Positions 1 through 64,000 of a stretch of 64,000 nucleotides of DNA are shown in pieces. Within the stretch, counting starts at the first letter, position 1, and each line of letters opens with the position of its first letter. The notes under the pieces were generated by a model. The model made no database searches. It saw only the letters and a list, made by a program, of their open reading frames with translations, and had not been told where the DNA came from. The position numbers and the translations under genes are program-made. The stretch is from a virus, in the IMG/VR virus record IMGVR_UViG_3300029250_000344; one strand, given 5' to 3'.

Positions 1-1341
1 CTATAAATTGAAATCTATGTTTATTTTATCGTGGGTTATGGTTATCTGTTTAATAGCCTCGTGCAACACTTCGCGCTGTTCTTCGGGAGCCATAGTATCC
101 CAACGGTCACGAATGTTACCAACCTTCTCTACAAGCCGACGTCTTTTTGTCTCCTCCTTTTCTCTATCTTCTTCGTTGACGATTTTGTCTGCTATACGAA
201 CCAGTTGTTGCTTAGATTCTTCAATGGCTTCTATTAAATAATCGTCACCTCCATCACCATACAATCCATAAAGCCTCCTAATTTTTTGCTCTAAGGTTTT
301 CTTCTGTTGTACAAGTTCATCGAGAACGTTGGTCTTAATGTCGTAAGCCTCGGCTTTATTAAACCGACTGGTGTTCTGGAAAAATATAGTCAGCACGGCG
401 TTCTCTATGTCTTGGACGTTGTGGGACTCATTGTCGCAGTTCGGGTCTTTAACCAAATACGCTTTACTTTTTTGACGCGAATAGCAGTATATATGTCCGC
501 CTTGATAACGCATCTTTGCACCGCACACCCCACACACCAACAAGCCTGTCAATAGATAGACATTGTTCCGTGGGGTAGGAGCTGCCGACCGCTTCTTCAT
601 ACAAGCCATGGCACGTTCATAGGTCTCGAGGGATATTATTGGTTCGTGTTTACCCTGATACTCCACTCCGTTATACACAATCACGCCAGTGTTGGTTTTG
701 CGGGCTAAAATCTGCTCGGCCAGCCTGTCGTATTTCATGCCCAGTATGCGCTGTATCTCGTATGTTGAGCAACCCCCTATGTACAAATCATAGATTTTGC
801 GCACAGTCTCAGCGTCTTTATTTGGCACCAGCGTCTTAAGCTTGGGATCATAATCGTACCCAAACGGTGTCCTGCCGCCTCCAGGCCAATATCCTTCACG
901 TACACGACCTAACATACCTGCCTTTGTGCGCTCTTTGATATTCTCACGCTCAAGTTGTGCAAACACAGATAAGATGCCTATCATGGCGCGACCAAATGGG
1001 GTCGCAGTATCAAAGCTTTCACTAATAGACACAAAATCTACATTGTGTGGCAGGAATACCTCCTCAATAAGATAGAGCGTGTCCTTTTGGCTGCGGCTTA
1101 AACGGTCAAGTTTGAACACAACTACCCGCTCAACTTCCCCGCACTTACAATCTTCTATAAGGCGCGTCATTGCAGGACGATTGAGATTGCTGCCGGTATA
1201 TCCACCATCTACATAATGTTCAAAAGATTTATATCCTTTCAGCTTACAGTATGCTTCTAACCGCTCGCCTTGAATGTCGATGCTGTAGCCTTCTTCGGCT
1301 TGTGCATCGGTAGATACTCGTGCGTATAGCGCAGTAACCAT
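1..1341 (-). CDS. large serine recombinase / integrase, C-terminus truncated by window edge
   Basis: N-terminal resolvase-type catalytic domain (YARVSTDAQ..., Ser/Arg motifs), recombinase domain and Cys-rich zinc-ribbon region. The ORF runs off position 1. Confidence 0.8.
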   Translation of the reverse strand: MVTALYARVSTDAQAEEGYSIDIQGERLEAYCKLKGYKSFEHYVDGGYTGSNLNRPAMTRLIEDCKCGEVERVVVFKLDRLSRSQKDTLYLIEEVFLPHNVDFVSISESFDTATPFGRAMIGILSVFAQLERENIKERTKAGMLGRVREGYWPGGGRTPFGYDYDPKLKTLVPNKDAETVRKIYDLYIGGCSTYEIQRILGMKYDRLAEQILARKTNTGVIVYNGVEYQGKHEPIISLETYERAMACMKKRSAAPTPRNNVYLLTGLLVCGVCGAKMRYQGGHIYCYSRQKSKAYLVKDPNCDNESHNVQDIENAVLTIFFQNTSRFNKAEAYDIKTNVLDELVQQKKTLEQKIRRLYGLYGDGGDDYLIEAIEESKQQLVRIADKIVNEEDREKEETKRRRLVEKVGNIRDRWDTMAPEEQREVLHEAIKQITITHDKINIDFNL

Positions 1342-1358
1342 AATGTTCCTCCTTAACC

Positions 1359-1393
1359 AAAAAAAAACTAAGGGAGTCTTTCGACTCCCTTAG
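1359..1393 (-). terminator. intrinsic terminator on minus strand
   Basis: Perfect 11-bp stem CTAAGGGAGTC/GACTCCCTTAG with a TTTC loop. On the minus strand it is followed by a T9 run. Lies just upstream of the recombinase start. Confidence 0.6.
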
Positions 1394-1617
1394 TATATCA
1401 TACTGCCTCCTTAATTTCTACTGTTTTTGACCTACTGTTATTCGATATCGAGCGGCTAAAATCGTGCTGTCGATACTCCTCCATGCTCACTTGGACTCCA
1501 TTGATGCTTACTGTTATTTCATATTCCATATACAAGTTATTGCCTGTTCTTGTTGATTCATACCTTACTCACCGAGATTTATATGGTGCCCACATCTTGG
1601 ACAATGGACGATTCTGC

Positions 1618-1830
1618 TCATACACATCGACCTTTCATAAATCGTTTCCCGCACAGTGGACAGTTGCGTATCTCAATGATATCTTGAGTCGTGAAACTGC
1701 CATCATCGTCAAGCACTCTCACTCTCAATATTCCCTGCCTGTTTACAGCCATCTCAATGCCACTGTATTCAACGGCTTGGTTCATTGGAACAAAATCATT
1801 TGTCTCAGACTCACAGTATGGACATCTCAT
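1618..1830 (-). CDS. small zinc-ribbon protein
   Basis: CPYC...CPLC Cys pairs. Same strand as its neighbours. The overlapping plus-strand ORF 1483..1854 is considered spurious. Confidence 0.4.
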   Translation of the reverse strand: MRCPYCESETNDFVPMNQAVEYSGIEMAVNRQGILRVRVLDDDGSFTTQDIIEIRNCPLCGKRFMKGRCV

Positions 1831-1834
1831 AGAA

Positions 1835-2401
1835 TTAACCTTTCATCATCTTAAGAGGGAGTAATACAGTTGTACGCTCTCTCATCCACGGCTTATCGGC
1901 TGGCACAAAATCGCCGTCATATTCTGTTAGGACAACGAAGTCCCCGACAATGTATTGAATACTATCTCCAGACTCCGGTGCTCCGGTATTTTTATTGTAG
2001 GTTTGAGCCAAGCATACCTTCCGAACACACTTATCCATTGCCTCTCTGATAAAATACAGCGTACCATCGTGAACACAACTTTCAGATGTGAAGTAATCGA
2101 AATCTGCATTGCAATTAAAAGAAATACTAACATCAAAACAGATTTCGGTTTTATCATCAACCTTTCTCTCAAAGAAAAAGTTTCTGGCACCGTGAAGATA
2201 TTTATCGAAGATGGTTTCGGTCTCATAATCTTCAACAGCATTATCCCAGCTACGGTCTACGTAACTTGAACGATAGGTATTTTGTACTGTTGCTTTGCAG
2301 AAATCAAATGACTTACTCATAGATTCCCCCCGAAATATCGAGTTCGCCGACCGCCTTGATTCCGAATAGCTTGATATACTTTTCGCCCTCCCACCAGTCA
2401 T
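1835..2401 (-). CDS. hypothetical protein (true start possibly the internal Met at 2320)
   Basis: ORF from the track. The internal MSKSF start would remove most of the overlap with the upstream ORF. Confidence 0.4.
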   Translation of the reverse strand: MTGGRAKSISSYSESRRSANSIFRGESMSKSFDFCKATVQNTYRSSYVDRSWDNAVEDYETETIFDKYLHGARNFFFERKVDDKTEICFDVSISFNCNADFDYFTSESCVHDGTLYFIREAMDKCVRKVCLAQTYNKNTGAPESGDSIQYIVGDFVVLTEYDGDFVPADKPWMRERTTVLLPLKMMKG

Positions 2402-2594
2402 TCAGAAACTCGACGTCACTAAGGCTTATTGGACTGGCAACTTCGTTACGAAGGTCATAGGTATGCCCGTCGTAGGAAGTACCAATGGATACGATAACTG
2501 TGTCTAAGAAGTTGTGATTCCAATACCTATAAATGTAATCGCTTATAGCGTCATAACCCGATTGACCATTTTTTAATACAATATCAATCATCAA
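2313..2594 (-). CDS. hypothetical protein
   Basis: ORF in operon orientation. Confidence 0.35.
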   Translation of the reverse strand: MMIDIVLKNGQSGYDAISDYIYRYWNHNFLDTVIVSIGTSYDGHTYDLRNEVASPISLSDVEFLNDWWEGEKYIKLFGIKAVGELDISGGIYE

Positions 2595-2717
2595 ATTAAC
2601 CTTCTTTCATGTTCTCCAATATTCCTGTTCTTTGTCCCACCATTCAATCTTTCTCGGCCTTTAACTCTTTCCGCCGCCTACGCAAGGGTCTTACGGTGCC
2701 TTATTATCTGTTATACC

Positions 2718-3668
2718 TTACTCGCCGAATTTTATTATGGGGAGCGTGCCATCGCCACCTACATACTGCGGTAGTTTGCCATCCCAATGATTAGCGTAGT
2801 AATACCTTACCAAAGCGTCAGTCAGGGACTCGGCCAGCTTGCGGTTCATTTCAGCCTCCTTTTCGCCAGCATACTTAGCAGCATCGGCTTCTATCTTGGC
2901 AACTTCGGCGGCGGCTTCAGCGTTAATACGGGATACTTCAGCAGCGGCCTGTGCTTCTATCACTTGTCGCTGTGATGCGGCTTCAGTCTCCATAGTCTTC
3001 TGCGCCTGTTCGGTTTGTGCTTTAAGCTTATTCTGTTCGGCTACTTGTTTGGCTTCAACAGCATCCGTAAAAGCATCCGTAAAATCAACGTCCTCTATGG
3101 ATATTGCTACAATATTTATGCCATACTCAGACACGTCCTCAGACAGTGCTATGCGTATCTGTTCACTTATTTCGCTACGATTGGACATGAGGGACTCTGC
3201 CGTATACTGGGCAAATACAATCTTGACATGCTCAAGGATGCGAGGATACAGGATGGCATTGTAGTAGTCTTCTCCAACAGTTTTGTATAGCACCTGCGCC
3301 GTATTCTGGTCGATGCAATAGTTAATAGACACTTTCAGGTCTACCTGCTGGATGTCTGAACTAAATGCTTCAGTTTCTATGAGTGTTTTCTGTGTACGGT
3401 TATCTATTTTAACAACATTTTGCCATGGAGCTTTAGCGTGCATACCTGCTCCAATATTGCCGTCTTCAACTTTGCCAAATGTGGTCAGAATGCCTGTATA
3501 GCCGGTCGGCACAGATGTAATGGTGCTAAAAGCGAGTCCTGCTACCAGAGGTACAGCCGCCAGAAACTGAAACTTATTCAGAAATTTCTTGTCGTGCTCT
3601 ACATTGCTTATGCCCGTAAGCAGAAATACGCCTATCGCCAGAACGATGCCTAAAACGAATATAATCAT
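2718..3668 (-). CDS. SPFH/band-7 (prohibitin/HflC-like) membrane protein
   Basis: N-terminal TM helix, SPFH-like core and an Ala/Glu-rich coiled-coil tail. Confidence 0.6.
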   Translation of the reverse strand: MIIFVLGIVLAIGVFLLTGISNVEHDKKFLNKFQFLAAVPLVAGLAFSTITSVPTGYTGILTTFGKVEDGNIGAGMHAKAPWQNVVKIDNRTQKTLIETEAFSSDIQQVDLKVSINYCIDQNTAQVLYKTVGEDYYNAILYPRILEHVKIVFAQYTAESLMSNRSEISEQIRIALSEDVSEYGINIVAISIEDVDFTDAFTDAVEAKQVAEQNKLKAQTEQAQKTMETEAASQRQVIEAQAAAEVSRINAEAAAEVAKIEADAAKYAGEKEAEMNRKLAESLTDALVRYYYANHWDGKLPQYVGGDGTLPIIKFGE

Positions 3669-3680
3669 ATAACTACCCCC

Positions 3681-4115
3681 TTAATTTTCGCCTGTACTAC
3701 CGAATCCACCGCGATTAGCGTTGCCTAAATCATCTACGGATTCAAACGTTATATTGCCGAACTCATGCCGCATAGTTTTGTTTATGCGGAACTGGCAAAT
3801 GCGTGTGCCATCTGGGATAAACGTGTCACGCAGAGCATACACGGGGAATCTCCACACGTCATCATTGCCGCGATAGCTGCTGTCAATCACTCCGTAATGG
3901 TTGGTCTGTATTACGCCCCATTTAGCAAAGGTTGAGCTGCGAGGCACGACATTGGCCTCGTACCCATCAGGCAATGCCATGGCAAAGCCGAGAGGTATGA
4001 GAGCAGACTCACCAGACTTAAGTCGAGTGTCGCCACAGGCATAACAGTCAATCCACTCTCCTTCTGCAATCATCTTTAGCTCAGGAGAGCCACAATATTT
4101 AATCTTGATGTTCAT
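3681..4115 (-). CDS. dut: dUTP diphosphatase
   Basis: GVIDSSYRGND motif and overall dUTPase-like layout in 144 aa. Confidence 0.75.
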   Translation of the reverse strand: MNIKIKYCGSPELKMIAEGEWIDCYACGDTRLKSGESALIPLGFAMALPDGYEANVVPRSSTFAKWGVIQTNHYGVIDSSYRGNDDVWRFPVYALRDTFIPDGTRICQFRINKTMRHEFGNITFESVDDLGNANRGGFGSTGEN

Positions 4116-4668
4116 TCAGACTCCTTATCTCATCTAAAGTTCTTGGTGTGTAGTCCATCCACGGCATCATAGCCCCAACGTTATACATATGGCATGGTAT
4201 CCCGTATAGCTCTTGCATCAAGTAGCGGTTGTGCTCCATCATGTTGTACTCGAAGGAGCTATGAACATGACCATACAAGTGATACCAACCGTAGTAATGG
4301 TTTTTGAAGCACGGGATGGGGTAGTGGCAAAGCACTACCTTTCTCCCCGCGTCTTCGACTTCTAAGTATTCAGTCACCTTAACGAATTTTTTGAGAAACC
4401 GCCCGTCGCCACAACGGTCGTGGTTCCCTTTGATTAAGAAGATATTGCCATTTAATTGCTCGAGGACGGCGATAGCTTCTTGCATATTGCACCAGAACAT
4501 ATCTCCCAGCATATATACTATGTCGCTTGCGCCCACAGCTGAGTTCCAACGCTCAATAAGTGTCGCGTTCATTGCTTCAACCGTTTTGAATGGGCGATTA
4601 TCAAACGCTAATATGTTTTGATGCCCGTAGTGCCAGTCGGAGATGTATAGCTTTCTGTTATCAGGCAT
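4099..4668 (-). CDS. calcineurin-like metallophosphoesterase
   Basis: DWHYGH, GDMF, GNHD motifs. Confidence 0.7.
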   Translation of the reverse strand: MPDNRKLYISDWHYGHQNILAFDNRPFKTVEAMNATLIERWNSAVGASDIVYMLGDMFWCNMQEAIAVLEQLNGNIFLIKGNHDRCGDGRFLKKFVKVTEYLEVEDAGRKVVLCHYPIPCFKNHYYGWYHLYGHVHSSFEYNMMEHNRYLMQELYGIPCHMYNVGAMMPWMDYTPRTLDEIRSLNEHQD

Positions 4669-4677
4669 ACTGTACCC

Positions 4678-6912
4678 TTAGCTACATTTGCTCCAGCCAC
4701 ACTGCTTGCAAACAATGCATCCACCTTCATGCACAACTTCTTTGGCTCCGCAACTTGGGCACGCACCACCCTCAGATGTAGCAACAACAGGGGTTTCCTG
4801 CACCGCATCTTCTTCGTTAGCGCTCTGTTTCAGTTCGTCAAGAATCTGCTGTAACATATACGCTATTGCGCTGGGGCAAGAGCGTCCCTTGCTAACCTCT
4901 ATGCCTTTGCCGCGTGCATACTGATAGCTTGGGCAACTGCCAGCTTTCTGTAGCTGTTCAATTATATATTCTATTGGCACTCCTCCGCGCAATGCGGCAG
5001 ACATGAGACGGCTATTAGCTTGCGTTGACACTACACAACCACCAACGCCATCCGTGTTTGTGAAGAAGTCGTATATCTTACCTTCATCCTCGTCTATACC
5101 GACAAATAGATAAAGTTTGCCACACCCAGTCTTTAACTTATATTTACGATAGGTTAAACCTTCGGGTACATCCTCTATCATGCCACGTTGCAGCTCTTCA
5201 CAAACACGTGGGTCATCGCCATGGTGCGCCTCATTACTGTCAACCAGTATACCTTCACGCTCACACCCAGCACGATAGATGGTTAAACCTTTCAGTCCTG
5301 CCTTCCATGCTTCCATATAGATATTCATCACATCATCTATAGTGGTTTCGTATGGCAAGTTGATAGTGGAGCTAATAGATGCGTCTATATGGCTCTGCCA
5401 AATCGACTGCATAGCTATGCGGTCTATATAGTCAATATCCTTGGCGGTGACGAAATAAGATGGTAATTCAGCCTCATCTTTGAGATTGTGCATTTCCATA
5501 TACTTCTGGACTATAGGAGTATACACCTTATACGTTACTTCCTTGTTATGCAAGCTTTCTGTACGGCGCGTATATGAATTGGCGAAGATAGGTTCTATGC
5601 CGCCACTAATACCAAGCATTGTGCTAAGAGTCCCAGTTGGTGCAATAGTCAGAAGCTGTGAGTTCTTCATACTAATAGGTGTGCGCTTACTATAACGACA
5701 ATTATACTTAAAGAACCCTGTATCCTTATAATTATCAGGGGATAATACGTCAATCTCCTTTGTAGCAGTCATGGAAGCATCTATTGCTGTGTCGGCAAGA
5801 TGAATTCCTATCTCATCACACAGTTCTATTGCAGCGCTTGAGCCGTATTCGACACCCATCATAATTAGCATGTCTGCTAACCCCATTATGCCAAGTCCTA
5901 TCTGACGCCACTTGCGTACGCTATTTCTTTGTTCTTTGAGAGGGTGCAGTGGCATACCTTCATCCAGCACGTCATTCAAGGCATTTACAGCCCTTTCCAC
6001 CGTATTGATGAATGACTGATAATCGAATGAAGCAAAGGGTGTAAATGGTTTTTCGACGAAAGCCGCAAGATTAATGCTGCCAAGCAAACACGAGCCCCCC
6101 TCCGGCAACGGCTCTTCAGCGCATGGATTTACGCCAGCAAACTCAAATTCAGGTGTGTTCGCAAGTAGATTCCACGTCTTTATTCTATCCCAAAACAATA
6201 TACCCGGCTCGGCGGTACGCCAGTTCATTTCAGCTATCTTACGAAATACATCACGAGCATTGACCGTCTTGCTAATGGTTTCGCCTGTCTCAGGACGTGT
6301 ATATGACAGTGTGTAAGGCAAATTGAGTTCTACGGCTACCATAAAGTCATCGGTGATTCGTACAGATATATTTGCCTTAGTGACACGAGATAAATCTGAT
6401 TTGACTTCGATAAATTCTTCGAGGTCGGGGTGGTCACAAGGCATTGAAATCATCAAAGCCCCGCGCCGGCCACATTGCCCTATCAGCCCTGTTACCATGG
6501 AATACAAATCCATAAACGATACAGCACCAGATGTTTCTTTAGCAGTGTTATGAATCTTAGCTCCGCGTGGGGCAAGTTTGCCGAGGTCGATGCCGCACCC
6601 TCCACCATAGCTGAATGTCCGTGCTAACTTGGAAGCACATTCAAAAATAGATTCTATTGAATCTTCGGGCGGCGCAATAACGTAACAGTTAGAATATGTA
6701 ACCTTCTCGCCGTTCTTGTTGAGTCCTCTGTTAGCAAGGATTCTACCGCCAAATAGGAATTTTTTCTCCTTGATGAGAGTTTTAACCGACTCGTCTCCCC
6801 CGCTAACGCGGTCAAGCCATTCGTCAAATGATTCGTTACCGTTCTGGTATTTTTTATGCCATATGTCAATACCAATCTGATTGTCTGCGCCAAGCCATTC
6901 TTCTACTTTCAT
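4678..6912 (-). CDS. nrdJ: ribonucleotide reductase large subunit, probably class II (B12-dependent)
   Basis: NPCAEEPL...GSCLLGSINL active-site region. No ATP cone. C-terminal CxxC...CxxC zinc ribbon. No beta-subunit gene nearby. The ATG at 6912 overlaps the stop of the upstream kinase gene (ATGA); the track ORF extends to 6957. Confidence 0.75.
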   Translation of the reverse strand: MKVEEWLGADNQIGIDIWHKKYQNGNESFDEWLDRVSGGDESVKTLIKEKKFLFGGRILANRGLNKNGEKVTYSNCYVIAPPEDSIESIFECASKLARTFSYGGGCGIDLGKLAPRGAKIHNTAKETSGAVSFMDLYSMVTGLIGQCGRRGALMISMPCDHPDLEEFIEVKSDLSRVTKANISVRITDDFMVAVELNLPYTLSYTRPETGETISKTVNARDVFRKIAEMNWRTAEPGILFWDRIKTWNLLANTPEFEFAGVNPCAEEPLPEGGSCLLGSINLAAFVEKPFTPFASFDYQSFINTVERAVNALNDVLDEGMPLHPLKEQRNSVRKWRQIGLGIMGLADMLIMMGVEYGSSAAIELCDEIGIHLADTAIDASMTATKEIDVLSPDNYKDTGFFKYNCRYSKRTPISMKNSQLLTIAPTGTLSTMLGISGGIEPIFANSYTRRTESLHNKEVTYKVYTPIVQKYMEMHNLKDEAELPSYFVTAKDIDYIDRIAMQSIWQSHIDASISSTINLPYETTIDDVMNIYMEAWKAGLKGLTIYRAGCEREGILVDSNEAHHGDDPRVCEELQRGMIEDVPEGLTYRKYKLKTGCGKLYLFVGIDEDEGKIYDFFTNTDGVGGCVVSTQANSRLMSAALRGGVPIEYIIEQLQKAGSCPSYQYARGKGIEVSKGRSCPSAIAYMLQQILDELKQSANEEDAVQETPVVATSEGGACPSCGAKEVVHEGGCIVCKQCGWSKCS

Positions 6913-7481
6913 TTGCCACGACCTTTCTTGTTTTCTGTGTTCTGTATATATTCCCATATCTCATCAACCGTAGTTACAATCGCATCGTTCCAAATCGTTG
7001 TATCTGTAAGATTCGCGACTTCTGCAAACGCCTTACGGTCGTGCGATATGCGGGCTTCAATCTGTTCGGGGTCATCGCCTCTATTGGCCATTCTTAAACG
7101 TCGTGTGATGCCCGTAGCCTTTAGATAAATGGCTTTAATCCCCTTCTTGCCGTGATAACGCTCTCTAAACGTTATAAGCCCTGCCGGGTCAATTACGTAC
7201 AAATCCGCGTTATCCGCCTGAGACTGCGTACACCAGTACATATTGCCGTCAAATACGGTTTCTGCGACGATATCAGGGTACTGGTGGTGTATTTGGTCAA
7301 ACGTCAGGCCGGACACGAATATATGGCCGTTCTCGCCCTCAAATCGAGGCTCACGCGTGGTATAACTGCGTAGTTCGGTCAGGCCGTATTGCTTGCACAA
7401 CTCCTCTACAACACGGGATTTGCCAGCCCCCGATTCCCCGACAATGCAATAGATGTTTTTCATGCGCGAGGCTCTCCGCAA
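6909..7481 (-). CDS. guanylate-kinase-like nucleoside monophosphate kinase
   Basis: GESGAGKS P-loop and TTREPR motif. Confidence 0.65.
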   Translation of the reverse strand: MRRASRMKNIYCIVGESGAGKSRVVEELCKQYGLTELRSYTTREPRFEGENGHIFVSGLTFDQIHHQYPDIVAETVFDGNMYWCTQSQADNADLYVIDPAGLITFRERYHGKKGIKAIYLKATGITRRLRMANRGDDPEQIEARISHDRKAFAEVANLTDTTIWNDAIVTTVDEIWEYIQNTENKKGRGK

Positions 7482-8095
7482 GGGTACGCTTCACGGCACT
7501 CCCCACGCACGCACGGTGCGCCTGCATCCTTAAATAGCTCAGGGGCGGTCTGTTTGCACAGCGCAAGCATCTCGTCTGCCACAGCGCGTATCTCCCACTG
7601 AGCACGATTACAGCAACGCAGTGCAAAAAAGTGCCGCAACTCACGGGCATTCATCGTAACTACCATATTGGTAACAGTTGCTTCGGGCAATACGAATCGT
7701 GCGTCTTCTGCGCCAACACCCATGCCAATAAGAGCGGTATAAGCATTCGCCGCCTGCTGTATCGTTTCTCTGTAAAGTTGGTTGGCACTATCGTTATTGG
7801 TAATGCTGGGCGGTACTACTACATTAACATTGTTCGTGTATTTGCAGTACCGTTGGCTCTCTACAGAGAAACTTGCCAGCCTATGGCGGGTTATCTGTGC
7901 CAGAAATGCTCGACTCACATCCGTTATGCGGAATGTAAATGATACATGCTCCAGCACCGATTCATGCCCGCTCTCTATAGCTACTTCCAGCCCCTTCTTT
8001 GTCGGGCCAGTAGCTCGGCACATACCGGCAGCGATTTGTGCAACCACCACTGGGTCTGGCGTATACGCCAGCAGTTCAACGTGTTTTCCCATCAA
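7460..8095 (-). CDS. thyX: flavin-dependent thymidylate synthase
   Basis: ThyX signature region ITRHRLASFSVESQRY. Confidence 0.85.
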   Translation of the reverse strand: MMGKHVELLAYTPDPVVVAQIAAGMCRATGPTKKGLEVAIESGHESVLEHVSFTFRITDVSRAFLAQITRHRLASFSVESQRYCKYTNNVNVVVPPSITNNDSANQLYRETIQQAANAYTALIGMGVGAEDARFVLPEATVTNMVVTMNARELRHFFALRCCNRAQWEIRAVADEMLALCKQTAPELFKDAGAPCVRGECREAYPCGEPRA

Positions 8096-8298
8096 ACTTC
8101 ACTCCAATCTATAAAATTAAATCCATAAAAATCTTTAGCACAGGCTTCACTGCAAAATACAGCACCCTCGTCTGTTGTTACAGCACAGTCCTCATCTCGA
8201 TAGATAGGACAACCGCAATGGTCGCACCACGCATAGACTTCACGCTTATGATTTGGGCAACGCGGCGGGCATTTCACTCGTTCACATATTTCACACAT
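8092..8298 (-). CDS. Cys-rich small protein
   Basis: 68 aa, Cys-rich (about 10 Cys); likely metal-binding. Confidence 0.4.
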   Translation of the reverse strand: MCEICERVKCPPRCPNHKREVYAWCDHCGCPIYRDEDCAVTTDEGAVFCSEACAKDFYGFNFIDWSEV

Positions 8299-8653
8299 AT
8301 TTATTTTTGTTTAATTTTTTGAGCAAATACAGATAGTCACTTTGTGATATAAGCTGTATGTCGGATATGATTATATCACACTCTGCGTCAAATGTGTTGT
8401 CTATGGCAGCCATCGCTTGCTCCAACGGAAACGTCGGGCTTGTACCGGACACGCAGCCGATAGTCTTGCGCGCATAACCTGTGCGCGGCACCCGTACATC
8501 ATACGTAAAATACCAATAATGTATATCACCTTCCTCTATGTGGTCAACTTTGAATGCATTAGGTGTTCTACCCAAACAAATAGTACATACAGGCTCTCCT
8601 ATTTCCGTGAAGTCGTCAGCTTCATGACCGCATTTCATAATATAGTGTGTCAT
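8291..8653 (-). CDS. hypothetical protein
   Basis: ORF in operon orientation. Confidence 0.4.
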   Translation of the reverse strand: MTHYIMKCGHEADDFTEIGEPVCTICLGRTPNAFKVDHIEEGDIHYWYFTYDVRVPRTGYARKTIGCVSGTSPTFPLEQAMAAIDNTFDAECDIIISDIQLISQSDYLYLLKKLNKNKYV

Positions 8654-8713
8654 CAGTTTTCCGTTGCGGATACCCCTTGCTTTAGCTACGGGGCAACGAA
8701 CCTCCTTTCATAT

Positions 8714-10009
8714 TTATGCTATTAAAAAATTCCGACTACGTTCCAGTAATTTCAAATGCTTATAGTTTACGCCATCCTTAACCTTTGTTCCATCAAGCTG
8801 CCGTAACAAAAAAGAACCACTGGTTCGCCTCCCCCAAACAAAACACACAATGCCATTGTATAACACTTTGTCGTAGAGGCGGTATCCAAAGACATACCTC
8901 TCTGCTTGATTGGACTTGCGGATTCCTCCCTTGAGAACAGTCGCCTTGTGGAGCTGCCGATTGTGGTGTCTCACTGGGCGAATCGTATAAACCTTATTGA
9001 CTTGCACGATCCCCGGAAGATGGCTGACATTGAAGCCATGCTTGCCTTGTGCGATTGCCAGAGCGTCATTGGTGTGGCTCTTGGGGAGCACTAACAACTT
9101 CTCTCGGGTAGCCTTTGTAATGTAGCCTTTCGTTTCGACAACGGGGATGTGCAACTCAGAGCAGAATCTTTGAACCAGTGTTGCCCGCATGACTCCCATG
9201 AACGTAGCATCTCTGGTTGGCCTTCGCTTGCGCTTCTTGAGGTCTTTCTCCGTAATCAACCCGCCGTGATGCTTTTTGTGACAACTTTCGCAAAGAGTGA
9301 TGAGGTTGCCGGGAGCGTCGCCGCCATATTTTCGGCTTTCCAGATGATGAACATGGAGCCGAACTTCATTCTTCTTTGTTGGCTGAACCCCGCAGCACTG
9401 GCAAGCATAGCCATCCCTCCAAAGTACGTACTGACGCACATTGTAGTGACCGTACATCTCTCCCTGCTGGTAGTCCTCTCCCTGTGGGACAGATTTCCCT
9501 TCTTCAATGGTTTTCAGCAGTTGCAAGTCGAACTCAGCAGTTTCTACGACCACCTTGCTCACCGGCAGGATGCGGCAAACCATCTTGATGGCGGTAATAT
9601 GCTCTTGGATTTTCACCTCCACAGAAGGCGCTAACCACCCTTTATGCTTACTGCGAACTCTGTTATTGAAACGTGGTTTACGGTAGCGGTTTTTTCGGTT
9701 TCTCCGAGCCTTGCGGAATTCACGACGAGTTGACATCAATTCCACCACGTCATTGCGCGGCTTTACTTCTGCTGAGAACAACTCCTCTTTTGTAGTGGAC
9801 GCGGACACTCCAATAGTCTTACTCCCAGCGTCCACTCCCAGAATAACCTTTTGAGTGTAACCGCTACTCCCGTAGATTAACTGGATGGTAAAAGGCGTCC
9901 TTTTCTTCACTTTGGCTTTCCCTTCATCCAGCAGATGGCGGGCTTTCGCCGGGGAGCAGGGCATCAGCGGACGCCCGTGCTTGTTAAGGACATATACTTT
10001 ATTTTGCAT
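8714..10009 (-). CDS. iscB: IscB RNA-guided nuclease
   Basis: N-terminal PLMP motif (GRPLMPCSPAKARHLL). RuvC-I GVDAGSKTIGVS. Arg-rich bridge REFRKARRNRKNRYRKPR. RuvC-II ETAEFD. HNH CQCCG...HVHHL...LCESCH. RuvC-III HTNDALA. Confidence 0.85.
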   Translation of the reverse strand: MQNKVYVLNKHGRPLMPCSPAKARHLLDEGKAKVKKRTPFTIQLIYGSSGYTQKVILGVDAGSKTIGVSASTTKEELFSAEVKPRNDVVELMSTRREFRKARRNRKNRYRKPRFNNRVRSKHKGWLAPSVEVKIQEHITAIKMVCRILPVSKVVVETAEFDLQLLKTIEEGKSVPQGEDYQQGEMYGHYNVRQYVLWRDGYACQCCGVQPTKKNEVRLHVHHLESRKYGGDAPGNLITLCESCHKKHHGGLITEKDLKKRKRRPTRDATFMGVMRATLVQRFCSELHIPVVETKGYITKATREKLLVLPKSHTNDALAIAQGKHGFNVSHLPGIVQVNKVYTIRPVRHHNRQLHKATVLKGGIRKSNQAERYVFGYRLYDKVLYNGIVCFVWGRRTSGSFLLRQLDGTKVKDGVNYKHLKLLERSRNFLIA

Positions 10010-10297
10010 GACACCAACCTCCCTCTTTTTTTTTGATTGTGACTAAAATAAAAAGCCACGCGGCCTTTCAGCCGTCAGGTATCCGTCCCCAATGTTATCT
10101 CAAGGTTTTTGTGTGCAACACTGCTCCTTACCCTCAGAACTGTTTAATCACACACCGCAGTGCGGCAGGTTCGGATTCACGCCCGCCGGTGCCTATACAT
10201 ACATTCTTGAGTAACGTAGTGCTCGAAGCACTCAGGGTAGTCAGTCTGAGCTTACGATTTCTCGCAAGCCCCGGCTTTAGCCGTGGGCTACTGACTT
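10010..10297 (-). ncRNA. candidate IscB omegaRNA
   Basis: ORF-free leader immediately 5' of iscB. Conserved blocks (TCCCCAATGT, TAACGTAGTGC, AGGGTAGTCA) and a compensatory-substituted hairpin are shared with the leader of the second iscB copy. Confidence 0.5.
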
Positions 10298-11451
10298 GAT
10301 GCAGTCAGACCACGAATGATGCTGTCTATCTCATGCGCGACTGATATGAAATCTGCCTGCCGAAATCCCTTAGTAGTCATAGCGGCGGTGCCAATTCGCA
10401 CGCCAGAGGTCTGCATAGGACTGCGAGATTCGTTCGGTACGCTGTTTTTATTGAGCGTGATGGAGTATTTGTCTAATGCGTCCTGAACGGCCTTGCCAGT
10501 CAGATTTGGGTGTGTACGTGTAAAATCGAGAAGGAACATGTGGTTGTCTGTACCGCCTGTCACCACTTCGTAGCCCATACGTGTGAATTCATTTGCCATA
10601 GCTTTGGCGTTTGCCTTGACTTGACAGATATAACTGATAAAATCAGGCTTTAAGGCTTCTTCAGCAGTTACAGCTTTTGCCGCTATAGTGTGCATATGTG
10701 GACCACCAGCCAAGCCGGGGAACAGCGCACTATCTACCTTCTTAGCGTATTCAGGTTTGCAGAAGATAAGAGCAGACCTTATGCCGCGTAACGTTTTATG
10801 AGTAGTAGTCGTTACAATATCGGCATAACCAAACGGAGATGGATGCTCTCCCGCCGCTACAAGTCCAGCTATATGGGCGATGTCTGCAAGTAGCAGTGCG
10901 TCATTGGCGTGCGCAATCTCAGCAAAACGCTCAAAGTCAATGACACGGCTATATGCAGATGCGCCAGCCACGATGAGCTTAGGCTTAAACGCCTTAGTCG
11001 TCGCTTCGACGTGTGCCATGTCTATATATCCATTGATATCAAGGCAATAGTGGCGAATATTGTACAATTTGCCAACCTGACTGACGGCAGCACCGTGTGA
11101 AAGATGCCCACCCATATTCAAGTCCAAACTAAGTATGATGTCGTTGGGTTTTAGCACCGTTGCATATGCTACCAAATTAGCGTGCGTACCGCTAAGTGGC
11201 TGAACGTTTACATGATAATCTGTATGGAATACTTCCTGCCACTTCTGTTGGCAGTATAGTTCAAGCTCGTCTACAATATCGCAGCCACCATAGTAGCGTT
11301 TGCCCGGATAGCCCTCGGCATATTTATTGGTTAAGCAACTTCCAGCCGCCTTTAGCACGTTTGCGGATACAAAATTTTCTGATGCTATCAGCTCTATGGT
11401 TGAATCTTGGCGGTTTGCTTCCTTTTGTATCAGTTCAAATACTTTACTCAT
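10288..11451 (-). CDS. glyA: serine hydroxymethyltransferase
   Basis: ELIASENF N-terminal motif and PLP-lysine region THKTLRG. 387 aa. The last codons and the stop lie inside IS-derived sequence. Confidence 0.85.
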   Translation of the reverse strand: MSKVFELIQKEANRQDSTIELIASENFVSANVLKAAGSCLTNKYAEGYPGKRYYGGCDIVDELELYCQQKWQEVFHTDYHVNVQPLSGTHANLVAYATVLKPNDIILSLDLNMGGHLSHGAAVSQVGKLYNIRHYCLDINGYIDMAHVEATTKAFKPKLIVAGASAYSRVIDFERFAEIAHANDALLLADIAHIAGLVAAGEHPSPFGYADIVTTTTHKTLRGIRSALIFCKPEYAKKVDSALFPGLAGGPHMHTIAAKAVTAEEALKPDFISYICQVKANAKAMANEFTRMGYEVVTGGTDNHMFLLDFTRTHPNLTGKAVQDALDKYSITLNKNSVPNESRSPMQTSGVRIGTAAMTTKGFRQADFISVAHEIDSIIRGLTASSQ

Positions 11452-11717
11452 TATACCTCTAACAAAAAATCATCCTCAGAATACAAGAGCTTAATAACCT
11501 CGTCCAAGGTGCAAACATCAGAATGGCTTATTAGCTCTGCTAAGGTGTCGGCATCTTCTACATCAACATCGTTTCTGCTTACGCCTCCTCGTTTCCAAAA
11601 AGAAGCTATCGTTTTGTAATCCAATATAAAATGCACTCCTCGCCCCGACACCCAACCACAGCAATCATCCCATGGGATGTTGAGGTCTAATTTGTTGTTT
11701 AGTGTATATTTAATCAA
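11451..11717 (-). CDS. hypothetical protein
   Basis: ORF. Confidence 0.4.
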   Translation of the reverse strand: MIKYTLNNKLDLNIPWDDCCGWVSGRGVHFILDYKTIASFWKRGGVSRNDVDVEDADTLAELISHSDVCTLDEVIKLLYSEDDFLLEV

Positions 11718-11781
11718 TGTTTATCCTCCTTCGGTTTAATTCCGCATACAGGATCTTCGGTATCCATATGCTCATCCGTAA

Positions 11782-11904
11782 ATATGCATCCGGTCTGCTT
11801 GCTTAAGAAGCTGTGCCAATGTGCTGTCGGCAGGGGCTTCAACTGCGGAGTTATTGTCGTAACCATTAAATATAAATTTAATTGTTTTTGCCATACCTAT
11901 TCTC
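11782..11904 (-). CDS. small ORF (40 aa)
   Basis: Below the track cutoff. Preceded by the RBS AAAAGGAGAATAGG. Confidence 0.3.
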
Positions 11905-11944
11905 CTTTTTATAATATTCTGGGATCAATTCTAAGCACGTGTTG

Positions 11945-12994
11945 TCAGTAATCAAATGCACCACTATTTGATATTAAGTGCATAATAACAGCAACTGTCC
12001 AGCCATTACCAAGACATTTATAAGCCTGCGAGTCGCTTATGACACTCATATCATACCAATCGGGGACAGTTTGCAGTCGTTTACACTCGTTGACGGATAG
12101 CTTACGGACAATGTAAAGGCCATCAGCCAGCCCGATAGGATACCAACTGCCATCAATCAGGATGTGTCTATTAAACACCCTGTATACTATTTTTGCTCTT
12201 ACGTCGCTATCTATCGGCACAGCATATAGTCCCGTCTTCGCTCCCACACCACCTCCTTGACCGCATAGCGTCGTTGCTTTACCTTCAGAAGAATATACGC
12301 GGTACTGCTTACTATCAAACGCTACATTTTTAGCGTTATTCTTAATGGTTCCTATACGTATGGGCTCGGCTACCATGCTATGCCTATGCTTGGTTAGCGT
12401 GTCCTTTACTATAGCCCCTGAGATTCTTGTTGTTAGTGCGTAACTCTTTTCTGTCCACACAGCACCACTATCAATCACGTCTTGCAAACGCCCCCCCCTA
12501 TCGGCAGGTGGAGCTATACCAGCACGAATATATGAGCCATTCGGATTCCGCCTACCCACCCAATACAACCTGCGTCTATTTTGTGCGGATACCAATGCAG
12601 AATTGATCTCTACCGCCTCAAATCCAAACGCTTCATCAATAGCAGCTCGTATGGCCTTACTCATACTCTGGTTGTTCTCGTATAAGAAGTATTTGGGTTT
12701 TGCCTCTTTTACAGCCCGTACATATTGACTAAATAGTTCCCAGCCCATACCACTATTCGGTTGTGTCTCTCGGTTATTCTTCTGGGCTATTGACCAATGT
12801 GTACACGGACTACCGCCAATAAGCCAATCTATATTTTGGTATTGAGTGAAATCAGCAGTAAACACGTCACCACGTTGTTCTGTATTGGGGAAATTGTGTT
12901 GTGTTACTTGAATTGCGTATTTGTCTATTTCGTAAGAGATATAGCGATCTACATCTATGCCAAGTTCTTTGAAAGCTATTTGACCACAACTCAT
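11945..12994 (-). CDS. DNA (cytosine-5)-methyltransferase
   Basis: PC motif GGSPCTHWS and ENN motif. Motif I (LSLFDGMSCG) straddles the ATG, so the real start is probably a non-AUG codon near 13021-13027. Confidence 0.8.
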   Translation of the reverse strand: MSCGQIAFKELGIDVDRYISYEIDKYAIQVTQHNFPNTEQRGDVFTADFTQYQNIDWLIGGSPCTHWSIAQKNNRETQPNSGMGWELFSQYVRAVKEAKPKYFLYENNQSMSKAIRAAIDEAFGFEAVEINSALVSAQNRRRLYWVGRRNPNGSYIRAGIAPPADRGGRLQDVIDSGAVWTEKSYALTTRISGAIVKDTLTKHRHSMVAEPIRIGTIKNNAKNVAFDSKQYRVYSSEGKATTLCGQGGGVGAKTGLYAVPIDSDVRAKIVYRVFNRHILIDGSWYPIGLADGLYIVRKLSVNECKRLQTVPDWYDMSVISDSQAYKCLGNGWTVAVIMHLISNSGAFDY

Positions 12995-13044
12995 GCCGTC
13001 AAATAAACTTAAAACTGATATGCCTATATTTAATTCACCTTACT

Positions 13045-13767
13045 TTATTTGTATTTTATGAAATTTTCGCCATATAGTTTGTTGAGTTCATCAAAGACGT
13101 GCCCCATACCTAAGCCTTCCGAATTAGGCTTCCAAATACCGTCAGCATCATACGCTCCCCCGTTAATGCAATATTTGTATTGAACGGGGTGTGTCTCTTT
13201 AAGGCGTTGGAAGCGGGTAGGAGCTTTGTCGGAGTGACAACCAAACCCACAAAACACACAGCCGGTGCGCGATACTCCTGTCGTATACAGACGCCCTGAC
13301 TCATCTTCCTTAATGTCGCCGTACACAGAGCAGTATGGTACATTGAACTCGCGCAAGTATTGCAAAATATCTTGTTCCGTCACGCCCTGACAACGCTTAT
13401 CGCCGTCCATTTTGTATGGCAGGCGCTTCTTCGTAGTGGCAAACAGGCAATGCTCTGTCAACCCACGGTAATACTGACCAAGACCTACTTTGTCTTTCAT
13501 CCATGTGATTGTGGTGATATATTCAAATCCCCACGCCTTGATACATTCAAACGCTGCTGGTAGATAGTTGTTAGTAGCCCATAAATACAAATGGCATCCT
13601 TCAGGATCAGCCAGTTCGCCTACGGGCAATGCCATAATCTCTTTGACCGACATCAATGGATAATGGCGGTCTGCCCCGCGTTTAATTTTGCCACCCCCTT
13701 GTTCGGGCCAAGGGGGATCAGCGTAGATAGTTTTATATTTATTTTTAGGAAAATTGATTTTTAACAC
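13045..13767 (-). CDS. DNA amino-methyltransferase, DPPW/MT-A70-like family
   Basis: IYADPPWPE motif near the N-terminus. Confidence 0.7.
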   Translation of the reverse strand: MLKINFPKNKYKTIYADPPWPEQGGGKIKRGADRHYPLMSVKEIMALPVGELADPEGCHLYLWATNNYLPAAFECIKAWGFEYITTITWMKDKVGLGQYYRGLTEHCLFATTKKRLPYKMDGDKRCQGVTEQDILQYLREFNVPYCSVYGDIKEDESGRLYTTGVSRTGCVFCGFGCHSDKAPTRFQRLKETHPVQYKYCINGGAYDADGIWKPNSEGLGMGHVFDELNKLYGENFIKYK

Positions 13768-16700
13768 CTCTCATAGTCTTGCAGATACCAATATCCACGA
13801 TTGTCTTTAACTAAAGAACTTGCATACAGTATATCGCCCCGCTTAAATGGGGTGCTGTTATATACCTTGCTACGCACCGTCACCACGGCGTTTTTACCAG
13901 AGCCAACCGACTTGATACCAACCTTATACGCCCATATACTTCCAGAATCTTTACTTTTTAAGGGCGTAAGGTCGGTGATGAATACCTTGCGTCTGTCCTC
14001 TTCTTTGCCGGTTGTAAGGTTGACACACCCCAACAATTCAAGTTGCGTCTTGGCCCGCTCCTGCAATGTCATATCAGGCAAATCTAACGCCCTGATATGC
14101 GCTTCGCAAGCCCTAATCAGCCCCATACAATCCGCAATAGTCCAATTCTTTAGGGGTTGCCCCTTGGCATTTACATCGGTGGCAAATCGTGGCAACAATG
14201 CGGATAAGTCTTCTGCTTGATCCTTGCGCATGGTTTTCGCAGTTCCGCCTTTCAAGCGTCTGAACGCTTCGTTAATCTGGAGCAATGTTGCTGGGTTCCC
14301 GAACTCGGAGAAAAATTCAACTCGTATTAAGATATCAAGCTGCCGCGAGTCTACGGATGTGTGCTGGTTTATCGCATACAATAAATCGGTGAAAGTGTCA
14401 AACGTGTGTGTGTGAGCCAGTTGGTATAACTCATCGGTTATCTGCTTATTCATATACTTAATTGATGTTACACCTTTAGCAATAATGCGCTTGTCTGCGT
14501 CTGCAACATATACATTCTTAGATACACCGAACTTAGGAGGAGTAATGTTAATACCGTACTCTTGTGCTAAGGTACTGCCGTTAACTGTATCCTCCTCATT
14601 CTTGGCATTATTCAAATATGCGGTTATAAACTCATATGGGTGATAGTAGCGGAGATATGCACACATATACCCTATCAGACAATAACCGATTGAATGATTA
14701 TATCCAAACTGATACGACGCACTATCTTCAATAATCTGCAAAAATTCTTTTGCTTCCTGTTCAGCAATCTCTCGCGGCTGCGACGATTTGGCACAATAAC
14801 CCTCCAGAATACGCGGCAAGGCAGCTTGCAGTCTATCCTCTTGTTTTCGACCAATCGCCCTGCGCACATTGTCGGCTTCGCTACCCGACAACCCACATAT
14901 TTGTTGCAGAAACTTTATCGTATCCTCTTGGTAAACCAAGAAATTCAAATTGTTCTTCAGCAACTCATCTATAATTGGTGACGGGTTCGCGTGCGTCTTA
15001 CGCGCCAACAGGTCATTACGATAGGATGCCCCTGACGGTCTGATGGCTGCCGTTACCAACGACATCTCGAAGATCGATGTAGGCTTGAACTGTCGCAACG
15101 CCTGAAACGCAAATGCCGACTCCATTTGGAAAATGCCAACAGGGGAACGCAGCATATCCTTCCACACGGCTTGGTCATCCCAGTCTATCTCGCATGTACG
15201 CGGATACGGCCGGTCAAGCAACCTGTATGTGTCGCGTAATATCTGCACGTTGGCGAGTCCTAACAGGTCGTACTTGACCAAATTGACTTCGTGTACGGCC
15301 TCCATGTCTATTTGTAACACAATCTTGCCTTCGCGTCGCAGCGTACCATACCCATCAGGCAATGTGACGGGGCTAACTATAACGCCAGCCGGATGCATTG
15401 ATTGAGACACAGCGGTGTTAAGAAGCCCATCATAATAATAAAACAGCTCTGGATAAGCTTGCCTTGCCTTATTCTCGTCCGCTTCAAACTCACGTTTAAT
15501 TTTATCTATACAGGCGAGTGTATATGGGTTTGTACCCCTGTTTTTATTTTCGTCCCATCGCAAACTAAGCGCACGCCCTATTTCGTCTATTGTGCCTTTA
15601 GAGCTAATTGTGCCTATGGCGAGGATGTAAGATGTATAATCGCTACCGAATTGGTCGAATATATGTTGATACACACGCTCTCGGCTGTCTGGCGGTAAAT
15701 CAAGGTCAACATCACCCAATTCCTTACGGTCTTCATTACAGAAGCGAGAGAAGACTGTGTGCCACTGTTCGGGGTTCAGGTCTGTGATATCCAACACATA
15801 AGCAACTCGCGAACCACCGACTGAGCCGCGCGAAGGGCCAAGAGGTATGTCGTGGGATTTACACCACCGCACCAACTCTCCTACGAAAAGCATATAGCCC
15901 TTCATATCAACCTTATCAAAGACTCGCCCTTCTTCTTCAATCGCCTCACGGAATGCTTGTGCCTGCTCAGCGGGGATGATACCGCTCTGGACCTTAGCCT
16001 CAAAACACTGTTGTACTTGCTTGTCATATTCTTCCGCATCACGCTGGTGTGACCCGTACAAAATAGGGTATTTGAATGCTGTATCCAGTGTAAAATCCTC
16101 CACCATATCTGCCATAGCATTGGTATTGGATATAGCTTCCGCTATGAGGTTGTCCGGCAATGCTTCTTGCCGCCTAAATATATCCCATAGTTCATCATAT
16201 GTTTTATAAGTTAAATCAAAAGCATCTTCACCGGTGTAAGCGATGTGTTTAGCCTTTTGCAGAATGCTGCGACATTCAGCCTTGTACTTATTGATGCTGT
16301 GGGTATCTGTACCGGCGATGAGCGGCTTGTGATACTGGTGCGACAACTGTGCCAAGTGCTGATTATATAGTACCTGATCCGCACATAGATGAGGCTGGAC
16401 TTCATAATAATCATAGGTACGAGCAAGCTTGTCATACCACGCATTGTCAAGCTGAAGCTTATTAAGCGGCGACGCCAGACACGCACTTATTTTAATAATG
16501 TTTGGGGAGATGCGCACAAACTCATCAAAGCTAATGCGGGGCTTGTAATAGAAGTGATCTTCTTCATACGACCTGCTTACAAGGGAATTTAGTTCCAATA
16601 CACCGTCATAGTTCTTCGCTATCAATACCGTATGGTAATTATCACGCACTTTGTCGCGCGGGTTTTCGGTCAGATAACACTCTACGCCGTGCAGGTACTT

Positions 16701-16883
16701 AATACCCATGGTATCACAATACATCTTTTTATGTACCCAGTTCAGAATGTTACCATGCTCCGTGAACGCTATGGCATGTTGTCCATTCTGTACCGCATAA
16801 TCCACATAGTCACTAAACTTAGTGCAACTATCCAGTAGGCTTAAGTCTGAGTGTAAATGATAAGCTACATAGTTGTCGGGCAC
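13761..16883 (-). CDS. dnaE: DNA polymerase III alpha (DnaE-type) with PHP domain
   Basis: N-terminal PHP motif YVAYHLHSDLSLLDS. 1040 aa. Confidence 0.85.
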   Translation of the reverse strand: MPDNYVAYHLHSDLSLLDSCTKFSDYVDYAVQNGQHAIAFTEHGNILNWVHKKMYCDTMGIKYLHGVECYLTENPRDKVRDNYHTVLIAKNYDGVLELNSLVSRSYEEDHFYYKPRISFDEFVRISPNIIKISACLASPLNKLQLDNAWYDKLARTYDYYEVQPHLCADQVLYNQHLAQLSHQYHKPLIAGTDTHSINKYKAECRSILQKAKHIAYTGEDAFDLTYKTYDELWDIFRRQEALPDNLIAEAISNTNAMADMVEDFTLDTAFKYPILYGSHQRDAEEYDKQVQQCFEAKVQSGIIPAEQAQAFREAIEEEGRVFDKVDMKGYMLFVGELVRWCKSHDIPLGPSRGSVGGSRVAYVLDITDLNPEQWHTVFSRFCNEDRKELGDVDLDLPPDSRERVYQHIFDQFGSDYTSYILAIGTISSKGTIDEIGRALSLRWDENKNRGTNPYTLACIDKIKREFEADENKARQAYPELFYYYDGLLNTAVSQSMHPAGVIVSPVTLPDGYGTLRREGKIVLQIDMEAVHEVNLVKYDLLGLANVQILRDTYRLLDRPYPRTCEIDWDDQAVWKDMLRSPVGIFQMESAFAFQALRQFKPTSIFEMSLVTAAIRPSGASYRNDLLARKTHANPSPIIDELLKNNLNFLVYQEDTIKFLQQICGLSGSEADNVRRAIGRKQEDRLQAALPRILEGYCAKSSQPREIAEQEAKEFLQIIEDSASYQFGYNHSIGYCLIGYMCAYLRYYHPYEFITAYLNNAKNEEDTVNGSTLAQEYGINITPPKFGVSKNVYVADADKRIIAKGVTSIKYMNKQITDELYQLAHTHTFDTFTDLLYAINQHTSVDSRQLDILIRVEFFSEFGNPATLLQINEAFRRLKGGTAKTMRKDQAEDLSALLPRFATDVNAKGQPLKNWTIADCMGLIRACEAHIRALDLPDMTLQERAKTQLELLGCVNLTTGKEEDRRKVFITDLTPLKSKDSGSIWAYKVGIKSVGSGKNAVVTVRSKVYNSTPFKRGDILYASSLVKDNRGYWYLQDYERC

Positions 16884-16887
16884 TTAC

Positions 16888-18858
16888 TTATCCACCTCCT
16901 TCCATGATGGGTGCGCCCAGCACCTCATCTTCTTCGGCTTTAATTGGGTATTCGAGGGTATCCGTATAACGTGTTTTATCCCAAGCATACTGGCGGTCAA
17001 ATTCCTCTGGTGTGCTAAAGAACCTGCGGGATGGTATGTCATAATATAACCCCCACTCAAACCCACTCTTGCCGCGCATCCGGTCTTTAATTACACTAAC
17101 GATAACGTCGTATTTAATTGGGGGCTTCTCCCACCCCTTCCCATTGCGCTTGGGCGTGCCTTCCTTCTCTTTCTTAGTGACACGCTTCAAGCTTAACGCT
17201 CTGTGTGCAAGGTTAATGAGATTAGAACTGCCGCCGATATCGTACATCCCAACGTTATCGGTATACTCTTGCATCTTGCGGGGGTGACAAATCAACACGG
17301 TGGCCACATTATATTTGAGGCTGAACTGAATCAACCAGTTGACCAGTTCTGTTTGCTTGGTGTATTTGCTTTCCTCGTCTCCGCCGAGGTTGATAGTGGT
17401 CAAATTGTCGAGGATAAATAAGCGTGACCCATATTTACGGGCAGCATCTACCATCGAATCTTTAAGGCTTTGTATGTCGTTATCGTAATCATCGCGGTAA
17501 AAATACATACGCCCTTTATAGTAATCCCCTATAGCAGCTTTGGCATCATTATCAACCTTGTAATACACGGTGTCATTATCACCATGATATTTGCTGATAT
17601 GCCTGCGTCCTGCAAACAAATAATTTATCCAGTTGCGAGACATATATGCCGGTAGTTCCCTCGAAAATACCCACGGGTCGTACCCTTGGTCTAAGCACGA
17701 ACAGGCAATCTGATACATAAATGATGTTTTGCCGCTGCCCGGTGTGCCAGAAATTAACGTCAGTGTCCCGAAGAAAAGCCGCATTATCTCTTTGTCTATG
17801 CCCTTAATCCCGGTGTAAATACCGTCTATATCAGATAGGTCTATATCCTCGATATCAGAAAAGTCTATCAAAGACGGTATTGGGGAATCTTGAGCGTTAA
17901 TAATGGTATCCAGAACCTTTTCTTTGCCCCAGCGTATTAAGACTTCGTTTAGATCCTTAACGGGAATCTCCTTGCCGCTGGGAGTAATAAATAGGTCTGG
18001 CACTTTTGCTACCTTGCAGCGCCAGCTTCCTAAACGCGGCACGACTGTCTTGGCGAATTTTGTACCAGATTCATCGTTGTCTGGGCAGATAATAATTTCA
18101 TTGAACTGCTCTAACCAGTCGAAACACTCATCTATCCATCGTGTGTTGCCGTCGCCAAGAGGGATGCTAACGGCGTTAGCAAACCCACTTTCTATGGCAG
18201 CGGCACAGTCAAACTCACCAGAACAAATCAGCAACGGCGCATTGACGTTAATCTTATTCATGTTGTATAACAGCGGAGCTGTGCCATAAGCATTGCCGTG
18301 TTTGTCCTTGAGGCACCATATCTTTGTCTCGCCGTGTTGCACCTTATGTGACGGGCGCACCTTGACCATAGTGAGTACGTCATTCGTGTCAAAGTATTGA
18401 ATTAAAATATTCCCACGCTCATCCTGTTTGAGATTAAGATATTCGCACACTTCAGTGCTGATGCCTCGCCTATTCAAATAAGAATAAGCTTGGTCGCAGT
18501 CGTTGGCATATACGGGCTGGGGATAATAATACGCCTGCTTAGTCTTTACCCCTACTTCGCCAAAACTGTAGGGGATGCTCGCCTTTTCAAACAGCTTGCG
18601 CACTGCCCCCAAATATGTATCGCCCATTAGCATATATGCATCAATAATGTCTAAATTACGATTACATCCAAAGCAGTGAAAGCTGTTCGATTTTGGATTC
18701 CATATCATGCTTGGTGTGTCTTCGTCGTGGAAACAACAAAGACCTTTGTGGTTATGGCTGTCGTATTGCCGTAACCCTACCGTGGCGGCTATTATATCCG
18801 CCCCTTCAACCCCAAGTTTTTCTTTAGCCTTCCATATCTTTTCTTTGTCAATCAGCAT
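16888..18858 (-). CDS. bifunctional DNA primase/helicase
   Basis: Zinc-binding CCFHDE...CFGC, a TOPRIM-like region and a C-terminal Walker A GTPGSGKTSF. Confidence 0.8.
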   Translation of the reverse strand: MLIDKEKIWKAKEKLGVEGADIIAATVGLRQYDSHNHKGLCCFHDEDTPSMIWNPKSNSFHCFGCNRNLDIIDAYMLMGDTYLGAVRKLFEKASIPYSFGEVGVKTKQAYYYPQPVYANDCDQAYSYLNRRGISTEVCEYLNLKQDERGNILIQYFDTNDVLTMVKVRPSHKVQHGETKIWCLKDKHGNAYGTAPLLYNMNKINVNAPLLICSGEFDCAAAIESGFANAVSIPLGDGNTRWIDECFDWLEQFNEIIICPDNDESGTKFAKTVVPRLGSWRCKVAKVPDLFITPSGKEIPVKDLNEVLIRWGKEKVLDTIINAQDSPIPSLIDFSDIEDIDLSDIDGIYTGIKGIDKEIMRLFFGTLTLISGTPGSGKTSFMYQIACSCLDQGYDPWVFSRELPAYMSRNWINYLFAGRRHISKYHGDNDTVYYKVDNDAKAAIGDYYKGRMYFYRDDYDNDIQSLKDSMVDAARKYGSRLFILDNLTTINLGGDEESKYTKQTELVNWLIQFSLKYNVATVLICHPRKMQEYTDNVGMYDIGGSSNLINLAHRALSLKRVTKKEKEGTPKRNGKGWEKPPIKYDVIVSVIKDRMRGKSGFEWGLYYDIPSRRFFSTPEEFDRQYAWDKTRYTDTLEYPIKAEEDEVLGAPIMEGGG

Positions 18859-19615
18859 TTTCGCTCAACTCCGCTTTGTACGGGCAACTATTACGATAGT
18901 CGCACAAATACTCACAGTAGAACTTATCATAGTGCGGTGGCCATTCATGCACCGCCTCTATTGTTTTTATTTGCGCACGTGCCCACTCAACAGCCTCATC
19001 ATATTCATCCATACGAAATGGAAACTCACACGTTGAGCCGGAACGGAACATATTAAATATCAATCGAGTTGGGTATTTGCCATAAACAGAGTGTATATGC
19101 TTGCTATATAGGAGTGGCTGACGGCGGTAATGGATTTTATCCTTTTTGGTTTTCAGTTCTTTTTTGCTCTTGTGGTCAACAATGATTATGTTACCATCGC
19201 CATCTTCTAAGATAAGGTCTATAAAACCTTTTAGCTTAAAGTCCCCAAAATCTTCAACGAACTCCTTCTCAACGCCCAGAATCTTTGTGCCGCCAAGATA
19301 ACCAAACCCATCGAAGTTTTCAAAATAGGCATACCCACCATTATAATACGACTCCCTTAAGTCTACGAAGGCGTTCGGGGGGAAATCAAGATTCACCTGA
19401 ACATCAAATTCGTCTTTGTATTTATCAAGAAGTTCGTACTCGGCTAACTCACCATTAGCGTACTCCTCAAGTAGTTTATGGCAGAAACCACCGTATATTG
19501 CGAAAGCATTTTCCTCCTTTGGAGGCCGCTGTGCGGCGGGTACTATGTAGTTAAGATAGTACCCGTAGCGGCACTGCTCTAATGAGGAAAGGCGACTAAA
19601 GCTGTAAACCGTCAT
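18848..19615 (-). CDS. PD-(D/E)XK Cas4/RecB-like exonuclease
   Basis: DLILED...VDHK motif, plus one N-terminal and three C-terminal Cys (Fe-S cluster pattern). Confidence 0.6.
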   Translation of the reverse strand: MTVYSFSRLSSLEQCRYGYYLNYIVPAAQRPPKEENAFAIYGGFCHKLLEEYANGELAEYELLDKYKDEFDVQVNLDFPPNAFVDLRESYYNGGYAYFENFDGFGYLGGTKILGVEKEFVEDFGDFKLKGFIDLILEDGDGNIIIVDHKSKKELKTKKDKIHYRRQPLLYSKHIHSVYGKYPTRLIFNMFRSGSTCEFPFRMDEYDEAVEWARAQIKTIEAVHEWPPHYDKFYCEYLCDYRNSCPYKAELSENAD

Positions 19616-20013
19616 ATGGGCAGCTCGTCATCGTCTTCCATAAACGACTCGGGCGGCGTAGGTGCGGATGATGTTGTAACGGCGGTTGATTCGCCCTTCT
19701 TTTCTATAAATGCAATGCGCTCTACCTGTACCTCAGTAGCGGTTCGTTTTTCGCCGTCCTTAGTCTCGTAATTACGAACCTGTATGCGGCCTTCTATGCC
19801 AACGCGATCCCCCTTACCAAAATACTTTTCAAGAAGTTCTGCCGTCTGCCGCCACGCCACGCAACGAACAAAGTCAGCTTCGGGGTGTTCCCCCTTGGTG
19901 ACAGGACGATTGATAGCCACGGTAAAGTTACAAACCACGCCACCATCACCAAATGTTTTCAGTTCAGGGTCAGCGGTCAGCCGCCCCATCAGATGCACAC
20001 AGTTTTCAAACAT
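19612..20013 (-). CDS. ssb: single-stranded DNA-binding protein
   Basis: OB-fold-like sequence and acidic tail DDDELPI. Confidence 0.8.
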   Translation of the reverse strand: MFENCVHLMGRLTADPELKTFGDGGVVCNFTVAINRPVTKGEHPEADFVRCVAWRQTAELLEKYFGKGDRVGIEGRIQVRNYETKDGEKRTATEVQVERIAFIEKKGESTAVTTSSAPTPPESFMEDDDELPI

Positions 20014-20015
20014 AA

Positions 20016-20918
20016 TTAAACCTCCAGATTATTCAAAGCAAGAACGACACCTTTTGCCACATTGATGTCAGTTATTTTGTTGTAATTGGCGCTACCGGCA
20101 ACAGACTTAATTGTTGCACTGATTACATCACGGCTGACCCCGCTGTTGGTCTTTTCATCAACAACGGCTTTTATTTCTGCTATCACCGCATCAATACTTT
20201 CCTCTGCCTTCTTTGCTGCCACCTTCTTAGGGGCAGGGGCTTCGCCAGAGTTTGCCCACTCATATAACGCCTTCCCATCCTTTTCAGTCAGCACATCATA
20301 TCTGTCTTCAAACAGATGCGTATTGTCTTTCATTACGGAAGCTATGTGAGTATCCTGTGCGATATTAAAAGTACAAGTGTAGTTGTACTCCATACCATCA
20401 CGCTGTTTATAACCCAAACCAACTTTCTTAGGAGTCTGCTTGCCGTTCTTTTCCTCAAGCACATACTCATCTTTGCCCCTAACTGTTGTAATGATGTGAA
20501 TAGGGCTCTGCAACATCTTTTCCATAAACGCATCGTGGCGCGGTGTAATTTTAGCCCAATTTGCATAGCTGTTACCGGGCATTTTATCGTGAACGGCAAG
20601 GCAGTAATCCCACTCATGTGTTGATGAGTCGATAATGAGAACCTTATACCCGCTGTCTACCGCCACTTCAATCGCGTCAATATAATTTTCGGGCGTAAAC
20701 GGTGCCTCAAACTGGATATCATCAAAGTCAAATTCGTTAGCATAATACCTAATACGGCCATTTTCAGTATCTATAGCCGCTATACGACTATTGCACTCTT
20801 TAGCTATACCGGATGCCAACCGTAGCGCCGTATAAGTTTTGCCGCTGCCGCTGGGCCCTGCAAGCAACACTTTGAGCCACAACTGTTCTCGTTTTGCTTT
20901 CTGAAATGAAATTGCCAT
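20016..20918 (-). CDS. Sak4-like AAA_24 ATPase (recombination)
   Basis: GPSGSGKT Walker A. About 300 aa, RecA-like. Confidence 0.6.
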   Translation of the reverse strand: MAISFQKAKREQLWLKVLLAGPSGSGKTYTALRLASGIAKECNSRIAAIDTENGRIRYYANEFDFDDIQFEAPFTPENYIDAIEVAVDSGYKVLIIDSSTHEWDYCLAVHDKMPGNSYANWAKITPRHDAFMEKMLQSPIHIITTVRGKDEYVLEEKNGKQTPKKVGLGYKQRDGMEYNYTCTFNIAQDTHIASVMKDNTHLFEDRYDVLTEKDGKALYEWANSGEAPAPKKVAAKKAEESIDAVIAEIKAVVDEKTNSGVSRDVISATIKSVAGSANYNKITDINVAKGVVLALNNLEV

Positions 20919-20930
20919 TAAACATCCTCC

Positions 20931-21209
20931 TTATATATTAAACATCAAATCAAGCAGACGATTAACATCGCTGCGTTCAGGATAATAATCCTTCCAATAC
21001 TGTGCTTTAAGTTTGTTAGCGTGCGTGTATGCGTCCTTAACCTCCTGTGCTCTCTTACTCCGCTGTTCGGCAAGCTCTGCCTTGCGCAACCGCTCGGCCT
21101 CTGCCTTTTTTCTTGCTTCTGCCTGCCGCGCCTCGTGGAGCGATTCAGCAGACTCCAGTGCCTCAACCGTATCAAATGTGCGGTTGAGAGTTTCAGACCA
21201 ATACTTCAT
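20931..21209 (-). CDS. hypothetical coiled-coil protein
   Basis: ORF with charged heptads. Confidence 0.4.
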   Translation of the reverse strand: MKYWSETLNRTFDTVEALESAESLHEARQAEARKKAEAERLRKAELAEQRSKRAQEVKDAYTHANKLKAQYWKDYYPERSDVNRLLDLMFNI

Positions 21210-21311
21210 TTTGACCTCCGTCTATATTAAATTTTCCATTATGGACATTGGGAAAGGAGGCGCGTTTTTGTCGGCTGCACGCGCAAACCGCCAAAGAGAG
21301 GATTCCAAGAA

Positions 21312-21387
21312 TGGAGCCATCTGTGGGACTCGAACCCACAACCTTCGCCTTACGAAAGCGTCGCTCTACCGATTGGGCTAAGATGGC
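21312..21387 (-). tRNA. tRNA-Thr (anticodon CGU), CCA encoded
   Basis: 7-bp acceptor stem, GTTCGAGTC T-arm, A14/G18G19/A21 D-loop. The anticodon stem has one mismatch. Confidence 0.6.
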
Positions 21388-21567
21388 CTGATGAATGGAA
21401 GCTTCCCCCGAAGGGAGGTTTACCAACCCAGATGCATCTTAGGGTTTCCTTTACAAACTCGAAAGTCTTACCTGTCAAACCAAGTTTAATACCGTGACTC
21501 TTTATTTAGGGTGTACCCCTCGGGGTGAGGGACGGATACAAGACGATTTCCCCGAGCTGGAGCCGAC

Positions 21568-21641
21568 AGGCGGACTCGAACCGCCACTACCTGCTTACAA
21601 GACAGGGCTTCTGCCATTGAATTATGTCGGCTTGGCCCTAT
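21568..21641 (-). tRNA. tRNA-Thr (anticodon UGU), CCA encoded
   Basis: Perfect acceptor and T stems. Anticodon loop CTTGTAA. Confidence 0.65.
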
Positions 21642-21673
21642 ATGATATAGGGCCTTTTCGAAAGGAGGCTTAA

Positions 21674-21721
21674 GCCAGTGGTGGGAGTTGCACCCACATA
21701 TCGACACTAAATTACACTGGC
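21674..21721 (-). other. tRNA-like minihelix (acceptor-type 7-bp stem enclosing a T-arm-like hairpin)
   Basis: GCCAGTG ... GTGGG-TGCAACT-CCCAC ... CACTGGC on the minus strand, with no D or anticodon arms. Confidence 0.3.
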
Positions 21722-21836
21722 ATGATGAGCAACCTTTCTGCCGTAGTGTGCCAAAGTCTTACTCCGGCCACGGCCGTCTCCGTAGCTGCTCGGGACGCAT
21801 AAACTCGTCTACGTGGGCATCCATGGAATGCCAAAT

Positions 21837-21921
21837 TGGTGCCGAGAGCGGGATTTGAACCCGCAAGCTTTTCGCCGGCGGATTTTAAGTCCGCTGTGTA
21901 TGCCTATTCCACCATCTCGGC
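21837..21921 (-). tRNA. tRNA-Leu (anticodon UAA), type II with long variable arm, CCA encoded
   Basis: Acceptor GCCGAGA/TCTCGGC. T-arm GCGGGTTCAAATCCCGC. Anticodon stem GCGGA/TCCGC with loop CTTAAAA. Confidence 0.8.
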
Positions 21922-21974
21922 AGAGGCACGCGAACTGAATCGCGTGTCAATATTGACTTACTATTTCGTGACTA

Positions 21975-22010
21975 CTAAATTATAGCACAGTTTACTTATT
22001 TTGTGTCAGA
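21975..22010 (-). promoter_or_regulatory. sigma70-like promoter for the tRNA cluster
   Basis: Minus strand: CTGACA, an 18-nt spacer, then extended -10 TGcTATAAT. Confidence 0.4.
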
Positions 22011-22205
22011 CTGAGAAGACGGCACGTTGCTAAACAGTATATCACATAAAGTTTTCAACGCTACCGCTATACCGAACGTTATGTGTGGTAATCCAAAGAA
22101 GTCTGCCAACCATATATTCCAAAGCAAGCATATTACACCTGCCCAAATGGCATATGCTGCTACGGCTACTAAAGAGGCTACTGCTAAAGCTTTTATTTTG
22201 TCCAT
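21996..22205 (-). CDS. small membrane protein (2 TM)
   Basis: 69-aa hydrophobic ORF. Confidence 0.45.
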   Translation of the reverse strand: MDKIKALAVASLVAVAAYAIWAGVICLLWNIWLADFFGLPHITFGIAVALKTLCDILFSNVPSSQSDTK

Positions 22206-22360
22206 ATCATTATACCATAAGCCGTTATGAATAGCGTCAACAGCACAGCCAGTATGATTATGTGTGACTTAAACTGCCGAATCGTGAATGGCGGATATGC
22301 GTCCATAATGATAATCTCCGCCATCAATATACCGGCCAACACTGCAAACGCTATCTTCAT
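22193..22360 (-). CDS. small membrane ORF (55 aa)
   Basis: Below the track cutoff. 2 TM. Its stop overlaps the start of the downstream 69-aa ORF. Confidence 0.3.
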   Translation of the reverse strand: MKIAFAVLAGILMAEIIIMDAYPPFTIRQFKSHIIILAVLLTLFITAYGIMIWTK

Positions 22361-22375
22361 GGCTGCGTCCCTTTC

Positions 22376-23461
22376 CTATTCGTTGTATGTTATCAAGAAC
22401 TGCGGGCTTACCGCCTTAAAGCTTGCAACCCCATCTTGGCTGCGTATAACCAACCCTTCTCGCAGTGTGTCGCCTATTGCGCTCTGGCCTGTAGCGTAGT
22501 CAAGCACTTCATTCACTGTGTCCGGCAGTACATAATTGGCGTTTACAATCGGAACAAATTTTAGACCTACCACTTTTGCCAACTTATAAGCTTCTAACGT
22601 TCCCAGCCTGCCTTTCGGCGTAATCACATTAAACACATAAAAGTCAGGTTCGGTTACTTTGTATTTATTGCCTTGAACTTTAGGAGAAATACATTCGCCT
22701 TGTATGGCAACCCACGATGGGTTGCCGCACCAACCCATCAGCGCCGTCAAAGACAATTCTATATGGTACTTGGCAGACACGGCCCAATATGATGAATCAT
22801 CCTCCTCATACAACCTGCGATTGCGGGAACATACAATGTACTCGTACTTACGTCCGAATAACCCTTCGTGACGCACAAGAGCAAATGTGCCTGACTGCCC
22901 ATCAATCTTTTCCGTACAAATCATAGGCTCTTTATTCCGCAAAATGAACGGCATGTTTTGTATACGCACTTCATCTGTTTTTGAGATGAAATTAGGGAAC
23001 GCACGTGCCTCTCTCTTGCTTGAACGAGAGATAAGCTTCCTAAACCAGCCCCAGCGCATTAACCACTTGGGGTATTTGAATGTCGCCTGCTTGGGCTGCA
23101 TTTGTTGCGGCGCATCATCCATGGTTTTCTCATACTGCTTCACGCCGATTATTTCCGTCACATCTTGTTCCAATATATACTGGCCACGCGGTAGGATGCT
23201 TAACGGAAAACAAATGCCCTGTGAAATTACTCCCGCCATTTTCATCGTGCGAATACGGAAGTCTTTGCTTCGCAGAAACTCAAACTCTGGTTTCTCTGGG
23301 AGTACAGAGTCTATCTCTATATACACACATTTATCTCCGCGAGAGAACTCCCCCTTCTTTACAATGACCTGCCAGCCATCTATGATGGCAAGCTCAATGC
23401 GGTCACGCCCCTCTATGGGAATTAAATCGCTAATCTCTTTTATGCTTGCAAGCTTTCGCAT
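22376..23461 (-). CDS. ATP-dependent RNA ligase (nucleotidyltransferase domain C-terminal)
   Basis: Motifs I KIDG, III FYVFNV, IV EGLVIR, V FKAV. Confidence 0.7.
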   Translation of the reverse strand: MRKLASIKEISDLIPIEGRDRIELAIIDGWQVIVKKGEFSRGDKCVYIEIDSVLPEKPEFEFLRSKDFRIRTMKMAGVISQGICFPLSILPRGQYILEQDVTEIIGVKQYEKTMDDAPQQMQPKQATFKYPKWLMRWGWFRKLISRSSKREARAFPNFISKTDEVRIQNMPFILRNKEPMICTEKIDGQSGTFALVRHEGLFGRKYEYIVCSRNRRLYEEDDSSYWAVSAKYHIELSLTALMGWCGNPSWVAIQGECISPKVQGNKYKVTEPDFYVFNVITPKGRLGTLEAYKLAKVVGLKFVPIVNANYVLPDTVNEVLDYATGQSAIGDTLREGLVIRSQDGVASFKAVSPQFLITYNE

Positions 23462-23472
23462 CGAATTCCTCC

Positions 23473-23904
23473 TTAGTAGTTCTCAGAGTGAGTGAAAGAG
23501 ACTGTTACCGGCATTTTCCAATTTTGTTGTGCCGCGCCAATGACCGCATCTAAGAATGCCGCCGCCAGTTGTTGCCGGACAGACGGCTTGTTTAGCTCTG
23601 CTCGAATAGCTTGCGAAAACTGCTCCTTATTTTCTTCGACCATTTTAGCTATTTCGTTTTTAACAGATTCCTTGACGCTCTGTTCTGCTAAATACTTAAG
23701 ATATGGTATTGCGCGATAGGAGCCCGAGCTGCACGGCCTGCCTTCTGTGTCTACATACGATGACACCACTGCCTTAACGGCTTTCTCAATTAGCTCATCT
23801 TTATTCCCCAGTGCGCTTGCTATGGCAACGCATACAGCATTGCTTACATTGTTCTCAATGAGTTCTTTGTCGATTTGAATACCCATATTAAGTGTTTCTT
23901 TCAT
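23473..23904 (-). CDS. hypothetical protein
   Basis: ORF. Confidence 0.45.
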   Translation of the reverse strand: MKETLNMGIQIDKELIENNVSNAVCVAIASALGNKDELIEKAVKAVVSSYVDTEGRPCSSGSYRAIPYLKYLAEQSVKESVKNEIAKMVEENKEQFSQAIRAELNKPSVRQQLAAAFLDAVIGAAQQNWKMPVTVSFTHSENY

Positions 23905-24045
23905 TGCGATATCTCCTCCACCTTTTTATTGACTACACCCTATCGCTCCACGATAGGCGAATGTAGCCCAAATATTCTTATAGTTTCCCAATCAATGTTA
24001 ATGACATTATCTAATGTGGGCGTTGAAATATTGGCTTTCTCTTCA

Positions 24046-24363
24046 TTAGTCCTTTGGGACAGACATCCTCGCCCCACAGTTTGGACAGATGGGGTATATA
24101 CCTTGTTTAGCCCATTTATATTTTTCATGCATTGCCTCCGATCCGCATTTAGAGCAATTATAACAGTAATTACTATTTTTCCAATGCGGGTTAATCCAAT
24201 AGCCGTGTTTAATTGGGACAACGTTGTTTACAATATACGTCTCTATACTGTCCTTTATCAGAGGTATTGGGACACGACCATGTTCATTCAGATGACTCAG
24301 CTCATCGTCACCGTCAAATGAAAAAAGTGCAAGTAGCTTGTCTGCGTCTGCGTATCTGGTCAT
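24046..24363 (-). CDS. hypothetical protein with C-terminal zinc ribbon
   Basis: CYNCSKCG...CPNCG. Confidence 0.45.
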   Translation of the reverse strand: MTRYADADKLLALFSFDGDDELSHLNEHGRVPIPLIKDSIETYIVNNVVPIKHGYWINPHWKNSNYCYNCSKCGSEAMHEKYKWAKQGIYPICPNCGARMSVPKD

Positions 24364-24602
24364 AGTATTACCTCCATGCTGACTTCTTTTGGAATAATTA
24401 CTTCGGTGTTATCGTCTATCGTTTGTTGGTTTTTAGATCTGAAATTCCAAGCATTCCATACACTCCACTCGTCCCCTTGGTCTATTTTTACACAAACGTC
24501 GGTTTCGTTAAGCATAAAAACATCGCCCATGCTTAGTGAGCCGAACACAGCTTTGGTACTATTTGATATGTTTATTATCATATATCCTCCCTTACCTCCC
24601 AT
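24360..24602 (-). CDS. hypothetical protein (trimmed from track ORF 24360..24842)
   Basis: The internal Met avoids a 200-nt overlap with the upstream ORF. Confidence 0.3.
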   Translation of the reverse strand: MGGKGGYMIINISNSTKAVFGSLSMGDVFMLNETDVCVKIDQGDEWSVWNAWNFRSKNQQTIDDNTEVIIPKEVSMEVIL

Positions 24603-24642
24603 TTGAGCCGTCTCTGCGCCGCGACGCACCCCCATTTTACAT

Positions 24643-24936
24643 TCACCATTCTCCTCTACGTATAATCCAGACCGCGAACGACCTTGGAGCTTTTGTGTTG
24701 TATACACAGTATCCTCCACGTGGCTCACCGTCCAAGTTGTCCCAGTCTCTTCGTACTTCCCAACGACACCAGCCTTCTTGCACATACATTTCTGACTTGT
24801 GTTTTTCTGGTATTCCGTTTTCACGGCAGATAAAATCAACAACGTTTTCTCTGTCCGGGCAAGCGTCTTTTGCTATGATATACGCTTCGCCGTCAAGGTC
24901 GAAATCCCATACATCCCAGACAAAGCTTCGTTTCAT
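24643..24936 (-). CDS. hypothetical protein
   Basis: ORF. Confidence 0.35.
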   Translation of the reverse strand: MKRSFVWDVWDFDLDGEAYIIAKDACPDRENVVDFICRENGIPEKHKSEMYVQEGWCRWEVRRDWDNLDGEPRGGYCVYNTKAPRSFAVWIIRRGEW

Positions 24937-24963
24937 ACATCATACCCCGTATATTTCATTTCT

Positions 24964-25710
24964 TTATATCCGCGCATAAAGCATAGCCTCCTTACGAGTC
25001 ATGAAGAAATGAACGCCTGGCGCACACTCCTTCCAGCGATTGGTGTCAAAATTTTTAATCTCAATAGTTTCTCCAACCTTATAAACGAATTTTGGGTCAT
25101 AACCAGAGCGTGCTTCCGTAAATTCAGTTAAAGCTCCACTGAAATGATAAATACCTAATACCTGCGCTTTGCTGGCTCTGCACCTGCGTGATGTAGCACT
25201 CGAGCGTAAGGCATCGGCTGGTATTTCAAGTTTTATGAGATAAGAGTGAAACCCCAAAACACCAGTCTCTACATACCCTATTTTCCACCCTATAAAAGCC
25301 CCCTCTTCGGGACATTGCAAATAATAATAGGCATTATCATCATCCAAGTTCGCCCATTCGAGATTTTGGGCTTCACTTAAATCAAGAGTATGAAGATTGC
25401 AATCGTTAAAACTCGCATTACGAAAATTGCCACTAAATTTAGGATTGTCACGAAAAGTGCAGTTAGTAAAAGTGGCCTGCTCAAAATTGCAGTCTATAAA
25501 TCTTGCCGCGCTAAAATCGCAACAATAAAAATCAGCATTGACAAGAGTTTCGTCTCTAATCTCGCACCAAATACGCAGACCCTCTGCTTTCAAACGAGTT
25601 CCTCGGCCCCCTTGACTAAGTAGCCAAATCCGATGTTGCTCTATACGATGGTAAAAATCATCATATGATATATAATGATTCCGGAATGTCCCCGCAATGA
25701 TCCGATTCAT
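24964..25710 (-). CDS. pentapeptide-repeat protein
   Basis: Tandem A(D/N)LXX-type pentapeptides (ADFYCCDFSAARFIDCNFEQATFTNCTFRDN...). The start is likely the Met at 25710. Confidence 0.6.
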   Translation of the reverse strand: MNRIIAGTFRNHYISYDDFYHRIEQHRIWLLSQGGRGTRLKAEGLRIWCEIRDETLVNADFYCCDFSAARFIDCNFEQATFTNCTFRDNPKFSGNFRNASFNDCNLHTLDLSEAQNLEWANLDDDNAYYYLQCPEEGAFIGWKIGYVETGVLGFHSYLIKLEIPADALRSSATSRRCRASKAQVLGIYHFSGALTEFTEARSGYDPKFVYKVGETIEIKNFDTNRWKECAPGVHFFMTRKEAMLYARI

Positions 25711-25711
25711 C

Positions 25712-25978
25712 TTATACCTCCGCCTTCGGCAGCTTTGGCATCGGTAACTCTGGCATCGGCATCCACGCAACGACGGGATTTTCTCTCATCCATGAACCAC
25801 CACCACCGCAGTACACATACTCCATTCTGTCGGTGAGGGCAGGACCGTAGTAATACCACCACTCCAGTAAAGACTGTCCCTTGCGCACCGTGCCTCTAAA
25901 TATTTGTCCGTCCCTAAGCAGAATAATCACCGGCTTGTCTTCTTCCGGCAACTTTTCCTCAACGCTTATCCATTTCAT
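25712..25978 (-). CDS. DUF551-like phage protein
   Basis: N-terminal MKWISVEEKLPE signature. Confidence 0.55.
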   Translation of the reverse strand: MKWISVEEKLPEEDKPVIILLRDGQIFRGTVRKGQSLLEWWYYYGPALTDRMEYVYCGGGGSWMRENPVVAWMPMPELPMPKLPKAEV

Positions 25979-26253
25979 GGTCTATCCTCCTTCGGCGGTA
26001 TTTTACTAATTTGGGTTCCTGCATAATCCACATCATTTAATAGATACTTATCCCGCAAATATTCAGCCATTTCTTGCAAGCAAGCGGGGCATAAATGTAC
26101 AGGGATTAACAGTGGTGTCGGTCTGCTGCCATCGCAAGAGGTAAACCAGCCGGGTAATATAGCCTTACTCAATTCTGATTTTTCACATTGGAGCTGAAAT
26201 TCCTGATTACACATATCACATTTTTGAAAATATCTTGCTACTACCTTACTCAT
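25975..26253 (-). CDS. hypothetical Cys-rich protein
   Basis: ORF. Confidence 0.4.
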   Translation of the reverse strand: MSKVVARYFQKCDMCNQEFQLQCEKSELSKAILPGWFTSCDGSRPTPLLIPVHLCPACLQEMAEYLRDKYLLNDVDYAGTQISKIPPKEDRP

Positions 26254-26256
26254 GGA

Positions 26257-26499
26257 TTAGCCCTCCTTCGGTGGCTCTGGCAGTGGCAACCAGTGGGTAA
26301 CTTTTGGCTCTTTTATGTAACTCCACCCCCACAATAGCCAGTTGCTTGCTTTTGATGTAATTCCGGTTAGCCATGACGTTTCACTTTCAACTCTTTTGTA
26401 TTGGCCTACACACACTAAGCGTTCCCCCCATCCGTGGGATATCACAAGCACTTCCTGCCCATCTTCCGGCAATCTCTCTTTAACGCTTATCCAATCCAT
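26257..26499 (-). CDS. DUF551-like phage protein
   Basis: MDWISVKERLPEDG signature. Confidence 0.55.
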   Translation of the reverse strand: MDWISVKERLPEDGQEVLVISHGWGERLVCVGQYKRVESETSWLTGITSKASNWLLWGWSYIKEPKVTHWLPLPEPPKEG

Positions 26500-26587
26500 T
26501 CTTTAATCCTCCCTTTGCTCGCGGAGGGCACTGCTCTTTTATCCAAGTATTTCATAAGTCCAGCAAATGTAGGCCGCTTTCCTCGTG

Positions 26588-26785
26588 TTAAAAATATCCA
26601 TGCTCAAGCGTCCAGTTGTCCATAGTGAGCAATTTGAATAGTTCCATATGCCCATCTATCCATACAGATGCATCTGATCTGGTCTTCCCGCGAAATTTTT
26701 CGCCTACAAATTCTTCCATATATGCAATAAGTTTAAGCTGTTTCTCAGTAGCAGGTAGTCTGTCTCTCACGCTTATCCAGTTCAT
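26588..26785 (-). CDS. DUF551-like N-terminal paralog
   Basis: MNWISVRDRLPATEKQ. Confidence 0.4.
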   Translation of the reverse strand: MNWISVRDRLPATEKQLKLIAYMEEFVGEKFRGKTRSDASVWIDGHMELFKLLTMDNWTLEHGYF

Positions 26786-26792
26786 TGGTTTT

Positions 26793-27161
26793 CTACTTGT
26801 CCATTTCGGCCAAACACATAGGACAATATTTCAGTGGCTCATGCCAGCAGCCTTCGCATTGTGAGCAAATATAATCCACATTTCGTATTGGATAATCCTC
26901 TTTTTCATTTTCTATTATCCTTTTTATCCAATATCCATGTTTCTTCTCTATAACATCGGCGGCGGGCAACATCCCTATCTCAGCTATTGCACACTCTATT
27001 GCACCACTATGATAACCGAGCGTCGAACCACTCGACAGGTCGTAACGCTCCAGAATTTTTATCACTTCTTTGCGGTCTAAATATTCTTTACTCATTATCA
27101 ATCTCCTCAGCTGGTTGTCGAAGCCAGTCAACAATAGTATGATAGCAAAATTTTCTATCAA
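26793..27161 (-). CDS. hypothetical protein with C-terminal zinc ribbon
   Basis: CSQCEGC...CPMC. Confidence 0.4.
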   Translation of the reverse strand: MIENFAIILLLTGFDNQLRRLIMSKEYLDRKEVIKILERYDLSSGSTLGYHSGAIECAIAEIGMLPAADVIEKKHGYWIKRIIENEKEDYPIRNVDYICSQCEGCWHEPLKYCPMCLAEMDK

Positions 27162-27306
27162 TGTCTGAAGCCACTGAACAGTTAGTTAAAAGATGTGCCA
27201 GTTGCTCGTCGCTCATCGTCCTGATGAGGTCGGCGTTAGTCTTCATTTTGTAGGGCTTTGGGTAATCCAAATAAGGCGGGTAGTTTTTTATTTCGTCCAT
27301 AATCAT
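27088..27306 (-). CDS. hypothetical protein
   Basis: ORF. Confidence 0.3.
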   Translation of the reverse strand: MIMDEIKNYPPYLDYPKPYKMKTNADLIRTMSDEQLAHLLTNCSVASDIDRKFCYHTIVDWLRQPAEEIDNE

Positions 27307-27321
27307 TTCTCCCTGTATTCA

Positions 27322-27675
27322 CTATGTTCTCGACCAAAGCGACGCTGTTAATGATTCCATCGCTTTGCAAGCAGCCTCTATTGCCTCGCTCAAATCCGCT
27401 TTGGTTATATCTTCTTCGTTTGCTATCTTTGTAGTGTTAAATTCAGGCGTATATTCATCAGACAGTTCTTTTCTTATATTCTCTCTTTCTTCATCGGGAT
27501 AAGAAATTGGGCATTGCCTTTGAATGTTTGCGATATGCGAGATTTGTTCTTGAGAGAACATGTATAAATGATCTAAGACCACTTCTCTACGTTTGCTTCT
27601 GTCTGGATGACAACTACCACTATACCGGCATTGACACGTATCAATCCTATAGTTACAAATTGGGCATTTATCCAC
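27322..27675 (-). CDS. hypothetical Cys-rich protein
   Basis: ORF. Confidence 0.4.
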   Translation of the reverse strand: MDKCPICNYRIDTCQCRYSGSCHPDRSKRREVVLDHLYMFSQEQISHIANIQRQCPISYPDEERENIRKELSDEYTPEFNTTKIANEEDITKADLSEAIEAACKAMESLTASLWSRT

Positions 27676-27734
27676 TTATATTTCCCCGCACTTCTTGCAC
27701 CTAAGCTTATGAGTTATGATGATTTTGACAAAAC

Positions 27735-28586
27735 TCATTCATCCATTTCCACAAAATTGCCGTCCACGAGGACATAATATGTATCTGCTTTTATGGTCAC
27801 GCCGTCTACCTGCGCCATCTTGGCACAGATAAGCTTGCCTTCCTTCCACTCCGTGCAAACAATATATGCTCCAAGCACGCCCTTGGCACGGCCTTTTAAG
27901 CCCCACGCAACCGCAATGGCAGTAGGATTGTCCGCAGATGCTGCGCCCCGACAGCCTGTCACCAATGCCGCACTATAATTGCCTGTCGCAAATGCAGCAC
28001 CCTTATCACCTGTCGCAGATGCCACACCCCCTTTGCCTGTCGCAGAGACCGCGCTCTGATCACCTGTCGCAGATGCAGCGCTATAATCACCTTCCGCGAA
28101 TGTTGCACTATAGTCGTCTGTCGCAGATGCAGTGCTCTGAATGCCTGCCGCAGATGCCACGCTTTGATAGCCTGTCACGGATGCCGCGCTATAATCGCCT
28201 GTCACATATGCCACACTCTGATCGCCTGTTGCAGATGCAACGCCCTGATCGCCTGTCACGCGCTTACGGCGTGATTTATTGCACTTGGACATATTATATT
28301 TCAGGGATGCCTTCACAAGGCTTGCTATATCCATTCTTGCGCCAACCCTGATGGTCTTGGCACATACCTTGCTATCGTCTTCACACTCGTCAGATACCTC
28401 ATCAAGCTCTACCTCATGATATACGCTGCTGTTTGGTGGGTAGTAAGCCAGCACGTCAAGCGGATACTTACATGCGTGGAAGCCGCTTTCGCACAGCTTT
28501 GTCATATCAGTATGGTACGTCTCGCCCTCTGCATATTGAAAGCCACGGCACGTCATATCGCGATTGAAACCCTTGTATGCTTTCAT
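27735..28586 (-). CDS. nonapeptide-repeat (TGDxSxASA) protein
   Basis: About 12 tandem 9-residue repeats following a Cys/His-containing N-terminal domain. Confidence 0.55.
   Translation of the reverse strand: MKAYKGFNRDMTCRGFQYAEGETYHTDMTKLCESGFHACKYPLDVLAYYPPNSSVYHEVELDEVSDECEDDSKVCAKTIRVGARMDIASLVKASLKYNMSKCNKSRRKRVTGDQGVASATGDQSVAYVTGDYSAASVTGYQSVASAAGIQSTASATDDYSATFAEGDYSAASATGDQSAVSATGKGGVASATGDKGAAFATGNYSAALVTGCRGAASADNPTAIAVAWGLKGRAKGVLGAYIVCTEWKEGKLICAKMAQVDGVTIKADTYYVLVDGNFVEMDE
27930..28270. repeat. 27-bp tandem coding repeat array (about 12 units)
   Basis: Repeated CCTGTCGCAGATGC(A/C)(G/C)C... units visible directly in the sequence. Confidence 0.7.
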
Positions 28587-28592
28587 TCTTAT

Positions 28593-29186
28593 TTATACCC
28601 CCTCATCGAGCCGCTCAATCTCTGCTTCAAGTTCAGCCTTTTTGTATATGGCAATAGCGCGACGCATATCATTTATGGCCTGTTTATATATATTACCAAA
28701 GTCTTTATACAGCTTATACCCATTTTCGACGGAGAAGATATAGTCATTATTTACACCATCCCAATCTATAGGGTTATATTCCTGTATGCGCTTTAGAAAA
28801 TTAACCCAAACATCTTCGGCTTCTGCTTTATAGGCATAGGCGGAACTCGCGCATAAATTCAATCGCCCACAACCTCCACAACCAAAATGAATATACCATT
28901 TACTATCATTCAGCGTTTGATGTGTAGTTTTATTTGTAAGTCTGTAATTATGAACTACGTCAAAGCAAAAACTACAATAATGGCGCTTTAGCTTAATCAT
29001 ATGCCAACCATCGACAGACATTTCCTCCGGTGGAATATCGCACTCTATTGCAGCAGACAGTAGTTCTACTACTTGTTGAGGTGTCTGCCCGTTGTATTCT
29101 TTTGTCAACACCTTTGTGTCCTTAACAATTCTTTTAGCAATGGATAGATGTTTTTCCAACTGCTTCTTATTAACCATTCCCAACAT
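28593..29186 (-). CDS. hypothetical protein
   Basis: ORF. Confidence 0.45.
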   Translation of the reverse strand: MLGMVNKKQLEKHLSIAKRIVKDTKVLTKEYNGQTPQQVVELLSAAIECDIPPEEMSVDGWHMIKLKRHYCSFCFDVVHNYRLTNKTTHQTLNDSKWYIHFGCGGCGRLNLCASSAYAYKAEAEDVWVNFLKRIQEYNPIDWDGVNNDYIFSVENGYKLYKDFGNIYKQAINDMRRAIAIYKKAELEAEIERLDEGV

Positions 29187-29514
29187 CCCCTCCCTTGTAT
29201 TTCGGCATCTCGGCCCAATTTGTCACTTCACACTCTTCACACAAAGCATGACAAAACCATGTTCCTTTGGGGGTTAAAAAACATTCACGCGAAGTAGGGA
29301 ACGGATCTTGACTTGGTATATGTCCTATCACTGACACATACTCCGGGGGTGGGTTACTTGGGGCGTCGTGCCAAGTTACGACCTGTTTACTAAGCTCCTC
29401 TATGACATCGGCAGCTTCCGCACATATATCACGTTTTCGAAGACTGACGCTATTTGTGTGCGATATTTCTCGCAAGCTCTTTATAAGTTCCTCTTTGTTC
29501 ATTAAGTGGGGCAA
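29170..29514 (-). CDS. hypothetical protein (TTG start)
   Basis: ORF. Confidence 0.4.
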   Translation of the reverse strand: MPHLMNKEELIKSLREISHTNSVSLRKRDICAEAADVIEELSKQVVTWHDAPSNPPPEYVSVIGHIPSQDPFPTSRECFLTPKGTWFCHALCEECEVTNWAEMPKYKGGDVGNG

Positions 29515-29637
29515 GGATACCCATAACTTTAGTCATGGGAGGAATTGCCCTTTTACTTCCTTTCTGTAATGTAATTCGTTGAAGCTTCTAATAGTCGCAG
29601 CTTTCTGTAGGACGCACTGTTAGAAACAACAGTGCCA

Positions 29638-30805
29638 TCAAACTTTTTTTAGAGCAAAATATCCTGATATGCGTCTGCCTGTGATAAAGCATTCTGTACC
29701 GTTATAGGATACTTTGTCCCAAAGGCGATAGCCTTTTACGATGTACGGTGCTTGATTAGCTTTGCGTATGCCGCCTTTCAGGATGGTTGCTTTATGCAAC
29801 TGCCTGTTATGGTGACGTACTGCTTTTGTGTAGTAGCAAGTACCACAAGGTATAGCCAATAGATTTTTACTAATGCATCGTGCATCATTGGTGTGGCTTT
29901 TAGAGATGCTGTTCTTTTCGCGTAAATACTTTGTTATGTAGCCGTAAGTCTCTTGCACAGGGATCTTTAGATTTTTGTGCAGGCGTTCCATAAGTGTCTT
30001 GCGCATAATGCCCATAAAGGCTGCATCTTGGAGAGGCTTTCCTCTCTTTTTGCCGTCAAGTGTTACCTTTCCAGCGTGTAGTGCTTTGTGACAAACTGTG
30101 CAAAGCACTACAAGATTGTTGGGTGCATTGCCACCTGTTCTACGGGTCTCGATGTGATGCACATGCAGCTTTATGCCTTTAGTTTTGGTAGAATGCGCTC
30201 CACAGCACTGGCAAGTGTTTTAGTACATACTGGCGTACATTGTACTCATCGTACATTTCACCAATCTGATAGTCTGTGCCAACTGGCATAGGTTTACCTT
30301 CCAGCATTGCTTTCAAACGTTGTGTGTCAAACTCTGCTGTCTCCACTCTGACGAGCGTAATAGGTAAAATGCGACATACGCGCTTAATGAGCGTAATGTG
30401 TTCCTGAATCTTAACCTCTACCGACGGCGCTAACCAGCCCTTATGTTTGCTATGCACCCTGTTGCTAAAACGCGGCGCACGATAGCGTGTTTTACGGTGC
30501 CGTCTGTTGCGTCTGAAAGCACGGCGTGCAGAAAGCAAATCGACCACATCATTGCGTGGAGTTGCTTCTTCACGATAGAGTTCGTACTTTTCAGTCGTAG
30601 CAGATATACCGATATGTTTGCTGCCTGCATCCACACCCAAAGTAACGGGTTGTTTGTATCCTGTACTTCCGTACAGAAGTTTGATTGTAAATGGTGTACG
30701 TTTTACAACGCTCGCCTTATTCTGCTTTAACAATAAGCGAGTCTTGCGTGGAGAACACGGCATCAAGGGTTCGCCGCGCTCGTTAAGTACATACACATAT
30801 TGCAT
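29638..30805 (-). pseudogene. iscB: iscB pseudogene (frameshift/stop in the HNH region)
   Basis: ORFs 30179..30805 and 29638..30162 together align to full-length IscB. About 13 nt are missing between ...VRQYVL and CQCCG, which shifts the frame. PLMP, RuvC-I/II/III and the second half of HNH are retained. Confidence 0.75.
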
Positions 30806-31125
30806 GACGCCATGCCCCTTTCTTAGTGTGACAGCTAATGATAAGCTGTCCTCTCCTCCGAAGAAGAGTTAGAATCCTTCCCCAATGTCATAAGCGGTTT
30901 AATGCAGCCACACCTGTTGTCTTTGCCTCGGATTTCTTTGATGTGTTGCCTTAGAGCGTGCAGTTAGGATTGACGCCACACGGTAACTATCTATTCGCCT
31001 ATAACGTAGTGCAGCATACAGCACGAGGCTATAGCTGAGGGTAGTCAACACACCCTTTCGGGCGCGGCTGAAGTTACAGACTCACGTTTCCACAAGCCCG
31101 CGACTTCAGTCGTGGGTTATTGACT
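30806..31125 (-). ncRNA. candidate omegaRNA, copy 2
   Basis: 5' leader of the iscB pseudogene. Shares conserved blocks and the covarying hairpin with 10010-10297. Confidence 0.45.
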
Positions 31126-31541
31126 TCCTCAAAAGGCTTAACCTCCGGCTCGACATGACCACTGATTGTCATATCATCACGTCTCCGTGGTGTATACACG
31201 CGCTCCTGTTGCTTGTTATATAGTTTTCTGGCATTGCCTTGTATCTGTGTGAGGCGGTTCTTAAATGCTGATTGACTTTGAAGATAAGTGTAAAGCTCGT
31301 TTAGTAGTTCGTTTTCCTCCTTGGCTTTGCGCCGTCGCTGTCGTGCCTCCCGCAATTCCTTATATATAACGTATCCTTCGCGAGCATTCTTGGGTTTACC
31401 GAGTTCGATTTCATGCAGCAAGTCGTTTATTTCCCCGTTTACCTGCTCCAACTCGGTCTCATTGGCACGATACGCTGACGCCACACTGTCATATATCTGC
31501 GTGATGGTTGTAGCATACCTGTCAACGATATTAGAACTCAT
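31074..31541 (-). CDS. hypothetical protein; C-terminal codons lie in the IS end
   Basis: ORF. Confidence 0.4.
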   Translation of the reverse strand: MSSNIVDRYATTITQIYDSVASAYRANETELEQVNGEINDLLHEIELGKPKNAREGYVIYKELREARQRRRKAKEENELLNELYTYLQSQSAFKNRLTQIQGNARKLYNKQQERVYTPRRRDDMTISGHVEPEVKPFEEVNNPRLKSRACGNVSL

Positions 31542-32313
31542 AATTCCTTATCCGCTTATCACCCGGTGCAACACGGTTGTAATGCCGCCATATCTCGCAG
31601 GCCACTGACGTGCGGGATTCGCCATCACCAAGCACCTTAGCCCTTGCAATCAGCGAACGGGGCTCAATCCCTTTCATGGCTTTCACTAATATCTTCTCAT
31701 CTATTTGGTCATAATAATATTTATAAAACAGAGACATGCCGGACATCATAGCCTGTCCTACGGCGTTCCTGTCCTGCGGCCAGAGCTTGTTGAGCATGAT
31801 GAGCATAGACTGGAACTTAGCCTTACCCAATTCTTTATAAGCTCGCTCCATGGCTCTAACGGCGCTTATCTGCACAGCGCCCTTGATAGTTCCACAGGAT
31901 GTACCGCAAGCATAACCGGCCTTACGTACAGCTTGCATCATGTCGAGAGCGATGGGTTCCTTAGCCTCCATACGGGCATTCAGCATAGGCTTGGCAGATA
32001 CAACAGCGCGTTTATTATTGAATTCAATAAACAACTTAGCCTCGTCCTCATAAGACAACCCTTCCAGCACCTGACACAGATGGCCCTTGAGGCCACGCAT
32101 CTGCATGGCTATCATGCGGTGATGGCCATCGATTACAACATACGTGCCGTCAGTCCTATGTGACACCAGCAGAGTGCCTACCATATCTGGATTGAAATGC
32201 TCTTTAATGTACTTACAACGCGAGTAATTGATTGGTCTCTGATAAGCAGCGCAACTAATGTCCGAGAACATTAAGGTCTTGAATACGGCGGTTTTCTTTT
32301 CCTGAGCTTCCAT
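31531..32313 (-). CDS. ParB-like nuclease domain protein
   Basis: VIDGHHRMIAM (DGxHR) motif. Confidence 0.55.
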   Translation of the reverse strand: MEAQEKKTAVFKTLMFSDISCAAYQRPINYSRCKYIKEHFNPDMVGTLLVSHRTDGTYVVIDGHHRMIAMQMRGLKGHLCQVLEGLSYEDEAKLFIEFNNKRAVVSAKPMLNARMEAKEPIALDMMQAVRKAGYACGTSCGTIKGAVQISAVRAMERAYKELGKAKFQSMLIMLNKLWPQDRNAVGQAMMSGMSLFYKYYYDQIDEKILVKAMKGIEPRSLIARAKVLGDGESRTSVACEIWRHYNRVAPGDKRIRNYEF

Positions 32314-32316
32314 GGT

Positions 32317-33759
32317 TTACGCAATTCCTTTCAATTTGGTTTTGATGATGTTGAAATTATCTTCCATTCCACGCACAAAACTACATACAGCATCAACGTC
32401 GCCGTCTTTACTATTTACATTTAAGACTTCGGATAAAGCATAATGTTGGATTTGTTCGGAAACTTCTGACAGATAACGCAGCAGGGTCGGCATCGAGTAC
32501 GGCGTGTCAAACTGGGCGATATTGCTGGCGGAAGATTTCTCAACCTCCGCCGCAACAGCCTTCAGGTCTTTTACCTGACAGCGTAACTCGGCGATTTCCC
32601 TGTCTTTTTCTGCACTTATTCTATCATATTTTTCCTTTTCTATGTCTCTGTCTGCCTGTGCTTTGTCTAAGTCATCAAGCAAATCATTAACCTGACTGGC
32701 TGCTTCGGACAGCTTGGTATCAAGCCGTTGCACCTGCGTTTCCAACTTACACTTTTCTGCTTGCAATGACTGCGAAAGCTGACGCTCACGCTCGCTTTGT
32801 TCGTATAACTTCTTCATAGCGGGATCGCGTTTGGTGCGTAGCTCCTTAACTGTATTTTCCAACTCGATCACCCTCTGAGCCTTTGCATCGTTATCGTCAT
32901 TTAACTCCGCTATATCTTTACGGTTTTGCTGTTTTATTTCAGCAATTTGCTTGTCATACTCCCGTTGCTGTTGCTCCAGCATATCTATATATCGCTTTGC
33001 TTCGCTGGCGGTTAAACGTTGCTTAGTGCCATCTGGCAAAGACTCCAGCAGCTCTGTCTGCTTATCAGATGGGAGTTTGGCAATGATACGAGACGCCACA
33101 GATGCAGACACGTTTCCTGCCTCTAAAAGCTCCTGCCAATCAGGGTTGAGGTCTGCAAGAGATTTGAATTTCCGATACGATTCATAATCTATACCTGCCG
33201 CCGCACAAACCTCTGCTGTAGTTTGCGGAGAGTTTGCCAGTTGGGACAATGTCCCAACTGCCACCTTACCACCCGTATGCTGATTTCCTCTGTCCCCTCC
33301 GTTTTGCACCCCATATATCCTTCTCAGTTCGTCTACCCTATGTATTGCCTTAAGTTCGCTGCCACCTATTTCCCCGCGCTGACGGACATTGGTCTCAATC
33401 AAATCCTTTAATATCCAGTCTTCCTTGCTGCGGCCATCCTTATCGGCGTAATACCGCACATCGCACATCACAGTTTCAATTCCCTCGTCTATGCAACCGC
33501 GACGGCGTTGATGGCCGGACACAATAATCATATCCTGCGTCACAATCAGCGGCTCGATAACCCCGCTTGTGCGGATACTTTCACGAAATTCCTCGTACTT
33601 CTGCCCTGTCATGTCATCAAAGAAATACTCATTCTTTGGGTGCGGTTTTAAGTCTTGTACCTTTAACGCCTGCATTTGTTCGTCCTCCCCGTTTTTAGAA
33701 CTTTCGTTCGTATTTATCGTGTTGCTATTGTATCTCATGTAGACACAAATTGCAAACAC
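32317..33759 (-). CDS. ParB/Spo0J-like protein with long coiled coil
   Basis: LKPHPKNEYFFDD...IVSGHQRRRG ParB N-terminal motifs, then a Gln/Glu-rich coiled coil. Confidence 0.6.
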   Translation of the reverse strand: MFAICVYMRYNSNTINTNESSKNGEDEQMQALKVQDLKPHPKNEYFFDDMTGQKYEEFRESIRTSGVIEPLIVTQDMIIVSGHQRRRGCIDEGIETVMCDVRYYADKDGRSKEDWILKDLIETNVRQRGEIGGSELKAIHRVDELRRIYGVQNGGDRGNQHTGGKVAVGTLSQLANSPQTTAEVCAAAGIDYESYRKFKSLADLNPDWQELLEAGNVSASVASRIIAKLPSDKQTELLESLPDGTKQRLTASEAKRYIDMLEQQQREYDKQIAEIKQQNRKDIAELNDDNDAKAQRVIELENTVKELRTKRDPAMKKLYEQSERERQLSQSLQAEKCKLETQVQRLDTKLSEAASQVNDLLDDLDKAQADRDIEKEKYDRISAEKDREIAELRCQVKDLKAVAAEVEKSSASNIAQFDTPYSMPTLLRYLSEVSEQIQHYALSEVLNVNSKDGDVDAVCSFVRGMEDNFNIIKTKLKGIA

Positions 33760-33765
33760 AAAATT

Positions 33766-33969
33766 CTAAAGTTTCTCAACAGTAAATAATTGGTCGACAT
33801 CAACCCGCAAAGCCCGCGCTATAGCCACCAATGTGGACAGCTTAGGATCGGTCACATCGTTTTCGATATTATTCAGCGCCGATATGCTTACTCCGCAACG
33901 GCGCGATAGCTGCGGGAGCGACATCCCGCGCAAGGTTCTTAGTTCAAACAAATTACTTCTAACAATCAT
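33766..33969 (-). CDS. XRE-family HTH transcriptional regulator
   Basis: LRGMSLPQLSRRCGVSISALNNIEN helix-turn-helix. Confidence 0.65.
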   Translation of the reverse strand: MIVRSNLFELRTLRGMSLPQLSRRCGVSISALNNIENDVTDPKLSTLVAIARALRVDVDQLFTVEKL

Positions 33970-34062
33970 GTAGTTAGCGTTTGCGTTCCCGCTTGACTAC
34001 ATTCTATCAGACTTGCCTTTCTCTTCAGAAAAAGATTAACATAAAAAGAAGGGACTGCCATC

Positions 34063-34102
34063 TCGACAGCCTCTTCAGATTATATCACAAAAAAATAGCC
34101 TA
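34063..34102 (-). promoter_or_regulatory. candidate extended -10 promoter for the XRE gene, flanked by direct repeats CTCTTCAG
   Basis: TGaTATAAT on the minus strand (plus 34071-34079). CTCTTCAG repeats at 34014 and 34067. Confidence 0.35.
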
Positions 34103-34157
34103 TGTTATATCCCAATTCAGCGGCGGCATCTGCTATGCTCTCGCAGTCTTCTTGACA

Positions 34158-34928
34158 CTATAACTTTACCGTTATCTTTGCGCCTTTTACCATCGGCCAC
34201 CCGATCATCAGTACCAGACTTGACAAGAGTATGCCCCAGACCAGATAACGCACTCCAGCATTGTAATCGCTGTCCATATGAGCACACTCATTGATAGCCT
34301 TTGTAATATCGGGATGCGGATAGAAGGACAACTGGCTGAACTGCGCTACCAACTCGTTCTTAACTATTGCCATTTTGACTATGCCCACGACTATCAGGCT
34401 CAAGCAGAGCGTCAAGACAATAGCGAATATTATTTTGTTCTTATCCGCCGCCTTCTTCGAGGCCACCTGCGCTTCATGGATTATCTTCTTAGTTCTCTCA
34501 ATCCGCGCCAAAATGATTTCCGGTTTGTGTATGCGCAGCCACTCGTTTGCATCCGCACCATACGACCTGTTGTACTGCAAAAAGCAATTATAAGTGTGCC
34601 GATTGAACGAACCCCACGCATCCATGGGCTTACAGCCGTTTTCCAGCATACATTGCGCGGCCAAGGCATCGAAGTAAGCTTCCCTCGCGCTGTTGTTTTC
34701 CTCGAAGAATCCTTCCAGTCCTTCCGGTATGAAGTCACGCTTGCCGGTTTCCCACAGACTGCGAATGTCATGCTGCAACATACGCTCCACTTCCGGATTG
34801 GTGGGCCAGAATACACCCTCGTCATCCATGCGGTTGGCGTTGCGGTATATGTTGGCGTTCGTCTTGATGCTATCCGCCGCAAAGTACGCGCCGCTTGCCA
34901 ATAAAGTTGCTAATGCTCCTGCTATCAT
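34158..34928 (-). CDS. membrane protein (hypothetical)
   Basis: Several TM helices. Confidence 0.45.
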   Translation of the reverse strand: MIAGALATLLASGAYFAADSIKTNANIYRNANRMDDEGVFWPTNPEVERMLQHDIRSLWETGKRDFIPEGLEGFFEENNSAREAYFDALAAQCMLENGCKPMDAWGSFNRHTYNCFLQYNRSYGADANEWLRIHKPEIILARIERTKKIIHEAQVASKKAADKNKIIFAIVLTLCLSLIVVGIVKMAIVKNELVAQFSQLSFYPHPDITKAINECAHMDSDYNAGVRYLVWGILLSSLVLMIGWPMVKGAKITVKL

Positions 34929-34939
34929 AATGCCTCCTC

Positions 34940-35293
34940 CTAACTCAGCCAGATTTCACGCTTGATTGCATTCTGAACGGCTTCTTGCTGCTCTGTTCTG
35001 GGTGTAAATTCGCTGGTTGTCGGGCGAAAAGTCTCCACGTCAAACAGAACACAGTCCCACGTTTCCACTTGGTATTTCACCTTTGGCGGGCGCACCAGCA
35101 CATAGTACGGTTTGAACGGGCCATTGCCGAACATATCCGTGGCCAGCATCATCGCCCTGTTTATTACCCGCATGAGCGCCTTATCTTCTCCGAAATACTT
35201 CAGCATCTCCGGGTCGAAGTAGTGCCCGTCAGGGTTGTGACGATAATACTCAGCTATAAACGACTCTAATGAATCAAACGGCACATCCGTCAT
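34940..35293 (-). CDS. hypothetical protein
   Basis: ORF. Confidence 0.4.
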   Translation of the reverse strand: MTDVPFDSLESFIAEYYRHNPDGHYFDPEMLKYFGEDKALMRVINRAMMLATDMFGNGPFKPYYVLVRPPKVKYQVETWDCVLFDVETFRPTTSEFTPRTEQQEAVQNAIKREIWLS

Positions 35294-35544
35294 AGAATTT
35301 CCTCCAACAGGCTTACGGCCTCATTCAGTGAGCTTATGCCATCATCTATATTAGATACAGCATCCTCCATGGTGTCCACAGCCGTTTCCATATTCTCATA
35401 TATTTCCGTTCCCTGTAAATTCTCAGGATAGTTGCACATAGAATCTTCTTCTTCGTCCTTAACTTGATTTACTATATCCAGCGCTGTTTCTATAATCTCA
35501 ATAGCCCTGCGCAATTCTTTCCTACGTTTGTTATTCATTAGCAA
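35290..35544 (-). CDS. hypothetical acidic protein
   Basis: ORF. Confidence 0.4.
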   Translation of the reverse strand: MLMNNKRRKELRRAIEIIETALDIVNQVKDEEEDSMCNYPENLQGTEIYENMETAVDTMEDAVSNIDDGISSLNEAVSLLEEIL

Positions 35545-35837
35545 CTCCTCATATCAGATATAACAGTCGGCTCGAACCCATCCTCTTGTTCCCAGAATCT
35601 TTCCACAGATAGGTCTGCCATCGCGGCAACACGACCAAGGCATTTCCCATAACGTTCAGCAACGTCCATTGTGGCATAGTGTGCATCACTAAAATAATTG
35701 TCTTGATTAGATGTACTGGCTCCGTCTTCGCGTGTTCTGTATACAGCGTTTTCCCTGTCCACCTCCAATAGTACAACCCTGTCTCCGTCATTCACCTGTA
35801 ATATAATCTCATATACGTTTTCCATAAACTTTAACAT
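35538..35837 (-). CDS. hypothetical protein
   Basis: ORF. Confidence 0.4.
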   Translation of the reverse strand: MLKFMENVYEIILQVNDGDRVVLLEVDRENAVYRTREDGASTSNQDNYFSDAHYATMDVAERYGKCLGRVAAMADLSVERFWEQEDGFEPTVISDMRSC

Positions 35838-35863
35838 ACCTTTCCTTTTTATTATTATTTAGC

Positions 35864-35890
35864 ACAAAAAAGAGGGCGGAATCCGCCCCT
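35864..35890 (-). terminator. intrinsic terminator on minus strand
   Basis: GGGCGG-AAT-CCGCCC stem followed by a T-run on the minus strand. Confidence 0.55.
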
Positions 35891-35894
35891 TCAA

Positions 35895-35972
35895 TCAATT
35901 CGACAGCAACGTCAGTATGACGATTACAATTATCCATGCAATTAATCGTTTGGGATAGAATTCAAAATACAT
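35895..35972 (-). CDS. 25-aa hydrophobic peptide MYFEFYPKRLIAWIIVIVILTLLSN (copy A)
   Basis: RBS AGGAGGG with an 8-nt spacer. A paralog at 39785-39862 differs almost only by synonymous changes. Confidence 0.55.
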   Translation of the reverse strand: MYFEFYPKRLIAWIIVIVILTLLSN

Positions 35973-36150
35973 TTCCAACACCCTCCTATTTGCATTACAG
36001 AAGCCTGAGCTCCGTTTATTTATTAGCATTGTACCATATTGTTTACAATTTGTATAGATATCCCTTTATTTTTCATGCGTTGAAGTTGCACAAAATGTGC
36101 CATAACTCTCATATTTTTACATTTATAAACGCATATTCTGGTTTTGTGTG

Positions 36151-36384
36151 TTAAAACCACCTTTCCCATTCTCTCCGGCGTTCCTTTCTGCGCCACACGC
36201 CGCGCTTGCTGCCCTTCACTGGGTCGAAGCCGACTATGCACAGCCGCAACTGTTTGCTTATTGATACCGTGCCGCGCACTCCGTCCCACTGCACGATTAT
36301 CTCTCCGGTGTTTCGCACATGACCCACAATCGTGCCGGTGCGTGTGCTGTCGTCTGCTAATGCAATTCGTGTGCCTTGATACAT
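36151..36384 (-). CDS. hypothetical small protein
   Basis: RBS GGGAGGAG. The overlapping Arg-rich ORF 36023..36406 is judged spurious. Confidence 0.35.
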   Translation of the reverse strand: MYQGTRIALADDSTRTGTIVGHVRNTGEIIVQWDGVRGTVSISKQLRLCIVGFDPVKGSKRGVWRRKERRREWERWF

Positions 36385-36439
36385 AATTCGCTCCTCCCTG
36401 CAACATATAAAAAGAACCGCTATCTGCGGTTCCTAATCC

Positions 36440-36898
36440 TTAGCACGCTCGACACACCGAGCCGCCATTATTTCTGATTATTATTTCCCCGTACTTAGAA
36501 TCGTATGGTTCGTTTGCGTTCTTGGTACAACCGAATGCTCGCCAGAGTATGTCGCCATTTTCCTTGCCAGGCTGTTCGTCCATTTGCGGCAAATCGTCTG
36601 GGGATTCATTTGTTACCAGCAGATACGTAAACCTTTCCTTGCGCTCTTCATCTTTCATCTTATAACAGTCATGTATAAAGAACCAGACTACTGCGTCATT
36701 TCCAAATTCTGCTTCCACATTATGTATCGCCTCTTGCGCCTCTGGAACCAGTCCTGATTCCCTAAATCTGAGCACGGGAACACCTATTGAATAACTATCC
36801 GGATCGTCCTCTACTGTGAACATTGAATACCCGCCTAAAAGCGTAACAAACATTCCCAACTGCCCCATATATCGGAATCCTTTTTCGATGTTTTCCAT
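36440..36898 (-). CDS. hypothetical protein
   Basis: ORF. Confidence 0.45.
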   Translation of the reverse strand: MENIEKGFRYMGQLGMFVTLLGGYSMFTVEDDPDSYSIGVPVLRFRESGLVPEAQEAIHNVEAEFGNDAVVWFFIHDCYKMKDEERKERFTYLLVTNESPDDLPQMDEQPGKENGDILWRAFGCTKNANEPYDSKYGEIIIRNNGGSVCRAC

Positions 36899-36899
36899 G

Positions 36900-37733
36900 T
36901 TAATCCTCCCCTAATTCATCCCGTAATGCCTGCGCAAAAGCCCAATCATAGTCCTTTGCCGACAGGTTACATATCTCTTTGATTTCCTCTGCCTCGATAC
37001 CTATGTAGCAAAGCGTTATGGCCTCGTTGCTGTGCCCCAATTCCTTACAGAGCATAGACAGCGCCCTATACCCACGTTCCCGACTCAGATGCTGTGCCTG
37101 CGTGTAGAAGCGATATGCATATGTTTTGCGCATAGTGTGGCTGCCGTACAACAGCGGATTCCACCCCAGCCGTTCTGCCGCCGGAACGATTATGTTGTCG
37201 TTGAGCGTTTTGCGGGTCAGGCATCCGCCCTTCTGTGAGCCGAACAGGAAATCTTCGCTTGCCAGATGCATATCATCCGTGTACTGGGCGACCATCGCCG
37301 CCACCTCGTCGCTTATCTTCAGCTCCCTGCCCTTGCCGGTTTTCTGCTCGATGACATACACCGTATCCTTCGGGCTGCCGTCCTTGCCAATGAACTGCCC
37401 GGCCTTGAGCTGCACCAAATCCCCGCCGCGCAAGCCAACGTTACACCCAAGCCGGAACAGAACCAAATTTCTGTACGCGAGACGCCTGCGCTTAGTGTCC
37501 TGCAAAGCGTGTTCCATGGCGGTTATCTCGGCCATTGTTTTGAGCGGAACCTTTGTGTGCTTAGTCAGCGGCGCGTACTGTTGCTTGGTGCTGCGCAACT
37601 GTGGTCTTAACGCTTTGCCGCAATGTGAGCAGAAATTCGCCGTGCCCTCATTTTCCTCCCCGCACTTGGTGCAGATGAGTATGTACGGCGTTTCCACCAC
37701 TCGCGGCTTGAATTGTAATAAGTTACTTGGCAT
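36900..37733 (-). CDS. tyrosine recombinase (phage integrase family) with N-terminal zinc ribbon
   Basis: CTKCGEEN...CSHCG ribbon. R...HTMRKTYAYR...LGHSN...Y catalytic residues. Confidence 0.75.
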   Translation of the reverse strand: MPSNLLQFKPRVVETPYILICTKCGEENEGTANFCSHCGKALRPQLRSTKQQYAPLTKHTKVPLKTMAEITAMEHALQDTKRRRLAYRNLVLFRLGCNVGLRGGDLVQLKAGQFIGKDGSPKDTVYVIEQKTGKGRELKISDEVAAMVAQYTDDMHLASEDFLFGSQKGGCLTRKTLNDNIIVPAAERLGWNPLLYGSHTMRKTYAYRFYTQAQHLSRERGYRALSMLCKELGHSNEAITLCYIGIEAEEIKEICNLSAKDYDWAFAQALRDELGED

Positions 37734-37956
37734 CCTTTAACACCCCTTGCCGTTTTAATGAGTGGTCTACCTCAGTCCAAAAGTCGAATCCCGAATCCAA
37801 AGTAGATTCACATGCTTTATTGACATCCTCGTCTATTTTCTCCATTATGCCGTACAGTTGGTCTTCCTCATCTATCTCCATGCGGCCAGTACCTTCAAGA
37901 AAACCAAGATAATTTGCCACGCTTATGAGCGAGTGAGTATCCATATGGTATTTCAT
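37723..37956 (-). CDS. hypothetical acidic protein
   Basis: ORF, translationally coupled to its neighbours. Confidence 0.4.
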   Translation of the reverse strand: MKYHMDTHSLISVANYLGFLEGTGRMEIDEEDQLYGIMEKIDEDVNKACESTLDSGFDFWTEVDHSLKRQGVLKDAK

Positions 37957-38177
37957 GGTCGCATTATCTCCTCAATAAACGCCATCTTTTGAGCAAATGT
38001 TGCAACGGCCTGAATGATTTGCTGCGACATCACATCGAATGCTTTTACGGCGTACTTTAAGTTTTCTGGTGTGTATGGTATTGCCAAACACCCTAATCCG
38101 TGTTCCAGATACAGCTTGTCTGTCACGTTATTAAGATACAATGTCATTCCGCTTACGGGTTCTCTCTTAATTTCCAT
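37953..38177 (-). CDS. hypothetical protein
   Basis: ORF. Confidence 0.4.
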   Translation of the reverse strand: MEIKREPVSGMTLYLNNVTDKLYLEHGLGCLAIPYTPENLKYAVKAFDVMSQQIIQAVATFAQKMAFIEEIMRP

Positions 38178-38213
38178 TGCCTATGCCCTCCATGCTACCG
38201 CTAATTCTCTTGC

Positions 38214-38435
38214 TTATTCTCGCTTGTTTGCCGCCAGCAACGACACCATTATGCTCATCGTCTGCTCAGGTGTTAATTCGTACAACTCCTGCTTGTCCTC
38301 CACCATTCTGCGGATGTACTCATCGGAACTGTAATCATATTCCTGTGGCGCGGCATTACGCATCATAAAGAAGGTTTCGCGCAGGGTGTTTTCATCATAT
38401 ATATTGCCCGTGGCAGAACTGACGTACAGTTTCAT
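38214..38435 (-). CDS. hypothetical protein
   Basis: ORF. Confidence 0.4.
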   Translation of the reverse strand: MKLYVSSATGNIYDENTLRETFFMMRNAAPQEYDYSSDEYIRRMVEDKQELYELTPEQTMSIMVSLLAANKRE

Positions 38436-38635
38436 CTTGTCTCCTCCAATGTGCCGTTCTTGCTTGTGCAGTTCTGTATGTACTGCTCAAAGGTGTAATC
38501 ATATTCTTCCGGCTGCTCCCGCTTGAGCTGCTCAAATTCCTGCCGCAGTTCCTTCTCGGTCACAAACCGCATTGCCTCTGTATCAATGAAAATATTCATC
38601 TGCCATCTCCTTGAACCCCGCCATAACAAAGTCAT
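38432..38635 (-). CDS. hypothetical protein
   Basis: ORF. Confidence 0.4.
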   Translation of the reverse strand: MTLLWRGSRRWQMNIFIDTEAMRFVTEKELRQEFEQLKREQPEEYDYTFEQYIQNCTSKNGTLEETR

Positions 38636-38771
38636 CGTATGTCAGCCCGAATCCGTTTTCATCCGTCAGCGTATCCATGATATCGCTGTCATTCCAGAAC
38701 CAGTCCCTGCCGACGCTTATAGCGGAATCTATGAGCAGCTTTAAGGCGGATATGTATTCGTTATCGGTCAT
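38583..38771 (-). CDS. hypothetical acidic protein
   Basis: ORF. Confidence 0.35.
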   Translation of the reverse strand: MTDNEYISALKLLIDSAISVGRDWFWNDSDIMDTLTDENGFGLTYDDFVMAGFKEMADEYFH

Positions 38772-39152
38772 TTAGTGTTCCTCCATCCATTTCTCGGCAA
38801 TTTTAGCCGCCTCGTCGTAGGAATCGGCTTCGCCTATCGAACACCCGCTACTCCACATATTGTCTTCCAAATAACATTCGGCAATTATCCGTCCTGCATC
38901 ATCGCCGTATATCTCTCTTATACTGTCTGTCATATAGCCATATGGTTCAAGGCAATTCTCGATGTCTTCTTCGCTCAAGTCGTCCATATTTGCTGAGACA
39001 TGGCATATCACATACTCATGTTCTCCAGCCGCCCTGTCCTTCTCAGTAAGGTTTACACATGTCATCTGCACCATTTCATATTCGTTATTACCGTTATCAC
39101 GCATCCACTGGCCATCATCAGTTTCAATCCAGCCTTTACACTCTATATTCAT
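38772..39152 (-). CDS. hypothetical acidic protein
   Basis: ORF. Confidence 0.4.
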   Translation of the reverse strand: MNIECKGWIETDDGQWMRDNGNNEYEMVQMTCVNLTEKDRAAGEHEYVICHVSANMDDLSEEDIENCLEPYGYMTDSIREIYGDDAGRIIAECYLEDNMWSSGCSIGEADSYDEAAKIAEKWMEEH

Positions 39153-39526
39153 TGGGTATCCTCCACTATTTCAACTATATTCAGCAATTTGCCCGGTTCT
39201 ATACTGAAGCACCGCGCTATCTGAGCTTTATAAGCTATGTTGTCATCATCCCCGTCCCATTCCTCATCAATATCACTGGTGTCCTCACCTATTCGTTTGA
39301 AGCTATATTCAGCCAGATTGCGATAAAAGGCGGTAATGAACTGTATCTCTTCGTAATCGTCGTACCACTTAACCCACTCCCAATAAAAGGTGACATATTC
39401 ATCTTGGTCTACAACGTGCGCTATACACATAAATGGCCGCACCGCATTACTTTCTTTTGCCTGCTTTATTAGTTCCAGAGCATCCTCCTTGCGCAATGTT
39501 AGCGCCACATCACTACGATACCCCAT
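39149..39526 (-). CDS. hypothetical acidic protein
   Basis: ORF. Confidence 0.4.
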   Translation of the reverse strand: MGYRSDVALTLRKEDALELIKQAKESNAVRPFMCIAHVVDQDEYVTFYWEWVKWYDDYEEIQFITAFYRNLAEYSFKRIGEDTSDIDEEWDGDDDNIAYKAQIARCFSIEPGKLLNIVEIVEDTQ

Positions 39527-39539
39527 TATTCTTCCTCCT

Positions 39540-39770
39540 CTATTTCTTCAAACATGTCGTATATATATGCTCTGTGGTGATGATGTCTCTTGTGCCATCA
39601 TCACCCCATATTTCCATCCAATCATATGGTTCATCACTGGCATCTCTCAAGTCATCGCTTCGCAGTAAGTCCCGGCAAAACAATGCCTCTGCCTGTATCT
39701 CCTGAAGCGTACCGGATTGCCATTTATCATGTCTGTCTTGATCTTTGTTGTATGCCATTAAGTGAAACAT
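39540..39770 (-). CDS. hypothetical protein (trimmed to the internal Met)
   Basis: Track ORF 39540..39827 overlaps peptide copy B. The internal start has an RBS GAGGAG. Confidence 0.35.
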   Translation of the reverse strand: MFHLMAYNKDQDRHDKWQSGTLQEIQAEALFCRDLLRSDDLRDASDEPYDWMEIWGDDGTRDIITTEHIYTTCLKK

Positions 39771-39784
39771 TGCTTTCTTTCTCC

Positions 39785-39862
39785 TCAGTTCGATAAGAAC
39801 GTCAATATCACGATAACGATAATCCATGCTATCAGTCGTTTGGGATAGAATTCAAAATACAT
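39785..39862 (-). CDS. 25-aa hydrophobic peptide MYFEFYPKRLIAWIIVIVILTFLSN (copy B)
   Basis: RBS GAGGAGG. 9 of 10 nucleotide differences from copy A are synonymous. Confidence 0.55.
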   Translation of the reverse strand: MYFEFYPKRLIAWIIVIVILTFLSN

Positions 39863-39995
39863 AGTTATACCTCCTCAGATGCCACCAGAGCCTCAAATAG
39901 CCCCTCTGCGGCGTTTTTATTATTTTGTAGATAGATTGGTTGTGTAAGATACAGAATTGCTCATAACGTGTATTTGGAGCCGATATAAGAATTGC

Positions 39996-40124
39996 TTATT
40001 TCTGTAGCTCCCACACATGCAGCTCCTGCCATGTCATCACCAGCCAGCCGCCGCAAACCCTGACAATGGGTTCATTGCCGTGACAGGCTTCTTCCGCTTC
40101 CTTGCGGGTATCGTACTGTGTCAT
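39996..40124 (-). CDS. small ORF (42 aa)
   Basis: Its start overlaps the stop of the upstream gene (ATGA). Below the track cutoff. Confidence 0.3.
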   Translation of the reverse strand: MTQYDTRKEAEEACHGNEPIVRVCGGWLVMTWQELHVWELQK

Positions 40125-40348
40125 TCCGTTTCCTTCTTCTCAAGGTTACAAAAGAAATCATCTTCCGAAAACATCATACCGTCATAATACTCAAACAGTG
40201 CTTCATCAGGGATGTCATCTGGGTCTGGCAAAAGCGCTGGATACTCAGTGTCATTCTCCAACACCATCAGATAACTCAGTTTCAGCTCATCCAGTTCATC
40301 GCGGGTCAGGTCTTGTATTACTCGATACATTCTTTTTCTCCTTCGCAT
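40121..40348 (-). CDS. hypothetical acidic protein
   Basis: ORF. Confidence 0.4.
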   Translation of the reverse strand: MRRRKRMYRVIQDLTRDELDELKLSYLMVLENDTEYPALLPDPDDIPDEALFEYYDGMMFSEDDFFCNLEKKETE

Positions 40349-40434
40349 AGCATATCTGTACTCATTAAATACATTCCGTTCCTCCTGTCGCTTTAATATT
40401 TGCCCTTTATGGGCGGGGAATTAACGATTCAATA

Positions 40435-41130
40435 TCAAATGCAGAAGCCCAGCGCCACGCCATACGAGTCCAAGGCATAGCTATAGCTCGCGAATCCAGA
40501 AGTGTCGACCACACAAAAGAAGCGGGAGTCACCGAAATACGCGGAACGCAACCAAGCCGAACAAGCGGAGCCCTTCTTGCCAAAAGTAATTCTATCCCTG
40601 CGCGTTGCGAACGCCTCATACCGCTTACCATCTTCAGCAGGCGAATAAATAGCACTGCCAAACATTTCGCTTTCAGAAAACACCCATAGTTTGCGACACA
40701 TAACTTTAATACTACCATTATGCATTACATATTCTTTCGACACTGTACGCACATAAGGCAATATTGACTCAGGAATCCAACTCTGGGGCGATTTTATAAG
40801 AAATTTATCCAATTCAGAGGCAGCAAATCCATCAGGACAAGAACCGGGATCTATGCGACTCTTTTTTATATGATCCACCTGCCTCAGCGTAATAGTGTTA
40901 TACTTTCCGGTTAAAGCGTCTATATCGTGACCTATGCCCACAATCTCAAATGTAATACCATCCACTACAATGGTATCATGTACATTATAGTAAGCTTCTG
41001 TTTCTCCCGCTTTAGAAATGCGGGACATCTTTGCTATTTCACTTTCAACAGGCGTTATGCCAAGTTGCCGCATCTGCTCGTCAGTCAATTTCGTTTTCTT
41101 ACCATTGATACAAAGATAATTTTCAAACAT
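40435..41130 (-). CDS. hypothetical protein (start likely MFENYL)
   Basis: ORF. Confidence 0.45.
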   Translation of the reverse strand: MFENYLCINGKKTKLTDEQMRQLGITPVESEIAKMSRISKAGETEAYYNVHDTIVVDGITFEIVGIGHDIDALTGKYNTITLRQVDHIKKSRIDPGSCPDGFAASELDKFLIKSPQSWIPESILPYVRTVSKEYVMHNGSIKVMCRKLWVFSESEMFGSAIYSPAEDGKRYEAFATRRDRITFGKKGSACSAWLRSAYFGDSRFFCVVDTSGFASYSYALDSYGVALGFCI

Positions 41131-41257
41131 AGTTCGGTTCCTTTCTAATTTAGTATTCGCCCGGCCAAAGCTCGCGTATTGCACCAGTCAGGCGCTTAGT
41201 TGCTTTTGCCGCGTCCCGCAGCCCCTTCATTGTAATACCATAAGTGTTTGTCATAGT

Positions 41258-41509
41258 TCAGACCTCCTCTATTGTTATCTTGAATCTGTGAACTGAACCC
41301 CCTCCAATATCAACATACACCACATTATCATCCGTACTACTTGGGTAGGCATAGAATTTCTCGCAAGTTAGCTGTTCGCCATAATACTCATGGATTCCAT
41401 CCACCAACAGGCTGTCCTCGCCCAAAAAGTCTTGGTACAACCCACTTTGAATTGCGTCTTTAATGTAGTCTATCACTTTGATTCCTCCTGCGTTCTCAGT
41501 GCGCACCAC
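41258..41509 (-). CDS. hypothetical protein
   Basis: ORF. Confidence 0.4.
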   Translation of the reverse strand: MVRTENAGGIKVIDYIKDAIQSGLYQDFLGEDSLLVDGIHEYYGEQLTCEKFYAYPSSTDDNVVYVDIGGGSVHRFKITIEEV

Positions 41510-41760
41510 GCTGGCCAGTCCAACTTCGACACTAACGCTCGTGTTCTTTCTATAAACGTTGTTATAGCCTGCAACCTTTCATCCGAATATCCACCCCAAT
41601 AAAATGATGGGACCCCATTCTCATAAACATAGTTCCACACCACAAACGGGGCGGGATCGTTTTTGATGCCAGACCGCATACCTATTGCAACGCCCGCATC
41701 GCCAATTTCATGGAAAATCTTGATTTCATAGCCCTCGTTAATATGACCTGTGTGTATCAT
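41473..41760 (-). CDS. hypothetical protein
   Basis: ORF. Confidence 0.4.
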   Translation of the reverse strand: MIHTGHINEGYEIKIFHEIGDAGVAIGMRSGIKNDPAPFVVWNYVYENGVPSFYWGGYSDERLQAITTFIERTRALVSKLDWPAWCALRTQEESK

Positions 41761-41822
41761 TTACCGTTCCTCCTACAAACGAACTCTTGTAAACACGCCC
41801 TCCTTCTTTTGAGGGCTCCAAG

Positions 41823-42107
41823 TCAGTCTCCAATACTGAATGCCTCGGGTTTACGGTCTACAGTATTATTTTCGATTCTGCGTTCAGTTACACCGCTCTC
41901 TTGAAACACTATTAGCCTGTCATAGTTACAATTCTCACGCACGTCGTAATCATATCCGACCAACGAATAGTAAACATCACTTGCATAGTCCTCGCATAAT
42001 CGCCCTGCAATCTGCACCATCCGTGACATGATGCTTGATATATTGTCGTTTACGCTTTTAGCTGTGTACCCTTTGTCCGTACTGTAGGGGTGTATTGTAT
42101 ATGCCAT
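41823..42107 (-). CDS. hypothetical protein
   Basis: ORF. Confidence 0.4.
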   Translation of the reverse strand: MAYTIHPYSTDKGYTAKSVNDNISSIMSRMVQIAGRLCEDYASDVYYSLVGYDYDVRENCNYDRLIVFQESGVTERRIENNTVDRKPEAFSIGD

Positions 42108-43040
42108 TTATCGCTCCTCCTTAACTAATTCTGTGCGCCACGCCGATGCACACATCGCGTATACATTGCTGATGTTCCATCTGGATACAGCTTCGTCTGG
42201 TATTGCCGCGTCTATGAATTTCAGCGGAATCCGCAAATCCTTCTCTAACTCAATTTCCAACACGCTGCCAGCGCCGCTCCACTTGTCAAACAGCCCGCAC
42301 ATGACGGTGCGCGGCACGGTAATGTAATCCTCGCTGGTGTTTTTCCAAGGCTCATAACGAAACTCAGGATTCTGGCTTGCAGCAATGCGTTGATTCAGTT
42401 GCAAACACTCACCCAATGTCATTGACACCAGAAATACCAACTGTTGCATGTCGCTGGCACGATTCGCAAGTTCTTGCTCAACCGATTTCAAATAGGCACT
42501 GCCGCCAAAATCTGTGCCCTTCCGCGCCTTATTAAGCTGCTCCTTGGTATACCCCATCTGTTCGGTTAACCACATTAGGGCCGCTTTATCATTAATTTCA
42601 TCATCTTCCGGGTACACACAATTTAGAACATAATCGTAATTGCCATCGCCCGTATCTATGAGAATGTCGACATTCACTTTCTGGTCGAGATAATGGCGAT
42701 AATCTGGCTGCCAATGTACGTGCTCATCAATATAAGCAGTGATTTCATCTTCAACTTCATCCCACTCGGCAACGTCCTCATCCCATGCCAATTTCACGTT
42801 AGACATAGTATCGGCTTTCATGTCTTCTATGTTCCAGAACCACCCATCATCAATAGCCTCATAAAATGCGGTGTCCGGGTCATCGCTTTGAAAGATTTCC
42901 TTTATATCCGACGATGATATTTCGTCACGATAGTTGGCAGGATAAGTGCAATAATAGTCGTCACCTTCCTTACTGTCTAAAACCCACCGCAATTCATCAT
43001 CTAAAATGCGCTGTAACTCAGCTTGCACCCTTACTTCCAT
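42108..43040 (-). CDS. hypothetical highly acidic protein
   Basis: 310 aa, strongly Asp/Glu-rich. Confidence 0.45.
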   Translation of the reverse strand: MEVRVQAELQRILDDELRWVLDSKEGDDYYCTYPANYRDEISSSDIKEIFQSDDPDTAFYEAIDDGWFWNIEDMKADTMSNVKLAWDEDVAEWDEVEDEITAYIDEHVHWQPDYRHYLDQKVNVDILIDTGDGNYDYVLNCVYPEDDEINDKAALMWLTEQMGYTKEQLNKARKGTDFGGSAYLKSVEQELANRASDMQQLVFLVSMTLGECLQLNQRIAASQNPEFRYEPWKNTSEDYITVPRTVMCGLFDKWSGAGSVLEIELEKDLRIPLKFIDAAIPDEAVSRWNISNVYAMCASAWRTELVKEER

Positions 43041-43052
43041 TTCCGCCCCTCC

Positions 43053-43325
43053 TTACTTCACAACATGTTCCAGTGTTTCCACATCGAAATGATGATACGC
43101 ACGGCGCGGCCCCATTGGGTGTTTCTTTTGCAAGCTGCTGAGAATATAACAAGTGTGTTCTTCGCCCATACTATCCGTCGCTTTCACAGTTCCTTTTAGC
43201 AACCGCATTGAGCTTACCGTTTCCCCAAAGAATTTGAGTGTATCTCTGTCAAAAAAGTGCCCGTTAGGATGCATACGCTGATACTCGCTAATAAGACCGT
43301 ATACACTATATACTTTCACTGCCAT
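43053..43325 (-). CDS. hypothetical protein
   Basis: ORF. Confidence 0.4.
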   Translation of the reverse strand: MAVKVYSVYGLISEYQRMHPNGHFFDRDTLKFFGETVSSMRLLKGTVKATDSMGEEHTCYILSSLQKKHPMGPRRAYHHFDVETLEHVVK

Positions 43326-43370
43326 TTATTATTCCTCCTTGCTTTTCTGTTATTCACATCTTTCCTCCCA

Positions 43371-43865
43371 TCAATACACAAAGTCCGTCTCGACATAATC
43401 CCAGCCGGTGCCCCAGTGCGTCACACCCAGCACGCACAGATCAAGCATCTCGCAGTAGAAGATGATTTCGTCCGTGTGTTCCTTCAGCCGTTCTGCCGTG
43501 GTGCGGTCAATCAGATAATACTGGTAGATTTCTATTGGTTCCTCACTCTCCCAATCGTCATCCGCGTCCACCTCGTTGTCGTCGGCATCGTAGTAGCGGC
43601 ACAACTCACCGTTCTCAATGTTGTCATACAGGTTCCCATCCACACTCGCAATATCGTTGCAGAGCAACATCTGACTGTCTGGATAGAATATCTGGCTGTA
43701 CTCGCAGCGCACAGTCTTGCCCCTACAAGTCGTGTACGGATCTGCCACCTTTTCAAATTTATATCTATCTTTGAGCCACTCGTTGTGTTCCAGTGCCAAG
43801 CCGGTATAGAAATCGTCGTTTTCGTTGCGGTATATCTCATCCACATAGAATGATCTGTTAGCCAT
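43371..43865 (-). CDS. hypothetical acidic protein
   Basis: ORF. Confidence 0.45.
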   Translation of the reverse strand: MANRSFYVDEIYRNENDDFYTGLALEHNEWLKDRYKFEKVADPYTTCRGKTVRCEYSQIFYPDSQMLLCNDIASVDGNLYDNIENGELCRYYDADDNEVDADDDWESEEPIEIYQYYLIDRTTAERLKEHTDEIIFYCEMLDLCVLGVTHWGTGWDYVETDFVY

Positions 43866-43876
43866 ATTATATCACC

Positions 43877-44086
43877 TCACCTGTATATCTTAACAATTTC
43901 CCAATCTGTTAGTGCTGCTGTGGTATCGAGCTCCCTTATGGGCAACCTCTTAATTACGGCCTTATCGAAGTCGCATTCATAAATATAACGATAAATCTTG
44001 GTATCAATTATCCTCTCTTTTTGTATTCGTGTTTCAAATTCCTTGGTCATTGTTACCTTTCCAGCTCTGCCATGCAATCCTCGCAC
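43877..44086 (-). CDS. hypothetical protein
   Basis: ORF. Confidence 0.35.
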   Translation of the reverse strand: MRGLHGRAGKVTMTKEFETRIQKERIIDTKIYRYIYECDFDKAVIKRLPIRELDTTAALTDWEIVKIYR

Positions 44087-45015
44087 AGCATACCTATTTC
44101 CGTGTGTTCCAGCTTATCCTTGCACTTTATCTCGCCACACCAATAGCAGCGATCGTATTCATCTTCGTAGTCCAGCAGTTCTTCAAAGCTGATATCCATG
44201 CAATACGGCATCAGCTCGGCCAGCTTTGAATCGTACTTGGCTCCGCCCTCCAACTCTGCCCGCTCGCTGGGATAGAGCATGTCATCCTCCCAGTTGTAGC
44301 CATACACATTTCCCTTTTTGTCCACGTAAAACTCGCCGTAGTCGCTGTATTTGTTGCCGTCAAGGGTCACTGTGCCGCCAAGGTCAAAAATGTCGCACAC
44401 GCTCTTGGTCGGAGTCCAGTATTTCGGTGTCTTGTAGGACGTATTGCTGAACATCAATCCGGTTTGCTCGTCTGTCACGAAGTCCCCCACGGTGCTGATG
44501 TTACCTTCCATATCGAGGAATGCAAGCCGTGAGCCGCCTATTTCGTTTTCTATCAGCTTGCGGAAATACTTGTCCTGCGGGAAGTGTTTGTTGATACATT
44601 TCATGGTGCTGAGCTGGGTCAGTATGTATTCCATCGTGTCGCTTATGCCGCTCCTCGGCTGCACGCTCAGTATGCCGTTGTGCGCCACACCCAGACTGGT
44701 TTTGCACATGAGTTTCCGCAGCATACTCAGATTGTCCGTCACAGGGAACGGATGTGTGTTCTCAGGCGATGTGCCACCGTGTGTGGTTATGCGGAAGTGG
44801 AATACCATAGGCGTCTGCACAGTGTCTATTTTGCCCTCTACGCGCTTATATGCCTTATAGAAGTCTTTATATTCCATGAAACCTTTCTCGATGCACACGC
44901 CGCCGTTGGCCGTGTACATGAAGCCTGCGCCGTCCGGATTATGGTTCCACATATTCTCGAACATTTCCTCGCTGGGTGTTGCTATGCCGGCCTTCTTTAC
45001 TACTATGATGCACAT
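44053..45015 (-). CDS. class-II glutamine amidotransferase-like Ntn hydrolase with C-terminal zinc ribbon
   Basis: N-terminal MC nucleophile, HNGIL motif, C-terminal CYWCG...CEDC. Confidence 0.6.
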   Translation of the reverse strand: MCIIVVKKAGIATPSEEMFENMWNHNPDGAGFMYTANGGVCIEKGFMEYKDFYKAYKRVEGKIDTVQTPMVFHFRITTHGGTSPENTHPFPVTDNLSMLRKLMCKTSLGVAHNGILSVQPRSGISDTMEYILTQLSTMKCINKHFPQDKYFRKLIENEIGGSRLAFLDMEGNISTVGDFVTDEQTGLMFSNTSYKTPKYWTPTKSVCDIFDLGGTVTLDGNKYSDYGEFYVDKKGNVYGYNWEDDMLYPSERAELEGGAKYDSKLAELMPYCMDISFEELLDYEDEYDRCYWCGEIKCKDKLEHTEIGMLCEDCMAELER

Positions 45016-45017
45016 GA

Positions 45018-46343
45018 TTATGCTGCCTCCTGTTGTCTATGGAATGTTGTTCTCTTGGTCAAATAGTCAATAAGGTCTGGGTAATCCACGTCGCGGAATA
45101 TATCTTCCCATGTGGTTTTATTTATATCGTTGATGTTTAGTTTCTTAGCAAATCGGCAAAGGGTGTCTACGAATTGAAGTGTTGCGTTGAATGTGCTTGC
45201 TTTTAGTGTTCCTCGGAACAGTCTGAACTCTATCGTGTTGTCGTTTCTTAGGTTGACGGCGTAATATCGGCCTTTGTTGCGTAGATCACGCGCTTTGCTG
45301 GCAAGTGTGGCATCGTTGTCATCATCCTCCAGCGCGATTTCGTTCTTGCTTGCCCAATGGTTTAGCTGTTCTTCCGTGCGGCGGCTGAACGGTATCATAT
45401 GTGATTCCCAGAACCGATTGACCAGCAGCACGGCCTTGGCGATATTCAAGTCGATTTCAGTTTGGGTATTGCCGAAGAAATCTCTGTTGACGTGCACATG
45501 CAGGCCGCACGTTCCGGCATCGTGTGATGTGAACCCGTACTCACAGCATTTCTTCCGTATCCATTCCCAATCAAGTTCGTCCATGTGGTAGGCAAGTGTG
45601 CAGGGATGGGACACAATTTCCACGCCATCCTCGAGGCTGCCGTCATGCTTGCAGTAGATTTCCGGCACATTATCCTGCAATTCCTCGGCCAATTTTTCCG
45701 GGTCTTTGCCTTTGTCCACTTCCAACTCCACGCCCATATACAGCGGTGTGCCGTGAGCGAAGTCCTCCCGCTTCCCATAAAAGTCTGGGTCTGGCTTGTA
45801 CGAATAGTCGTGAATAGTTGCGGATTCCACTTCCTCCGCGCAGTCTTCGCAGTAGATATAGCCGTCGATTATGTGAACATCATCATCATGCACCAAGCAT
45901 CCGCAGTTGTCACAGGTATTCCAGCTTAAGTTATAGCACCAGTCGCACACCCATACATCATTATCATCGCAGCGCATATCCCGATCACGGCACCAGTCAC
46001 CGCAATCCGCGCATTGATGATAGGAGCCATGTTCGCGGCAGTATCTGCACACCATGCCTTGGTCCGGCACTTCCACGCAGTTAGGTTCCCAGTCACCGCA
46101 GTCCGTGCACTTGTAATAACCCATTTCTTCGGCGCATTCCTTGCTGCAAAAGCAAGAGCTGTCGGTCGTCTCTATCCAGTCATCTGTCCATTCCCCGCAG
46201 TGCTCGCACTGCACATAGTCCTTCTCCTCAGCGCATTCCTTATTGCAAAACGTTTTGCCATCCTGCGCCGTTATCATTGCTTCTTCGTCTTCGATTACCG
46301 CACCGCAGTTCGCACAAATATACTCTTTCATATTGACATTCAC
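45018..46343 (-). CDS. amidoligase-family enzyme with multi-zinc-ribbon N-terminus
   Basis: GVELEV...HVHV core and a repeated CxxC N-terminal region. Confidence 0.55.
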   Translation of the reverse strand: MNVNMKEYICANCGAVIEDEEAMITAQDGKTFCNKECAEEKDYVQCEHCGEWTDDWIETTDSSCFCSKECAEEMGYYKCTDCGDWEPNCVEVPDQGMVCRYCREHGSYHQCADCGDWCRDRDMRCDDNDVWVCDWCYNLSWNTCDNCGCLVHDDDVHIIDGYIYCEDCAEEVESATIHDYSYKPDPDFYGKREDFAHGTPLYMGVELEVDKGKDPEKLAEELQDNVPEIYCKHDGSLEDGVEIVSHPCTLAYHMDELDWEWIRKKCCEYGFTSHDAGTCGLHVHVNRDFFGNTQTEIDLNIAKAVLLVNRFWESHMIPFSRRTEEQLNHWASKNEIALEDDDNDATLASKARDLRNKGRYYAVNLRNDNTIEFRLFRGTLKASTFNATLQFVDTLCRFAKKLNINDINKTTWEDIFRDVDYPDLIDYLTKRTTFHRQQEAA

Positions 46344-46358
46344 TTTTCCTTTCTGTTG

Positions 46359-46475
46359 TTACATAGCTGAGATGAGCACGAATATTATATACCATGTGAC
46401 GATTAAAAAGACGATTCCTGCCGTTTGCACCGCGTACCACGCCCCGCTGTACGGTCTGAGCTTATAGCGTTTCAT
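46359..46475 (-). CDS. small membrane ORF (38 aa)
   Basis: RBS AAGGAG. Lies just after a terminator hairpin. Confidence 0.35.
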   Translation of the reverse strand: MKRYKLRPYSGAWYAVQTAGIVFLIVTWYIIFVLISAM

Positions 46476-46498
46476 ATTTTATTATCTCCTTATAAAAA

Positions 46499-46525
46499 AA
46501 AGACGCCATTAAGCGTCCAATATGT
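46499..46525 (-). terminator. intrinsic terminator on minus strand
   Basis: GACGC-CATTAA-GCGTC followed by a T8 run on the minus strand. Confidence 0.5.
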
Positions 46526-46574
46526 TAGTCAAAATTCAATTTAATGCCTTGTTACAGTTAATATATTATCTGTT

Positions 46575-46763
46575 TTACATTTCTTCCTTTGTTTCGCTCA
46601 GCTCCTCCCAGTCATCGGGGTTTCCCAGTCGCCGCAGATAGTCATGTCCTCCGTCCACGGCGCAAGCGCCGCAGCTACACATCTTGAAGTCGTGGGTGTA
46701 TTCACTTTCGATTACATCTCCGCACTTCTTGCACCTAATCTTATTGGTTATGATTTGCTGCAT
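46575..46763 (-). CDS. zinc-ribbon small protein
   Basis: CKKCG...CSCGAC. Confidence 0.4.
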   Translation of the reverse strand: MQQIITNKIRCKKCGDVIESEYTHDFKMCSCGACAVDGGHDYLRRLGNPDDWEELSETKEEM

Positions 46764-46772
46764 GGTTTCCTC

Positions 46773-46955
46773 CTACGCCACGGCACAGCCCCGTAAGGCC
46801 GCGAACAGTTCATCCAGTTGCCGCCACAGTCTTTCCCAGTCGGCCACGGCAAGCGGGTTGCGTGTTCCGCCCGGCACGTCCGCCCAGTCTTGCGCAAACG
46901 TTTCGATTTCCTTGCGCGTATCTGCCACGCGCTGCATGATTTCCCATTTAGACAT
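46773..46955 (-). CDS. hypothetical protein
   Basis: ORF. Confidence 0.35.
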   Translation of the reverse strand: MSKWEIMQRVADTRKEIETFAQDWADVPGGTRNPLAVADWERLWRQLDELFAALRGCAVA

Positions 46956-46967
46956 TGTTGTTTCCTC

Positions 46968-47231
46968 CTAATTTGCGAATCTTGCGCCAAAGAACCAATA
47001 TGTTTCCTTGGGTTTTATGTTTACGATATCGCACACCGCTTCCGACACGCGATATTTCAGCACCAACTTTTCCCATTCCCTGACGGTATACAATTCGTTG
47101 CCGATAAGTATGCCGTCAAAGGTTCTTTTTGCCCGGTTCAGCAAGCGGGCATTGTCATACTCCGGCTTGATACGATAGTATTTCATATGCGTTTCCCCTT
47201 TCGTGAACAATTCGTGAGCCATTGCGAACAT
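46968..47231 (-). CDS. hypothetical protein
   Basis: ORF. Confidence 0.4.
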   Translation of the reverse strand: MFAMAHELFTKGETHMKYYRIKPEYDNARLLNRAKRTFDGILIGNELYTVREWEKLVLKYRVSEAVCDIVNIKPKETYWFFGARFAN

Positions 47232-47277
47232 AAAAATAAGGCCACGCCGTTGCGTGACCCGTAATTGAGTTCTGTGT

Positions 47278-47730
47278 TTATTTCCTTTTTGTCATTACGT
47301 TTAGGAATGTCAATCCTATCATGATTCTATCGTTCGTTGTTGGGACGATTTCAAAATTGTCTACAAGATTCATTACTTCCCTTATGGCATCCATGCCGTA
47401 TACCCTTACGGTTAAATCCGTACAATATACAGTTATTTCGCCAATATCGGGGAAAATGTCGTTCATTTGACACTCGAATGTGGCATTCTCATCGTATTCG
47501 GTTACGATTTCCTTGAGTAAATCGTAAGCCTTATGCATATCATTATATCTTTCCTTATTCACAGCCCAGAGCGATTTTGCGTTTTCTTTAGCTTTTGCTT
47601 CTAAGGCTTTTTCCATAGACGCCCAGAAACGTTCTTCCTCGCTCATAGGCGTAATATCTATGATTTCCTTCATCCTCTCCTCCTTCTTGCGTTTATGTAA
47701 AAGCTTACCATACCGCGCCCGATAAGGCAA
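47278..47730 (-). CDS. hypothetical protein
   Basis: ORF. Confidence 0.45.
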   Translation of the reverse strand: MPYRARYGKLLHKRKKEERMKEIIDITPMSEEERFWASMEKALEAKAKENAKSLWAVNKERYNDMHKAYDLLKEIVTEYDENATFECQMNDIFPDIGEITVYCTDLTVRVYGMDAIREVMNLVDNFEIVPTTNDRIMIGLTFLNVMTKRK

Positions 47731-47916
47731 GGCTTTTCCAAATCATACAAGCAAACCCCGCACACCATTGCGCGAGGCTTAATCTATGATTTATGACGGG
47801 GTATGACATTCCGTGTCACACACCCCGATAGCCCACTACCACATAAACTATCGGTTAAAAAGCGAAAGGCCATACCCTTGCGCTAATCATATCACGCTTA
47901 GGAATAAAACGCAAGA

Positions 47917-48654
47917 CTACTTATTGCGCTCGTACAGTGATTCATAGGACGTTCCGGTTATGACGCGGTTGATAACCTGCACAACCAGTTTGATTATGGT
48001 ATTTCCTTTAGGCATAGCCACAGTCTTAGGCTTTTTACCTGCTTTGCACGCCGTCAGCACCATAAAGGCGATATCCTGAGACGTTACCTTATAAATGTTC
48101 TTCCCTTCGCCATTGTCCTCGAATATGATAGCATCCACCAAACGCTGGAGCTCTTTCGTCAACGTTGTTTTGCTGATAGGATTCTTTTCCTGAGTACGTT
48201 CCGCGTGCTTGTCCATGCGGTACACGTTAAGCAATTCCTTCCAGTCTCCGCCCAATTCCGCCGTTGCATAAGCGGACAGCAGACGCGCCATGTTATCCGC
48301 CCGGTATACCCAGCCGGATTCGTTACTGATTTTCTGAGGTTCACAGAAACGGTTGAACGCCGCCAAGTCGATAATCTTTTTCCCATCGACAAGCATATAC
48401 TTGCCATTTTCCTTATCCTGCCCTAACGTTATCTTGCTTACTTCCAACGCCATAATTGCGTTGTACATGGGCTTATTAGATGCCCGCAGCACGGAAAATT
48501 CCTCATTCATAACCATGAGGTTAAGTTTGCTTACGTTTTCGCTCACGCCGTGCAGCAGCTTTGCAATTTCGTCATTGGGCTTATTCTCAAGGATAAGGCC
48601 ATTCAGGTTCTGGATATCGCTTTCAAGGTTCTTGCGCATTTCAGTTGAATTCAT
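47917..48654 (-). CDS. hypothetical protein
   Basis: ORF. Confidence 0.45.
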   Translation of the reverse strand: MNSTEMRKNLESDIQNLNGLILENKPNDEIAKLLHGVSENVSKLNLMVMNEEFSVLRASNKPMYNAIMALEVSKITLGQDKENGKYMLVDGKKIIDLAAFNRFCEPQKISNESGWVYRADNMARLLSAYATAELGGDWKELLNVYRMDKHAERTQEKNPISKTTLTKELQRLVDAIIFEDNGEGKNIYKVTSQDIAFMVLTACKAGKKPKTVAMPKGNTIIKLVVQVINRVITGTSYESLYERNK

Positions 48655-48697
48655 TGTTGTATCTCCTTAATATTTGTTATACTAAGGGCATAAGCCC

Positions 48698-48726
48698 TTT
48701 GATTAACAATCAGTACGTTAATCAAA
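48698..48726. promoter_or_regulatory. operator-like perfect palindrome TTTGATTAAC-N9-GTTAATCAAA
   Basis: 10-bp inverted arms, about 45 bp upstream of the 48654 start codon. Confidence 0.4.
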
Positions 48727-49168
48727 AGTCTTACAAAAGCGGGCTACACCCGTTAAGGTATAACCCGCCTGATACGCTTATTTTTTTGCCCTCACATGTT
48801 CGCTTACGTTTCAACACAATGCAGGTTCAAACGCTTACATGGCAGACGCGGAACGAATTCCATGTAATGGGCTGTTTTACGCAATGGCGCGGAACGCCTT
48901 GCACGGCCTGTTCTTGCCTGTACGCATATCAATGTATGCTTGCACGTTGGCGGTAACTAACCCCGATACAGTCAAGCGTATTTGCTCAACGCTTTGCCGC
49001 GCGGCTTTGCGTCCCGCGCGTAACGTTGCAGGCGCTTGCTTTCGCTTTTCGCCCGTGTTGTGCAGGCGCTTGCTTTGCGGCTTGTGTTCGTGCCGCTTGC
49101 TTGCGCTTACAGTTATAGGGGAATGAGAATGACGGCAGTACACACAAAATACAAAATTTTTTGCATAA

Positions 49169-49196
49169 AAAAAGCCGCCTTGCGGCGGCCTTGTTT
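49169..49196 (-). terminator. intrinsic terminator on minus strand
   Basis: GCCGCC-TTGC-GGCGGC stem followed by a T7 run on the minus strand. Confidence 0.55.
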
Positions 49197-49905
49197 ACAG
49201 TTTGAATGCGCGTGTTTCATCAGGCCATATGCGCGTTGCTATGCGCTGAATGTTGCGGCGAATGTTGCTTATACGTTGCTTTGATACCCCCAGCCGTTCG
49301 GCTATCGCGTCCCCGCTCAGCCCTTGCATACGATAACTTAATACGGCACGTTCAGCATGAGTAAGTAACGGCCTTATCTGTTGCAACATATCCATAGTAA
49401 CGGCATAATCTGCCCAGTCATGCACGTCATAGTATCGCGTCACTTTGATGTATTCGGGATCGGATACTTCCATACCGTCATCCGTATGCGCCATATCTTC
49501 AATGTATGTATCACGCAATGCCGGACGCACGGCGGCGGCATATATGGCCTTGTGTACGGCCTTATAGGCGGCTTTGCGCACGGCATCGGGCAGAATATAG
49601 GCCGCATCGGTGGCTATCGCATCAGCTATGCAAGGCGCGGCGCATTCGATAATGGCAAGCGCGGCAACCTGCACAAGATCCGCCGCATCGGTTAGCGGCT
49701 GGACGCGCAGCGCGTCATATGCGTCCGTATCATCCATTGCACGGCCATACATACGCATTGCAGCCGCATCACGTCCGGCCAATGCCGCGCGCATATTGTC
49801 TATCTTTTCAGCGCGTCCAGCTTTAGCGGCGCAAGTACGCAATGCCGTGCGGGCAATTATAGTTGCGTGTTCGGTGGTGGTGTGTGTGTAGGTGGTGTGT
49901 GTCAT
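49195..49905 (-). CDS. sigma-factor-like regulator (region-4 HTH)
   Basis: C-terminal LTHAERAVLSYRMQGLSGDAIAERLGVSKQRISNIRR. GC- and Ala-rich, unlike the surrounding genes. Confidence 0.5.
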   Translation of the reverse strand: MTHTTYTHTTTEHATIIARTALRTCAAKAGRAEKIDNMRAALAGRDAAAMRMYGRAMDDTDAYDALRVQPLTDAADLVQVAALAIIECAAPCIADAIATDAAYILPDAVRKAAYKAVHKAIYAAAVRPALRDTYIEDMAHTDDGMEVSDPEYIKVTRYYDVHDWADYAVTMDMLQQIRPLLTHAERAVLSYRMQGLSGDAIAERLGVSKQRISNIRRNIQRIATRIWPDETRAFKL

Positions 49906-50039
49906 AGGTTTTATCCTTCTTTCCGGCCTATTGGATGGCCTGTTATTGTGATACTGCTATTTTACCGCTTTGCGGTGGTAGTGCATAGATGGTTTGTCGT
50001 TATATTGGGGTCGCAATGCTATAAGCGCACGTTATGGCG

Positions 50040-50112
50040 GTGTGGATAATGTGCATAAGTGTGTGGATGGGGTGTGAATGGAGTGTGGACGATTATCGTT
50101 AAACGATAATTT
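50040..50112. promoter_or_regulatory. iteron-like GTGTG(G/A)A x4 plus perfect palindrome ATTATCGTT-A-AACGATAAT
   Basis: Direct repeats at 50040, 50063, 50072 and 50083. Palindrome at 50092-50110. Confidence 0.4.
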
Positions 50113-50173
50113 TAACTAATGGTTATTAGTTTAATCCTGCCTTATTAGCCCTGATCCCCCTAATATCCGCCGA

Positions 50174-50207
50174 ACGTAGAAAATGGCGGATTTTTTTACA
50201 GATATAT
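50174..50207 (+). terminator. terminator-like hairpin on plus strand
   Basis: ATCCGCC ... GGCGGAT stem followed by a T7 run. Confidence 0.4.
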
Positions 50208-50535
50208 AAGGGGGTATTTTCAACCGTTTCAGCCCATATTCCGGGCGTTTTTCGGTGTAGTACATCCACCCACACCTCACCCGCCAATTCTCGCCATCTC
50301 CGTTCATAAAATTTACGCATCCCAATATCCATCCCAGCACCATTCCCACCCCACAACAAAAATCCCCTAATCATCTACGTTTTTTACCTATAATCTATGG
50401 TTATATCGAATGGTATTACCGAGGATACCGAACTACACTATACGCACAGCTTATACCCCGAAGAACCTTTTTTGGTTATAAGGGCAAAAAAAAGAAAAAG
50501 CGCGAGCGAGTCACCGGTGGTGCGAGCGAGCATAT

Positions 50536-50565
50536 TGACAGATAAGTGGTGCTTATGGTATACTC
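50536..50565 (+). promoter_or_regulatory. strong sigma70 promoter for the rightward operon
   Basis: TTGACA, an 18-nt spacer, then TGgTATACT. Confidence 0.55.
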
Positions 50566-50667
50566 ATTTTCCCTTATATATCTTCTTTAAGGAAATGCTT
50601 CAAAAAAGCCCCTAATTTAGGGGTGTTTCAGAAAAAAAATGAGGTAAAATCTAATAAAGGGGGGTTT

Positions 50668-51894
50668 ATGACCTTGAAAATCCATGTTTGTGATGCTGTT
50701 ATGGGCAGTGGGAAAACGCAAGCTGCCATAACAATGATGAACCGCGAAACTGATAGGCGATTCTTATTCGTCACCCAGTTTCTCGATGAATGTAGGCGTA
50801 TTGAAGAGGCTTGCCCTAAGCGACGATTTAAGCAGCCCAAGAATGTCGGCAAAGGTAAGTTGACATCGTTGAACGACCTATTGCGAGGCCAATACAACAT
50901 AGCGAGTACACACGCCTTATTTTATAAGTACAATTCTGAGACCTTAGACCTTATACGCTCTGGCCATTACACCTTAATATTGGATGAAGTCATTGATGTA
51001 CTGGAGTTTATTGATGTGGCCTCCAGTGATATAGACATCTTGTTTGAGGCAGGAATTGTAGATGTTGAGCCTGATACCAGACGTGTTGTATGGATAAAGG
51101 ATAATTACAAGGGCTGTTTTGATGGATTGCGGAATAAGGTGGAGTCTGGTTGTGTTACATATGAGAACAATAGACTGGTGGTATGGCAGTTGCCGTTAGA
51201 GGTGTTTGAGGCTTTTGATGAGGTGATTGTACTGACGTATATGTTCTCGGCACAGTACCAGTCTTATTACTATAAGATGCATAATGTTGATGTGGACTAT
51301 ATAGGCGTGCGACATACCGATGGGCTTGAATATGAGTTTGTGCCGGGGTTGATGCAGGAGAAGATAACTCTGCCTACTATCAATTTATATGCGAACAAGA
51401 AAATGAACGCTATTGGTGAAGCCAAAAATGCTTTGTCTGTGTCGTGGTATAATGGTCAGCAAAGTACAGGGGTGGAAGATCTTAGACGTAATCTGGCTAA
51501 CTTCTTTACCAATATAAGCCCCAGCAATAGCAAGTTGCGGTTGTGGTCTACCTATAATGATAATAGGAAGGGGTTGCAAGGCAATGGCTATGCCAGAAGG
51601 TTTCTCGCGTATAATACACGTGCTACTAATGCCTATAGGGAATGCTCTCATTTAGCATACGCCGTAAACATATTTGCTAATGTGAACACCCAGATATACT
51701 TTGCCGAGCGGGGTTATACCATAGATAATGATGCTCTCGCCACCTCTGAAATGGTGCAGTGGTTGTGGCGGAGCAGACTGCGGGATGGCAAGGAAATATG
51801 GTTGTATCTGCCGTCCAGCCGTATGCGGAGATTGTTATACAAGTGGGTAGAGGAGGTAACGGGTAATGTTGACTGCATTAAGGAATGGAAATAA
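50668..51894 (+). CDS. P-loop NTPase (Walker A at residues 11-16, DEAD-like LILDEV)
   Basis: AVMGSGKTQ and LILDEV. The start is taken at the Met preceded by RBS AAAGGGGGG (track start 50623). Confidence 0.5.
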   Translation: MTLKIHVCDAVMGSGKTQAAITMMNRETDRRFLFVTQFLDECRRIEEACPKRRFKQPKNVGKGKLTSLNDLLRGQYNIASTHALFYKYNSETLDLIRSGHYTLILDEVIDVLEFIDVASSDIDILFEAGIVDVEPDTRRVVWIKDNYKGCFDGLRNKVESGCVTYENNRLVVWQLPLEVFEAFDEVIVLTYMFSAQYQSYYYKMHNVDVDYIGVRHTDGLEYEFVPGLMQEKITLPTINLYANKKMNAIGEAKNALSVSWYNGQQSTGVEDLRRNLANFFTNISPSNSKLRLWSTYNDNRKGLQGNGYARRFLAYNTRATNAYRECSHLAYAVNIFANVNTQIYFAERGYTIDNDALATSEMVQWLWRSRLRDGKEIWLYLPSSRMRRLLYKWVEEVTGNVDCIKEWK

Positions 51895-52634
51895 AAGGAG
51901 GGGTTCTATTGTATAAGGCAAAAGTAAAAGACGGCACATTCTTTCTGTATATGTTGCAAAGTATGCCTAAGATGCGTCCTAAGACGGCGGCGCGTTTGAT
52001 GTACTTGGCCACATACCTATCATATGATGGTGCGCTGCGTAGTACACAGCGAACGAAGATGACTAAAAAGCGTATGGCAGAGCTGCTGGGGTTGAAGCGT
52101 AAGACCTTTGACCGGTTCTTCACTGAAGTGACAGACGCGGGGATGCTAATAAAGACAGATGACGGTTACACCATGAATTGTAATTACTTTGTACGAGGCA
52201 GGGTTGAGCGCACCGATAATACTCGCTTTACCAGAGTCTTCATCAAGTCTATGCGTGCCTTATACGAAGCCACTTCCCCTCGTCTTCATCAGTATCTTGG
52301 TTATATCTTCTTATTAATGCCCTATGTGAATGTGCAATGGAATATTGTGTGCCATAATCCTCTGGAGGATCATCTTGAGGCAATAGAACCCATGACACTT
52401 GGCGAGTTTTGTGACGCCATTGGATATGAGCGAGACAATGCGCAACGCCTACTGGACAACTATCGCAAGATAACGTTCAACTGGAATGGCAGGCAACAAT
52501 ACTTTTGCACATTCTTCTATGAGGAGGATATACGGGATATGCGCATTGTGTGCAACCCTAACCTATTCTATATAGGGGGGCACATAGAAAAGGTTGAGTC
52601 TTACGGCGAGTTTTGCGTAAAAGGTGATGGCTAA
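51885..52634 (+). CDS. winged-helix protein, possibly a replication initiator/organizer
   Basis: MAELLGLKRKTFDRFFTEVTDAGML HTH-like segment. Confidence 0.4.
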   Translation: MEIKGGVLLYKAKVKDGTFFLYMLQSMPKMRPKTAARLMYLATYLSYDGALRSTQRTKMTKKRMAELLGLKRKTFDRFFTEVTDAGMLIKTDDGYTMNCNYFVRGRVERTDNTRFTRVFIKSMRALYEATSPRLHQYLGYIFLLMPYVNVQWNIVCHNPLEDHLEAIEPMTLGEFCDAIGYERDNAQRLLDNYRKITFNWNGRQQYFCTFFYEEDIRDMRIVCNPNLFYIGGHIEKVESYGEFCVKGDG

Positions 52635-52759
52635 TTTCACAATCTGTTCACATTTACCTTATTGACTGATATAAGCGCAAGTTATATACTACAAAGGACA
52701 ACTTAGAGCGGCACCCGCCGCCATCAAAAAAATAATTCCAAATGGAGGAAAATTGAATA

Positions 52760-52942
52760 TTGGAAAACAACAAGGCGCAGGTGTTCAGCAGTGAACAGTT
52801 CGGTAATGTATGCACTATTATGCGTGACGGTGAGCCATGGTTCGTGGCGGCAGATATATGTAAGGCGATAGAGATTGCAAATAATCGTGATGCGCTTACC
52901 GGAAAGTGGCGTAAAGCCCTTTGCTTTAGCTATGGGATATAA
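52760..52942 (+). pseudogene. Bro-N domain N-terminal fragment, cut by the TnpB element
   Basis: EQFGNVCTIMRDGEPWFVAADICKAIEI matches the Bro-N starts of the paralogs at 55344 and 56927. The last codons are encoded by the IS end hairpin. Confidence 0.5.
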
Positions 52943-53069
52943 GCCACAATGTTTTCCGCAAAATATTGCAATAGTTTTGCGCTTGTAGTGTAACGTTGCT
53001 ATGAAATATAAAGCAACCAAAATGCAGTACATAGAGAATCAGAAAAACGTCTGAAAGCGAGGTGAGATA

Positions 53070-54182
53070 GTGGAATATTCCTACAAGTTTCGTTTGTATC
53101 CTACCGCTGTGCAGAGAGCGCAAATATCCCGGAATTTTGGTTGCTTCCGGTATGTGTTTAACCACTTTCTCGCCCAAAGGCAGGAGCAGTATAAAGAAAC
53201 AGGAACATCTCCTACGCGGTTCCAGCAAGACAAAATCCTCACGATACTCAAACAAGAATTGCCGTGGTTGAAGGAAGCGGATTCCACGTCATTGCAGGCA
53301 ACCCTTCAAGACTTGGACATGGCCTATCAGAACTTCTTCCGTCGTGTAAAGCAGGGTGAGAAGCCCGGCTATCCCCGATTCAAGAGCAAGAGAGCCCATC
53401 GGCAGAGCTACAAGAGCAAGTGCGTAGGGACAAATATCAAAGTATTAGAAGGTGCTGTACAGCTCCCCAAACTGGGAAAGGTAAAATGCCGGATAAGCAA
53501 GCCCGTAGAGGGGCGTATTCTATCTGCAACCGTCAGCCAGACTCCAAGCGGAAAATATTTTGTAGCCCTGTGCTGTACAGATATTGATATGGAGCCGCTG
53601 CCATCTACAGGGGCGGTGGTCGGCATCGACATGGGGCTGAAAGCATTTGCAATCACCTCCGACGGCGTTTCATACCAAAACCACAAGTATCTTGCGAAGT
53701 CCGAAAAGAAGCTTGCGAAACTTCAACGGCAACTCTCCCGAAAATCAAAGGGGAGTAACCGCTGGGAGAAGGCAAGATTGCAGGTAGCGCGGCTTCACGA
53801 ACACATTACTAACCAGCGGCATGATATGCTCCACAAACTATCCACCGACCTTGTACGGAACTATGATTTGATTGCGATTGAGGATCTGGCTTCGTCTAAC
53901 ATGGTGAAAACCCACAAGCTTGCGAAAGCAATCTCTGATGCAGGTTGGGGCGAGTTCCGGCGGCAGTTGCAGTACAAGGCAGCATGGTACGGAAAGGAGG
54001 TGGTTGCGATAGACCGCTTTTACCCCTCCAGCCAGCTTTGCTCCGCTTGCGGCGCTCAGTGGTCGGGCACGAAAGACCTGTCCGTGCGCGAATGGACTTG
54101 CCCACAATGCGGCGCACAGCATGATAGGGACATAAACGCTGCGAAGAACATTTTGAACGAGGGATTACGCCTGTTGGCGTAA
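53070..54182 (+). CDS. tnpB: TnpB RNA-guided nuclease
   Basis: RuvC D (GIDMG), E (AIEDL), zinc finger CSACG...CPQCG, C-terminal [10 protein letters not shown]. Confidence 0.85.
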
Positions 54183-54305
54183 CCAATACACATGGTAGGG
54201 CGGGACACGCCCGAACCTATACGCTCGGGGACACCGTGTAAGACCTTGCAAACGCAGGCGGTGGTGGTTGAACCGAGAATCCCCCGGCTTTAGCCGTGGG
54301 GTGTC
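54100..54305 (+). ncRNA. candidate TnpB omegaRNA / right-end region
   Basis: The 3' end of tnpB plus a 120-nt tail ending in the type-A hairpin. By family knowledge the guide would lie beyond 54305. Confidence 0.35.
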
Positions 54306-54344
54306 AAAAATATTAGCGGTGTTGATTGTTATTAAAAGGACGGC

Positions 54345-55058
54345 ATGGCCTATTTGAAGCTTGAGGCCGTAGCCAGAGGGTTGGGTTTTACAGACAACAG
54401 TAAGGGTGTAGAGTATGTGCGTTGGAACACCGTTAAACAGTATTTGGCCGATATTGGCTTTTCGCAGGAAGTTGCGAAAACAGACTACATCCCCGAGAAC
54501 GTATTCTATCGCCTTGCTATGAAGGCCAAGAATGAGACTGCGGAAAGGTTTCAGGCATTAGTGGCTGACGAAATAATACCCACCATCCGTAAGACTGGCG
54601 GCTATGTGCAGGCTGGCCGTGAAGAAGAATTCATCGAGAGGTACTTCCCCGCTTTCTCGGACGAGACCAAGCTTACTATGGTTAAGGATTTGAGGACGCA
54701 GGTGCTGGCATTGAAGGCCGACAACGCCAAACAGCAGGCACAACTGGCCGAGCAGCAACCCAAGGTCGAGTTTGCCGACCATGTGGCCGATTCCAAGACA
54801 CTGCTCACTGTGTCCGCCTTTGCCAAGATAGTGCAGAACGAGGATATTAAGCTGGGGCGCAATAAGCTGATGGCGTGGCTAAGAGATCGTGGTTATCTGC
54901 GTGCTAATAACGAGCCGTATCAGCAGTATATTAAACAGGGGCTGTTTCAGGTGCGTGAGGTGTATGTGAATGGTATGGTTCACCCTGTCACCTTCATCAC
55001 TGGTAAGGGCCAGCTCCATTTAGTTGGGAAGCTACGTGCCGAGTTTTGTGCGGCGTAA
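54345..55058 (+). CDS. antirepressor C-terminal region (Bro paralog remainder)
   Basis: Aligns with residues about 40-249 of the 55344 paralog (IPENVFYRLA..., EFADHVADSK..., GYLRANNEPYQQY). Confidence 0.55.
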   Translation: MAYLKLEAVARGLGFTDNSKGVEYVRWNTVKQYLADIGFSQEVAKTDYIPENVFYRLAMKAKNETAERFQALVADEIIPTIRKTGGYVQAGREEEFIERYFPAFSDETKLTMVKDLRTQVLALKADNAKQQAQLAEQQPKVEFADHVADSKTLLTVSAFAKIVQNEDIKLGRNKLMAWLRDRGYLRANNEPYQQYIKQGLFQVREVYVNGMVHPVTFITGKGQLHLVGKLRAEFCAA

Positions 55059-55076
55059 CAGGAGGATGCAGTATAT

Positions 55077-55280
55077 ATGGAAAACGAACTTTTGAGAATT
55101 GACTACACTAATGTAGACAGGCCAACTGTGCTTGGTCGGGACTTGCACGAGGCTCTGGAGGTACAAACGGCATATAAAGATTGGTTCCCACGCATGTGTG
55201 AATATGGATTTGAAGAAGGTAAGGACTATTGCTCAAAAATGAGCAATAGGGTTGATGGGCTTGGTTTTACTCAGATTTGA
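55077..55280 (+). CDS. hypothetical protein
   Basis: ORF. Confidence 0.35.
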   Translation: MENELLRIDYTNVDRPTVLGRDLHEALEVQTAYKDWFPRMCEYGFEEGKDYCSKMSNRVDGLGFTQI

Positions 55281-55343
55281 GTAAAATAAGATGCTTGTCG
55301 CAATACGTGTGTTGTTGAAATAGTCTAATAGGGGATAGTTTAT

Positions 55344-56093
55344 ATGAACGGAATACAGGTCTATAAGAACGAACAGTTTGGTGAGGTAAGAATGGTGGTT
55401 GAGGGAGATAAGGTACTATTCTGTGCTAAAGATGTAGCCGCTGCTCTTGGGTACAAAGATACAGTTAATGCAATCAAGCAACACTGTCGGTGGGTGGTGA
55501 AACGCCATCTACCTCATCCACAGTCTAAAGATAAGACTGTGGAGATGTCTTTTCTGCCGGAAGGAGATGTGTATCGGCTTGTTGCTCACAGCAAACTCCC
55601 TACATCTGAGCAATTTGAGAAGTGGGTGTTTGATGAAGTCATACCTACCATTCATAGACATGGCGTGTATATGACCCCCGCTAAAATAGAGGAGGTACTG
55701 CTTAATCCCGACACCATTATCAGTCTTGCTACCCAGCTTAAAGCGGAGCGAGAAAAGAGCCAAGCGCTACTTGCCGAAAACAGCGCCATGAAACCCAAGG
55801 CCGAGTTCGCTGACCGCGTGGCTAATACGGATGGCCTGCTGTCTATGTCCAACTTCGCTAAAGTAATACAAGACGAACATATAAATATGGGGCGTAACAA
55901 GCTATTTGAGTGGCTACGTAGTCAGGGCTATTTGCGGGGTAATAACGAACCATACCAGCAGTATGTCAATCAGGGGTTGTTTAGGGTGCGCGAAACAGTA
56001 CATAACGGCGGCCTGCGCACTCAGACCTATGTAACCGGTAAGGGTCAGCTCTATTTGGTAGAAAAGCTTAAGACTGAGTTCTGTGTGGCGTAG
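55344..56093 (+). CDS. Bro-N domain antirepressor
   Basis: NEQFGEVRMVVEGDKVLFCAKDVAAALGY Bro-N, then an antirepressor-type C-terminal domain. Confidence 0.65.
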   Translation: MNGIQVYKNEQFGEVRMVVEGDKVLFCAKDVAAALGYKDTVNAIKQHCRWVVKRHLPHPQSKDKTVEMSFLPEGDVYRLVAHSKLPTSEQFEKWVFDEVIPTIHRHGVYMTPAKIEEVLLNPDTIISLATQLKAEREKSQALLAENSAMKPKAEFADRVANTDGLLSMSNFAKVIQDEHINMGRNKLFEWLRSQGYLRGNNEPYQQYVNQGLFRVRETVHNGGLRTQTYVTGKGQLYLVEKLKTEFCVA

Positions 56094-56166
56094 GGGGGGT
56101 CGTGAAACGCGACGGGGTCTTTCCCACTTGTGGAGACGGCAATATCTTATAAAGGAGGTGAGCAGG

Positions 56167-56409
56167 GTGACTATAAAATTAACCGAGAGTCAGCGAGATA
56201 GCCTAATAGACTTCATCGAGTGCAACTTCTATCCGAACATTCAGAACGACGACAGCATAGACAGCATTGACTACGCTATAGACCTTTTGAATGTATATAC
56301 GCGGTTGCGGAGCGCGGCCAAACATCGGCGGCGCACGGAGGCTCTGGGGTATTCTGAGGCCGCGAAAAGGCTTGTGGCCGAAGGCAAGGGTAGACTATCA
56401 AAAGATTAA
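56167..56409 (+). CDS. hypothetical protein (GTG start after RBS AAGGAGGTG)
   Basis: Track ORF 56083..56409 trimmed. Confidence 0.35.
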   Translation: MTIKLTESQRDSLIDFIECNFYPNIQNDDSIDSIDYAIDLLNVYTRLRSAAKHRRRTEALGYSEAAKRLVAEGKGRLSKD

Positions 56410-56420
56410 AGGAGGAGTGT

Positions 56421-56852
56421 ATGAAGGAAATTGTAGGACAGAATATCGAAAAGGCGTGTCAGGCGCTTGGGGTTAATGCGGTGCTGGAAGGCCACGCCGA
56501 TTTCGGGTGGTACGGGGTTTGCGATGTGTATCAGGTTGACGATGAGGATTATAGACGTCTATGCGATGTCAAGGATGAGGACTGGCCGGATGATTGGGGC
56601 TGGTGGCGGCATGGTCATTGCATCTATGATAAGCAGAACGTACCGCTCGTGGTGTACGTCGTGAATGGTCACACTATGGCGGGGTACTACAGACGGGACA
56701 AGGACGAGAAGCCTTATAAGAATTTTATTAGTTGGTGTCGCTGGGCGATGGACATAAGCTCGCTTAGGAACATCATCTACTTTGCCACCTCGCTTGCCGA
56801 GCATAACGGCATGACGCTGGTTGAGTTCATGCGTACATTCCAAGGCGTGTAA
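56421..56852 (+). CDS. hypothetical protein
   Basis: ORF with RBS AAAGGAGGAG. Confidence 0.45.
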   Translation: MKEIVGQNIEKACQALGVNAVLEGHADFGWYGVCDVYQVDDEDYRRLCDVKDEDWPDDWGWWRHGHCIYDKQNVPLVVYVVNGHTMAGYYRRDKDEKPYKNFISWCRWAMDISSLRNIIYFATSLAEHNGMTLVEFMRTFQGV

Positions 56853-56926
56853 CGAAACGTGATGCATAGGCGCAGACGGTGGAACAGAACGTTCCGTGGT
56901 CTGATAATAAATATGGAGGATAAATA

Positions 56927-57700
56927 ATGGATCAGCAAGTGAAAGTATTCAACAATGAGCAATTTGGTAGTGTGCGTATTATCGAGGAGGATGGTAGGGT
57001 TCTATTTTGTGGCGTTGATGTAGCGAAGGCGCTGGGTTATACCAATCCCAGAAAAGCAGTACGTGACCATACAAAGGGAGGAACGTTTCGTTCCACCCCC
57101 ACGGCAGGTGGAATGCAAGATATGTCATTCATCCCGGAAGGCGACGTGTACCGGCTTATCACCCACAGCAAGCTGCCCTCCGCAGAGCGCTTTGAGCATT
57201 GGGTGTTCGATGAGGTGTTGCCCACACTGCGGCAGACAGGCAGTTATGTGCTCCAGCGCCCAGATAGCTACATGATAGACGATCCGATAGAGCGAGCCAA
57301 ACGATGGATTGAGGAGGCACAAGAGAAACTTGCTCTACAGGCCAAAGTGGAGGCCGATGCGCCCAAGGTTCTATTTGCTGATGCGGTTGCCACATCAAAG
57401 GACAGTTGTCTTGTTGGCCAGCTTGCCAAGGTGCTGCGCCAGAATGGTTACAATATCGGCCAGAACCGTCTGTTTGACTATCTGCGCAACGAGGGATATC
57501 TGTGCAAGAGCGGCGAGAACCGTAACATGCCGACACAGCGCAGCATAGATGCAGGCTGGTTTGAGGTAAAAGAAGGCACGCTGTATAACTTTGATGGTAC
57601 TGTGCGAATAACGCGCACGCCCAAAGTAACAGACAAGGGTCAAATATACTTCGTCAACAAATTCTTAAAGGAGGCCAAAGGTGCAATATCATGTAGGTGA
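56927..57700 (+). CDS. Bro-N domain antirepressor
   Basis: NEQFGSVRIIEEDGRVLFCGVDVAKALGY. Confidence 0.65.
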   Translation: MDQQVKVFNNEQFGSVRIIEEDGRVLFCGVDVAKALGYTNPRKAVRDHTKGGTFRSTPTAGGMQDMSFIPEGDVYRLITHSKLPSAERFEHWVFDEVLPTLRQTGSYVLQRPDSYMIDDPIERAKRWIEEAQEKLALQAKVEADAPKVLFADAVATSKDSCLVGQLAKVLRQNGYNIGQNRLFDYLRNEGYLCKSGENRNMPTQRSIDAGWFEVKEGTLYNFDGTVRITRTPKVTDKGQIYFVNKFLKEAKGAISCR

Positions 57701-58064
57701 TAAGGTTCGTATAAAGGATACGTGCCGGATTGACAGCTTGCGTGCCGGAGATATCGTTACAATAGATTGGGTCGGTGTTGATTTGAACAATATCGTACTA
57801 TATACCGTAAGGGAAGACCCAACAGGCAATCTGTTAGACGAGTACGACATTGAGCCGTATAATATCGGGTGGGTGTGTCCACGGTGCGGCGCGGTAAATG
57901 CTCCATGGGTGCGGATGTGCTATTGCCAGAGAGACGATGTCAACCTTAATTACGGCACTTCCTGTGACCATGATTGGGAGTACATTCGTGACACCGGCGG
58001 CGGCTTTCACTGGGTATGCCGGAAGTGTGGGGCGCAGTCATTTACGCCGTATGAGGTGCGATGA
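57681..58064 (+). CDS. hypothetical protein with zinc ribbon
   Basis: CPRCG...C..C; CRKCG. Confidence 0.45.
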   Translation: MQYHVGDKVRIKDTCRIDSLRAGDIVTIDWVGVDLNNIVLYTVREDPTGNLLDEYDIEPYNIGWVCPRCGAVNAPWVRMCYCQRDDVNLNYGTSCDHDWEYIRDTGGGFHWVCRKCGAQSFTPYEVR

Positions 58065-58242
58065 TGAAGCTATACACCATTCAACTTAAACTTCCCGACA
58101 AGGCACATACAATTCTTGAAAGCATTTTAGTAGCGGCTAATTTCCAACAGGCTATGCAGTTGGCGATAGGTATATACGGCAAACGAGTATCAATTCTGAG
58201 TATTACTGAAAAGGACTAATATGGAATCATATAACGATTATT

Positions 58243-58719
58243 ATGAATGGAGGTCTGATTTTTGGGGCTATCTTGAAAATGAATGGGACTTCTGGGATTA
58301 CACAGCGGCAGATGCGTTATTTGCAGCACGCGGCGAGAGCTGCGAATCTGAGTGACTTTAGGATAAAGGTGGGCGCAGTTGCCGTTTGCGGCAAACAAGT
58401 GTTGAGTGCGGGATGGAATTCTACCAAATCTCACCCGCTACAGGCCGCCTTTGACCGTTTCCGAGACTTTCGCGCTGGCAGTGAGCCGCCGCACAGTATC
58501 CATGCGGAAATCATGTGCCTTTCCCCTATCTTTGACAGCCCTGATGTTGATTGGAGCCGTGTGACGCTCTATGTGTGCCGGCTGCGTAACGACCGTCCGT
58601 ATGGCATGGCGCGTCCGTGTCCTGCTTGTATGGCGGCTATACAATCTCTGGGCATTAAACACATCATATACACCACAAATGACGGCTTTACTGTCGAGAA
58701 TTTAATGAAAGCGAGTTGA
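58243..58719 (+). CDS. dCMP/cytidine deaminase family zinc enzyme
   Basis: HAE ... PCPAC zinc-binding signature. Confidence 0.7.
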   Translation: MNGGLIFGAILKMNGTSGITQRQMRYLQHAARAANLSDFRIKVGAVAVCGKQVLSAGWNSTKSHPLQAAFDRFRDFRAGSEPPHSIHAEIMCLSPIFDSPDVDWSRVTLYVCRLRNDRPYGMARPCPACMAAIQSLGIKHIIYTTNDGFTVENLMKAS

Positions 58720-60311
58720 GAGATATATTTGCACCACCTCTTTATGTTGTGCGGTCGTATCCGTTACGGGAAATAATCGCAGCAGACTACTATTTGAGCC
58801 GCGAACAAGGCTCTGACAAACGTTTTTACATCAAACAGGCAGATAATCCACTGTTCAGGCAAACACGTCTTATAACAGGTTTTTCGGGCAAATTTAACCC
58901 ATATGTAGTCTTTATTGACAGCGCGGGCTCCCCAAAAACAGAAGAATACATTGGCCGTTTGGTACGTGATGGCATCTATATCGATGGGCACCACTTTGTG
59001 TTTGGCGAGCGTTCGGCCTCTATGACGCGCAATGGCATCTTTAGTGTCGTTGATGCGGATATCTTCCCCGAACTTAATAAGCGTATAACTATGGACATTC
59101 AGTTCGATAAGACTGTGCTGTCGAAGTATTATGCCTATCGCGGATTGTTCTTTAGTTCATGTCATTGCTTGGAGGGTTGGAAGCCCAAGGTGATTATTGT
59201 GCCGGATTTGATGCTGCCTGTGCCGCAACAGCGTATCAAGTATGTATATGACAATACTGTTGAATACGAGAAGGATGGCGAGGTTAGGCAGTGGACGCAG
59301 AAGGATATCGCCGAGGATGTGCGCGATATGGAGATTAACGCCTTTGACGGGTGCGGTATCCACCACCCTGACATCACGCGCCAAGTAACGGAATTGTTAC
59401 ACGCCAAAGCACCGGTTACGACAGTTCTCTGGCGTTTACCATGGACGAAGGGTTTATCGCATTCGGTTGATTATGAGTCCTTCCTGTTGGAGCGCGGCGT
59501 TGAATATATACAGGATATATGGGGACGCTGGCATAGCGTGCATGATAAGATGCTCATCTTCACCGAGAGTATGTTTAAGGGCATGAAATACTTCAAGGTA
59601 TACGGCGATGGGCGCGATTGGGATAGATACTGGGATTTATTCGACAAGTATCAGCATTGTTTCGGTGTTGCTAAGTGGAATTTCTCCTTTGACGAGGAAC
59701 CTGTGTTCACTCGTGCTAATTACCAGATACTGCAAGACCTTGACTTACCGTATAACAAGTTCCGGATGTTAGCTGAGGATAGCGCTGAATGGGCACAGCG
59801 CATTGTGTCAGGCGACAACTTGTATACCTACAACTTTCTCGGCCTAACGGCTGATAGGTGTACGCCGGTTAATGCCTATGCCAAAGCCATACTAAAGAAT
59901 CCTGAGATGATGTACGAGCGGAATGTGCGCAAATACCTGCGCGAATCGGTCAAGAAGTACATTGACGGCATGAAGTGCGGGAAGCTATGGATGCAGGCAT
60001 GTTTCAAGTTCCTTGTGCCAGACCTGATACTGTTTATGGAGCATATCGGCGGGTTGCCCCTGCACGGGTCGCTTGAGGCAGACGAGTTTTATTCGCGTGA
60101 TATAGATGGCGCATTTAGCGGCGAGTATCTTATAGAACGTAACCCGCATATATGCAAGTCAGAGCACGCGCTGTTGCGAGCTGTGACAACGCCCGACATC
60201 ATCAAGTATGTTGGTGACTTGGCCAATATATGCATGGTCAACTGCAAAAGTCTTATTGCACCGCGTTTGAATGGGGCTGATTCCCCCTTAAGAAGTCCAG
60301 TACGGCAGTAA
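58716..60311 (+). CDS. large hypothetical protein
   Basis: 531 aa, no motif recognised. Confidence 0.45.
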   Translation: MRDIFAPPLYVVRSYPLREIIAADYYLSREQGSDKRFYIKQADNPLFRQTRLITGFSGKFNPYVVFIDSAGSPKTEEYIGRLVRDGIYIDGHHFVFGERSASMTRNGIFSVVDADIFPELNKRITMDIQFDKTVLSKYYAYRGLFFSSCHCLEGWKPKVIIVPDLMLPVPQQRIKYVYDNTVEYEKDGEVRQWTQKDIAEDVRDMEINAFDGCGIHHPDITRQVTELLHAKAPVTTVLWRLPWTKGLSHSVDYESFLLERGVEYIQDIWGRWHSVHDKMLIFTESMFKGMKYFKVYGDGRDWDRYWDLFDKYQHCFGVAKWNFSFDEEPVFTRANYQILQDLDLPYNKFRMLAEDSAEWAQRIVSGDNLYTYNFLGLTADRCTPVNAYAKAILKNPEMMYERNVRKYLRESVKKYIDGMKCGKLWMQACFKFLVPDLILFMEHIGGLPLHGSLEADEFYSRDIDGAFSGEYLIERNPHICKSEHALLRAVTTPDIIKYVGDLANICMVNCKSLIAPRLNGADSPLRSPVRQ

Positions 60312-60464
60312 TGTCGATACTGCACGGCGTGAACCCTTATCAGGGGTGTAGGCTTACAGCCTGCTAACGGTGGAGGTTGCGAGAGCAAATAATACCGTGC
60401 CAAGCCTATTATGTAGGAAGGTGTAACGACTATCGGTGATGAGTGTAACTGAGTACACTGGCTA

Positions 60465-60845
60465 TTGATACGTCAGTGGGAGTGCGCCGCCGCCATATTA
60501 GATGGTGGAAGATATAGTCTACGCGAAAGCGTGTTTGATGGCGACCTTGTTCTGGTGTTGCAGAACGAGATTATGCAAGAAGGTGTACATAGAGACATCC
60601 CTATAGTGATAGATGTAGAAGACAAAGCTACGGCAATGGTTGAGCCAGATACCGTAGAGGGGCGCGTGGCATTGACTATGCGTACCATGAAGTCACTTAT
60701 CGGGGAGTACAGCAACTATAGCAGCGCGTATCACAACAAATGCCCGCGCACAGATGAACAAAAACGGCTTTATGAGAAGTACGTTGACCAGATAAGCGTT
60801 TTGACCGGTAAGGCGATTGATCGAATTGGTCACTATAGCTGGTGA
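60465..60845 (+). CDS. hypothetical protein
   Basis: ORF. Confidence 0.4.
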   Translation: MIRQWECAAAILDGGRYSLRESVFDGDLVLVLQNEIMQEGVHRDIPIVIDVEDKATAMVEPDTVEGRVALTMRTMKSLIGEYSNYSSAYHNKCPRTDEQKRLYEKYVDQISVLTGKAIDRIGHYSW

Positions 60846-61194
60846 CAGCTATTAGCAAAGTTTGTGAACCCATAATTGTGGGGTGTCAGCTCAACGACAA
60901 GTAGCAACAGGAAATGGTTGTTAATGAGCTGGCTAACAGGGAACACCTAAGTAATATGGCAATCCTGTGCCAAGCTCCATATGGAGAAGGTGCAACGACC
61001 ATCCCCTCGGACGTGAAATTCGTCAATAGGAGTAGGGCTTGCATGAAATGGCAAGTGGGTGAGAATCCCTTAAATCGAAGTGCAAACTATCTGATAACAG
61101 ATAAAGATATGGTCTACTCCGACCGCGAAGGCGGTGTTAAAGTTCTGCGAAAGCAGCGGTACAAAGGCAAGCGAAGACGGGAATATTCTATAAA

Positions 61195-61857
61195 ATGCCC
61201 CCACATATTGCTAAAATGGGGCGTCCTCTCCCCTATTTTATGAAATATCGCAAAGAATATTACGCTAATCAGAAGCTATCTATGGCCCCATCTAATATGA
61301 ACAGATTGTGTATCGAAATGGAGAAGTGGCATAAAGAGCTTCGCTGGGGGCGTGCGCCGCAATTTGATTATACGGTTATGCTTGGCGAGCAAGTAAGTGT
61401 GCAAGCAAATGTGTATGAGCGGCTTCGTGAAGTGTTCCTCGCATATAACAAGGAGATGTCAATCTTACAAGCCGAGCAACGGCGCGTGCGAGCATATCAG
61501 GATGAAGATATACGGGCGCAGGTCACTAAGTTTGACGCGCAATACTACACTGTTAATTGGGCTTATTACCATGAGCTGTATAGGCAGAAGTGCCATGAGA
61601 TTTGTCCAGATGAAAAGATGCTGGCGAATGCGGCTGTGTTGTTACAGTATCGTGATTACCCTAACGTTGACAGTAAGTTCATGTGGGTGGTAGCTGAGCA
61701 AGGGCTGTTGGATAATATTAAGCCGACTGAAAAACGATTGTTACCTAAACGCGACCCTGATGGCAGTGAGCTATATTTGGGGCGGCGCTATTCAATGGTT
61801 GAAGTGCCGTATAACGAAATAGAAATACAAGAGATTGGAGAGCAGATTATTGATTAA
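61195..61857 (+). CDS. hypothetical protein
   Basis: ORF. Confidence 0.45.
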   Translation: MPPHIAKMGRPLPYFMKYRKEYYANQKLSMAPSNMNRLCIEMEKWHKELRWGRAPQFDYTVMLGEQVSVQANVYERLREVFLAYNKEMSILQAEQRRVRAYQDEDIRAQVTKFDAQYYTVNWAYYHELYRQKCHEICPDEKMLANAAVLLQYRDYPNVDSKFMWVVAEQGLLDNIKPTEKRLLPKRDPDGSELYLGRRYSMVEVPYNEIEIQEIGEQIID

Positions 61858-62458
61858 CGAACTTATTGAAGTGCAGGAATACCTTGAAGGCAAGAATATA
61901 GACCAGCGTTTTAGCTATCGTATATGTTACATGCTGGCCTCCTACTACCGCGACCAAGGGCTTGACCATCAGGCCATACGCGAGCGGATATTTGATTGGG
62001 GTAGCAAATATAAGTGTTTCTTCGATTTTAGCGTCAATAGCGTGATATATCGGGTCATGGAAGATGGCACACCGCTAAGAGGCGAAAGCCCCTGCTACAT
62101 TAACCAGAACGATATTGAGGAAGTGCGTAGCAGATTCGATAGCAAGAATACTCGTATGGTGGCATTAGCGTTAATTGCTTATGGTAAGGTGTGTGCGAAT
62201 AAGAACGGCGAGTGTAATGTGTCTCTGTATGGTCTGTCGAGGTGGCTGAATATTGCGTACACCAACCTGTCTGGGCGTCACTTTAAGGAATTAGTTGACT
62301 TCGGCCTTATAACTCGTATTGAGCCTAAGAATAGTTGGAGTAAGAATACCCGACACAAAATGGTGCGCGTCAGGTTTAATGTACCTCTGGTTAATGAAGG
62401 CGAAGACGCTGTGGTGGGTAATAATATAGTCGCTATCTTTAATCGCCACTTTTTATAA
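61835..62458 (+). CDS. hypothetical protein
   Basis: ORF. Confidence 0.45.
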   Translation: MESRLLINELIEVQEYLEGKNIDQRFSYRICYMLASYYRDQGLDHQAIRERIFDWGSKYKCFFDFSVNSVIYRVMEDGTPLRGESPCYINQNDIEEVRSRFDSKNTRMVALALIAYGKVCANKNGECNVSLYGLSRWLNIAYTNLSGRHFKELVDFGLITRIEPKNSWSKNTRHKMVRVRFNVPLVNEGEDAVVGNNIVAIFNRHFL

Positions 62459-62499
62459 TGGGTGTATATGGATACTAAGATATTACTCGTGTTCAGTTA

Positions 62500-62552
62500 T
62501 CATTAATTCTTATCACGGATTCTTATCACGGATTTTTATCACGAGTTTTTGT
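62500..62552. repeat. four tandem 13-bp iterons TTATCACGGATT(C/T)-like
   Basis: TTATCACGGATTC, TTATCACGGATTT, TTATCACGAGTTT, TTGTCATGGTGTC in direct succession. Confidence 0.55.
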
Positions 62553-62583
62553 CATGGTGTCTAATATAGAGTAAAAGGAATGA

Positions 62584-62751
62584 TTGGACATTATTAACGT
62601 AAGTAAGGCGGAGGCTGCGTATCTCCGCGAACATGGTGCGCACATTACAGTGCTCAATAAGTACGCTAACGCCCGTAAGAAGAAGTGGCTGGCCGAGGAG
62701 TCCCGTGAAACGGCGAGGCTCCTCAGACGTTATAGTGGCAAGAGGGCGTAG
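62584..62751 (+). CDS. small basic ORF (55 aa, TTG start)
   Basis: AAGGA RBS. Coherent basic sequence ...NKYANARKKKWLAEESRETARLLRRYSGKRA. Stop is 2 nt before the next ATG. Confidence 0.25.
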   Translation: MDIINVSKAEAAYLREHGAHITVLNKYANARKKKWLAEESRETARLLRRYSGKRA

Positions 62752-62753
62752 CT

Positions 62754-63932
62754 ATGTTTGATGTACGGCGTCGCTCTGATGAACTACTGGACGAACAGTA
62801 TCTCTACCGTATTGGCAAAGCCAAGGATGATGGCCTGATAACATACACTTGGGACGAACTTGCGCCGGTGCTCAATGAAGAATGCGATGTTGAGCGGGTG
62901 GCCGGTTCGTGGCGGCAGATTTACGCATTGGGTAAGAAATGGCAGGCCGTGTTTCAAAAATGCGGCGTTGCACAAGACAACAAGCAAGAAGTAGTTATTG
63001 AGCGAATGAAGTTGCGTGACGAACGTACTGCGCTCAATAAAGAGCTGCGTAGTCAGGCGCGGTATGAAGCTAACAATGAGTTGTGGGAGCAACGTTTAGC
63101 TGAGATTGGTTCAGTTAAATACCCTGTTGCCACTGTGCCGCAAATTGACGGTAATTGCGATTTGCTTGTATGTTTGAGCGACTGGCACATCGGGATGAGG
63201 TTTGACAGCTATATAGGCAAATATGACAGTGATATCGCTCAGGCGCGGTTGTCTCAATTTCTTGGCTATATACAAGACATTCAAAAGCGACATAATGCCG
63301 CTAATGCTCATGTTGCCATTTTGGGAGACTTAATTAGTGGCAAGCCTCATTCAGTGGTTGCCATTGAGAACCGTGAGGATGTGGTTGACCAAGTTATACT
63401 GGCCGGTGAAATGTTGTCGTGTTTTTTGTATGAGCTTTCATTAATGTTCACATATGTAGATGTGGCTTCTGTGGCAGGCAATCACTCTCGTTTAACTCAA
63501 AACAAGAAAGAAGCTGTGCTTGGCGAGAGGCTGGACAAGCTGGTGGTATGGCACGCTAAATCCGAGTTGAAGCATTGTGCGAACATCAGGTTCCCTCCCC
63601 TATCCACCCCATTTCAGGGCACGATAGAACTGCTGGATGTGCGTGGCAAAAACTACGTGTTAAATCATGGCGATTTTGACACTTTTTCTGAAGCGGGTGC
63701 GGCAAAGTTGTTCTCGTTTTTGGGATTTGTGCCATCAGGGATAATAACAGCACATAAACATACGCCTGCCTATATGACAGTGAATAGTGTAACGTGCATA
63801 CAAAACGGATGCTTGTCTGGTGGCGGAGATCAGTTTACTTTGGAACACAGGTTGGGCGGTAAACCGTCTCAGACTGTATGTGTGTGTTCAGATAACGGCA
63901 TTGACGCAATGTATCCTGTGCGATTGACGTAG
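62754..63932 (+). CDS. SbcD/Mre11-like metallophosphoesterase nuclease
   Basis: LSDWHIG, GDLISG, GNHS, NHGDFD phosphoesterase motifs. Confidence 0.6.
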   Translation: MFDVRRRSDELLDEQYLYRIGKAKDDGLITYTWDELAPVLNEECDVERVAGSWRQIYALGKKWQAVFQKCGVAQDNKQEVVIERMKLRDERTALNKELRSQARYEANNELWEQRLAEIGSVKYPVATVPQIDGNCDLLVCLSDWHIGMRFDSYIGKYDSDIAQARLSQFLGYIQDIQKRHNAANAHVAILGDLISGKPHSVVAIENREDVVDQVILAGEMLSCFLYELSLMFTYVDVASVAGNHSRLTQNKKEAVLGERLDKLVVWHAKSELKHCANIRFPPLSTPFQGTIELLDVRGKNYVLNHGDFDTFSEAGAAKLFSFLGFVPSGIITAHKHTPAYMTVNSVTCIQNGCLSGGGDQFTLEHRLGGKPSQTVCVCSDNGIDAMYPVRLT

Positions 63933-64000
63933 AACCGACCACGCAGACTTGTGACTTTAGTCATGAGTTAGTGGTCGGATATATTCAAAATCAAAAAGTC

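Follow-up and report, generated by a model that had tools for sequence, protein, structure and literature searches.

An IscB-omegaRNA insertion sequence, probably a passenger, at the 3' end of glyA in an SPbeta-like prophage

The window analysed here, a stretch of viral DNA 64,000 nt in length, carries among nucleotide-metabolism genes an intact gene for IscB, a small nuclease ancestral to Cas9 that is furnished with its own guide RNA. Together with the leader that precedes it, iscB forms a compact element situated between thyX and glyA, where the initial annotation had placed it; both neighbours were confirmed, and further neighbouring genes encode a ribonucleotide reductase, a kinase and a dUTPase. 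The features of the locus are collected in Table 1. The element is an intact copy and a clean example of a known selfish mobile element, not a new type of system. With a probability of roughly 0.8, we consider it a non-autonomous insertion sequence of the IS200/IS605 family (ISC type), containing only an omegaRNA gene and iscB, borne by a prophage and kept as a passenger. The structural description given in the initial annotation (an intact iscB, an omegaRNA in its leader, hairpin ends in the style of IS200/IS605 and no tnpA) held in every part. The span proposed there, 8673-10297, was broadly right and slightly short on one side, as the side distal to iscB most likely reaches about 19 nt further, to 8654; it also left out the overlap of the element with the stop codon of glyA.

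Table 1. Features of the IscB-omegaRNA element and its flanks (positions in the window)
Feature	Position	Strand	Remarks
Whole IscB/omegaRNA insertion sequence, 1642 bp	8654..10295	-	RE at 10295, LE at 8654
iscB, 431 aa, ATG start, intact	8714..10009	-	GGAGG ribosome-binding site 8 nt upstream
omegaRNA scaffold	10074..10295	-	Rfam HEARO RF02033, model positions 1-211 of 211
Two extra conserved 3' omegaRNA hairpins past the Rfam model	10040..10073	-	GGCUGAAAGGCC and GUGGCU..AGUCAC
Predicted 16-nt omegaRNA guide GGUCUGACUGCAUCAA	10296..10311	-	Directly 5' of the HEARO scaffold start
RE subterminal hairpin CCCACGGCTAAAGCCGGGG = CCCACGGCUAAAGCCGGGG	10269..10287	-	TAAA loop (TTTA on the + strand)
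LE subterminal hairpin CCCCGTAGCTAAAGCAAGGGG = CCCCGUAGCUAAAGCAAGGGG	8673..8693	-	TAAA loop (TTTA on the + strand)
Conserved LE 10-mer TATCCGCAAC	8663..8672	-	Beside the LE hairpin, block 8663..8693
Variable linker GGAAAACTG, 9 nt	8654..8662	-	From the conserved LE block to the presumed cleavage/insertion point
Flanking TAM-like motif ATGACA	8648..8653	-	Start codon of orf120 and the next codon
glyA (serine hydroxymethyltransferase, SHMT)	10288..11451	-	Last two codons and stop mostly supplied by the element
thyX	7460..8095		On the other side of the element from glyA

By its sequence, the product of iscB is a full-length IscB that keeps all RuvC and HNH catalytic motifs, and each of the hallmarks listed in the initial annotation could be located in it. 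It scores 342.6 bits against the NCBIfam family NF040563 (guided_IscB), twice the equivalog cutoff of 175, with residues 5-319 covering positions 1-312 of the 314 in the profile. Pfam RRXRR extends over residues 5-183 (E = 2.6e-60) and Pfam HNH over residues 203-248 (E = 4.4e-7), the HNH domain being placed between RuvC-II and RuvC-III. The PLMP domain is represented by RPLMP (residues 13-17), RuvC-I by GVDAGS (58-63, catalytic D60), the arginine-rich bridge helix by RREFRKARRNRKNRYRKPRFNNR (95-117), RuvC-II by VETAEF (155-160, catalytic E156) and RuvC-III by SHTNDA (311-316, catalytic H312 and D315). Within HNH, the zinc cysteines fall in CQCCG (203-207; CQCC at 203-206) and CESC (240-243), and further motifs are HVHHL (219-223; HVHH at 219-222) and GNLITLCESCH (234-244, with N235). 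The top PDB matches are IscB chains (E ~1e-37), with the catalytic motifs in register: GIDPG, VVLEL and KDHYLDA of the OgeuIscB-type chains are the counterparts of RuvC-I, RuvC-II and RuvC-III, respectively. These alignments end at residue 358, and residues 359-431 are conserved in two independent copies of the element, L008 and L009, in which tblastn covers residues 1-431.

It is barely conceivable that the ORF encodes something other than IscB, such as a miniature Cas9 associated with CRISPR or a phage homing endonuclease of the free-standing HNH type, and that the leader serves as no more than a 5' UTR. Such a reading can draw on the PHROGs database, which calls the matching families merely 'HNH endonuclease', and on GenBank phage records, in which the homologs are labelled HNH endonuclease or hypothetical protein. 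It is opposed by the NCBIfam score and the PDB matches, by the Cas9d family model, which gives the ORF 12.3 bits where 375 are required, by the lack of a CRISPR array between positions 5000 and 14000, and by the full HEARO match in the leader. With its 431 residues, the protein is too small for the REC lobe of Cas9. Assignment to another nuclease family is ruled out by the HEARO, NCBIfam IscB and PDB matches.

The leader (10010-10287) has the length of 278 nt noted earlier and had been suspected of encoding an omegaRNA. The covariance-model search suggested for this region was strongly positive, matching HEARO RF02033 over the full model with 122 bits against a gathering threshold of 83 (E = 3.8e-26), well outside what chance would give, and leaving 64 nt between the end of the match and the iscB ATG. 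RNAalifold, applied to seven independent insertions, predicted 85 pairs, 14 of them with compensatory double changes; coming from only seven related sequences, this covariation is supportive, short of statistical proof. Structural conservation of the leader among homologous elements, on which the initial annotation had made its proposal depend, is thus borne out by compensatory changes. Judged from model and alignment, the leader is a full-length HEARO/omegaRNA with covarying helices. The Rfam HEARO model comes without downstream elements (Meers et al. 2023, bioRxiv 10.1101/2023.03.14.532601). In the present locus, the two hairpins past its end covary as well (alignment A5, columns 304-307/345-348 and 350-355/365-370) and score as terminator-like sites, the first (GGCUGAAAGGCC) included.

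The length of the predicted guide, 16 nt, is an assumption taken from published IscB work. The guide lies outside the element, and the seven insertions that were aligned have unrelated sequences upstream of the scaffold. As the element supplies the last two codons and the stop of glyA, the 16 nt of the guide fall inside glyA, within the 3' end of its coding sequence. The self site is the only exact match to the guide in the window, and it is followed by the scaffold, with no TAM. No TAM-flanked target of the guide was found in the window or in IMG/VR, where the 33 exact 16-mer matches are about as many as chance would produce and NWRRNA follows none of them. A scan of the minus strand upstream of the guide found no sigma-70-like promoter, non-canonical promoters still being possible; because of this and of the position of the guide within glyA, the omegaRNA would be derived from glyA read-through.

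Both TTTA-loop hairpins reported to bound the unit were found. The RE hairpin also serves as the omegaRNA's first hairpin and is part of the HEARO alignment. It recurs in L008, L009 and a further copy, L115; in the copies of Dysosmobacter segnis, another hairpin takes its place. The LE hairpin and its adjacent 10-mer read alike in the window and in both L008 and L009, and a family of 64 loci displays an analogous LE hairpin with TATCCTTGCC. The RE and LE hairpins have CC..GCTAAAGC..GGGG in common. The hairpin sequences of the element ends read GGCTAAAGCC / GCTAAAGC.

The RE end is sharp at GTCA (10295), where all seven insertions begin to align, and the transposon RE is stated to delimit the HEARO-like region upstream of iscB (Meers et al. 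2023, bioRxiv 10.1101/2023.03.14.532601). Homology to the independent copies L008 and L009 covers 10296..8663, and homology to a sister prophage (L091/L096) stops exactly at 10296 and 8653. The LE end probably lies at 8654, as indicated by a conserved ATGA-type motif beside the variable linker; the linker is AAATTTTTG in L008 and GACAATTCG in L009, and the conserved motif follows it in all three elements. The hexamers flanking the LE are ATGACA in the window, ATGAAA in L008 and AAGAAA in L009, with a consensus of ATGAA in the 64-locus family. The abstract of PMC12660989 gives NWRRNA as the TAM of OgeuIscB, and all three hexamers fit this motif. The ATGACA next to the LE thus fits a TAM-like target motif, with the LE boundary itself set by comparison. 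A precise empty site, with the end of glyA joined straight to ATGACA, was found in neither IMG/VR nor the JGI metagenomes: exact-pattern scans of IMG/VR for the flank sequences were empty, as were the JGI metagenome scans for the hypothetical empty site or the start of orf120. It is thus the comparison of three close and 64 more distant elements that supports the LE boundary and the TAM. The search for other copies, recommended earlier as a means of fixing the exact ends, succeeded sharply for the RE and, with no empty site found, yielded a probable position for the LE.

No tnpA was found in the window, in agreement with the initial annotation. The Y1 (HUH) TnpA profile PF01797 was unmatched in 41 coding-strand frames of 95-230 aa, out of 53 frames of which 12 were set aside as overlapping larger genes or resembling low-complexity sequence, and a motif screen of all six frames of the window for an HUH/Y transposase was empty. 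A regex screen of the surroundings of 12 related elements, which is a weak test, found no HUH/Y transposase either. At 1642 bp, the element is too small to hold a Y1 TnpA. ISC elements are usually without TnpA (PMC13565253), and the element, which likewise has none, is therefore classed as non-autonomous. No flanking inverted or direct repeats were found around it, and terminal inverted repeats are absent.

At the junction with glyA, the last two codons and the stop of the gene (AGT CAG TAG) come mostly from the element. The element-free glyA of the sister prophage ends in ...CCA AAT GTA TAA, and both GlyA proteins are 387 aa long. In place of the element, the sister prophage carries an AcrVA2-like gene between the same breakpoints; the target region of its lineage differs from the guide at 4 of 16 positions, with one mismatch 4 nt from the TAM, and has ATGTAT as the TAM equivalent. 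A simple insertion into the hypothetical junction of glyA with ATGACA would leave glyA without a stop of its own, and the history of the site therefore probably includes a deletion or replacement of intervening DNA, for instance of the AcrVA2-like gene. Another glyA relative in IMG/VR (L001, 80% amino acid identity) was considered as a guide to the insertion site and proved uninformative, glyA being the only part shared.

The carrier is a large SPbeta-like prophage integrated into sigG of a bacterial chromosome, and its host is a spore-forming Firmicute, probably of the Oscillospiraceae. The initial annotation had spoken of a phage; the carrier is a prophage at sigG and no free phage genome. 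Contigs of 241 kb and 238 kb were considered as a jumbo-phage genome, and this was rejected, the DNA beyond the integrase being bacterial chromosome. The window contains a second IscB element (29495-31124) with two frameshifts and a sub-threshold HEARO match of 69 bits, and a TnpB at 53070-54182. Compared with GenBank phages at the nucleotide level, the locus gave just a 120-nt omegaRNA match, and the prophage is absent from INPHARED.

The closest bacterial copies of the element are found in D. segnis and other Oscillospiraceae. D. segnis has three copies, located at contig ends and differing in their upstream flanks, and more copies are present in Oscillospiraceae. Related elements occur at 79 loci in IMG/VR, and related copies occupy many different sites in Oscillospiraceae genomes and viral contigs. 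Nucleotide identity among related copies is 74-86%, with unrelated flanks in the three D. segnis copies, L008, L009 and L115. Fifteen related contigs cover the site of the element studied here, which sits at one fixed position. In 11 of them iscB is intact; in the remaining four, a one-base deletion in an A6 run at 9695 splits it into 125 and 302 aa. Only three substitutions were seen in iscB, all non-synonymous. The element and at least 4.6 kb of the flank on the thyX side are near-identical (99.7-100%) in all carriers, and the identity tract is off-centre on the element, its sole breakpoint lying about 1.1 kb upstream in glyA (~11403). Given this near-identity of element and flank, vertical inheritance alone suffices, on the sequences compared, to explain the distribution of the element, and homing at this site has left no sign in them. 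Higher conservation of the element than of its flanks, which would be expected after recent homing, was not seen, element and downstream flank being equally near-identical.

The element would have entered the prophage out of the IS pool of the host, with TnpA supplied in trans, landing 3' of a TCAT-type target on the plus strand at the last codons of glyA. Read-through transcripts of glyA would yield the omegaRNA, and IscB with this omegaRNA would cut DNA in which GGTCTGACTGCATCAA is joined directly to an NWRRNA-type TAM. The cut target would be the element-free version of the site: the donor joint that excision leaves behind or, on a homologous genome present in the same cell, an empty allele. 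Such a vacated or empty junction would have the form ...CTGCATCAA joined to ATGACACAC. The resident copy would be protected, because its guide match is followed by the scaffold (GTCAGT) and no TAM. Recombinational repair from an occupied copy would then restore or spread the element, combining peel-and-paste with cut-and-copy homing. Homing of OMEGA elements from one co-resident replicon to another, independent of TnpA, has been described (review, PMC13565253).

For the prophage, the element is best read as a passenger with no required function, hitch-hiking and possibly homing under RNA guidance. Between the two functions offered in the initial annotation, a phage weapon and hitch-hiking, the frameshifted iscB alleles, the decayed second IscB and the TnpB, and the lack of a TAM-flanked target favour hitch-hiking; passenger status is also backed by the iscB substitutions, all non-synonymous, and by the different gene, AcrVA2-like, at the site in the sister prophage. 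It appears quite unlikely that IscB-omegaRNA benefits the phage as a weapon or by intronless homing, cutting the glyA/orf120 junction of element-free relatives. Such use would be of the T4 Seg type, in which markers of co-infecting or co-resident relatives are excluded and the relatives converted. The intact iscB in 11 of 15 contigs at a fixed site and the AcrVA2-like cargo of the sister lineage, inserted exactly between the same breakpoints, would agree with it; the sister target, diverged at 4 of 16 positions and followed by ATGTAT, has the look expected of escape from cutting, and the concept has been described for OMEGA elements (PMC13565253). Yet the sole alternative allele found would resist cleavage, having four guide mismatches and a non-matching TAM, the exact guide matches in IMG/VR are near chance level with no NWRRNA following, frameshifted iscB alleles persist in nature, and the identity tract is not centred on the element, with a breakpoint at ~11403 and none over at least 4.6 kb downstream.

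In a further, likewise unlikely scenario, IscB-omegaRNA might act as an RNA-guided gene drive among related SPbeta-like prophages and phages, displacing cargo such as the AcrVA2-like gene. Where superinfecting or co-resident relatives lack the element, their glyA/orf120 junctions would be cut and the element would copy itself in. On this view, the AcrVA2-like lineage, with its diverged guide target and TAM, would carry an escape allele, and the element would pass from one viral genome to another by natural RNA-guided 'intronless homing', with no TnpA involved. Very unlikely, in turn, is an inactive relic that looks intact, being too recent to have decayed, and forms no RNP or has no cleavable target. 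The window without tnpA, the three non-synonymous iscB polymorphisms together with the frameshift allele, the decayed sibling element in the same prophage and the lack of a promoter-like site upstream of the guide would suit a relic. Against it stand the catalytic residues and zinc cysteines, all intact, an omegaRNA that scores 39 bits above gathering over the full model where the decayed copy reaches 69 bits, the strong ribosome-binding site ahead of iscB, and a divergence too low to separate relaxed from purifying selection.

The element provides a cleanly delimited natural IscB-omegaRNA locus, in which the guide and its scaffold, the two transposon ends and a candidate TAM are each assigned to the base. 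Its temperate-phage carrier comes in natural variants in which iscB is intact, frameshifted or replaced by another gene, and the setting is therefore a convenient test case for OMEGA nucleases acting for or against viral genomes. The compact IscB of 431 aa with a predicted TAM is a candidate for genome-editing screens. The present understanding of OMEGA systems is unchanged by this locus.

Among characterised systems, OgeuIscB-omegaRNA (PDB 7UTN, 7XHT, 8CSZ) has the same domain order (PLMP, RuvC-I, bridge helix, RuvC-II, HNH, RuvC-III), an omegaRNA encoded directly 5' of iscB with the guide at the RNA 5' end, and aligning catalytic motifs, and the predicted flank ATGACA fits its TAM as given in the source cited above. 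The protein studied here is shorter than OgeuIscB (431 against 496 aa) and distant in sequence (E ~1e-37, alignment in two pieces), with the C-terminal TAM-interaction region outside the alignment. The RNA matches HEARO (RF02033) over its full length and is placed and oriented as expected with respect to the HNH/RuvC ORF; unlike the model, it continues into two further conserved hairpins ahead of iscB, and downstream elements past the Rfam model are likewise seen at other loci (Meers et al. 2023, bioRxiv 10.1101/2023.03.14.532601). Type II CRISPR-Cas9, including Cas9d, differs by what is lacking here: a repeat array (none in 5000-14000), a high Cas9d score and room for a REC lobe.

The T-even homing endonucleases SegF, SegB and Mob resemble the present case in that a nuclease gene lies between conserved genes and, as in the plasmid spread of IS elements driven by TnpB, element-free homologous genomes in the same cell could be converted, a process termed 'transposon non-restorative homing' (PMC13565253). 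Unlike in the T-even systems, the target is predicted to be recognised by a guide RNA and a TAM and not by protein, and conversion tracts centred on the element were not found here. Full-length IscB-like ORFs are also present in sequenced phage genomes (PHROG 119 and 2214), for example in Clostridium phage c-st, Ralstonia phages Adzire and Heva, Staphylococcus phages and cyanophages; these homologs are at most 50% identical, are labelled HNH endonuclease or hypothetical, and occur in only 39 of 50,697 records. IscB-type IS200/IS605 elements of Geobacillus stearothermophilus share an RE-bounded omegaRNA upstream of iscB and a guide taken from the flanking DNA, and their proposed role is to cut the vacated site, after which recombination would bring about restoration (Meers et al. 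2023, bioRxiv 10.1101/2023.03.14.532601). The present element differs from these in having no TnpA partner found, a prophage as carrier and the stop codon of a functional gene replaced. With imperfect subterminal hairpins, no terminal inverted repeats and no target-site duplication, it has the ends of an IS200/IS605 element of the ISC type.

The 431-aa ORF between thyX and glyA encodes an IscB protein. It scores 342.6 bits against the NCBIfam equivalog NF040563 "RNA-guided endonuclease IscB" (curated cutoff 175), contains Pfam RRXRR at residues 5-183 (E = 2.6e-60) as well as Pfam HNH, and matches solved IscB structures (OgeuIscB-type chains including 7XHT and 7UTN) with E ~1e-37. All the IscB motifs listed in the initial annotation were located in the ORF, and in the PDB alignment they sit opposite the corresponding OgeuIscB motifs, which contain the catalytic residues of that enzyme. 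Rfam HEARO (RF02033) is matched in full in the 278-nt spacer from the glyA stop to the iscB ATG, and no other hit of this model in the 64 kb rises above the gathering threshold. HEARO is the RNA now called IscB omegaRNA (Meers et al.; review PMC13565253), and the covariance-model search that the initial annotation had proposed for this leader is therefore positive. The structural conservation expected among homologous elements is likewise present. Seven independent insertions were aligned (the window copy, two from IMG/VR viral contigs, three from Dysosmobacter segnis and a single further Oscillospiraceae copy); of the 85 pairs that RNAalifold predicts for them, 14 are maintained by changes on both sides. 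Covariation is seen in the outer stem, where the initial six bases pair as GUCAGU/ACUGAC in the window and as GUCAAU/AUUGAC in most other copies. It is also seen, together with conservation, in two extra hairpins that lie past the Rfam model and before the iscB start.

Features of the IscB element, of its protein and of the surrounding prophage
Feature	Position	Strand	Details
Large serine recombinase	1-1341	-	at window edge
Invariant 10-mer TATCCGCAAC	ends 8663	-	directly after LE hairpin in three close copies
LE imperfect hairpin CCCCGTAGCTAAAGCAAGGGG	8693-8673	-	common to three close copies (window, L008, L009)
iscB ORF	8714..10009	-	431 aa, ATG start
RPLMP	IscB residues 13-17
GVDAGS	IscB residues 58-63		D60
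Arg-rich helix	IscB residues 95-117
VETAEF	IscB residues 155-160		E156
HNH	IscB residues 203-243		CQCC / HVHH / N235 / CESC
SHTNDA	IscB residues 311-316		H312, D315
omegaRNA scaffold (HEARO match)	10074-10295	-	model positions 1-211; 122 bits, gathering 83; E = 3.8e-26
First omegaRNA hairpin CCCACGGCTAAAGCCGGGG	10287-10269	-	resembled by LE hairpin
Predicted 16-nt guide GGUCUGACUGCAUCAA	10311-10296	-	glyA coding sequence
Second IscB element	29495-31124	-	decayed, different subfamily; member of 64-locus family
TnpB	53070-54182	+	370 aa, intact-looking; HTH_OrfB_IS605, OrfB_IS605 and Cas12f1-like TNB domains

The omegaRNA-side end of the element lies at 10295. BLAST homology to two close copies in IMG/VR viral contigs starts at 10296 (L008) and 10287 (L009), homology to the sister prophage allele is lost at 10296, and all seven aligned insertions begin abruptly at GTCA, preceded by unrelated sequence. 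At the other end, the 10-mer shared by the three close copies is followed by a 9-nt stretch that is different in each, and then by a conserved motif, which reads ATGACA (window), ATGAAA (L008) or AAGAAA (L009). A separate viral family of 64 loci has the same layout, with a hairpin, TATCCTTGCC, a variable linker of ~7-8 nt and ATGAA, after which conservation stops. Because all three hexamers fit NWRRNA, the transposon-adjacent motif (TAM) of OgeuIscB given in PMC12660989, we put the element boundary at 8654 and take 8653-8648 as the putative TAM. Homology to the sister allele restarts exactly at 8653, in agreement with this end. Meers et al. describe the RE of such transposons as lying on the omegaRNA side, which makes the plus strand the TnpA-active one. 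Terminal inverted repeats, a target duplication or a nearby CRISPR array were not found at the element. The spacing between cleavage site and hairpin is 19 nt at LE and 8 nt at RE, and a longer LE with a shorter RE spacing is typical of IS608-type elements. In L009, the closest relative in IMG/VR, the RE hairpin motif (…GGCTAAAGCC…GGG) occurs twice upstream of iscB, at 3630 and 3724, 94 nt apart; the doubling could be left over from a tandem insertion or an earlier one.

The element contributes to the gene it adjoins. The last two codons and stop of glyA (…GCA TCA AGT CAG TAG) come mostly from the first bases of the element, GTCAGTAG, and the sister allele lacking the element ends in …GCA CCA AAT GTA TAA; GlyA has 387 aa in both. 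Consequently, the predicted guide, with its length of 16 nt adopted from published IscB work, is glyA coding sequence, and omegaRNA transcription must start inside or upstream of glyA. A promoter scan found no sigma-70-like promoter there, which makes processing of the operon transcript the likeliest source of the omegaRNA. The sole match to the guide in the window is its own site, where the match leads into the scaffold GTCAGT rather than a TAM, and the resident copy should therefore be immune to its own guide.

Exact-protein look-ups recovered 17 distinct metagenome contigs with the element in this position, at 99.7-100% identity across its length. The A6 run at 9695-9700 (iscB codon 105, in the bridge helix) is shortened to A5 in 4 of the 15 contigs covering the site (L088, L093, L105 and L108), splitting iscB into 125 + 302 aa. 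Because two distinct upstream backgrounds carry the deletion, the frameshift is probably a real circulating allele and not an assembly error. The three iscB substitutions, S242G, F282L and S397G, are all non-synonymous, too few for a selection test. In two sister prophage contigs (L091, L096), 1054 bp replace 10295..8654 and encode, on the opposite strand, a 340-aa AcrVA2-like protein (Pfam PF26125; L091 3923-4945 (-), identical coordinates in L096), whose gene overlaps the glyA stop; an NCBIfam search of this protein gave no match. The gap between glyA and orf120, the gene on the LE side, is thus a variable accessory-gene slot. In the AcrVA2-like lineage 4 of the 16 guide-target positions differ, and ATGTAT is the TAM equivalent. 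Divergence among carriers starts only at ~11403, 1.1 kb upstream of the element, and none is seen downstream for at least 4.6 kb; hence the carriers show no conversion tract with the element at its centre. The breakpoint at ~11403 is sharp and recombinational, within the first 50 nt of glyA. Carriers match almost completely (99.7-100%) on its downstream side; upstream, in the DNA methyltransferase region (11452-13000), identity between contigs is only 79-86% and gene content differs by contig (PAPS reductase, MT-A70, split or whole C5-methylases).

The carrier had been described as a phage but is a prophage in a bacterial chromosome, not a free phage genome. Its genes around the element are those for ribonucleotide reductase, a nucleotide kinase, thyX, glyA, a DNA methyltransferase, a DnaE-type polymerase (nearest to those of large Clostridioides and Bacillus phages, 35-47% identity), a primase-helicase, an RNA ligase and three tRNAs. 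The tRNA cluster (Thr-CGT, Thr-TGT, Leu-TAA; 21312-21921 (-)) lies in the replication module. The serine recombinase adjoins a fragment of the sporulation sigma factor SigG, its C-terminal 161 aa (NCBIfam profile positions 97-257 of 258), followed by bacterial yabP, yqfD, phoH, ybeY, cdd, era and polA (11370-21341 of contig L169, outside the window); beyond the other window edge lie Bro-N/ANT and YonB/D/G/J-type (SPbeta-like) genes. The window is therefore prophage DNA of the SPbeta-like type, inserted in the sigG gene of a spore-former. The prophage spans at least 75 kb and splits sigG, just as the intervening elements skin and SPbeta interrupt sporulation genes. Neither of the two longest contigs (241.7 kb and 238.7 kb) is a phage genome, given the bacterial genes beyond the recombinase.

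TnpB, set among Bro-N/ANT antirepressor-like genes, is the third OMEGA-type nuclease gene of the prophage. The second IscB element is ~86% identical in nucleotides to many IMG/VR loci, and its iscB carries two frameshifts, near 30217 and 29648, leaving ORFs 30179-30805 and 29638-30162. Its HEARO match (30868-31124, 69.4 bits) falls below gathering (83), its ends read GTCAATAACCCACGACTGAAGTCGCGGG... and ...GGGTATCCTTGCCCCACTTA, then ATGAAC, and it overlaps the 3' end of the upstream ORF (31074-31541), as the intact copy does with glyA. No Y1 transposase was detected in the window, either among the 41 coding-strand frames of 95-230 aa scanned or in a motif screen of all six frames, bearing out the reported lack of tnpA. 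The closest bacterial IscB proteins belong to D. segnis (82-91% amino acid identity), where the copies break off at three contig ends, as a multi-copy IS would; the copies in other Oscillospiraceae share 66-73%. Phage-borne IscB genes were known before: two PHROGs, 119 and 2214, represent IscB-like families, and homologs occur in 39 of 50,697 GenBank phage records, annotated as HNH endonuclease or hypothetical protein. Another viral contig, L011, has a group I intron (Rfam RF00028, 85 bits) at 7993-8271 (+), ~2.7 kb downstream of an IscB element.

The IscB OMEGA element first proposed for this locus is thus real and was correctly interpreted, its anatomy being shown here; its transcription, the formation of an RNP, DNA cleavage and any homing we infer. 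A role as a weapon or in marker exclusion is unlikely and has no positive support: searches of the window and of IMG/VR revealed no cleavable guide target, and broken iscB alleles persist. The element probably reached the resident prophage from the IS pool of its host. IscB-omegaRNA would then recognise the element-free junction, where guide match and TAM meet, and cut it, and recombination with an occupied copy would restore or spread the element; the occupied site would be protected because its TAM is displaced by 1.6 kb. A more novel reading, RNA-guided homing between related prophages that displaces anti-CRISPR-like cargo, we consider unlikely (probability roughly 0.15). The whole picture fits a non-autonomous ISC-type IS200/IS605 element, and the mechanism we favour is the one published for that family.

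Follow-up and report, generated by a model that had tools for sequence, protein, structure and literature searches.

Does an IscB insertion element whose nuclease gene is broken, while its guide RNA gene and end hairpins look intact, still serve a purpose, or is it a copy in decay? The question is raised by the second of two IscB elements (copy 2) in the 64,000-nucleotide stretch of viral DNA analysed here, which we refer to as the window. The original prediction, made from the sequence alone, described a pseudogenised nuclease behind a retained omegaRNA-like leader. It took a compensated hairpin as a sign of selection on RNA structure and kept a decaying copy as its fallback. Our analysis suggests that copy 2 is most probably a recently inactivated, tnpA-less IscB/omegaRNA (HEARO) element in a gut phage, with a young pseudogene for a nuclease.

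Limits, anatomy and relatives of the copy-2 element

Copy 2 is a tnpA-less IscB/HEARO element of the IS200/IS605 family, 1,622 nt long on the minus strand. Its limits, 29503..31124, follow from a blastn comparison of the window with a relative in which the site is empty (L044), where the alignment breaks exactly at 31125 and 29502. The predicted span of 29520-31125 was right about the presence of an element and is replaced by these limits from empty-site homology. The features are as follows.

29503..31124, minus strand: whole element, also delimited by homology to 16 full-length IMG/VR relatives; starts GTCAATAACCC and ends ...CCCCACTTA
31125..31140, minus strand: guide segment of the omegaRNA, TAAGCCTTTTGAGGAA, directly 5' of the scaffold
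30868..31124, minus strand: omegaRNA scaffold (HEARO RNA), matching Rfam RF02033
31009..31037, minus strand: lineage-specific enlarged scaffold hairpin, with 11 nt inserted compared with the IMG/VR relatives and without counterpart in 18 relatives
30806..30867, minus strand: 3' leader, with small hairpins at 30853..30868 and 30830..30850 (alignment A1)
30814..30821, minus strand: weakened Shine-Dalgarno sequence AAAGGGGC, AGGAG changed to GGGGC
30179..30805, minus strand: iscB pseudogene, N-terminal frame, with the PLMP/RRXRR region, RuvC-I, bridge helix and RuvC-II
30211..30223, minus strand: lesion 1, an 11-nt deletion at the junction 30219/30218, from MAFFT alignment with 16 intact relatives and pairwise alignment with L031
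29638..30162, minus strand: iscB pseudogene, middle frame, with HNH from HVHH on, RuvC-III and most of the C-terminal TAM-interacting region
29643..29652, minus strand: lesion 2, one extra A in the A7 run 29644..29650; one base fewer in 16/16 relatives and L031 (A6)
29553..29642, minus strand: last ~30 iscB codons in the third frame, third tblastn HSP, with the ancestral stop TAA at 29553..29555
29503..29552, minus strand: iscB-distal end (left end in the TnpA convention), with the subterminal hairpin CCCATGACTAAAGTTATGGG at 29520..29539
29498..29502, minus strand: TAM ATGAA (TTCAT in TnpA orientation), its boundary fixed by L044
8654..10295, minus strand: copy 1, an intact IscB element, with iscB at 8714..10009 (431 aa) and the HEARO RNA at 10074..10295

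Both end hairpins are present and look intact, as had been claimed. The one at 31097..31116 is the first hairpin of the scaffold and doubles as the subterminal hairpin at the right end of the transposon; the other lies at 29520..29539, in a distal end that is conserved in all relatives. Both are imperfect and subterminal. The element has no terminal inverted repeats, and comparison with the empty sites revealed no target-site duplication at its junctions. The scaffold lies on the same strand as iscB, 62 nt upstream of its ATG. The guide segment is flanking phage DNA within the 3' end of a co-oriented upstream gene, which reads 16 codons into the scaffold, and on the distal side the TAM ATGAA is also the start codon of a downstream 110-aa gene. 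We rejected the idea that the 155-aa and 110-aa ORFs are parts of a single gene interrupted by the element, as homologues of the upstream gene are 158 aa long and separate from the downstream gene. No promoter-like site was found inside the element on its own strand. Among 75 ORFs of 100-220 aa in the 64-kb window there were 0 matches to Y1_Tnp (PF01797), and the searched ORFs contained no convincing HUH motif. A missing tnpA is to be expected, since ~1.5% of iscB genes lie near tnpA (Meers et al.).

With a 32-nt probe for IMG/VR, taken from the 5' end of the copy-2 scaffold and including its CGAC/GTCG hairpin, we recovered 23 loci with an exact match and unrelated flanks. Sixteen of the 23 are full length, with 70-86% nucleotide identity, and in 16/16 of these iscB is in a single frame. 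Where a full-length insertion has a readable distal junction, the next bases beyond the distal end are ATGAA or ATGAC, which read TTCAT and GTCAT in TnpA orientation. The family also contains an internally deleted mini-element (L016) and is found chromosomally in Owariibacterium komagatae (Clostridia, family Oscillospiraceae), the sole named host. Copy 2 is another member of a known, widespread phage IscB/omegaRNA insertion-sequence family. Searches of GenBank phages gave no match, either for the element in near and distant modes or, in near mode, for the element with 19 kb of flank. IMG/VR held no match for the neighbouring protein, a left-flank 26-mer, the copy-2-specific hairpin or the empty-site pattern, and GTDB genomes held none for the empty-site pattern.

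The closest relative, L031, is one metagenome contig that was found with the copy-2-specific hairpin sequence, a different probe from the 32-mer. It represents a sister phage, ~92% identical overall, with the same element at the same site. Its IscB is intact (420 aa), with the 11 nt of lesion 1 present and an A-run of A6. The element is 98.4-100% identical between the two phages, with 2/319 differences in the leader, 20/1,252 in the ORF and 0/56 across the distal end and TAM (29497..29552), against 83-89% identity in the immediate flanks. As the element is far more alike than its flanks, its history could include a recent lateral transfer instead of plain vertical descent, which complicates dating.

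Two lesions in the copy-2 iscB gene

The ORFs at 30179..30805 (208 aa) and 29638..30162 (174 aa) align with the 431-aa IscB of copy 1 at 71% and 53% identity, confirming that together they represent one IscB. By tblastn the copy-2 gene spans three frames relative to copy 1, covering residues 5-196 (71%), 203-405 (53%) and 403-429 (41%). The first ORF matches the Pfam family RRXRR (PF14239, E=6e-59) and contains the GVDAGSK motif. The HNH profile of Pfam matches the 174-aa fragment at positions 16-46 of 47 only.

Lesion 1 deletes the conserved RDNY that immediately precedes the first HNH CxxC. The intact sequence at this point, (A)CGTGA(C/T)AATT(A), which encodes K-RDNY-T, is found in the 16 relatives and in L031. 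In copy 2 the N-terminal frame closes with 12 out-of-frame codons and then TAA (30179..30181). The frameshift into TAA had been predicted, with ~13 nt missing; the shift and the stop stand, and the size is corrected to 11 nt at 30219/30218. Lesion 2, overlooked in the first reading of the sequence, is a +1 frameshift, after which the final ~30 codons are read in a third frame. Once both indels are corrected, the codon alignment is free of internal stops, and the catalytic motifs of the repaired copy-2 IscB are all present except the deleted RDNY. L031 and the 16 relatives encode a complete HNH within a contiguous split RuvC in one ORF, which copy 2 does not. The 11-nt deletion in the HNH domain and the 1-nt insertion near the 3' end leave the nuclease dead, and because of its three frames, lost RDNY and partial HNH we regard copy 2 as a pseudogene of IscB and not as a working member. 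The two lesions thus bear out the prediction of a second IscB element with a pseudogenised nuclease.

An assembly error had been named as a possible source of the frameshift. With the neighbouring 260-aa protein as a query we found the same phage in seven independent assemblies (ENA, Logan), which come from different samples and from different assemblers or pipelines (MEGAHIT, SPAdes, Logan). Over 10 kb they match the window at 99.65-99.97% identity, six of them without gaps and the seventh (L030) with a single gap in an alignment of 9.4 kb. Both lesions are fixed, being present in 7/7 assemblies, and 76 collection blocks contain exactly the truncated 208-aa ORF, compared with 82 for the neighbouring gene, which effectively rules out an assembly artefact. 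Only one genomic site is known for the copy-2 allele. Could the gene nevertheless be truly intact, either through sequencing or assembly errors or because programmed frameshifting or transcriptional slippage bypasses the lesions? Lesion 2 does sit in a homopolymer (A7), a classic site for error and slippage. However, identical lesions recur across the seven assemblies from different pipelines and samples, and the 11-nt deletion is no homopolymer error. It takes away four conserved residues, so recoding cannot restore the gene; a slippery heptamer is absent at this lesion, and the sister lineage of L031 encodes its IscB in a single frame. An intact gene is extremely improbable.

We polarised the ORF differences between copy 2 and L031 with 16 outgroups. 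The copy-2-derived changes comprise 6 nonsynonymous and 5 synonymous substitutions, and the L031-derived changes 2 and 5. Against the family baseline of 24 nonsynonymous to 90 synonymous, the 6:5 ratio differs with a Fisher p=0.023 on small counts, and K9E and T237V (HNH domain) fall at positions invariant in 16/16 relatives. This ratio indicates that constraint on the copy-2 iscB has been relaxed, which fits a pseudogene. The signal was only weak when dN/dS was calculated pairwise with the IMG/VR relatives (0.06-0.075 compared with 0.04-0.065), and on the terminal branch the Fisher test gave p=0.07. That branch is dominated by time before inactivation, hence the need for L031 to isolate the recent segment. 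Together the lesions and the raised nonsynonymous share favour the decaying copy that had been the fallback of the original prediction.

The two fragments might still act as a split or truncated nuclease, for example as an IsrB-like nickase or an RNA-binding remnant that uses the omegaRNA. Natural relatives lacking HNH (IsrB) exist (Meers et al.), the N-terminal fragment retains the whole RRXRR/PLMP region, and no catalytic motif is mutated besides the deleted RDNY. Yet the first fragment has no RuvC-III, which is separated from RuvC-I and -II, and the second starts at an internal GTG, lacks the first CxxC, part of the zinc site of HNH, and has lost the C-terminal ~30 residues. The nonsynonymous-to-synonymous ratio has also risen since inactivation, with changes at invariant residues (T237V, K9E). 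We consider a functional split nuclease very unlikely and continue with copy 2 as a young pseudogene.

The omegaRNA scaffold and the age of its hairpin

The HEARO model RF02033 matches copy 2 over its full length (model positions 1-211) with 69.4 bits and E=2e-13, so the omegaRNA-like leader is retained, as had been proposed. The score lies below the gathering score of 83, and copy 1 reaches 122 bits. It is lowered in copy 2 by the insertion after the second hairpin and by a weakly matching last hairpin. Among relatives with intact iscB the scores span 70.7 bits (L031) and 74.8-87 bits (the others), so the sub-threshold value is a trait of the sub-lineage. We had considered the hairpin insertion, the low HEARO score and a 2-nt deletion before the Shine-Dalgarno sequence, seen against the family alignment, as signs of decay, and rejected this because L031 has all three beside an intact iscB. 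Like the enlarged hairpin and the 2-nt deletion, the GGGG Shine-Dalgarno sequence also occurs in L031, and all three are, for the same reason, lineage traits.

Copies 1 and 2 lie on the same 241-kb contig. Three sequence blocks had been noted as common to their leaders, and each occurs exactly twice in the window, once per leader. In a pairwise alignment with mild scores, the two leaders share 76% identity across 265 aligned columns (z=11.6 compared with shuffles). The scaffolds differ by two extra hairpins, and the IscB proteins of the two lineages are 62% identical.

Within the copy-2 family the RNA shows clear covariation. In the family consensus 16/86 pairs carry compensatory changes, a number reached in 0/500 shuffles and set against 1-4 in slid controls, and 98.3% of the cells of family alignment A1 are paired. 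The MAFFT alignment A3, which adds copy 1, misaligns part of that copy and was left out of any count of covariation between copies 1 and 2. Copy 2 has 4/86 broken pairs and its close relatives 0-3. The family covariation points to a structured RNA and says nothing about present selection for copy 2.

The terminal hairpin, with CGGC/GCCG in copy 1 and CGAC/GTCG in copy 2, had been read as a sign of selection over neutral decay. The difference is real, and that reading of it fails. CGAC/GTCG is present in every relative recovered, which for the 23 IMG/VR loci follows from the probe; L031, found by a different probe, has the hairpin together with an intact iscB, so the change predates the inactivation. 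It reflects an old divergence of two functional omegaRNA lineages.

Since the split from L031 the copy-2 leader has gained 1 derived substitution in 319 nt, compared with 11 in 1,252 nt of the dead ORF. At the ORF rate 2.8 changes would be expected (Poisson P(≤1)=0.23), so the deficit is not significant against the neutral expectation, with very low power to detect RNA constraint. The one derived change (31084 C>T) replaces a G-C pair by G·U, a state also found in intact relatives. Three sites in the element vary among seven strains; at one of them, two strains have the SNP 30997 C>A, which disrupts a conserved C-G pair. The time since inactivation corresponds to about 1% divergence. Neither purifying selection nor decay is visible in the copy-2 RNA because too little time has passed, and no present function of this RNA follows from the data. 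Likewise, the omegaRNA gene and end hairpins probably look intact because the nuclease was lost very recently.

Target sites, spread and comparison with known systems

Five contigs with homologues of the upstream gene (158 aa), L044-L048, have empty sites. The copy-2 guide TAAGCCTTTTGAGGAA matches these at 16/16 positions, followed by ATGAT, and the window contains no other close match to it. At the level of sequence, this arrangement is the one that RNA-guided double-strand DNA cleavage next to a TAM would need. In IscB elements the guide lies 5' of the scaffold and derives from the right-end flank, transcription comes from a co-oriented upstream gene, and the TAM is on the left-end side; the TAM of wild-type GstIscB, determined experimentally, is TTCAT (Meers et al.). 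The copy-2 TAM equals it, and the flank-derived guide, co-oriented upstream gene and left-end TAM fit the IscB homing/retention model. Related phages thus present three states of the locus: empty (L044-L048), occupied by an intact element (L031) and occupied by a degenerate one (copy 2). The statement that no targets are left holds only within the copy-2 lineage, as empty sites persist in related phages.

We propose that read-through transcription from the upstream gene would produce an omegaRNA whose 5' 16 nt come from the flank. An intact IscB with this RNA would cut genomes that have an uninterrupted target beside the TAM (ATGA-N), and recombinational repair from an element-bearing genome would copy the element in, as homing or retention. 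The element is fixed in the copy-2 phage lineage, where iscB has since gained the 11-nt HNH deletion and the 1-nt insertion. We infer that the element spread by homing, and that the decay probably came about because selection was lost after fixation. The omegaRNA gene and the ends could still be transcribed and moved by TnpA in trans.

Alternatively, copy 2 might be a non-autonomous guide module, whose omegaRNA is loaded by the copy-1 IscB in trans, cuts competitor phages and is kept by selection. The copy-1 iscB is intact on the same contig, and the two copies share a class of TAM (ATGAA for copy 2; ATGAC for copy 1, where the distal boundary is placed by analogy, …AAAACTG followed by ATGACA). 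The guide matches the empty sites L044-L048 at 16/16 positions beside ATGAT, and pairing in the copy-2 scaffold is as good as in the intact orthologue. RNA-only PATEs served in trans are known for TnpB elements (Meers et al.), and the mini-element L016 exists in the copy-2 family. Selection, however, has left no positive sign in the RNA, where 2.8 derived substitutions would be expected and 1 is seen (p=0.23), and the segregating SNP 30997 C>A disrupts a C-G pair that is conserved. The scaffolds, at 76% identity, are two extra hairpins apart and the proteins 62% identical, and the compensatory pair CGAC/GTCG is older than the inactivation. A search of the literature on omegaRNA interchangeability and on IscB pseudogenes found nothing relevant. 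We regard a selected guide module as unlikely, and the particular arrangement of one nuclease with two guides, in which the copy-2 omegaRNA would be kept as a stand-alone guide for the copy-1 IscB, as slightly less likely still. Were it true, the second guide would be aimed at the uninterrupted allele (TAAGCCTTTTGAGGAA followed by ATGAT) of competitors such as L044-L048, giving an RNA-programmed weapon of superinfection or competition, or a homing drive, that dispenses with its own nuclease gene.

The recent pseudogene that we favour leaves the understanding of how IscB elements work unchanged. Its significance is corrective: an intact-looking guide RNA gene beside a dead nuclease is no evidence of selection unless it is known how long ago the inactivation occurred. 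The locus is also a convenient natural system for studying IscB homing between co-infecting phages, and it is suited to asking whether paralogous IscBs share omegaRNAs.

Among known systems, copy 2 is closest in its parts to the IscB-omegaRNA (OMEGA) elements, for example ISGst5/GstIscB (Meers et al. 2023) and OgeuIscB. Its intact relatives encode the same RRXRR/PLMP region, split RuvC and HNH. As in those elements, copy 2 has a HEARO-type omegaRNA directly upstream of iscB, a flank-derived guide, a co-oriented upstream gene, subterminal hairpins at both ends and the TAM ATGAA, and lacks tnpA. Unlike them, it has a nuclease gene that is broken twice and resides in a large phage instead of a bacterial chromosome, and its omegaRNA carries two lineage-specific extra hairpins and scores below the Rfam gathering threshold. 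With the HEARO RNA of RF02033 it shares P1, the pseudoknot-forming GGGG/CCC blocks and ACGUUA.

PATEs and MITE-like derivatives of IS200/IS605 elements likewise lack a working nuclease while keeping the ends and the guide RNA gene, and any activity of copy 2 would, as in PATEs, need proteins in trans. PATEs have no protein-coding remnant and occur in multiple dispersed copies. Copy 2, in contrast, holds a near-full-length ORF with two lesions at one known locus, and is neither streamlined nor amplified.

The third comparison is with homing endonuclease genes, including free-standing phage HNH genes, which pass through a cycle outlined by Goddard and Burt (1999) as invasion, fixation and degeneration. 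Unlike these, copy 2 belongs to a system in which the target would be recognised through a guide RNA and the transposon would also depend on TnpA in trans, and the homing itself is our reading of the locus. The three locus states seen here, empty, occupied and intact, and occupied and degenerate, match the stages of that cycle, in which the endonuclease decays after fixation.

Replacement at the copy-2 insertion site

Comparison of the copy-2 junctions (window 29502/29503 and 31124/31125) with the unoccupied sites of two relatives (L044 4417..4744 and L046 3093..3153) revealed that the element sits as a replacement at the empty site and not as a simple interruption. In L044-type relatives it has taken the place of 326 nt, made up of the final 57 nt of the 158-aa upstream gene and an 83-aa ORF that the window lacks, and in L046-type relatives of 57 nt. 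ATGA lies directly 3' of both junctions in the empty genomes (GAGGAA/ATGATG and GTGCGG/ATGAAC, the slash marking the junction). The replaced interval could have been lost through a deletion at the ATGA microhomology, TnpA could have used an alternative TAM, or conversion could have occurred during homing.

The host genes now make use of parts of the element (window 31074..31124 and 29497..29514). The 5' region of the omegaRNA holds the final 16 codons and stop codon of the upstream gene, while the ATG of the TAM is the start of the downstream 110-aa gene, which in the window has lost the AAGGAA Shine-Dalgarno present in L044.

Identity of the element and its flanks between phages

Window 29350..31275 was compared with the sister-phage contig L031 (about 3130..5060), which carries the same element at the same site. 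Between these two phage lineages the element is 98.4-100% identical, whereas the adjoining 150-nt flanks reach only 83% and 89%, and the shift is abrupt at the omegaRNA end. This difference in identity suggests that the element recently spread laterally into the same site, by homing or recombination. Further islands of high identity to L031 lie near the element, for example at window 27828..28627.

Copy 1 and the phage genome

Window 8654..10306: copy 1, the intact IscB element
Window 21315..21921, - strand: three clustered tRNA genes (Rfam tRNA, 60-61.5 bits each)

Copy 1 is inserted at the extreme end of an SHMT-like gene, the stop codon of which (TAG) falls within the omegaRNA's initial 8 nt. 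By analogy, the motif after the distal end of copy 1 is ATGAC, which belongs to the TAM class of copy 2. The neighbouring genes function in nucleotide metabolism (DNA methylase, SHMT, ThyX and ribonucleotide reductase). The tRNA cluster suggests that the phage is large when taken together with contigs that reach 291 kb and carry ThyX, RNR, SSB, dUTPase and dCMP deaminase genes.

Other lineages and derivatives

612-nt ENA contig: P0121, a 152-aa protein
L016 6902..~7800, on IMGVR_UViG_3300029248_000007: internally deleted mini-element of the copy-2 family

In P0121 the same upstream phage gene runs into a different HEARO variant at the same codon (…PFED-VNNPRLKSRASRS*), and the site therefore appears to have been occupied by more than one element lineage.

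An IMG/VR contig holding another copy-2 family member also contains a type-P1 twister ribozyme match (L015 9977..10062, + strand) that, at 53 bits (E=4.6e-9), stays below the gathering score of 67.2.

The mini-element shares its viral contig with a full-length copy, L003. Of iscB it retains the first 44 codons and the last 29, and it also has the distal end and an omegaRNA that matches HEARO at 74.8 bits, with 2 of the 86 consensus pairs broken. This mini-element is a PATE-like derivative.

What the first reader, a model, noticed from the sequence alone, without database searches (positions are those of the whole stretch)
35895..35972. Duplicated 25-aa hydrophobic peptide gene under purifying selection (second copy at 39785-39862)
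Two roughly 75-bp segments, 85% identical, each encode MYFEFYPKRLIAWIIVIVILT(L/F)LSN behind a strong Shine-Dalgarno. Nine of the ten nucleotide differences are synonymous in this frame, whereas the alternative frame changes almost every residue. Copy A ends at a terminator. The stop of copy B overlaps the RBS of the next gene. This is probably a single-pass membrane micro-protein, perhaps holin-like, toxin-like or a membrane modulator. It sits below the cutoff of the ORF track.
Basis: seen in the sequence. Interest (0 to 1): 0.55.

Follow-up and report, generated by a model that had tools for sequence, protein, structure and literature searches.

The report
Conserved 25-residue phage membrane micro-protein, two copies
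A large temperate gut phage carries two copies of a tiny gene for a 25-amino-acid hydrophobic peptide. The peptide is kept almost unchanged while the DNA around it diverges, so it is almost certainly a real membrane micro-protein, but its job is unknown and no known family matches it.

Summary
Both ORFs lie on the minus strand (35972..35895 and 39862..39785). They differ at 12 of 78 bases, not 10, and 11 of those differences are synonymous (dN/dS about 0.01, dS saturated). Clear similarity starts at the ATG and ends at the TGA.

I found 54 copies in related human-gut phage contigs and one Christensenellaceae MAG. They fall into 23 DNA haplotypes with 21 variable sites, none at codon position 2. 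Only conservative amino-acid variants occur (L22F, V18I, I11V). Over the same loci the next gene ranges from 59 to 97% identity or is replaced outright.

Copy B is the constant head (promoter-like site, 5' hairpin, SD, ORF) of a shuffled operon of small acidic proteins. Copy A is a roughly 285-bp AT-rich cassette with a promoter-like site, the ORF and a terminator. It is present in 7 of 21 related genomes that span the site and absent without a scar in 11 others, which makes it a classic moron.

The peptide has an aromatic N-terminus followed by KR, a 14-residue hydrophobic core and a C-terminal SN, which predicts a single-pass N-in topology. Pfam, NCBIfam, PADLOC, PDB and Rfam give no match, PHROGs only a weak non-significant one (E 0.13), and nothing turns up outside this phage clade.

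The type I toxin, holin and leader-peptide readings each fail the tests I could run. The best reading is a trans-acting membrane micro-protein with a specific partner. It is a new member of a known kind and of moderate interest.

The parts
35895..35972 (-). Copy A ORF, 25 aa, MYFEFYPKRLIAWIIVIVILTLLSN*
   Evidence: The same peptide occurs in 7 A-context loci.
35981..35987 (-). Shine-Dalgarno of copy A (AGGAGGG, 9 nt before the ATG)
   Evidence: Read. Invariant in 5 distinct A-context sequences.
36028..36056 (-). Promoter-like site for copy A (TATACA-17-TACAAT, with a TG extended -10)
   Evidence: consensus match only. The -10 region is conserved in related loci. The ATG of the 44-aa GenBank annotation lies inside this -10 box.
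35863..35889 (-). Intrinsic terminator directly after copy A (GGGGCGGATTCCGCCCT plus a T-run)
   Evidence: Conserved in all A-context loci.
39785..39862 (-). Copy B ORF, 25 aa, MYFEFYPKRLIAWIIVIVILTFLSN*
   Evidence: Found in 47 B-context copies in related contigs.
39870..39876 (-). Shine-Dalgarno of copy B (GAGGAGG, 7 nt before the ATG)
   Evidence: Read. Near-invariant in 24 distinct 5'UTRs.
39919..39946 (-). Promoter-like site for copy B (TACACA-16-AATAAT)
   Evidence: consensus match only. Nucleotide diversity is 0.12 here, against 0.29 further upstream.
39881..39912 (-). Conserved hairpin at the predicted 5' end of the copy B mRNA
   Evidence: Variants keep pairing through G-U/A-U changes. 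The fold is not better than shuffles (z = -0.9).
39781..39787 (-). Junction where the stop TGA of copy B overlaps the SD (GAGGAG) of the next gene
   Evidence: The junction is kept even where the downstream gene is a different gene.
39540..39770 (-). 76-aa acidic protein gene, the first variable gene of the operon headed by copy B
   Evidence: 59-97% aa identity in related loci, and replaced by other genes in L022 and L025. No family match.
36151..36384 (-). 77-aa gene flanking cassette A upstream. This is the real gene here, not the 127-aa ORF 36023-36406.
   Evidence: SD GGGAGGAG. Homologues found.
35538..35837 (-). 99-aa gene after the terminator, a second insertion relative to L008-type genomes
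35290..35544 (-). 84-aa gene flanking cassette A downstream. It sits 74-75 nt from the 77-aa gene homologue in genomes without the cassette.

Best explanation
Both ORFs are translated genes for one 25-residue micro-protein of a large temperate phage of gut Clostridia. The peptide is probably released from the ribosome whole and inserts into the cytoplasmic membrane afterwards as a single short helix. Its aromatic and basic N-terminus (MYFEFYPKR) would sit at the cytoplasmic face, L10-L23 would span the bilayer, and SN would face out.

It acts in trans as a protein, most likely by sequence-specific helix-helix contact with a membrane partner, host or phage. Generic membrane damage is the less likely mode. 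It is made from two units. Copy B is the first cistron of an early operon whose downstream genes are shuffled between relatives. Copy A is a stand-alone moron-type cassette with a promoter-like site, the ORF and a terminator.

The most plausible role is modification of the host envelope in the phage's favour, for example exclusion of superinfecting phages, as for the small inner-membrane moron protein HK97 gp15.

Shown: coding status, strong purifying selection, cassette anatomy, variable presence of copy A, restriction to one phage clade. Inferred: translation in vivo, membrane insertion and topology, promoter activity, partner binding, biological role.

My sub-confidences are: real translated gene 0.9; membrane-inserted 0.8; specific partner rather than generic toxin 0.45; superinfection-exclusion-type role 0.2.
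For: Coding and selection:
- 11 of 12 A-versus-B differences are synonymous. dS is 1.65, dN 0.018 and omega 0.011.
- 54 copies give 23 haplotypes with 21 variable sites: 16 at codon position 3, 5 at position 1, 0 at position 2. Nineteen are synonymous, P = 5e-11.
- Diversity at codon positions 1/2/3 is 0.043/0.000/0.179, against 0.28/0.15/0.32 in the next gene.
- Two strong SDs in otherwise dissimilar flanks sit at good spacing.
- Clear similarity is confined to ATG..TGA.

Stronger constraint than neighbours:
- The adjacent gene is 59-97% identical or replaced.
- Another small TM ORF of the same genomes varies from 79 to 100%.
- The only amino-acid variants are I11V, V18I and L22F.

Membrane character:
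- L10-L23 has a Kyte-Doolittle mean of 3.31 and a Wimley-White octanol energy of -12.9 kcal/mol, with KR on the N-terminal side.

Trans action:
- Copy A is followed directly by a terminator and has no gene to regulate.

Moron anatomy:
- The cassette is present in 7 of 21 genomes spanning the site. In 11 of the others only a 74-75 nt spacer separates the flanking genes.
- Cassette GC is 35%, against 46% for the window.
- The definition of a moron and the gp15 precedent come from PMC3594210.

Against generic toxicity:
[quoted passage not shown] Here nearly every residue is fixed.
Against: - There is no experimental evidence of translation, membrane location or any phenotype.
- The hydrophobic core is only 14-16 residues, which is short for a bilayer.
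- All copies come from one closely related phage clade (87-97% nt identity in the flanks), so the phylogenetic depth is modest. Recombination between the copies (L025, L022, L028) could spread one allele.
- Promoter-like hits in this region occur at the chance rate (13 found, 12.1 expected).
- No partner is identified.
- The superinfection-exclusion idea rests on analogy only.
- A shared motif upstream of both copies (found post hoc) hints that the two promoters may be related. That weakens any 'two expression regimes' argument.
Confidence: 0.5

Rival explanations
1. Membrane-damaging peptide. It could be a type I toxin-like addiction or abortive module of a phage(-plasmid), or a holin- or antiholin-like depolariser. 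In this reading it acts by generic disruption of the membrane, and its synthesis is held in check by an RNA or by timing.
For: - The size and hydrophobicity fit IbsC (19 aa) and ShoB (26 aa) (PMC8309996).
- Copy A is a small stand-alone transcription unit.
- The phage carries ParB-like genes, and its nearest characterised relatives include a C. difficile phage-plasmid. Type I TA modules stabilise C. difficile prophages (PMC7699646, listed).
- In the MFE fold of the copy A mRNA the SD pairs with the 3' terminator arm.
Against: - No conserved antisense promoter. The only plus-strand candidate (35831-35858) lies in sequence absent from L008-type cassettes, and there is none opposite copy B.
- No complementary sequence elsewhere in the 64 kb and no Rfam hit.
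- The mRNAs are not unusually structured (z = +0.76 for B, -1.7 for A) and the SDs are strong and open.
- Copy B is translationally coupled as the first cistron of a long operon.
- There is no cationic C-terminus.
- No endolysin is nearby.
- No match to the Pfam or NCBIfam toxin and holin families.
- Near-total residue conservation is atypical for type I toxins.
Confidence: 0.2
2. Cis-acting leader ORF. In this reading the main role of copy B is to load ribosomes and couple translation (or sense something through the nascent chain) for the variable operon behind it. The peptide itself would be a by-product.
For: - The stop codon overlaps the next SD, and this junction is kept whichever gene follows.
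- The promoter-like site, the 5'UTR and the ORF form one conserved block between variable flanks.
Against: - Copy A has the same peptide but is followed at once by a terminator, with no downstream cistron.
- Coupling alone does not need a fixed amino-acid sequence, yet omega is about 0.01.
- No alternative-structure attenuator is visible.
- A hydrophobic helix is not typical of known arrest peptides (own knowledge).
- Coupling may still be a secondary benefit at locus B.
Confidence: 0.1
3. Not a gene. In this reading the 78-bp block is conserved at the nucleotide level, as a recombination linker between modules or as an RNA element.
For: - It sits at mosaic boundaries.
- Haplotypes have been exchanged between the two loci.
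Against: - Variation is strictly three-periodic, with zero diversity at codon position 2 and most at position 3.
- 19 of 21 variable sites are silent in this frame only.
- Two strong SDs are present.
- No Rfam match.
Confidence: 0.02

Closest known systems
Phage morons encoding small inner-membrane proteins, e.g. HK97 gp15 (superinfection exclusion)
   Same: Copy A sits between two genes that are adjacent in related phages. It has its own promoter-like site and terminator, and a lower GC content than its surroundings. Its product is a small predicted membrane protein of a temperate phage (PMC3594210).
   Different: There is no sequence relationship and the peptide is much shorter. A second copy heads an operon rather than standing alone. 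Expression from the prophage and any exclusion phenotype are untested.
Type I toxins of about the same size (IbsC 19 aa, ShoB 26 aa, Fst 33 aa, BsrG 38 aa, C. difficile prophage toxins)
   Same: A very small peptide that is mostly one hydrophobic helix, encoded on a mobile element in a short transcription unit.
   Different: No antisense or complementary RNA was found. The SD is open and strong, the mRNA is unstructured, and the peptide is co-translated with an operon. The charge sits at the N-terminal side of the helix rather than the C-terminal side. The sequence is almost invariant. No family match.
Small transmembrane protein families of the human gut microbiome and its phages (Sberro et al., bioRxiv 10.1101/494179; later phage small-gene catalogues)
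   Same: Below gene-caller cut-offs, detected by comparative genomics, found in the human gut, with a single predicted TM helix. In that study 28% of 4,539 small families were predicted to be transmembrane, some as short as 24-40 aa.
   Different: I could not check whether this exact family is in those catalogues. The peptide sequence occurs in no paper text I could search. In the protein databases it appears only as an over-extended 44-aa 'hypothetical protein'.
Small membrane regulators that bind a larger membrane protein (SidA 29 aa, KdpF 29 aa, MgrB, AcrZ, MgtS; viral BPV E5 and designed 26-aa 'traptamers') - from own knowledge
   Same: A one-helix peptide of 25-50 residues whose activity depends on specific helix packing. 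That would explain why nearly every residue is fixed.
   Different: The resemblance is functional only. No homology exists, no partner is known, and nothing was tested here.

Membership tests
Type I toxin-antitoxin system | Small (<60 aa) hydrophobic peptide with a predicted TM helix | tested here: met
   25 aa. L10-L23 has a KD mean of 3.31.
Type I toxin-antitoxin system | Antisense RNA antitoxin, cis-encoded (overlapping) or trans-encoded | tested here: not met
   No conserved plus-strand promoter opposite either copy. No complementary stretch longer than 13 nt in the window. No Rfam hit. A transcript map would be needed to exclude it fully.
Type I toxin-antitoxin system | Toxin mRNA structured so that the SD is sequestered or translation is restrained | tested here: not met
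   The copy B mRNA has z = +0.76 against shuffles and the copy A mRNA has z = -1.7. The SDs are canonical.
Type I toxin-antitoxin system | Growth arrest or membrane depolarisation on over-expression | not testable with these tools
   Needs an expression experiment.
Holin | Encoded next to an endolysin in a lysis cassette, with a charged C-terminal tail, usually 60-150 aa | tested here: not met
   The neighbours have no lysin domain. The C-terminus is SN. The length is 25 aa. No Pfam or PHROG holin match.
Phage moron (copy A only) | Extra DNA between genes that are adjacent in related phages | tested here: met
   7 of 21 genomes carry the cassette. Another 11 have only 74-75 nt between the same two genes.
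Phage moron (copy A only) | Own promoter and own terminator, with a composition unlike the neighbours | tested here: met
   The terminator is clear. The promoter is a consensus match with a conserved extended -10. GC is 35% against 46%. Promoter activity is not shown.
Phage moron (copy A only) | Expressed from the repressed prophage and beneficial to the lysogen | not testable with these tools
   Needs lysogen transcriptomics and phenotyping.
Regulatory leader peptide / attenuator | A downstream cistron whose expression depends on translation of the leader, through alternative RNA structures or an arrest sequence | tested here: not met
   Copy A has no downstream cistron before its terminator. 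No alternative structure is seen at copy B. Stop/SD overlap exists at B only.
Any curated protein family (Pfam, NCBIfam, PHROGs, PADLOC, PDB) | Significant profile or sequence match | tested here: not met
   No hits in Pfam, NCBIfam, PADLOC or PDB. PHROG 36371 matches only at E = 0.13.

The most novel reading that the evidence does not exclude
The peptide is a minimal viral 'transmembrane trap': a 25-residue helix that binds one specific host membrane protein (for example a DNA-entry, divisome, protease or transport component) and switches it off or on. The phage would deploy it both as the fixed first product of its early operon and, in some lineages, as a prophage-expressed moron. That would make it the smallest superinfection-exclusion or host-takeover factor described.
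Probability: 0.25. Interest if true: 0.6.

Novelty: new member of a known kind. Interest (0 to 1): 0.38.

Why it matters
Genes this short are skipped by gene callers. Copy B is unannotated, and copy A is in GenBank only as a wrongly extended 44-aa ORF.

Comparative data alone give near-proof of a functional 25-residue product. It also has an unusually clean natural experiment: two copies with largely dissimilar flanks, and presence/absence of the moron among close relatives.

If its partner could be found, it would add a very small, sequence-specific membrane effector to the list of phage tools. It is also small enough to be made synthetically. As it stands, it is a well-supported but functionally uncharacterised micro-protein of a common class.

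Tried and rejected
- Plus-strand reading of the coordinates gives stops.
- The 127-aa ORF 36023-36406 is not the upstream gene. The SD-preceded 77-aa ORF in another frame is the conserved one.
- The 44-aa extended form of copy A (GenBank DAE62673.1) is rejected. Its ATG lies in the predicted -10 box, it has no SD, similarity to copy B starts only at the inner ATG, and the upstream codons vary non-synonymously.
- Searches for homologues outside the clade all failed:
  - tblastn against 50,697 phages;
  - megablast of 16 kb against phages and plasmids;
  - four degenerate DNA patterns on IMG/VR, which returned the same 14 contigs, plus 5 chance hits for the fourth pattern;
  - GTDB genomes, giving 1 true and 2 chance hits;
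  - 5.8 billion proteins, returning only two closely related 44-aa clusters of copy A itself (the window's own extended ORF and a 98%-identical variant);
  - exhaustive HMMER over 1.84 billion representatives, returning only the query's own cluster;
  - synteny search with the downstream gene, giving the same 14 contigs.
- The look-up of encoding contigs for P0001 found nothing on record.
- The peptide sequence appears in no searchable paper text.
- The long-range SD-terminator pairing in the copy A mRNA is not significant and is not conserved beyond the trivial SD/pyrimidine complementarity.
- Homology between the genes following copy A and copy B: none seen.
- A 25-aa query was too short for the search for homologous proteins and for structure prediction.

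Full report
**Observation**

Read on the plus strand, the two segments contain stops. On the minus strand each is a complete ORF.
- Copy A is 35972..35895 and encodes MYFEFYPKRLIAWIIVIVILTLLSN*.
- Copy B is 39862..39785 and encodes the same peptide with F at position 22.

The repeat finder returns exactly these 78-nt blocks at 85% identity. A flanked alignment shows that clear similarity begins at the ATG and ends at the TGA.

There are 12 differences, not the 10 reported. Nine are at codon position 3 and three are at position 1 of Leu codons. Eleven are synonymous and one gives L22F. None of 100,000 random placements of 12 substitutions gave one or fewer amino-acid changes. With 22% of possible changes being silent in this ORF, the binomial P is 6e-7. 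Nei-Gojobori counting gives dS 1.65 (saturated), dN 0.018 and omega 0.011. The other five frames change 4-11 residues, and four of the five carry stops.

**Where it sits**

The whole window is phage. It carries:
- a PolIII-alpha-type DNA polymerase, a primase-helicase, ribonucleotide reductase, an RNA ligase, methyltransferases and ParB-like proteins;
- a serine recombinase at the left end, three Bro-N/ANT antirepressors and a TnpB;
- three tRNAs.

There is no close DNA match in the phage or plasmid collections. By polymerase similarity (33-40% aa) the nearest characterised phages are the roughly 132-kb C. difficile phages LIBA6276, LIBA2945 and pCD1602_4. One related copy lies on a 369-kb contig of a Christensenellaceae MAG. 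All metagenome hits are human gut.

**Relatives**

Degenerate DNA patterns built from the peptide found 14 IMG/VR contigs, 35 metagenome stretches and the MAG. Together with the window this makes 54 copies. Seven are in the A context and 47 in the B context, and none is in a third context.

The copies form 23 nucleotide haplotypes with 21 variable sites: 16 at codon position 3, 5 at position 1 and none at position 2. Nineteen are silent, P = 5e-11. The only amino-acid variants are L22F (in both contexts), V18I (once) and I11V (in a database member).

Nucleotide diversity among distinct B-context sequences is as follows.

| Region | Diversity |
|---|---|
| ORF, codon positions 1 / 2 / 3 | 0.043 / 0.000 / 0.179 |
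| 5'UTR | 0.065 |
| Promoter region | 0.12 |
| Further upstream | 0.29 |
| Next gene, codon positions 1 / 2 / 3 | 0.28 / 0.15 / 0.32 |

In the same loci the gene after copy B is only 59-97% identical, or is a different gene altogether. A second small TM ORF of these genomes (46475..46359) varies from 79 to 100%. The 25-mer is therefore the most constrained small ORF I could compare.

**Anatomy of the two units**

Copy B follows a 133-nt spacer that holds a promoter-like site (TACACA-16-AATAAT) and a conserved hairpin at the predicted 5' end of the mRNA. Its stop codon overlaps the SD of the next gene. This junction is kept in L022 and L025, where other genes follow. In L017 the sequence upstream of the -35 is also different. 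The conserved block therefore runs from the -35 to the next gene's SD. It heads a shuffled array of small acidic proteins of unknown function.

Copy A lies in a roughly 285-bp AT-rich stretch (GC 35%, against 46% for the window). That stretch holds an extended -10 promoter-like site (TATACA-17-TACAAT with TG), the SD, the ORF and a strong terminator. Of the 21 related genomes that span this site:
- 7 carry the cassette;
- 11 have only 74-75 nt between the same flanking genes, with no remnant;
- 3 have other arrangements.

This is the definition of a moron (PMC3594210). The window also has an extra 99-aa gene after the terminator.

L025 carries the A-type DNA haplotype at the B locus, and L022 and L028 have mixed haplotypes. 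The copies therefore recombine. The A-versus-B divergence probably reflects alleles of different phage lineages rather than an old duplication within this genome.

**What the peptide looks like**

The GRAVY score is 1.34. L10-L23 has a Kyte-Doolittle mean of 3.31 and a Wimley-White octanol energy of -12.9 kcal/mol. K8 and R9 precede the core, and only S and N follow it.

By the positive-inside rule (established knowledge) this predicts an N-in, C-out single helix. At 25 residues the chain is probably finished before it leaves the ribosome tunnel, so insertion would be post-translational (inference).

**Mechanism and rivals**

A non-coding role is excluded by the three-periodic variation.

A pure leader-peptide role does not fit. 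Copy A has no downstream cistron, and coupling alone does not need a fixed sequence. Coupling may still be a side benefit at locus B.

A type I toxin reading meets the size and hydrophobicity criterion but fails the others I could test:
- no conserved antisense promoter;
- no complementary sequence in 64 kb;
- no Rfam hit;
- mRNAs no more structured than shuffles, with open SDs;
- positive charge on the N-terminal rather than the C-terminal side of the helix;
- near-total residue conservation, where the type I toxin review reports poor conservation and few critical residues.

A holin reading fails on size, on the lack of a charged tail and on the lack of an adjacent lysin.

What remains is a trans-acting membrane micro-protein whose near-invariance suggests specific helix packing with a partner. 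The moron architecture of copy A and the HK97 gp15 precedent make an envelope-modifying role, such as superinfection exclusion, the most plausible guess. It is only a guess, which I put at about 0.2.

**Comparison with the known, and novelty**

There is no match in Pfam, NCBIfam, PADLOC or PDB, and PHROGs gives only E = 0.13. The 5.8-billion-protein search found only two closely related 44-aa clusters, both the extended form of copy A. One of them is named 'MAG TPA: hypothetical protein [Caudoviricetes sp.]', DAE62673.1. An exhaustive HMMER pass over 1.84 billion representatives found only the query's own cluster.

Small single-helix proteins are a large, known class in the gut microbiome: 28% of 4,539 small families. 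Morons encoding small membrane proteins are also known. This is therefore a new member of a known kind. It is very well supported as a gene, and its function is open.

**Verdict**

Interest is moderate (0.38). It is a clean, experimentally tractable micro-protein candidate, but neither surprising in kind nor tied to a long-standing question.

Noticed in passing
window 46359-46475 (-): A second SD-preceded small TM ORF (38 aa, MKRYKLRPYSGAWYAVQTAGIVFLIVTWYIIFVLISAM) sits just upstream of the 441-aa amidoligase-like gene. It is conserved at 79-100% aa in 10 related loci, so it is probably another real micro-protein.
   Followed up: partly
window 22193-22306 (-): A third SD-preceded small TM ORF (37 aa, MDAYPPFTIRQFKSHIIILAVLLTLFITAYGIMIWTK) lies between the RNA ligase gene and the tRNA cluster. 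No related locus covers it.
   Followed up: no
window 39996-40124 (-): A 42-aa non-hydrophobic ORF (MTQYDTRKEAEEACHGNEPIVRVCGGWLVMTWQELHVWELQK) overlaps the stop of the 75-aa gene (ATGA). It is conserved at 81-100% in about 40 related loci, so it is likely a real small gene below the ORF cut-off.
   Followed up: partly
window 36019-36033 and 39916-39929 (-): The motif TACAA-N2-3-TAATAAA occurs only twice in the window, 46 and 53 nt upstream of the two peptide start codons. The pattern was derived post hoc. It may be residual promoter homology from the original duplication, or chance in AT-rich DNA.
   Followed up: partly
window 35895-36029 (-): GenBank (DAE62673.1) annotates copy A as a 44-aa protein starting at an ATG inside the predicted -10 box. 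That is probably an over-extension. Copy B is not annotated anywhere I could find.
   Followed up: yes
window 35946-35972 and 39836-39862: The first 27 nt of the two copies in this window are identical, and all 12 differences fall in the last 51 nt. Across relatives only three silent sites (15, 21, 27) vary in this part. This could be an initiation-region constraint, a codon degeneracy effect or a conversion tract.
   Followed up: no
window 38772-39770 (-) and loci L004, L017, L022, L025: The operon behind copy B is a shuffled set of small acidic proteins (76, 125, 126, 62, 57, 85-90 aa) whose order and presence differ between close relatives. L025 has a 427-aa HNH endonuclease inserted. No family matches. 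The composition is reminiscent of early anti-host or anti-defence gene arrays.
   Followed up: partly
window 53070-54182 (+); 54345-57700 (+): A TnpB/IS605 OrfB-type gene, followed by three paralogous Bro-N/ANT antirepressor genes in a row.
   Followed up: no
window 36900-37733 (-): A 277-aa protein with an N-terminal zinc ribbon and a tyrosine-recombinase (Phage_integrase) domain lies in the middle of the early region. It is in addition to the serine recombinase at 1-1341.
   Followed up: no
L017 (MSGS01000031.1, 368,670 bp): A copy-B locus lies on a 369-kb contig of a Christensenellaceae MAG. This suggests an integrated prophage and a Christensenellaceae host. Only 8 kb was available, so integration was not verified.
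   Followed up: no
P0005 (ENA, 792-nt contig): A 191-aa 'protein' begins with the extended copy A sequence and reads through the stop into what looks like non-coding translation. It is probably a sequencing or assembly artefact.
   Followed up: no

Follow-up and report, generated by a model that had tools for sequence, protein, structure and literature searches.

A 1,408-bp IS608-like element with a deleted tnpA joins two truncated genes, referred to as A and B, in the phage DNA analysed here, and the interval between them was very probably lost by IS-mediated deletion, as both borders of the element are canonical TnpA junctions. The event is of a known, ordinary kind, insertion plus deletion, in which a tnpA-less IS608-like TnpB/ωRNA element is accompanied by a two-gene deletion. 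The window, i.e., the whole stretch analysed (64,000 nucleotides; IMG/VR virus record IMGVR_UViG_3300029250_000344), contains the features listed below, in which L001 is an IS-free relative of the locus and L152 a related copy of the element.

52760-52899 (+), 5' remnant of gene A (MENNKAQ...NNRDALT; 47 genuine codons), homologous to the start of L001 gene A
52760-52942 (+), annotated ORF of 60 aa, Pfam Bro-N profile positions 2-33
52896-52899 (+), TTAC, left target/cleavage tetranucleotide and presumed TAM, codons L46-T47 of gene A
52900-54307 (+), the IS200/IS605-family element (left end, tnpA remnant, tnpB, ωRNA and right end, in this order)
52900-52960 (+), left end with a subterminal imperfect hairpin (core 52917-52936)
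53001-53054 (+), tnpA remnant of 17 codons (MKYKATKMQYIENQKNV followed by a stop), from translation and comparison with L152
53070-54182 (+), tnpB, 370 aa, predicted RNA-guided nuclease of the ISDra2 type (Pfam, PDB 8bf8/8h1j)
54194-54307 (+), ωRNA scaffold and right end, from covariation in 28 relatives
54281-54301 (+), right subterminal hairpin, with GAAT (54277-54280) directly 5'
54308-54327 (+), right flank, presumed ωRNA guide/target AAATATTAGCGGTGTTGATT, codons 8-14 of former gene B
54308-55058 (+), 3' part of gene B, 97% identical to L001 3145-3895
54345-55058 (+), ORF of 237 aa, Pfam Bro-N 13-96 plus ANT/KilAC
55077-55280, AntA fragment of 67 aa (Pfam)
55344-56093 and 56927-57700, complete Bro-N + ANT paralogs (Pfam)

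The borders of the element were set by divergence from the related copies L152, L081 and L286/L239 and about 40 further copies, and by the break in homology with the two IS-free loci L001 and L342. A preliminary description of this DNA had recognised the element and placed it at 52905-54305; these comparisons move the borders to 52900 and 54307. The left end starts directly 3' of TTAC, as evidenced by the junctions gcgcTTAC/cggaaagtggcgtaaagccc in the window and tattTTAC/cgaaatgtgccgtaaagccc in L152 (the slash marks the border). In the about 40 copies, either TTAC or TTAT flanks the element on the left, with TTAC found in the window, L152 and L286, and the right end closes in TCAA, mostly GTCAA. 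The right junction of the window reads ccgtggggtgTCAA/aaatatt, and the right-end terminal sequence GGGGTGTCAA carries the TCAA cleavage tetranucleotide at 54304-54307. Terminal inverted repeats are replaced by subterminal hairpins, both of which are kept in relatives. Folded as single-stranded DNA, the left hairpin (52896-52960) reaches -12.2 kcal/mol with a z of -2.95, and the right hairpin (54270-54312) a z of about -2.9. AAAG (52913-52916), the IS608-type left guide tetranucleotide, sits 5' of the left hairpin, and the GAAT that precedes the right hairpin is presumably the right guide tetranucleotide of IS608. There is no target duplication: the right flank AAATATT does not repeat the left flank, and TTAC is present once at the corresponding L001 and L342 sites.

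These features closely parallel those of IS608, which inserts 3' of TTAC, is cleaved at TTAC on the left and TCAA on the right, has AAAG as left guide and follows the logic of hairpin-proximal guide tetranucleotides (PMC3201880). The likeness extends to the TTAC target, the TCAA right terminus, the imperfect hairpins near both ends with AAAG and GAAT 5' of them, the absence of inverted repeats and target duplication, and the tnpA-tnpB order found in full-length relatives of the window element such as L152. In contrast to IS608, the window element has no tnpA apart from 17 remaining codons. The foot of the left hairpin lies 17 nt rather than 19 nt from TTAC, and TCAA ends 6 nt rather than 10 nt beyond that of the right hairpin, differences that may partly reflect counting conventions. 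Compared with its relatives, the window copy has lost one base pair of the left-end hairpin, and its right-end spacer of 6 nt is 2 nt shorter than in all 27 relatives, for which the consensus is 8 nt; given these changes, it may be immobile, with an altered ωRNA junction.

The tnpA remnant (ATG AAA TAT AAA ... CAG TAC ATA GAG AAT CAG AAA AAC GTC TGA) combines the first 4 codons of a Y1 transposase gene with its last 9, about 344 nt in between having been deleted. At the same place, between left end and tnpB, L152 encodes a full 130-aa Y1_Tnp protein (MKYKSNNN...IKQYIENQKNM; Pfam E 3e-46). L152, found in an uncultured Clostridia metagenome-assembled genome (81% TnpB identity), L081 (78%) and L286/L239 are the closest relatives. 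The Y1 HUH transposase typical of the IS200/IS605 family is missing from the window copy. Since tnpA is down to a 17-codon remnant, the copy cannot move on its own, and by its coding content is a non-autonomous derivative. The identical tnpA deletion junction is found in L286/L239, which lie in a different genomic context and share 82.5% DNA identity with the window across all 1,408 bp; the deletion therefore marks an established non-autonomous lineage, which would need mobilisation in trans. In carrying tnpB alone between IS605-type ends and depending on TnpA in trans, the element resembles tnpA-less TnpB elements (IS1341-type and other non-autonomous IS605 derivatives), from which it differs in that its tnpA-tnpB origin is still visible as a 17-codon scar. 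A preference of related copies for Bro genes was considered and rejected: a Bro gene lies nearby at 4 of 174 related IS loci, and none of the four is interrupted.

TnpB features the complete HTH_OrfB, RuvC and zinc-ribbon TNB architecture (Pfam HTH_OrfB_IS605, OrfB_IS605 and Cas12f1-like_TNB) with an intact D-E-D triad. Residues D187, E271 and D354 align to D191, E278 and D361 of ISDra2 TnpB, which we take to be the RuvC triad of that protein, and the zinc finger is formed by CxxC pairs at residues 324-327 and 344-347. The alignment with ISDra2 TnpB runs end to end (PDB 8bf8, E 8e-106; 8h1j, about 1e-105), and no other structure-solved TnpB is closer. Pfam and the ISDra2 alignment agree with the canonical 370-aa TnpB, with RuvC D/E/D and zinc finger, of the preliminary description.

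The ωRNA was deduced from an alignment of 28 subfamily members, restricted to their last 175 nt. Its consensus has 26 pairs, 11 of them with compensatory double changes, and 98% of the cells are paired. None of 500 column shuffles attains the observed level of covariation, and sliding the partners by 1-3 columns makes the signal collapse. Among the 28 members, the terminal hairpin does not vary, which fits double duty as a TnpA binding site. A first alignment of all 56 loci with the right-end motif was discarded as too heterogeneous, the 25-nt terminal motif being common to very different elements. An Rfam scan of 52000-55500 gave no match at E up to 1, and support for the ωRNA hence comes from our own alignment. 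The pair resembles the ISDra2 TnpB-ωRNA of Deinococcus radiodurans (PDB 8bf8, 8ex9, 8h1j) in domain order, RuvC triad and zinc finger, and in a structured RNA specified at the tnpB 3' end and extending to the right end. It differs in the presumed TAM, which is TTAC in the window (TTAY in the subfamily) and TTGAT in ISDra2, in an ωRNA sequence that matches no Rfam model, and in that its nuclease activity is predicted from sequence. The element has kept an apparently functional tnpB together with its ωRNA.

The Bro-N fragment, the C-terminal ORF and the intact paralogs are present as initially described (Pfam). Gene A, gene B and both downstream paralogs carry Bro-N, and all but gene A add KilAC/ANT. 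The annotated 60-aa ORF runs into the IS, and its codons 48-60 (GKWRKALCFSYGI, followed by a stop) are encoded by the left end including the hairpin, as had been noticed. In the window, gene B lacks its start codon, ribosome-binding site and first 8 codons. Moreover, TAA replaces the GAA of relatives at 54333-54335, and the surviving ORF starts at former Met21 (54345). In a joint alignment, columns 1-48 are taken up by the 60-aa fragment, and the C-terminal ORF sets in at column 25. The two fragments thus overlap by some 20-24 aligned positions, not the about 10 previously estimated.

The overlap is explained by the ancestry of the locus, in which two genes were present and the interval between them was lost. 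The close IS-free relative L001 (IMG/VR contig 3300045988_109750) has flanks 95-97% identical to those of the window: the left one pairs L001 41-2388 with window 50531-52877 (95%), the right one L001 3145-3982 with window 54308-55145 (97%). Where the window has 52878-54307, L001 has 756 bp holding the rest of gene A, a stop codon and spacer, and the start of gene B. Gene A of L001 encodes 265 aa with two Bro-N domains, its first 39 codons being homologous to the window fragment. Gene B encodes 257 aa, starts MENKLQITNISGVDCYEKDG-MAYLKLEAVARGLGF (MENKLQITNISGVDCYEKDG-MAYLKLE...) and features Bro-N positions 3-96 plus ANT. In relatives, gene B has its own start codon and specifies 20 more N-terminal residues than the 237-aa ORF of the window.

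The second IS-free locus, L342 (QXGG01035017.1), was found by a metagenome scan with a 20-mer specific to the gene A allele of the window. Its gene A is identical to the window over the 22 nt up to TTAC and continues uninterrupted (gcgcTTAC/tcgtagtgatg), reading ...gcaaataatcgtgatgcgcTTAC/tcgtagtgatgatgat, that is, ...NNRDALT/RSDDDKK. A stretch of 270 bp, including stop and spacer, precedes gene B (atggagaacaaattgcagatCAC/aaatattagtgg). The natural continuation of the window Bro-N sequence is also seen in a database protein (P0002; ...NNRDAVARLDDDEK). A search of the 47-aa fragment against a set of 5.8 billion proteins returned only three short proteins, with the continuation RDAV-ARLDDDEK. 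A 17-mer of the gene A allele gave three chance matches in unrelated genes of IMG/VR. Among INPHARED GenBank phages, no close relative was found, only AntA/KilAC matches of about 100 bp, and a megablast of 45-64 kb gave zero matches.

By comparison with L001 and L342, the fragments belong to two separate genes, and the locus at first held four Bro-N-type genes, not the three of the preliminary description. That the TnpB IS disrupts Bro-N coding sequence holds true, whereas the idea that it splits one paralog does not: the search of related phages for an uninterrupted gene, which had been proposed, reveals separate genes A and B, and the N-terminal fragment is not part of the same gene as 54345-55058. 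The earlier suspicion that the event was no clean cut-and-paste is borne out by the loss of the interval between the two genes.

It is accordingly extremely unlikely that a single Bro-N/KilAC paralog, made of 52760-52899 and 54308-55058, was cut by simple cut-and-paste insertion. The joined sequence would indeed be in frame across TTAC/AAAT, and in one related phage (L002) a single gene of 260 aa is 56% like the fragment at its N-terminus and 69% like the C-terminal ORF at its C-terminus. Yet the predicted fusion, ...NNRDALT-NISGVDCYEKDG... across GCGCTTAC/AAATATTAGC, would repeat the first third of Bro-N (positions 2-33, then 3/13-96), and the joined frame now meets TAA after 8 codons. In both L001 and L342, two genes are separated by a stop, a spacer and a start codon; RDALT naturally continues as RSDDDKK or RLDDDEK, not NISGVD; and the empty site that such an insertion predicts is absent from IMG/VR.

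What the window lacks, relative to the two-gene layout, is the DNA between the gene A TTAC and the gene B TTAC, namely what followed in gene A, the spacer between the genes, and the promoter-proximal region of gene B with its ribosome-binding site and first 8 codons. This interval measures 270 bp in L342 and 756 bp in L001. Its size is uncertain, because the gene A allele of the true ancestor is known for 22 nt and gene A of L342 looks degenerate. The left junction (TTAC/left end) lies at codon 47 of gene A, and the right junction (TCAA/AAATATT...) falls within gene B at codon 8, precisely 3' of a TTAC in L001. TTAC occurs at only 0.4% of positions (253 times on the window strand), so that a gene B breakpoint right after TTAC is a genuine transposase junction, not a random deletion end.

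The same rarity bears on a different order of events, in which a prior, IS-independent deletion at a TTAC microhomology fused codon 47 of gene A to codon 8 of gene B and the IS inserted later by chance. Deletions of this sort are frequent in the gene array (L001 lacks the DNA corresponding to window 55146-55352 and 55530-56153), and as the two TTACs share their codon phase, the fusion would be in frame. But hitting the exact deletion-made TTAC among 253 is a priori improbable, IMG/VR contains no fusion allele, and the metagenome scan for the gene A allele gave only the unfused L342. We regard this order of events as very improbable.

Recombination between two direct copies classically leaves one IS whose left border carries the target of one insertion site and whose right border carries the flank of a different one. 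The deletion might have followed any of three routes, the likelihoods of which, as given here, all presuppose our main reading of the locus. The route we favour, to which we assign not quite an even chance, begins with TnpA acting in trans to mobilise the element, which would insert at the gene A TTAC and at the gene B TTAC in the same orientation. IS608 insertion has a documented lagging-strand orientation bias (PMC5027513). As targeting of the lagging-strand template for insertion imposes one local orientation, two nearby copies would be direct repeats, and homologous recombination between them would leave one IS and remove the interval. The two-copy state would include a junction of the right end with the gene A remainder (GGGGTGTCAA+TCGTAGTGATGATG).

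As a second, rather unlikely route, TnpA may have joined the right end to the downstream TTAC in one step, excising the adjacent DNA. TnpA would cleave at the right-end TCAA and at the downstream TTAC, and the interval would be circularised by the chemistry of normal excision. To our knowledge, no natural IS200/IS605 element has been described as undergoing one-step TnpA-catalysed adjacent deletion, and our literature search turned up no paper that links IS608 to adjacent deletions. The third route, a deletion by TTAC microhomology beside a single insertion in gene B, appears about as unlikely as the second.

The window shares with classical IS-mediated deletions the single remaining copy, the flanks of two different sites and the lost interval; here, in contrast to the classical two-copy case, the deletion is deduced from the junctions, with no two-copy intermediate observed. 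We came across no account of such classical deletions for IS200/IS605 elements in phages. In the contigs examined, neither a two-copy state nor an IS copy inside a gene A or B that is intact apart from it was found; the exact TnpB and both fragments occur there only in the present arrangement, and no intermediate was found in IMG/VR. Searches of IMG/VR for the junction of the gene B left flank with the left end (ACAGATTAC+CGGAAAGTGGCG) and for the predicted empty fusion site (GATGCGCTTAC+AAATATTAGCGG) returned nothing or chance matches only.

The arrangement is fixed in the lineage and was present in every contig examined (n at least 24). In the assembly collection, 58 indexed blocks hold the exact 60-aa fragment and 42 the C-terminal ORF, and the order fragment-IS-ORF was found in 24/24 and 22/22 of the contigs examined for each, respectively. 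These contigs, typically 60-240 kb long, come from many independent human-gut metagenomes. At the DNA level, the 18 loci compared are 99.6-100% identical, with no indels, and the G-to-T change that turned GAA into TAA at 54333 is fixed in all 18. Only 4 variable sites, too few for a selection test, were found in tnpB among the compared loci; the SNP analysis covered 13 further copies of the locus. The window phage is large and SPbeta-like, with a DNA polymerase, ParB, an exonuclease and a YonV_C protein, and metagenomes with the phage include ERZ28657833, ERZ915398 and ERZ28657007.

The sequence from 54308 onward, of which the part at 54308-54327 is unique within the window, would act as the ωRNA guide if the known TnpB mechanism applies. 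L001 reads cagaTTAC/aaatattagcggtgttgattgttat at this site, 25 nt being identical to the right flank of the window. The L342 counterpart has TCAC instead of TTAC, plus one mismatch. By the same mechanism, TnpB would cut the TTAC+AAATATTAGCGGTGTT site kept in IS-free relatives such as L001.

Yet another proposed origin of the locus is that the IS and its close flanks were imported as a block from another phage already structured in this way, for instance, when a gene B cut by TnpB was repaired; the event would then lie outside the lineage of the window phage. The 22 nt at 52878-52899 are of the L342 type, whereas the sequence further left is closest to L001 (95%), which forms a mosaic joint, and L001 keeps a perfect TTAC and the 25-nt target. 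A tract of 22 nt is nevertheless too short to prove conversion, and phage mosaicism makes such joints without any nuclease. Import would furthermore move the origin of the deletion to the donor without explaining it. We consider import possible, though on balance doubtful. IS-mediated deletion between the two TTAC sites is the reading we retain for the locus.

As to the consequences for the phage, gene A is destroyed, its ORF ending 13 codons into the left end, and gene B can at best give a protein truncated to start at Met21, minus the first 20 residues of the Bro-N-like domain. Two intact Bro-N/KilAC paralogs lie directly downstream, which makes a phenotype doubtful. The term 'antirepressor' is only a family label for these Bro-N proteins; the effect on lysogeny control proposed in the preliminary description derives from that name alone, and nothing firm follows from it.

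The locus shows that an IS605-family phage element can mimic a simple gene disruption while marking the deletion of parts of two paralogs. It also provides a TnpB-ωRNA pair from nature, usable for tests of TnpB homing between phages, whose presumed TAM (TTAC) can be identified and whose target is kept in sister phages. If TnpB-ωRNA is active, cutting of IS-free sisters should favour their conversion to the IS allele, and hence its spread and retention by homologous repair. Taken together, one-step adjacent deletion and/or a phage-against-phage homing drive powered by TnpB-ωRNA seem decidedly unlikely; if the homing drive were real, co-infection would copy the element, along with the linked two-gene deletion, into competitors.

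The window belongs to a large phage or prophage whose contigs reach 60-240 kb. Its gene content includes a 1,040-aa DNA polymerase, a ParB-like protein, an amidoligase-like protein, an exonuclease and a YonV_C-domain protein. The temperate lifestyle of this phage was an assumption of the preliminary description.

A mosaic joint lies at window 52878-52899, directly left of the IS608-like, tnpA-less TnpB element (52900-54307). These 22 nt are the same as in the allele of L342, and unlike those of L001, the two being IS-free relatives in which the neighbouring Bro-N genes A and B are still separate. The flank left of 52878 matches L001 at 95% but L342 at only about 80%. The IS-free gene A of L342 (L342:649-1010, minus strand) is degenerate in appearance. 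Compared with the window and L001, it shows a small 5' deletion accompanied by an in-frame stop, and in its body half a Bro-N domain runs straight into the conserved C-terminal tail (...AMCCEQGVDIDNILPYVAG).

On the other side of the element, window 54333-54335 reads TAA, as opposed to GAA in both IS-free relatives. This triplet is fixed across all the examined IS-bearing contigs and is located 12 nt 5' of the ATG that now serves truncated gene B (54345-55058). The stop codon would halt any translation running from the element into gene B.

Compared with all its relatives, the window element has small lesions at its ends (54302-54307 and 52917-52936). At the right end, the spacer between the hairpin and the TCAA cleavage tetranucleotide is 2 nt shorter in the window (GGGGTGTCAA) than in 27 relatives (GGGGAGTGTCAA). 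At the left end, the hairpin has lost one C:G foot pair, being CCCT...GGG rather than the CCCC...GGGG of relatives. As a possible consequence, processing by TnpA could be impaired, or the boundary at which the ωRNA scaffold meets its guide could be displaced. A further variant occurs within TnpB, where codon 26 (window 53145-53147) encodes Phe in the window and in two contigs identical to it; Cys (FGCCRY) is encoded in thirteen further contigs of this lineage, as well as in L152 and L081, relatives whose TnpB proteins are 81% and 78% identical, respectively.

The 25-nt right-end motif GAATCCCCCGGCTTTAGCCGTGGGG is matched exactly in 105 viral-contig stretches (IMG/VR loci L235-L339). The carriers are otherwise highly divergent IS605-type elements, 1.2-1.75 kb in length, which feature differing upstream ωRNA scaffolds. 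Some of the matches either lack a recognisable left end or tnpB within reach or are very short, with 123-386 bp between the outer ends of the element; such matches may be miniature derivatives.

The Bro/Ant array (window 55077-56153, compared with L001:3914-4184) has been rearranged without any IS. Window segments 55146-55352 and 55530-56153 are absent from L001, and these deletions create an 88-aa ORF in which the 67-aa AntA N-terminal fragment is fused in frame to the N-terminal ~58 residues of the paralog at 55344, which is an intact Bro-N + ANT gene in the window (55344-56093). The window AntA ORF (55077-55280) covers profile positions 1-40 of 68 only.

A related phage, L002 (IMGVR_UViG_3300045988_123242), carries another TnpB element (L002:3996-5764) at nearly the same site as the window IS, between a homolog of the 249-aa gene and one 260-aa Bro-N/KilAC gene of hybrid make-up, which is gene A-like at its N-terminus and gene B-like at its C-terminus. 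Since this element is a different, IS607-type unit, consisting of a 161-aa serine recombinase (Pfam Resolvase) and a 389-aa TnpB, and is inserted at almost the same spot, a TnpB element has been gained independently at this locus in L002.
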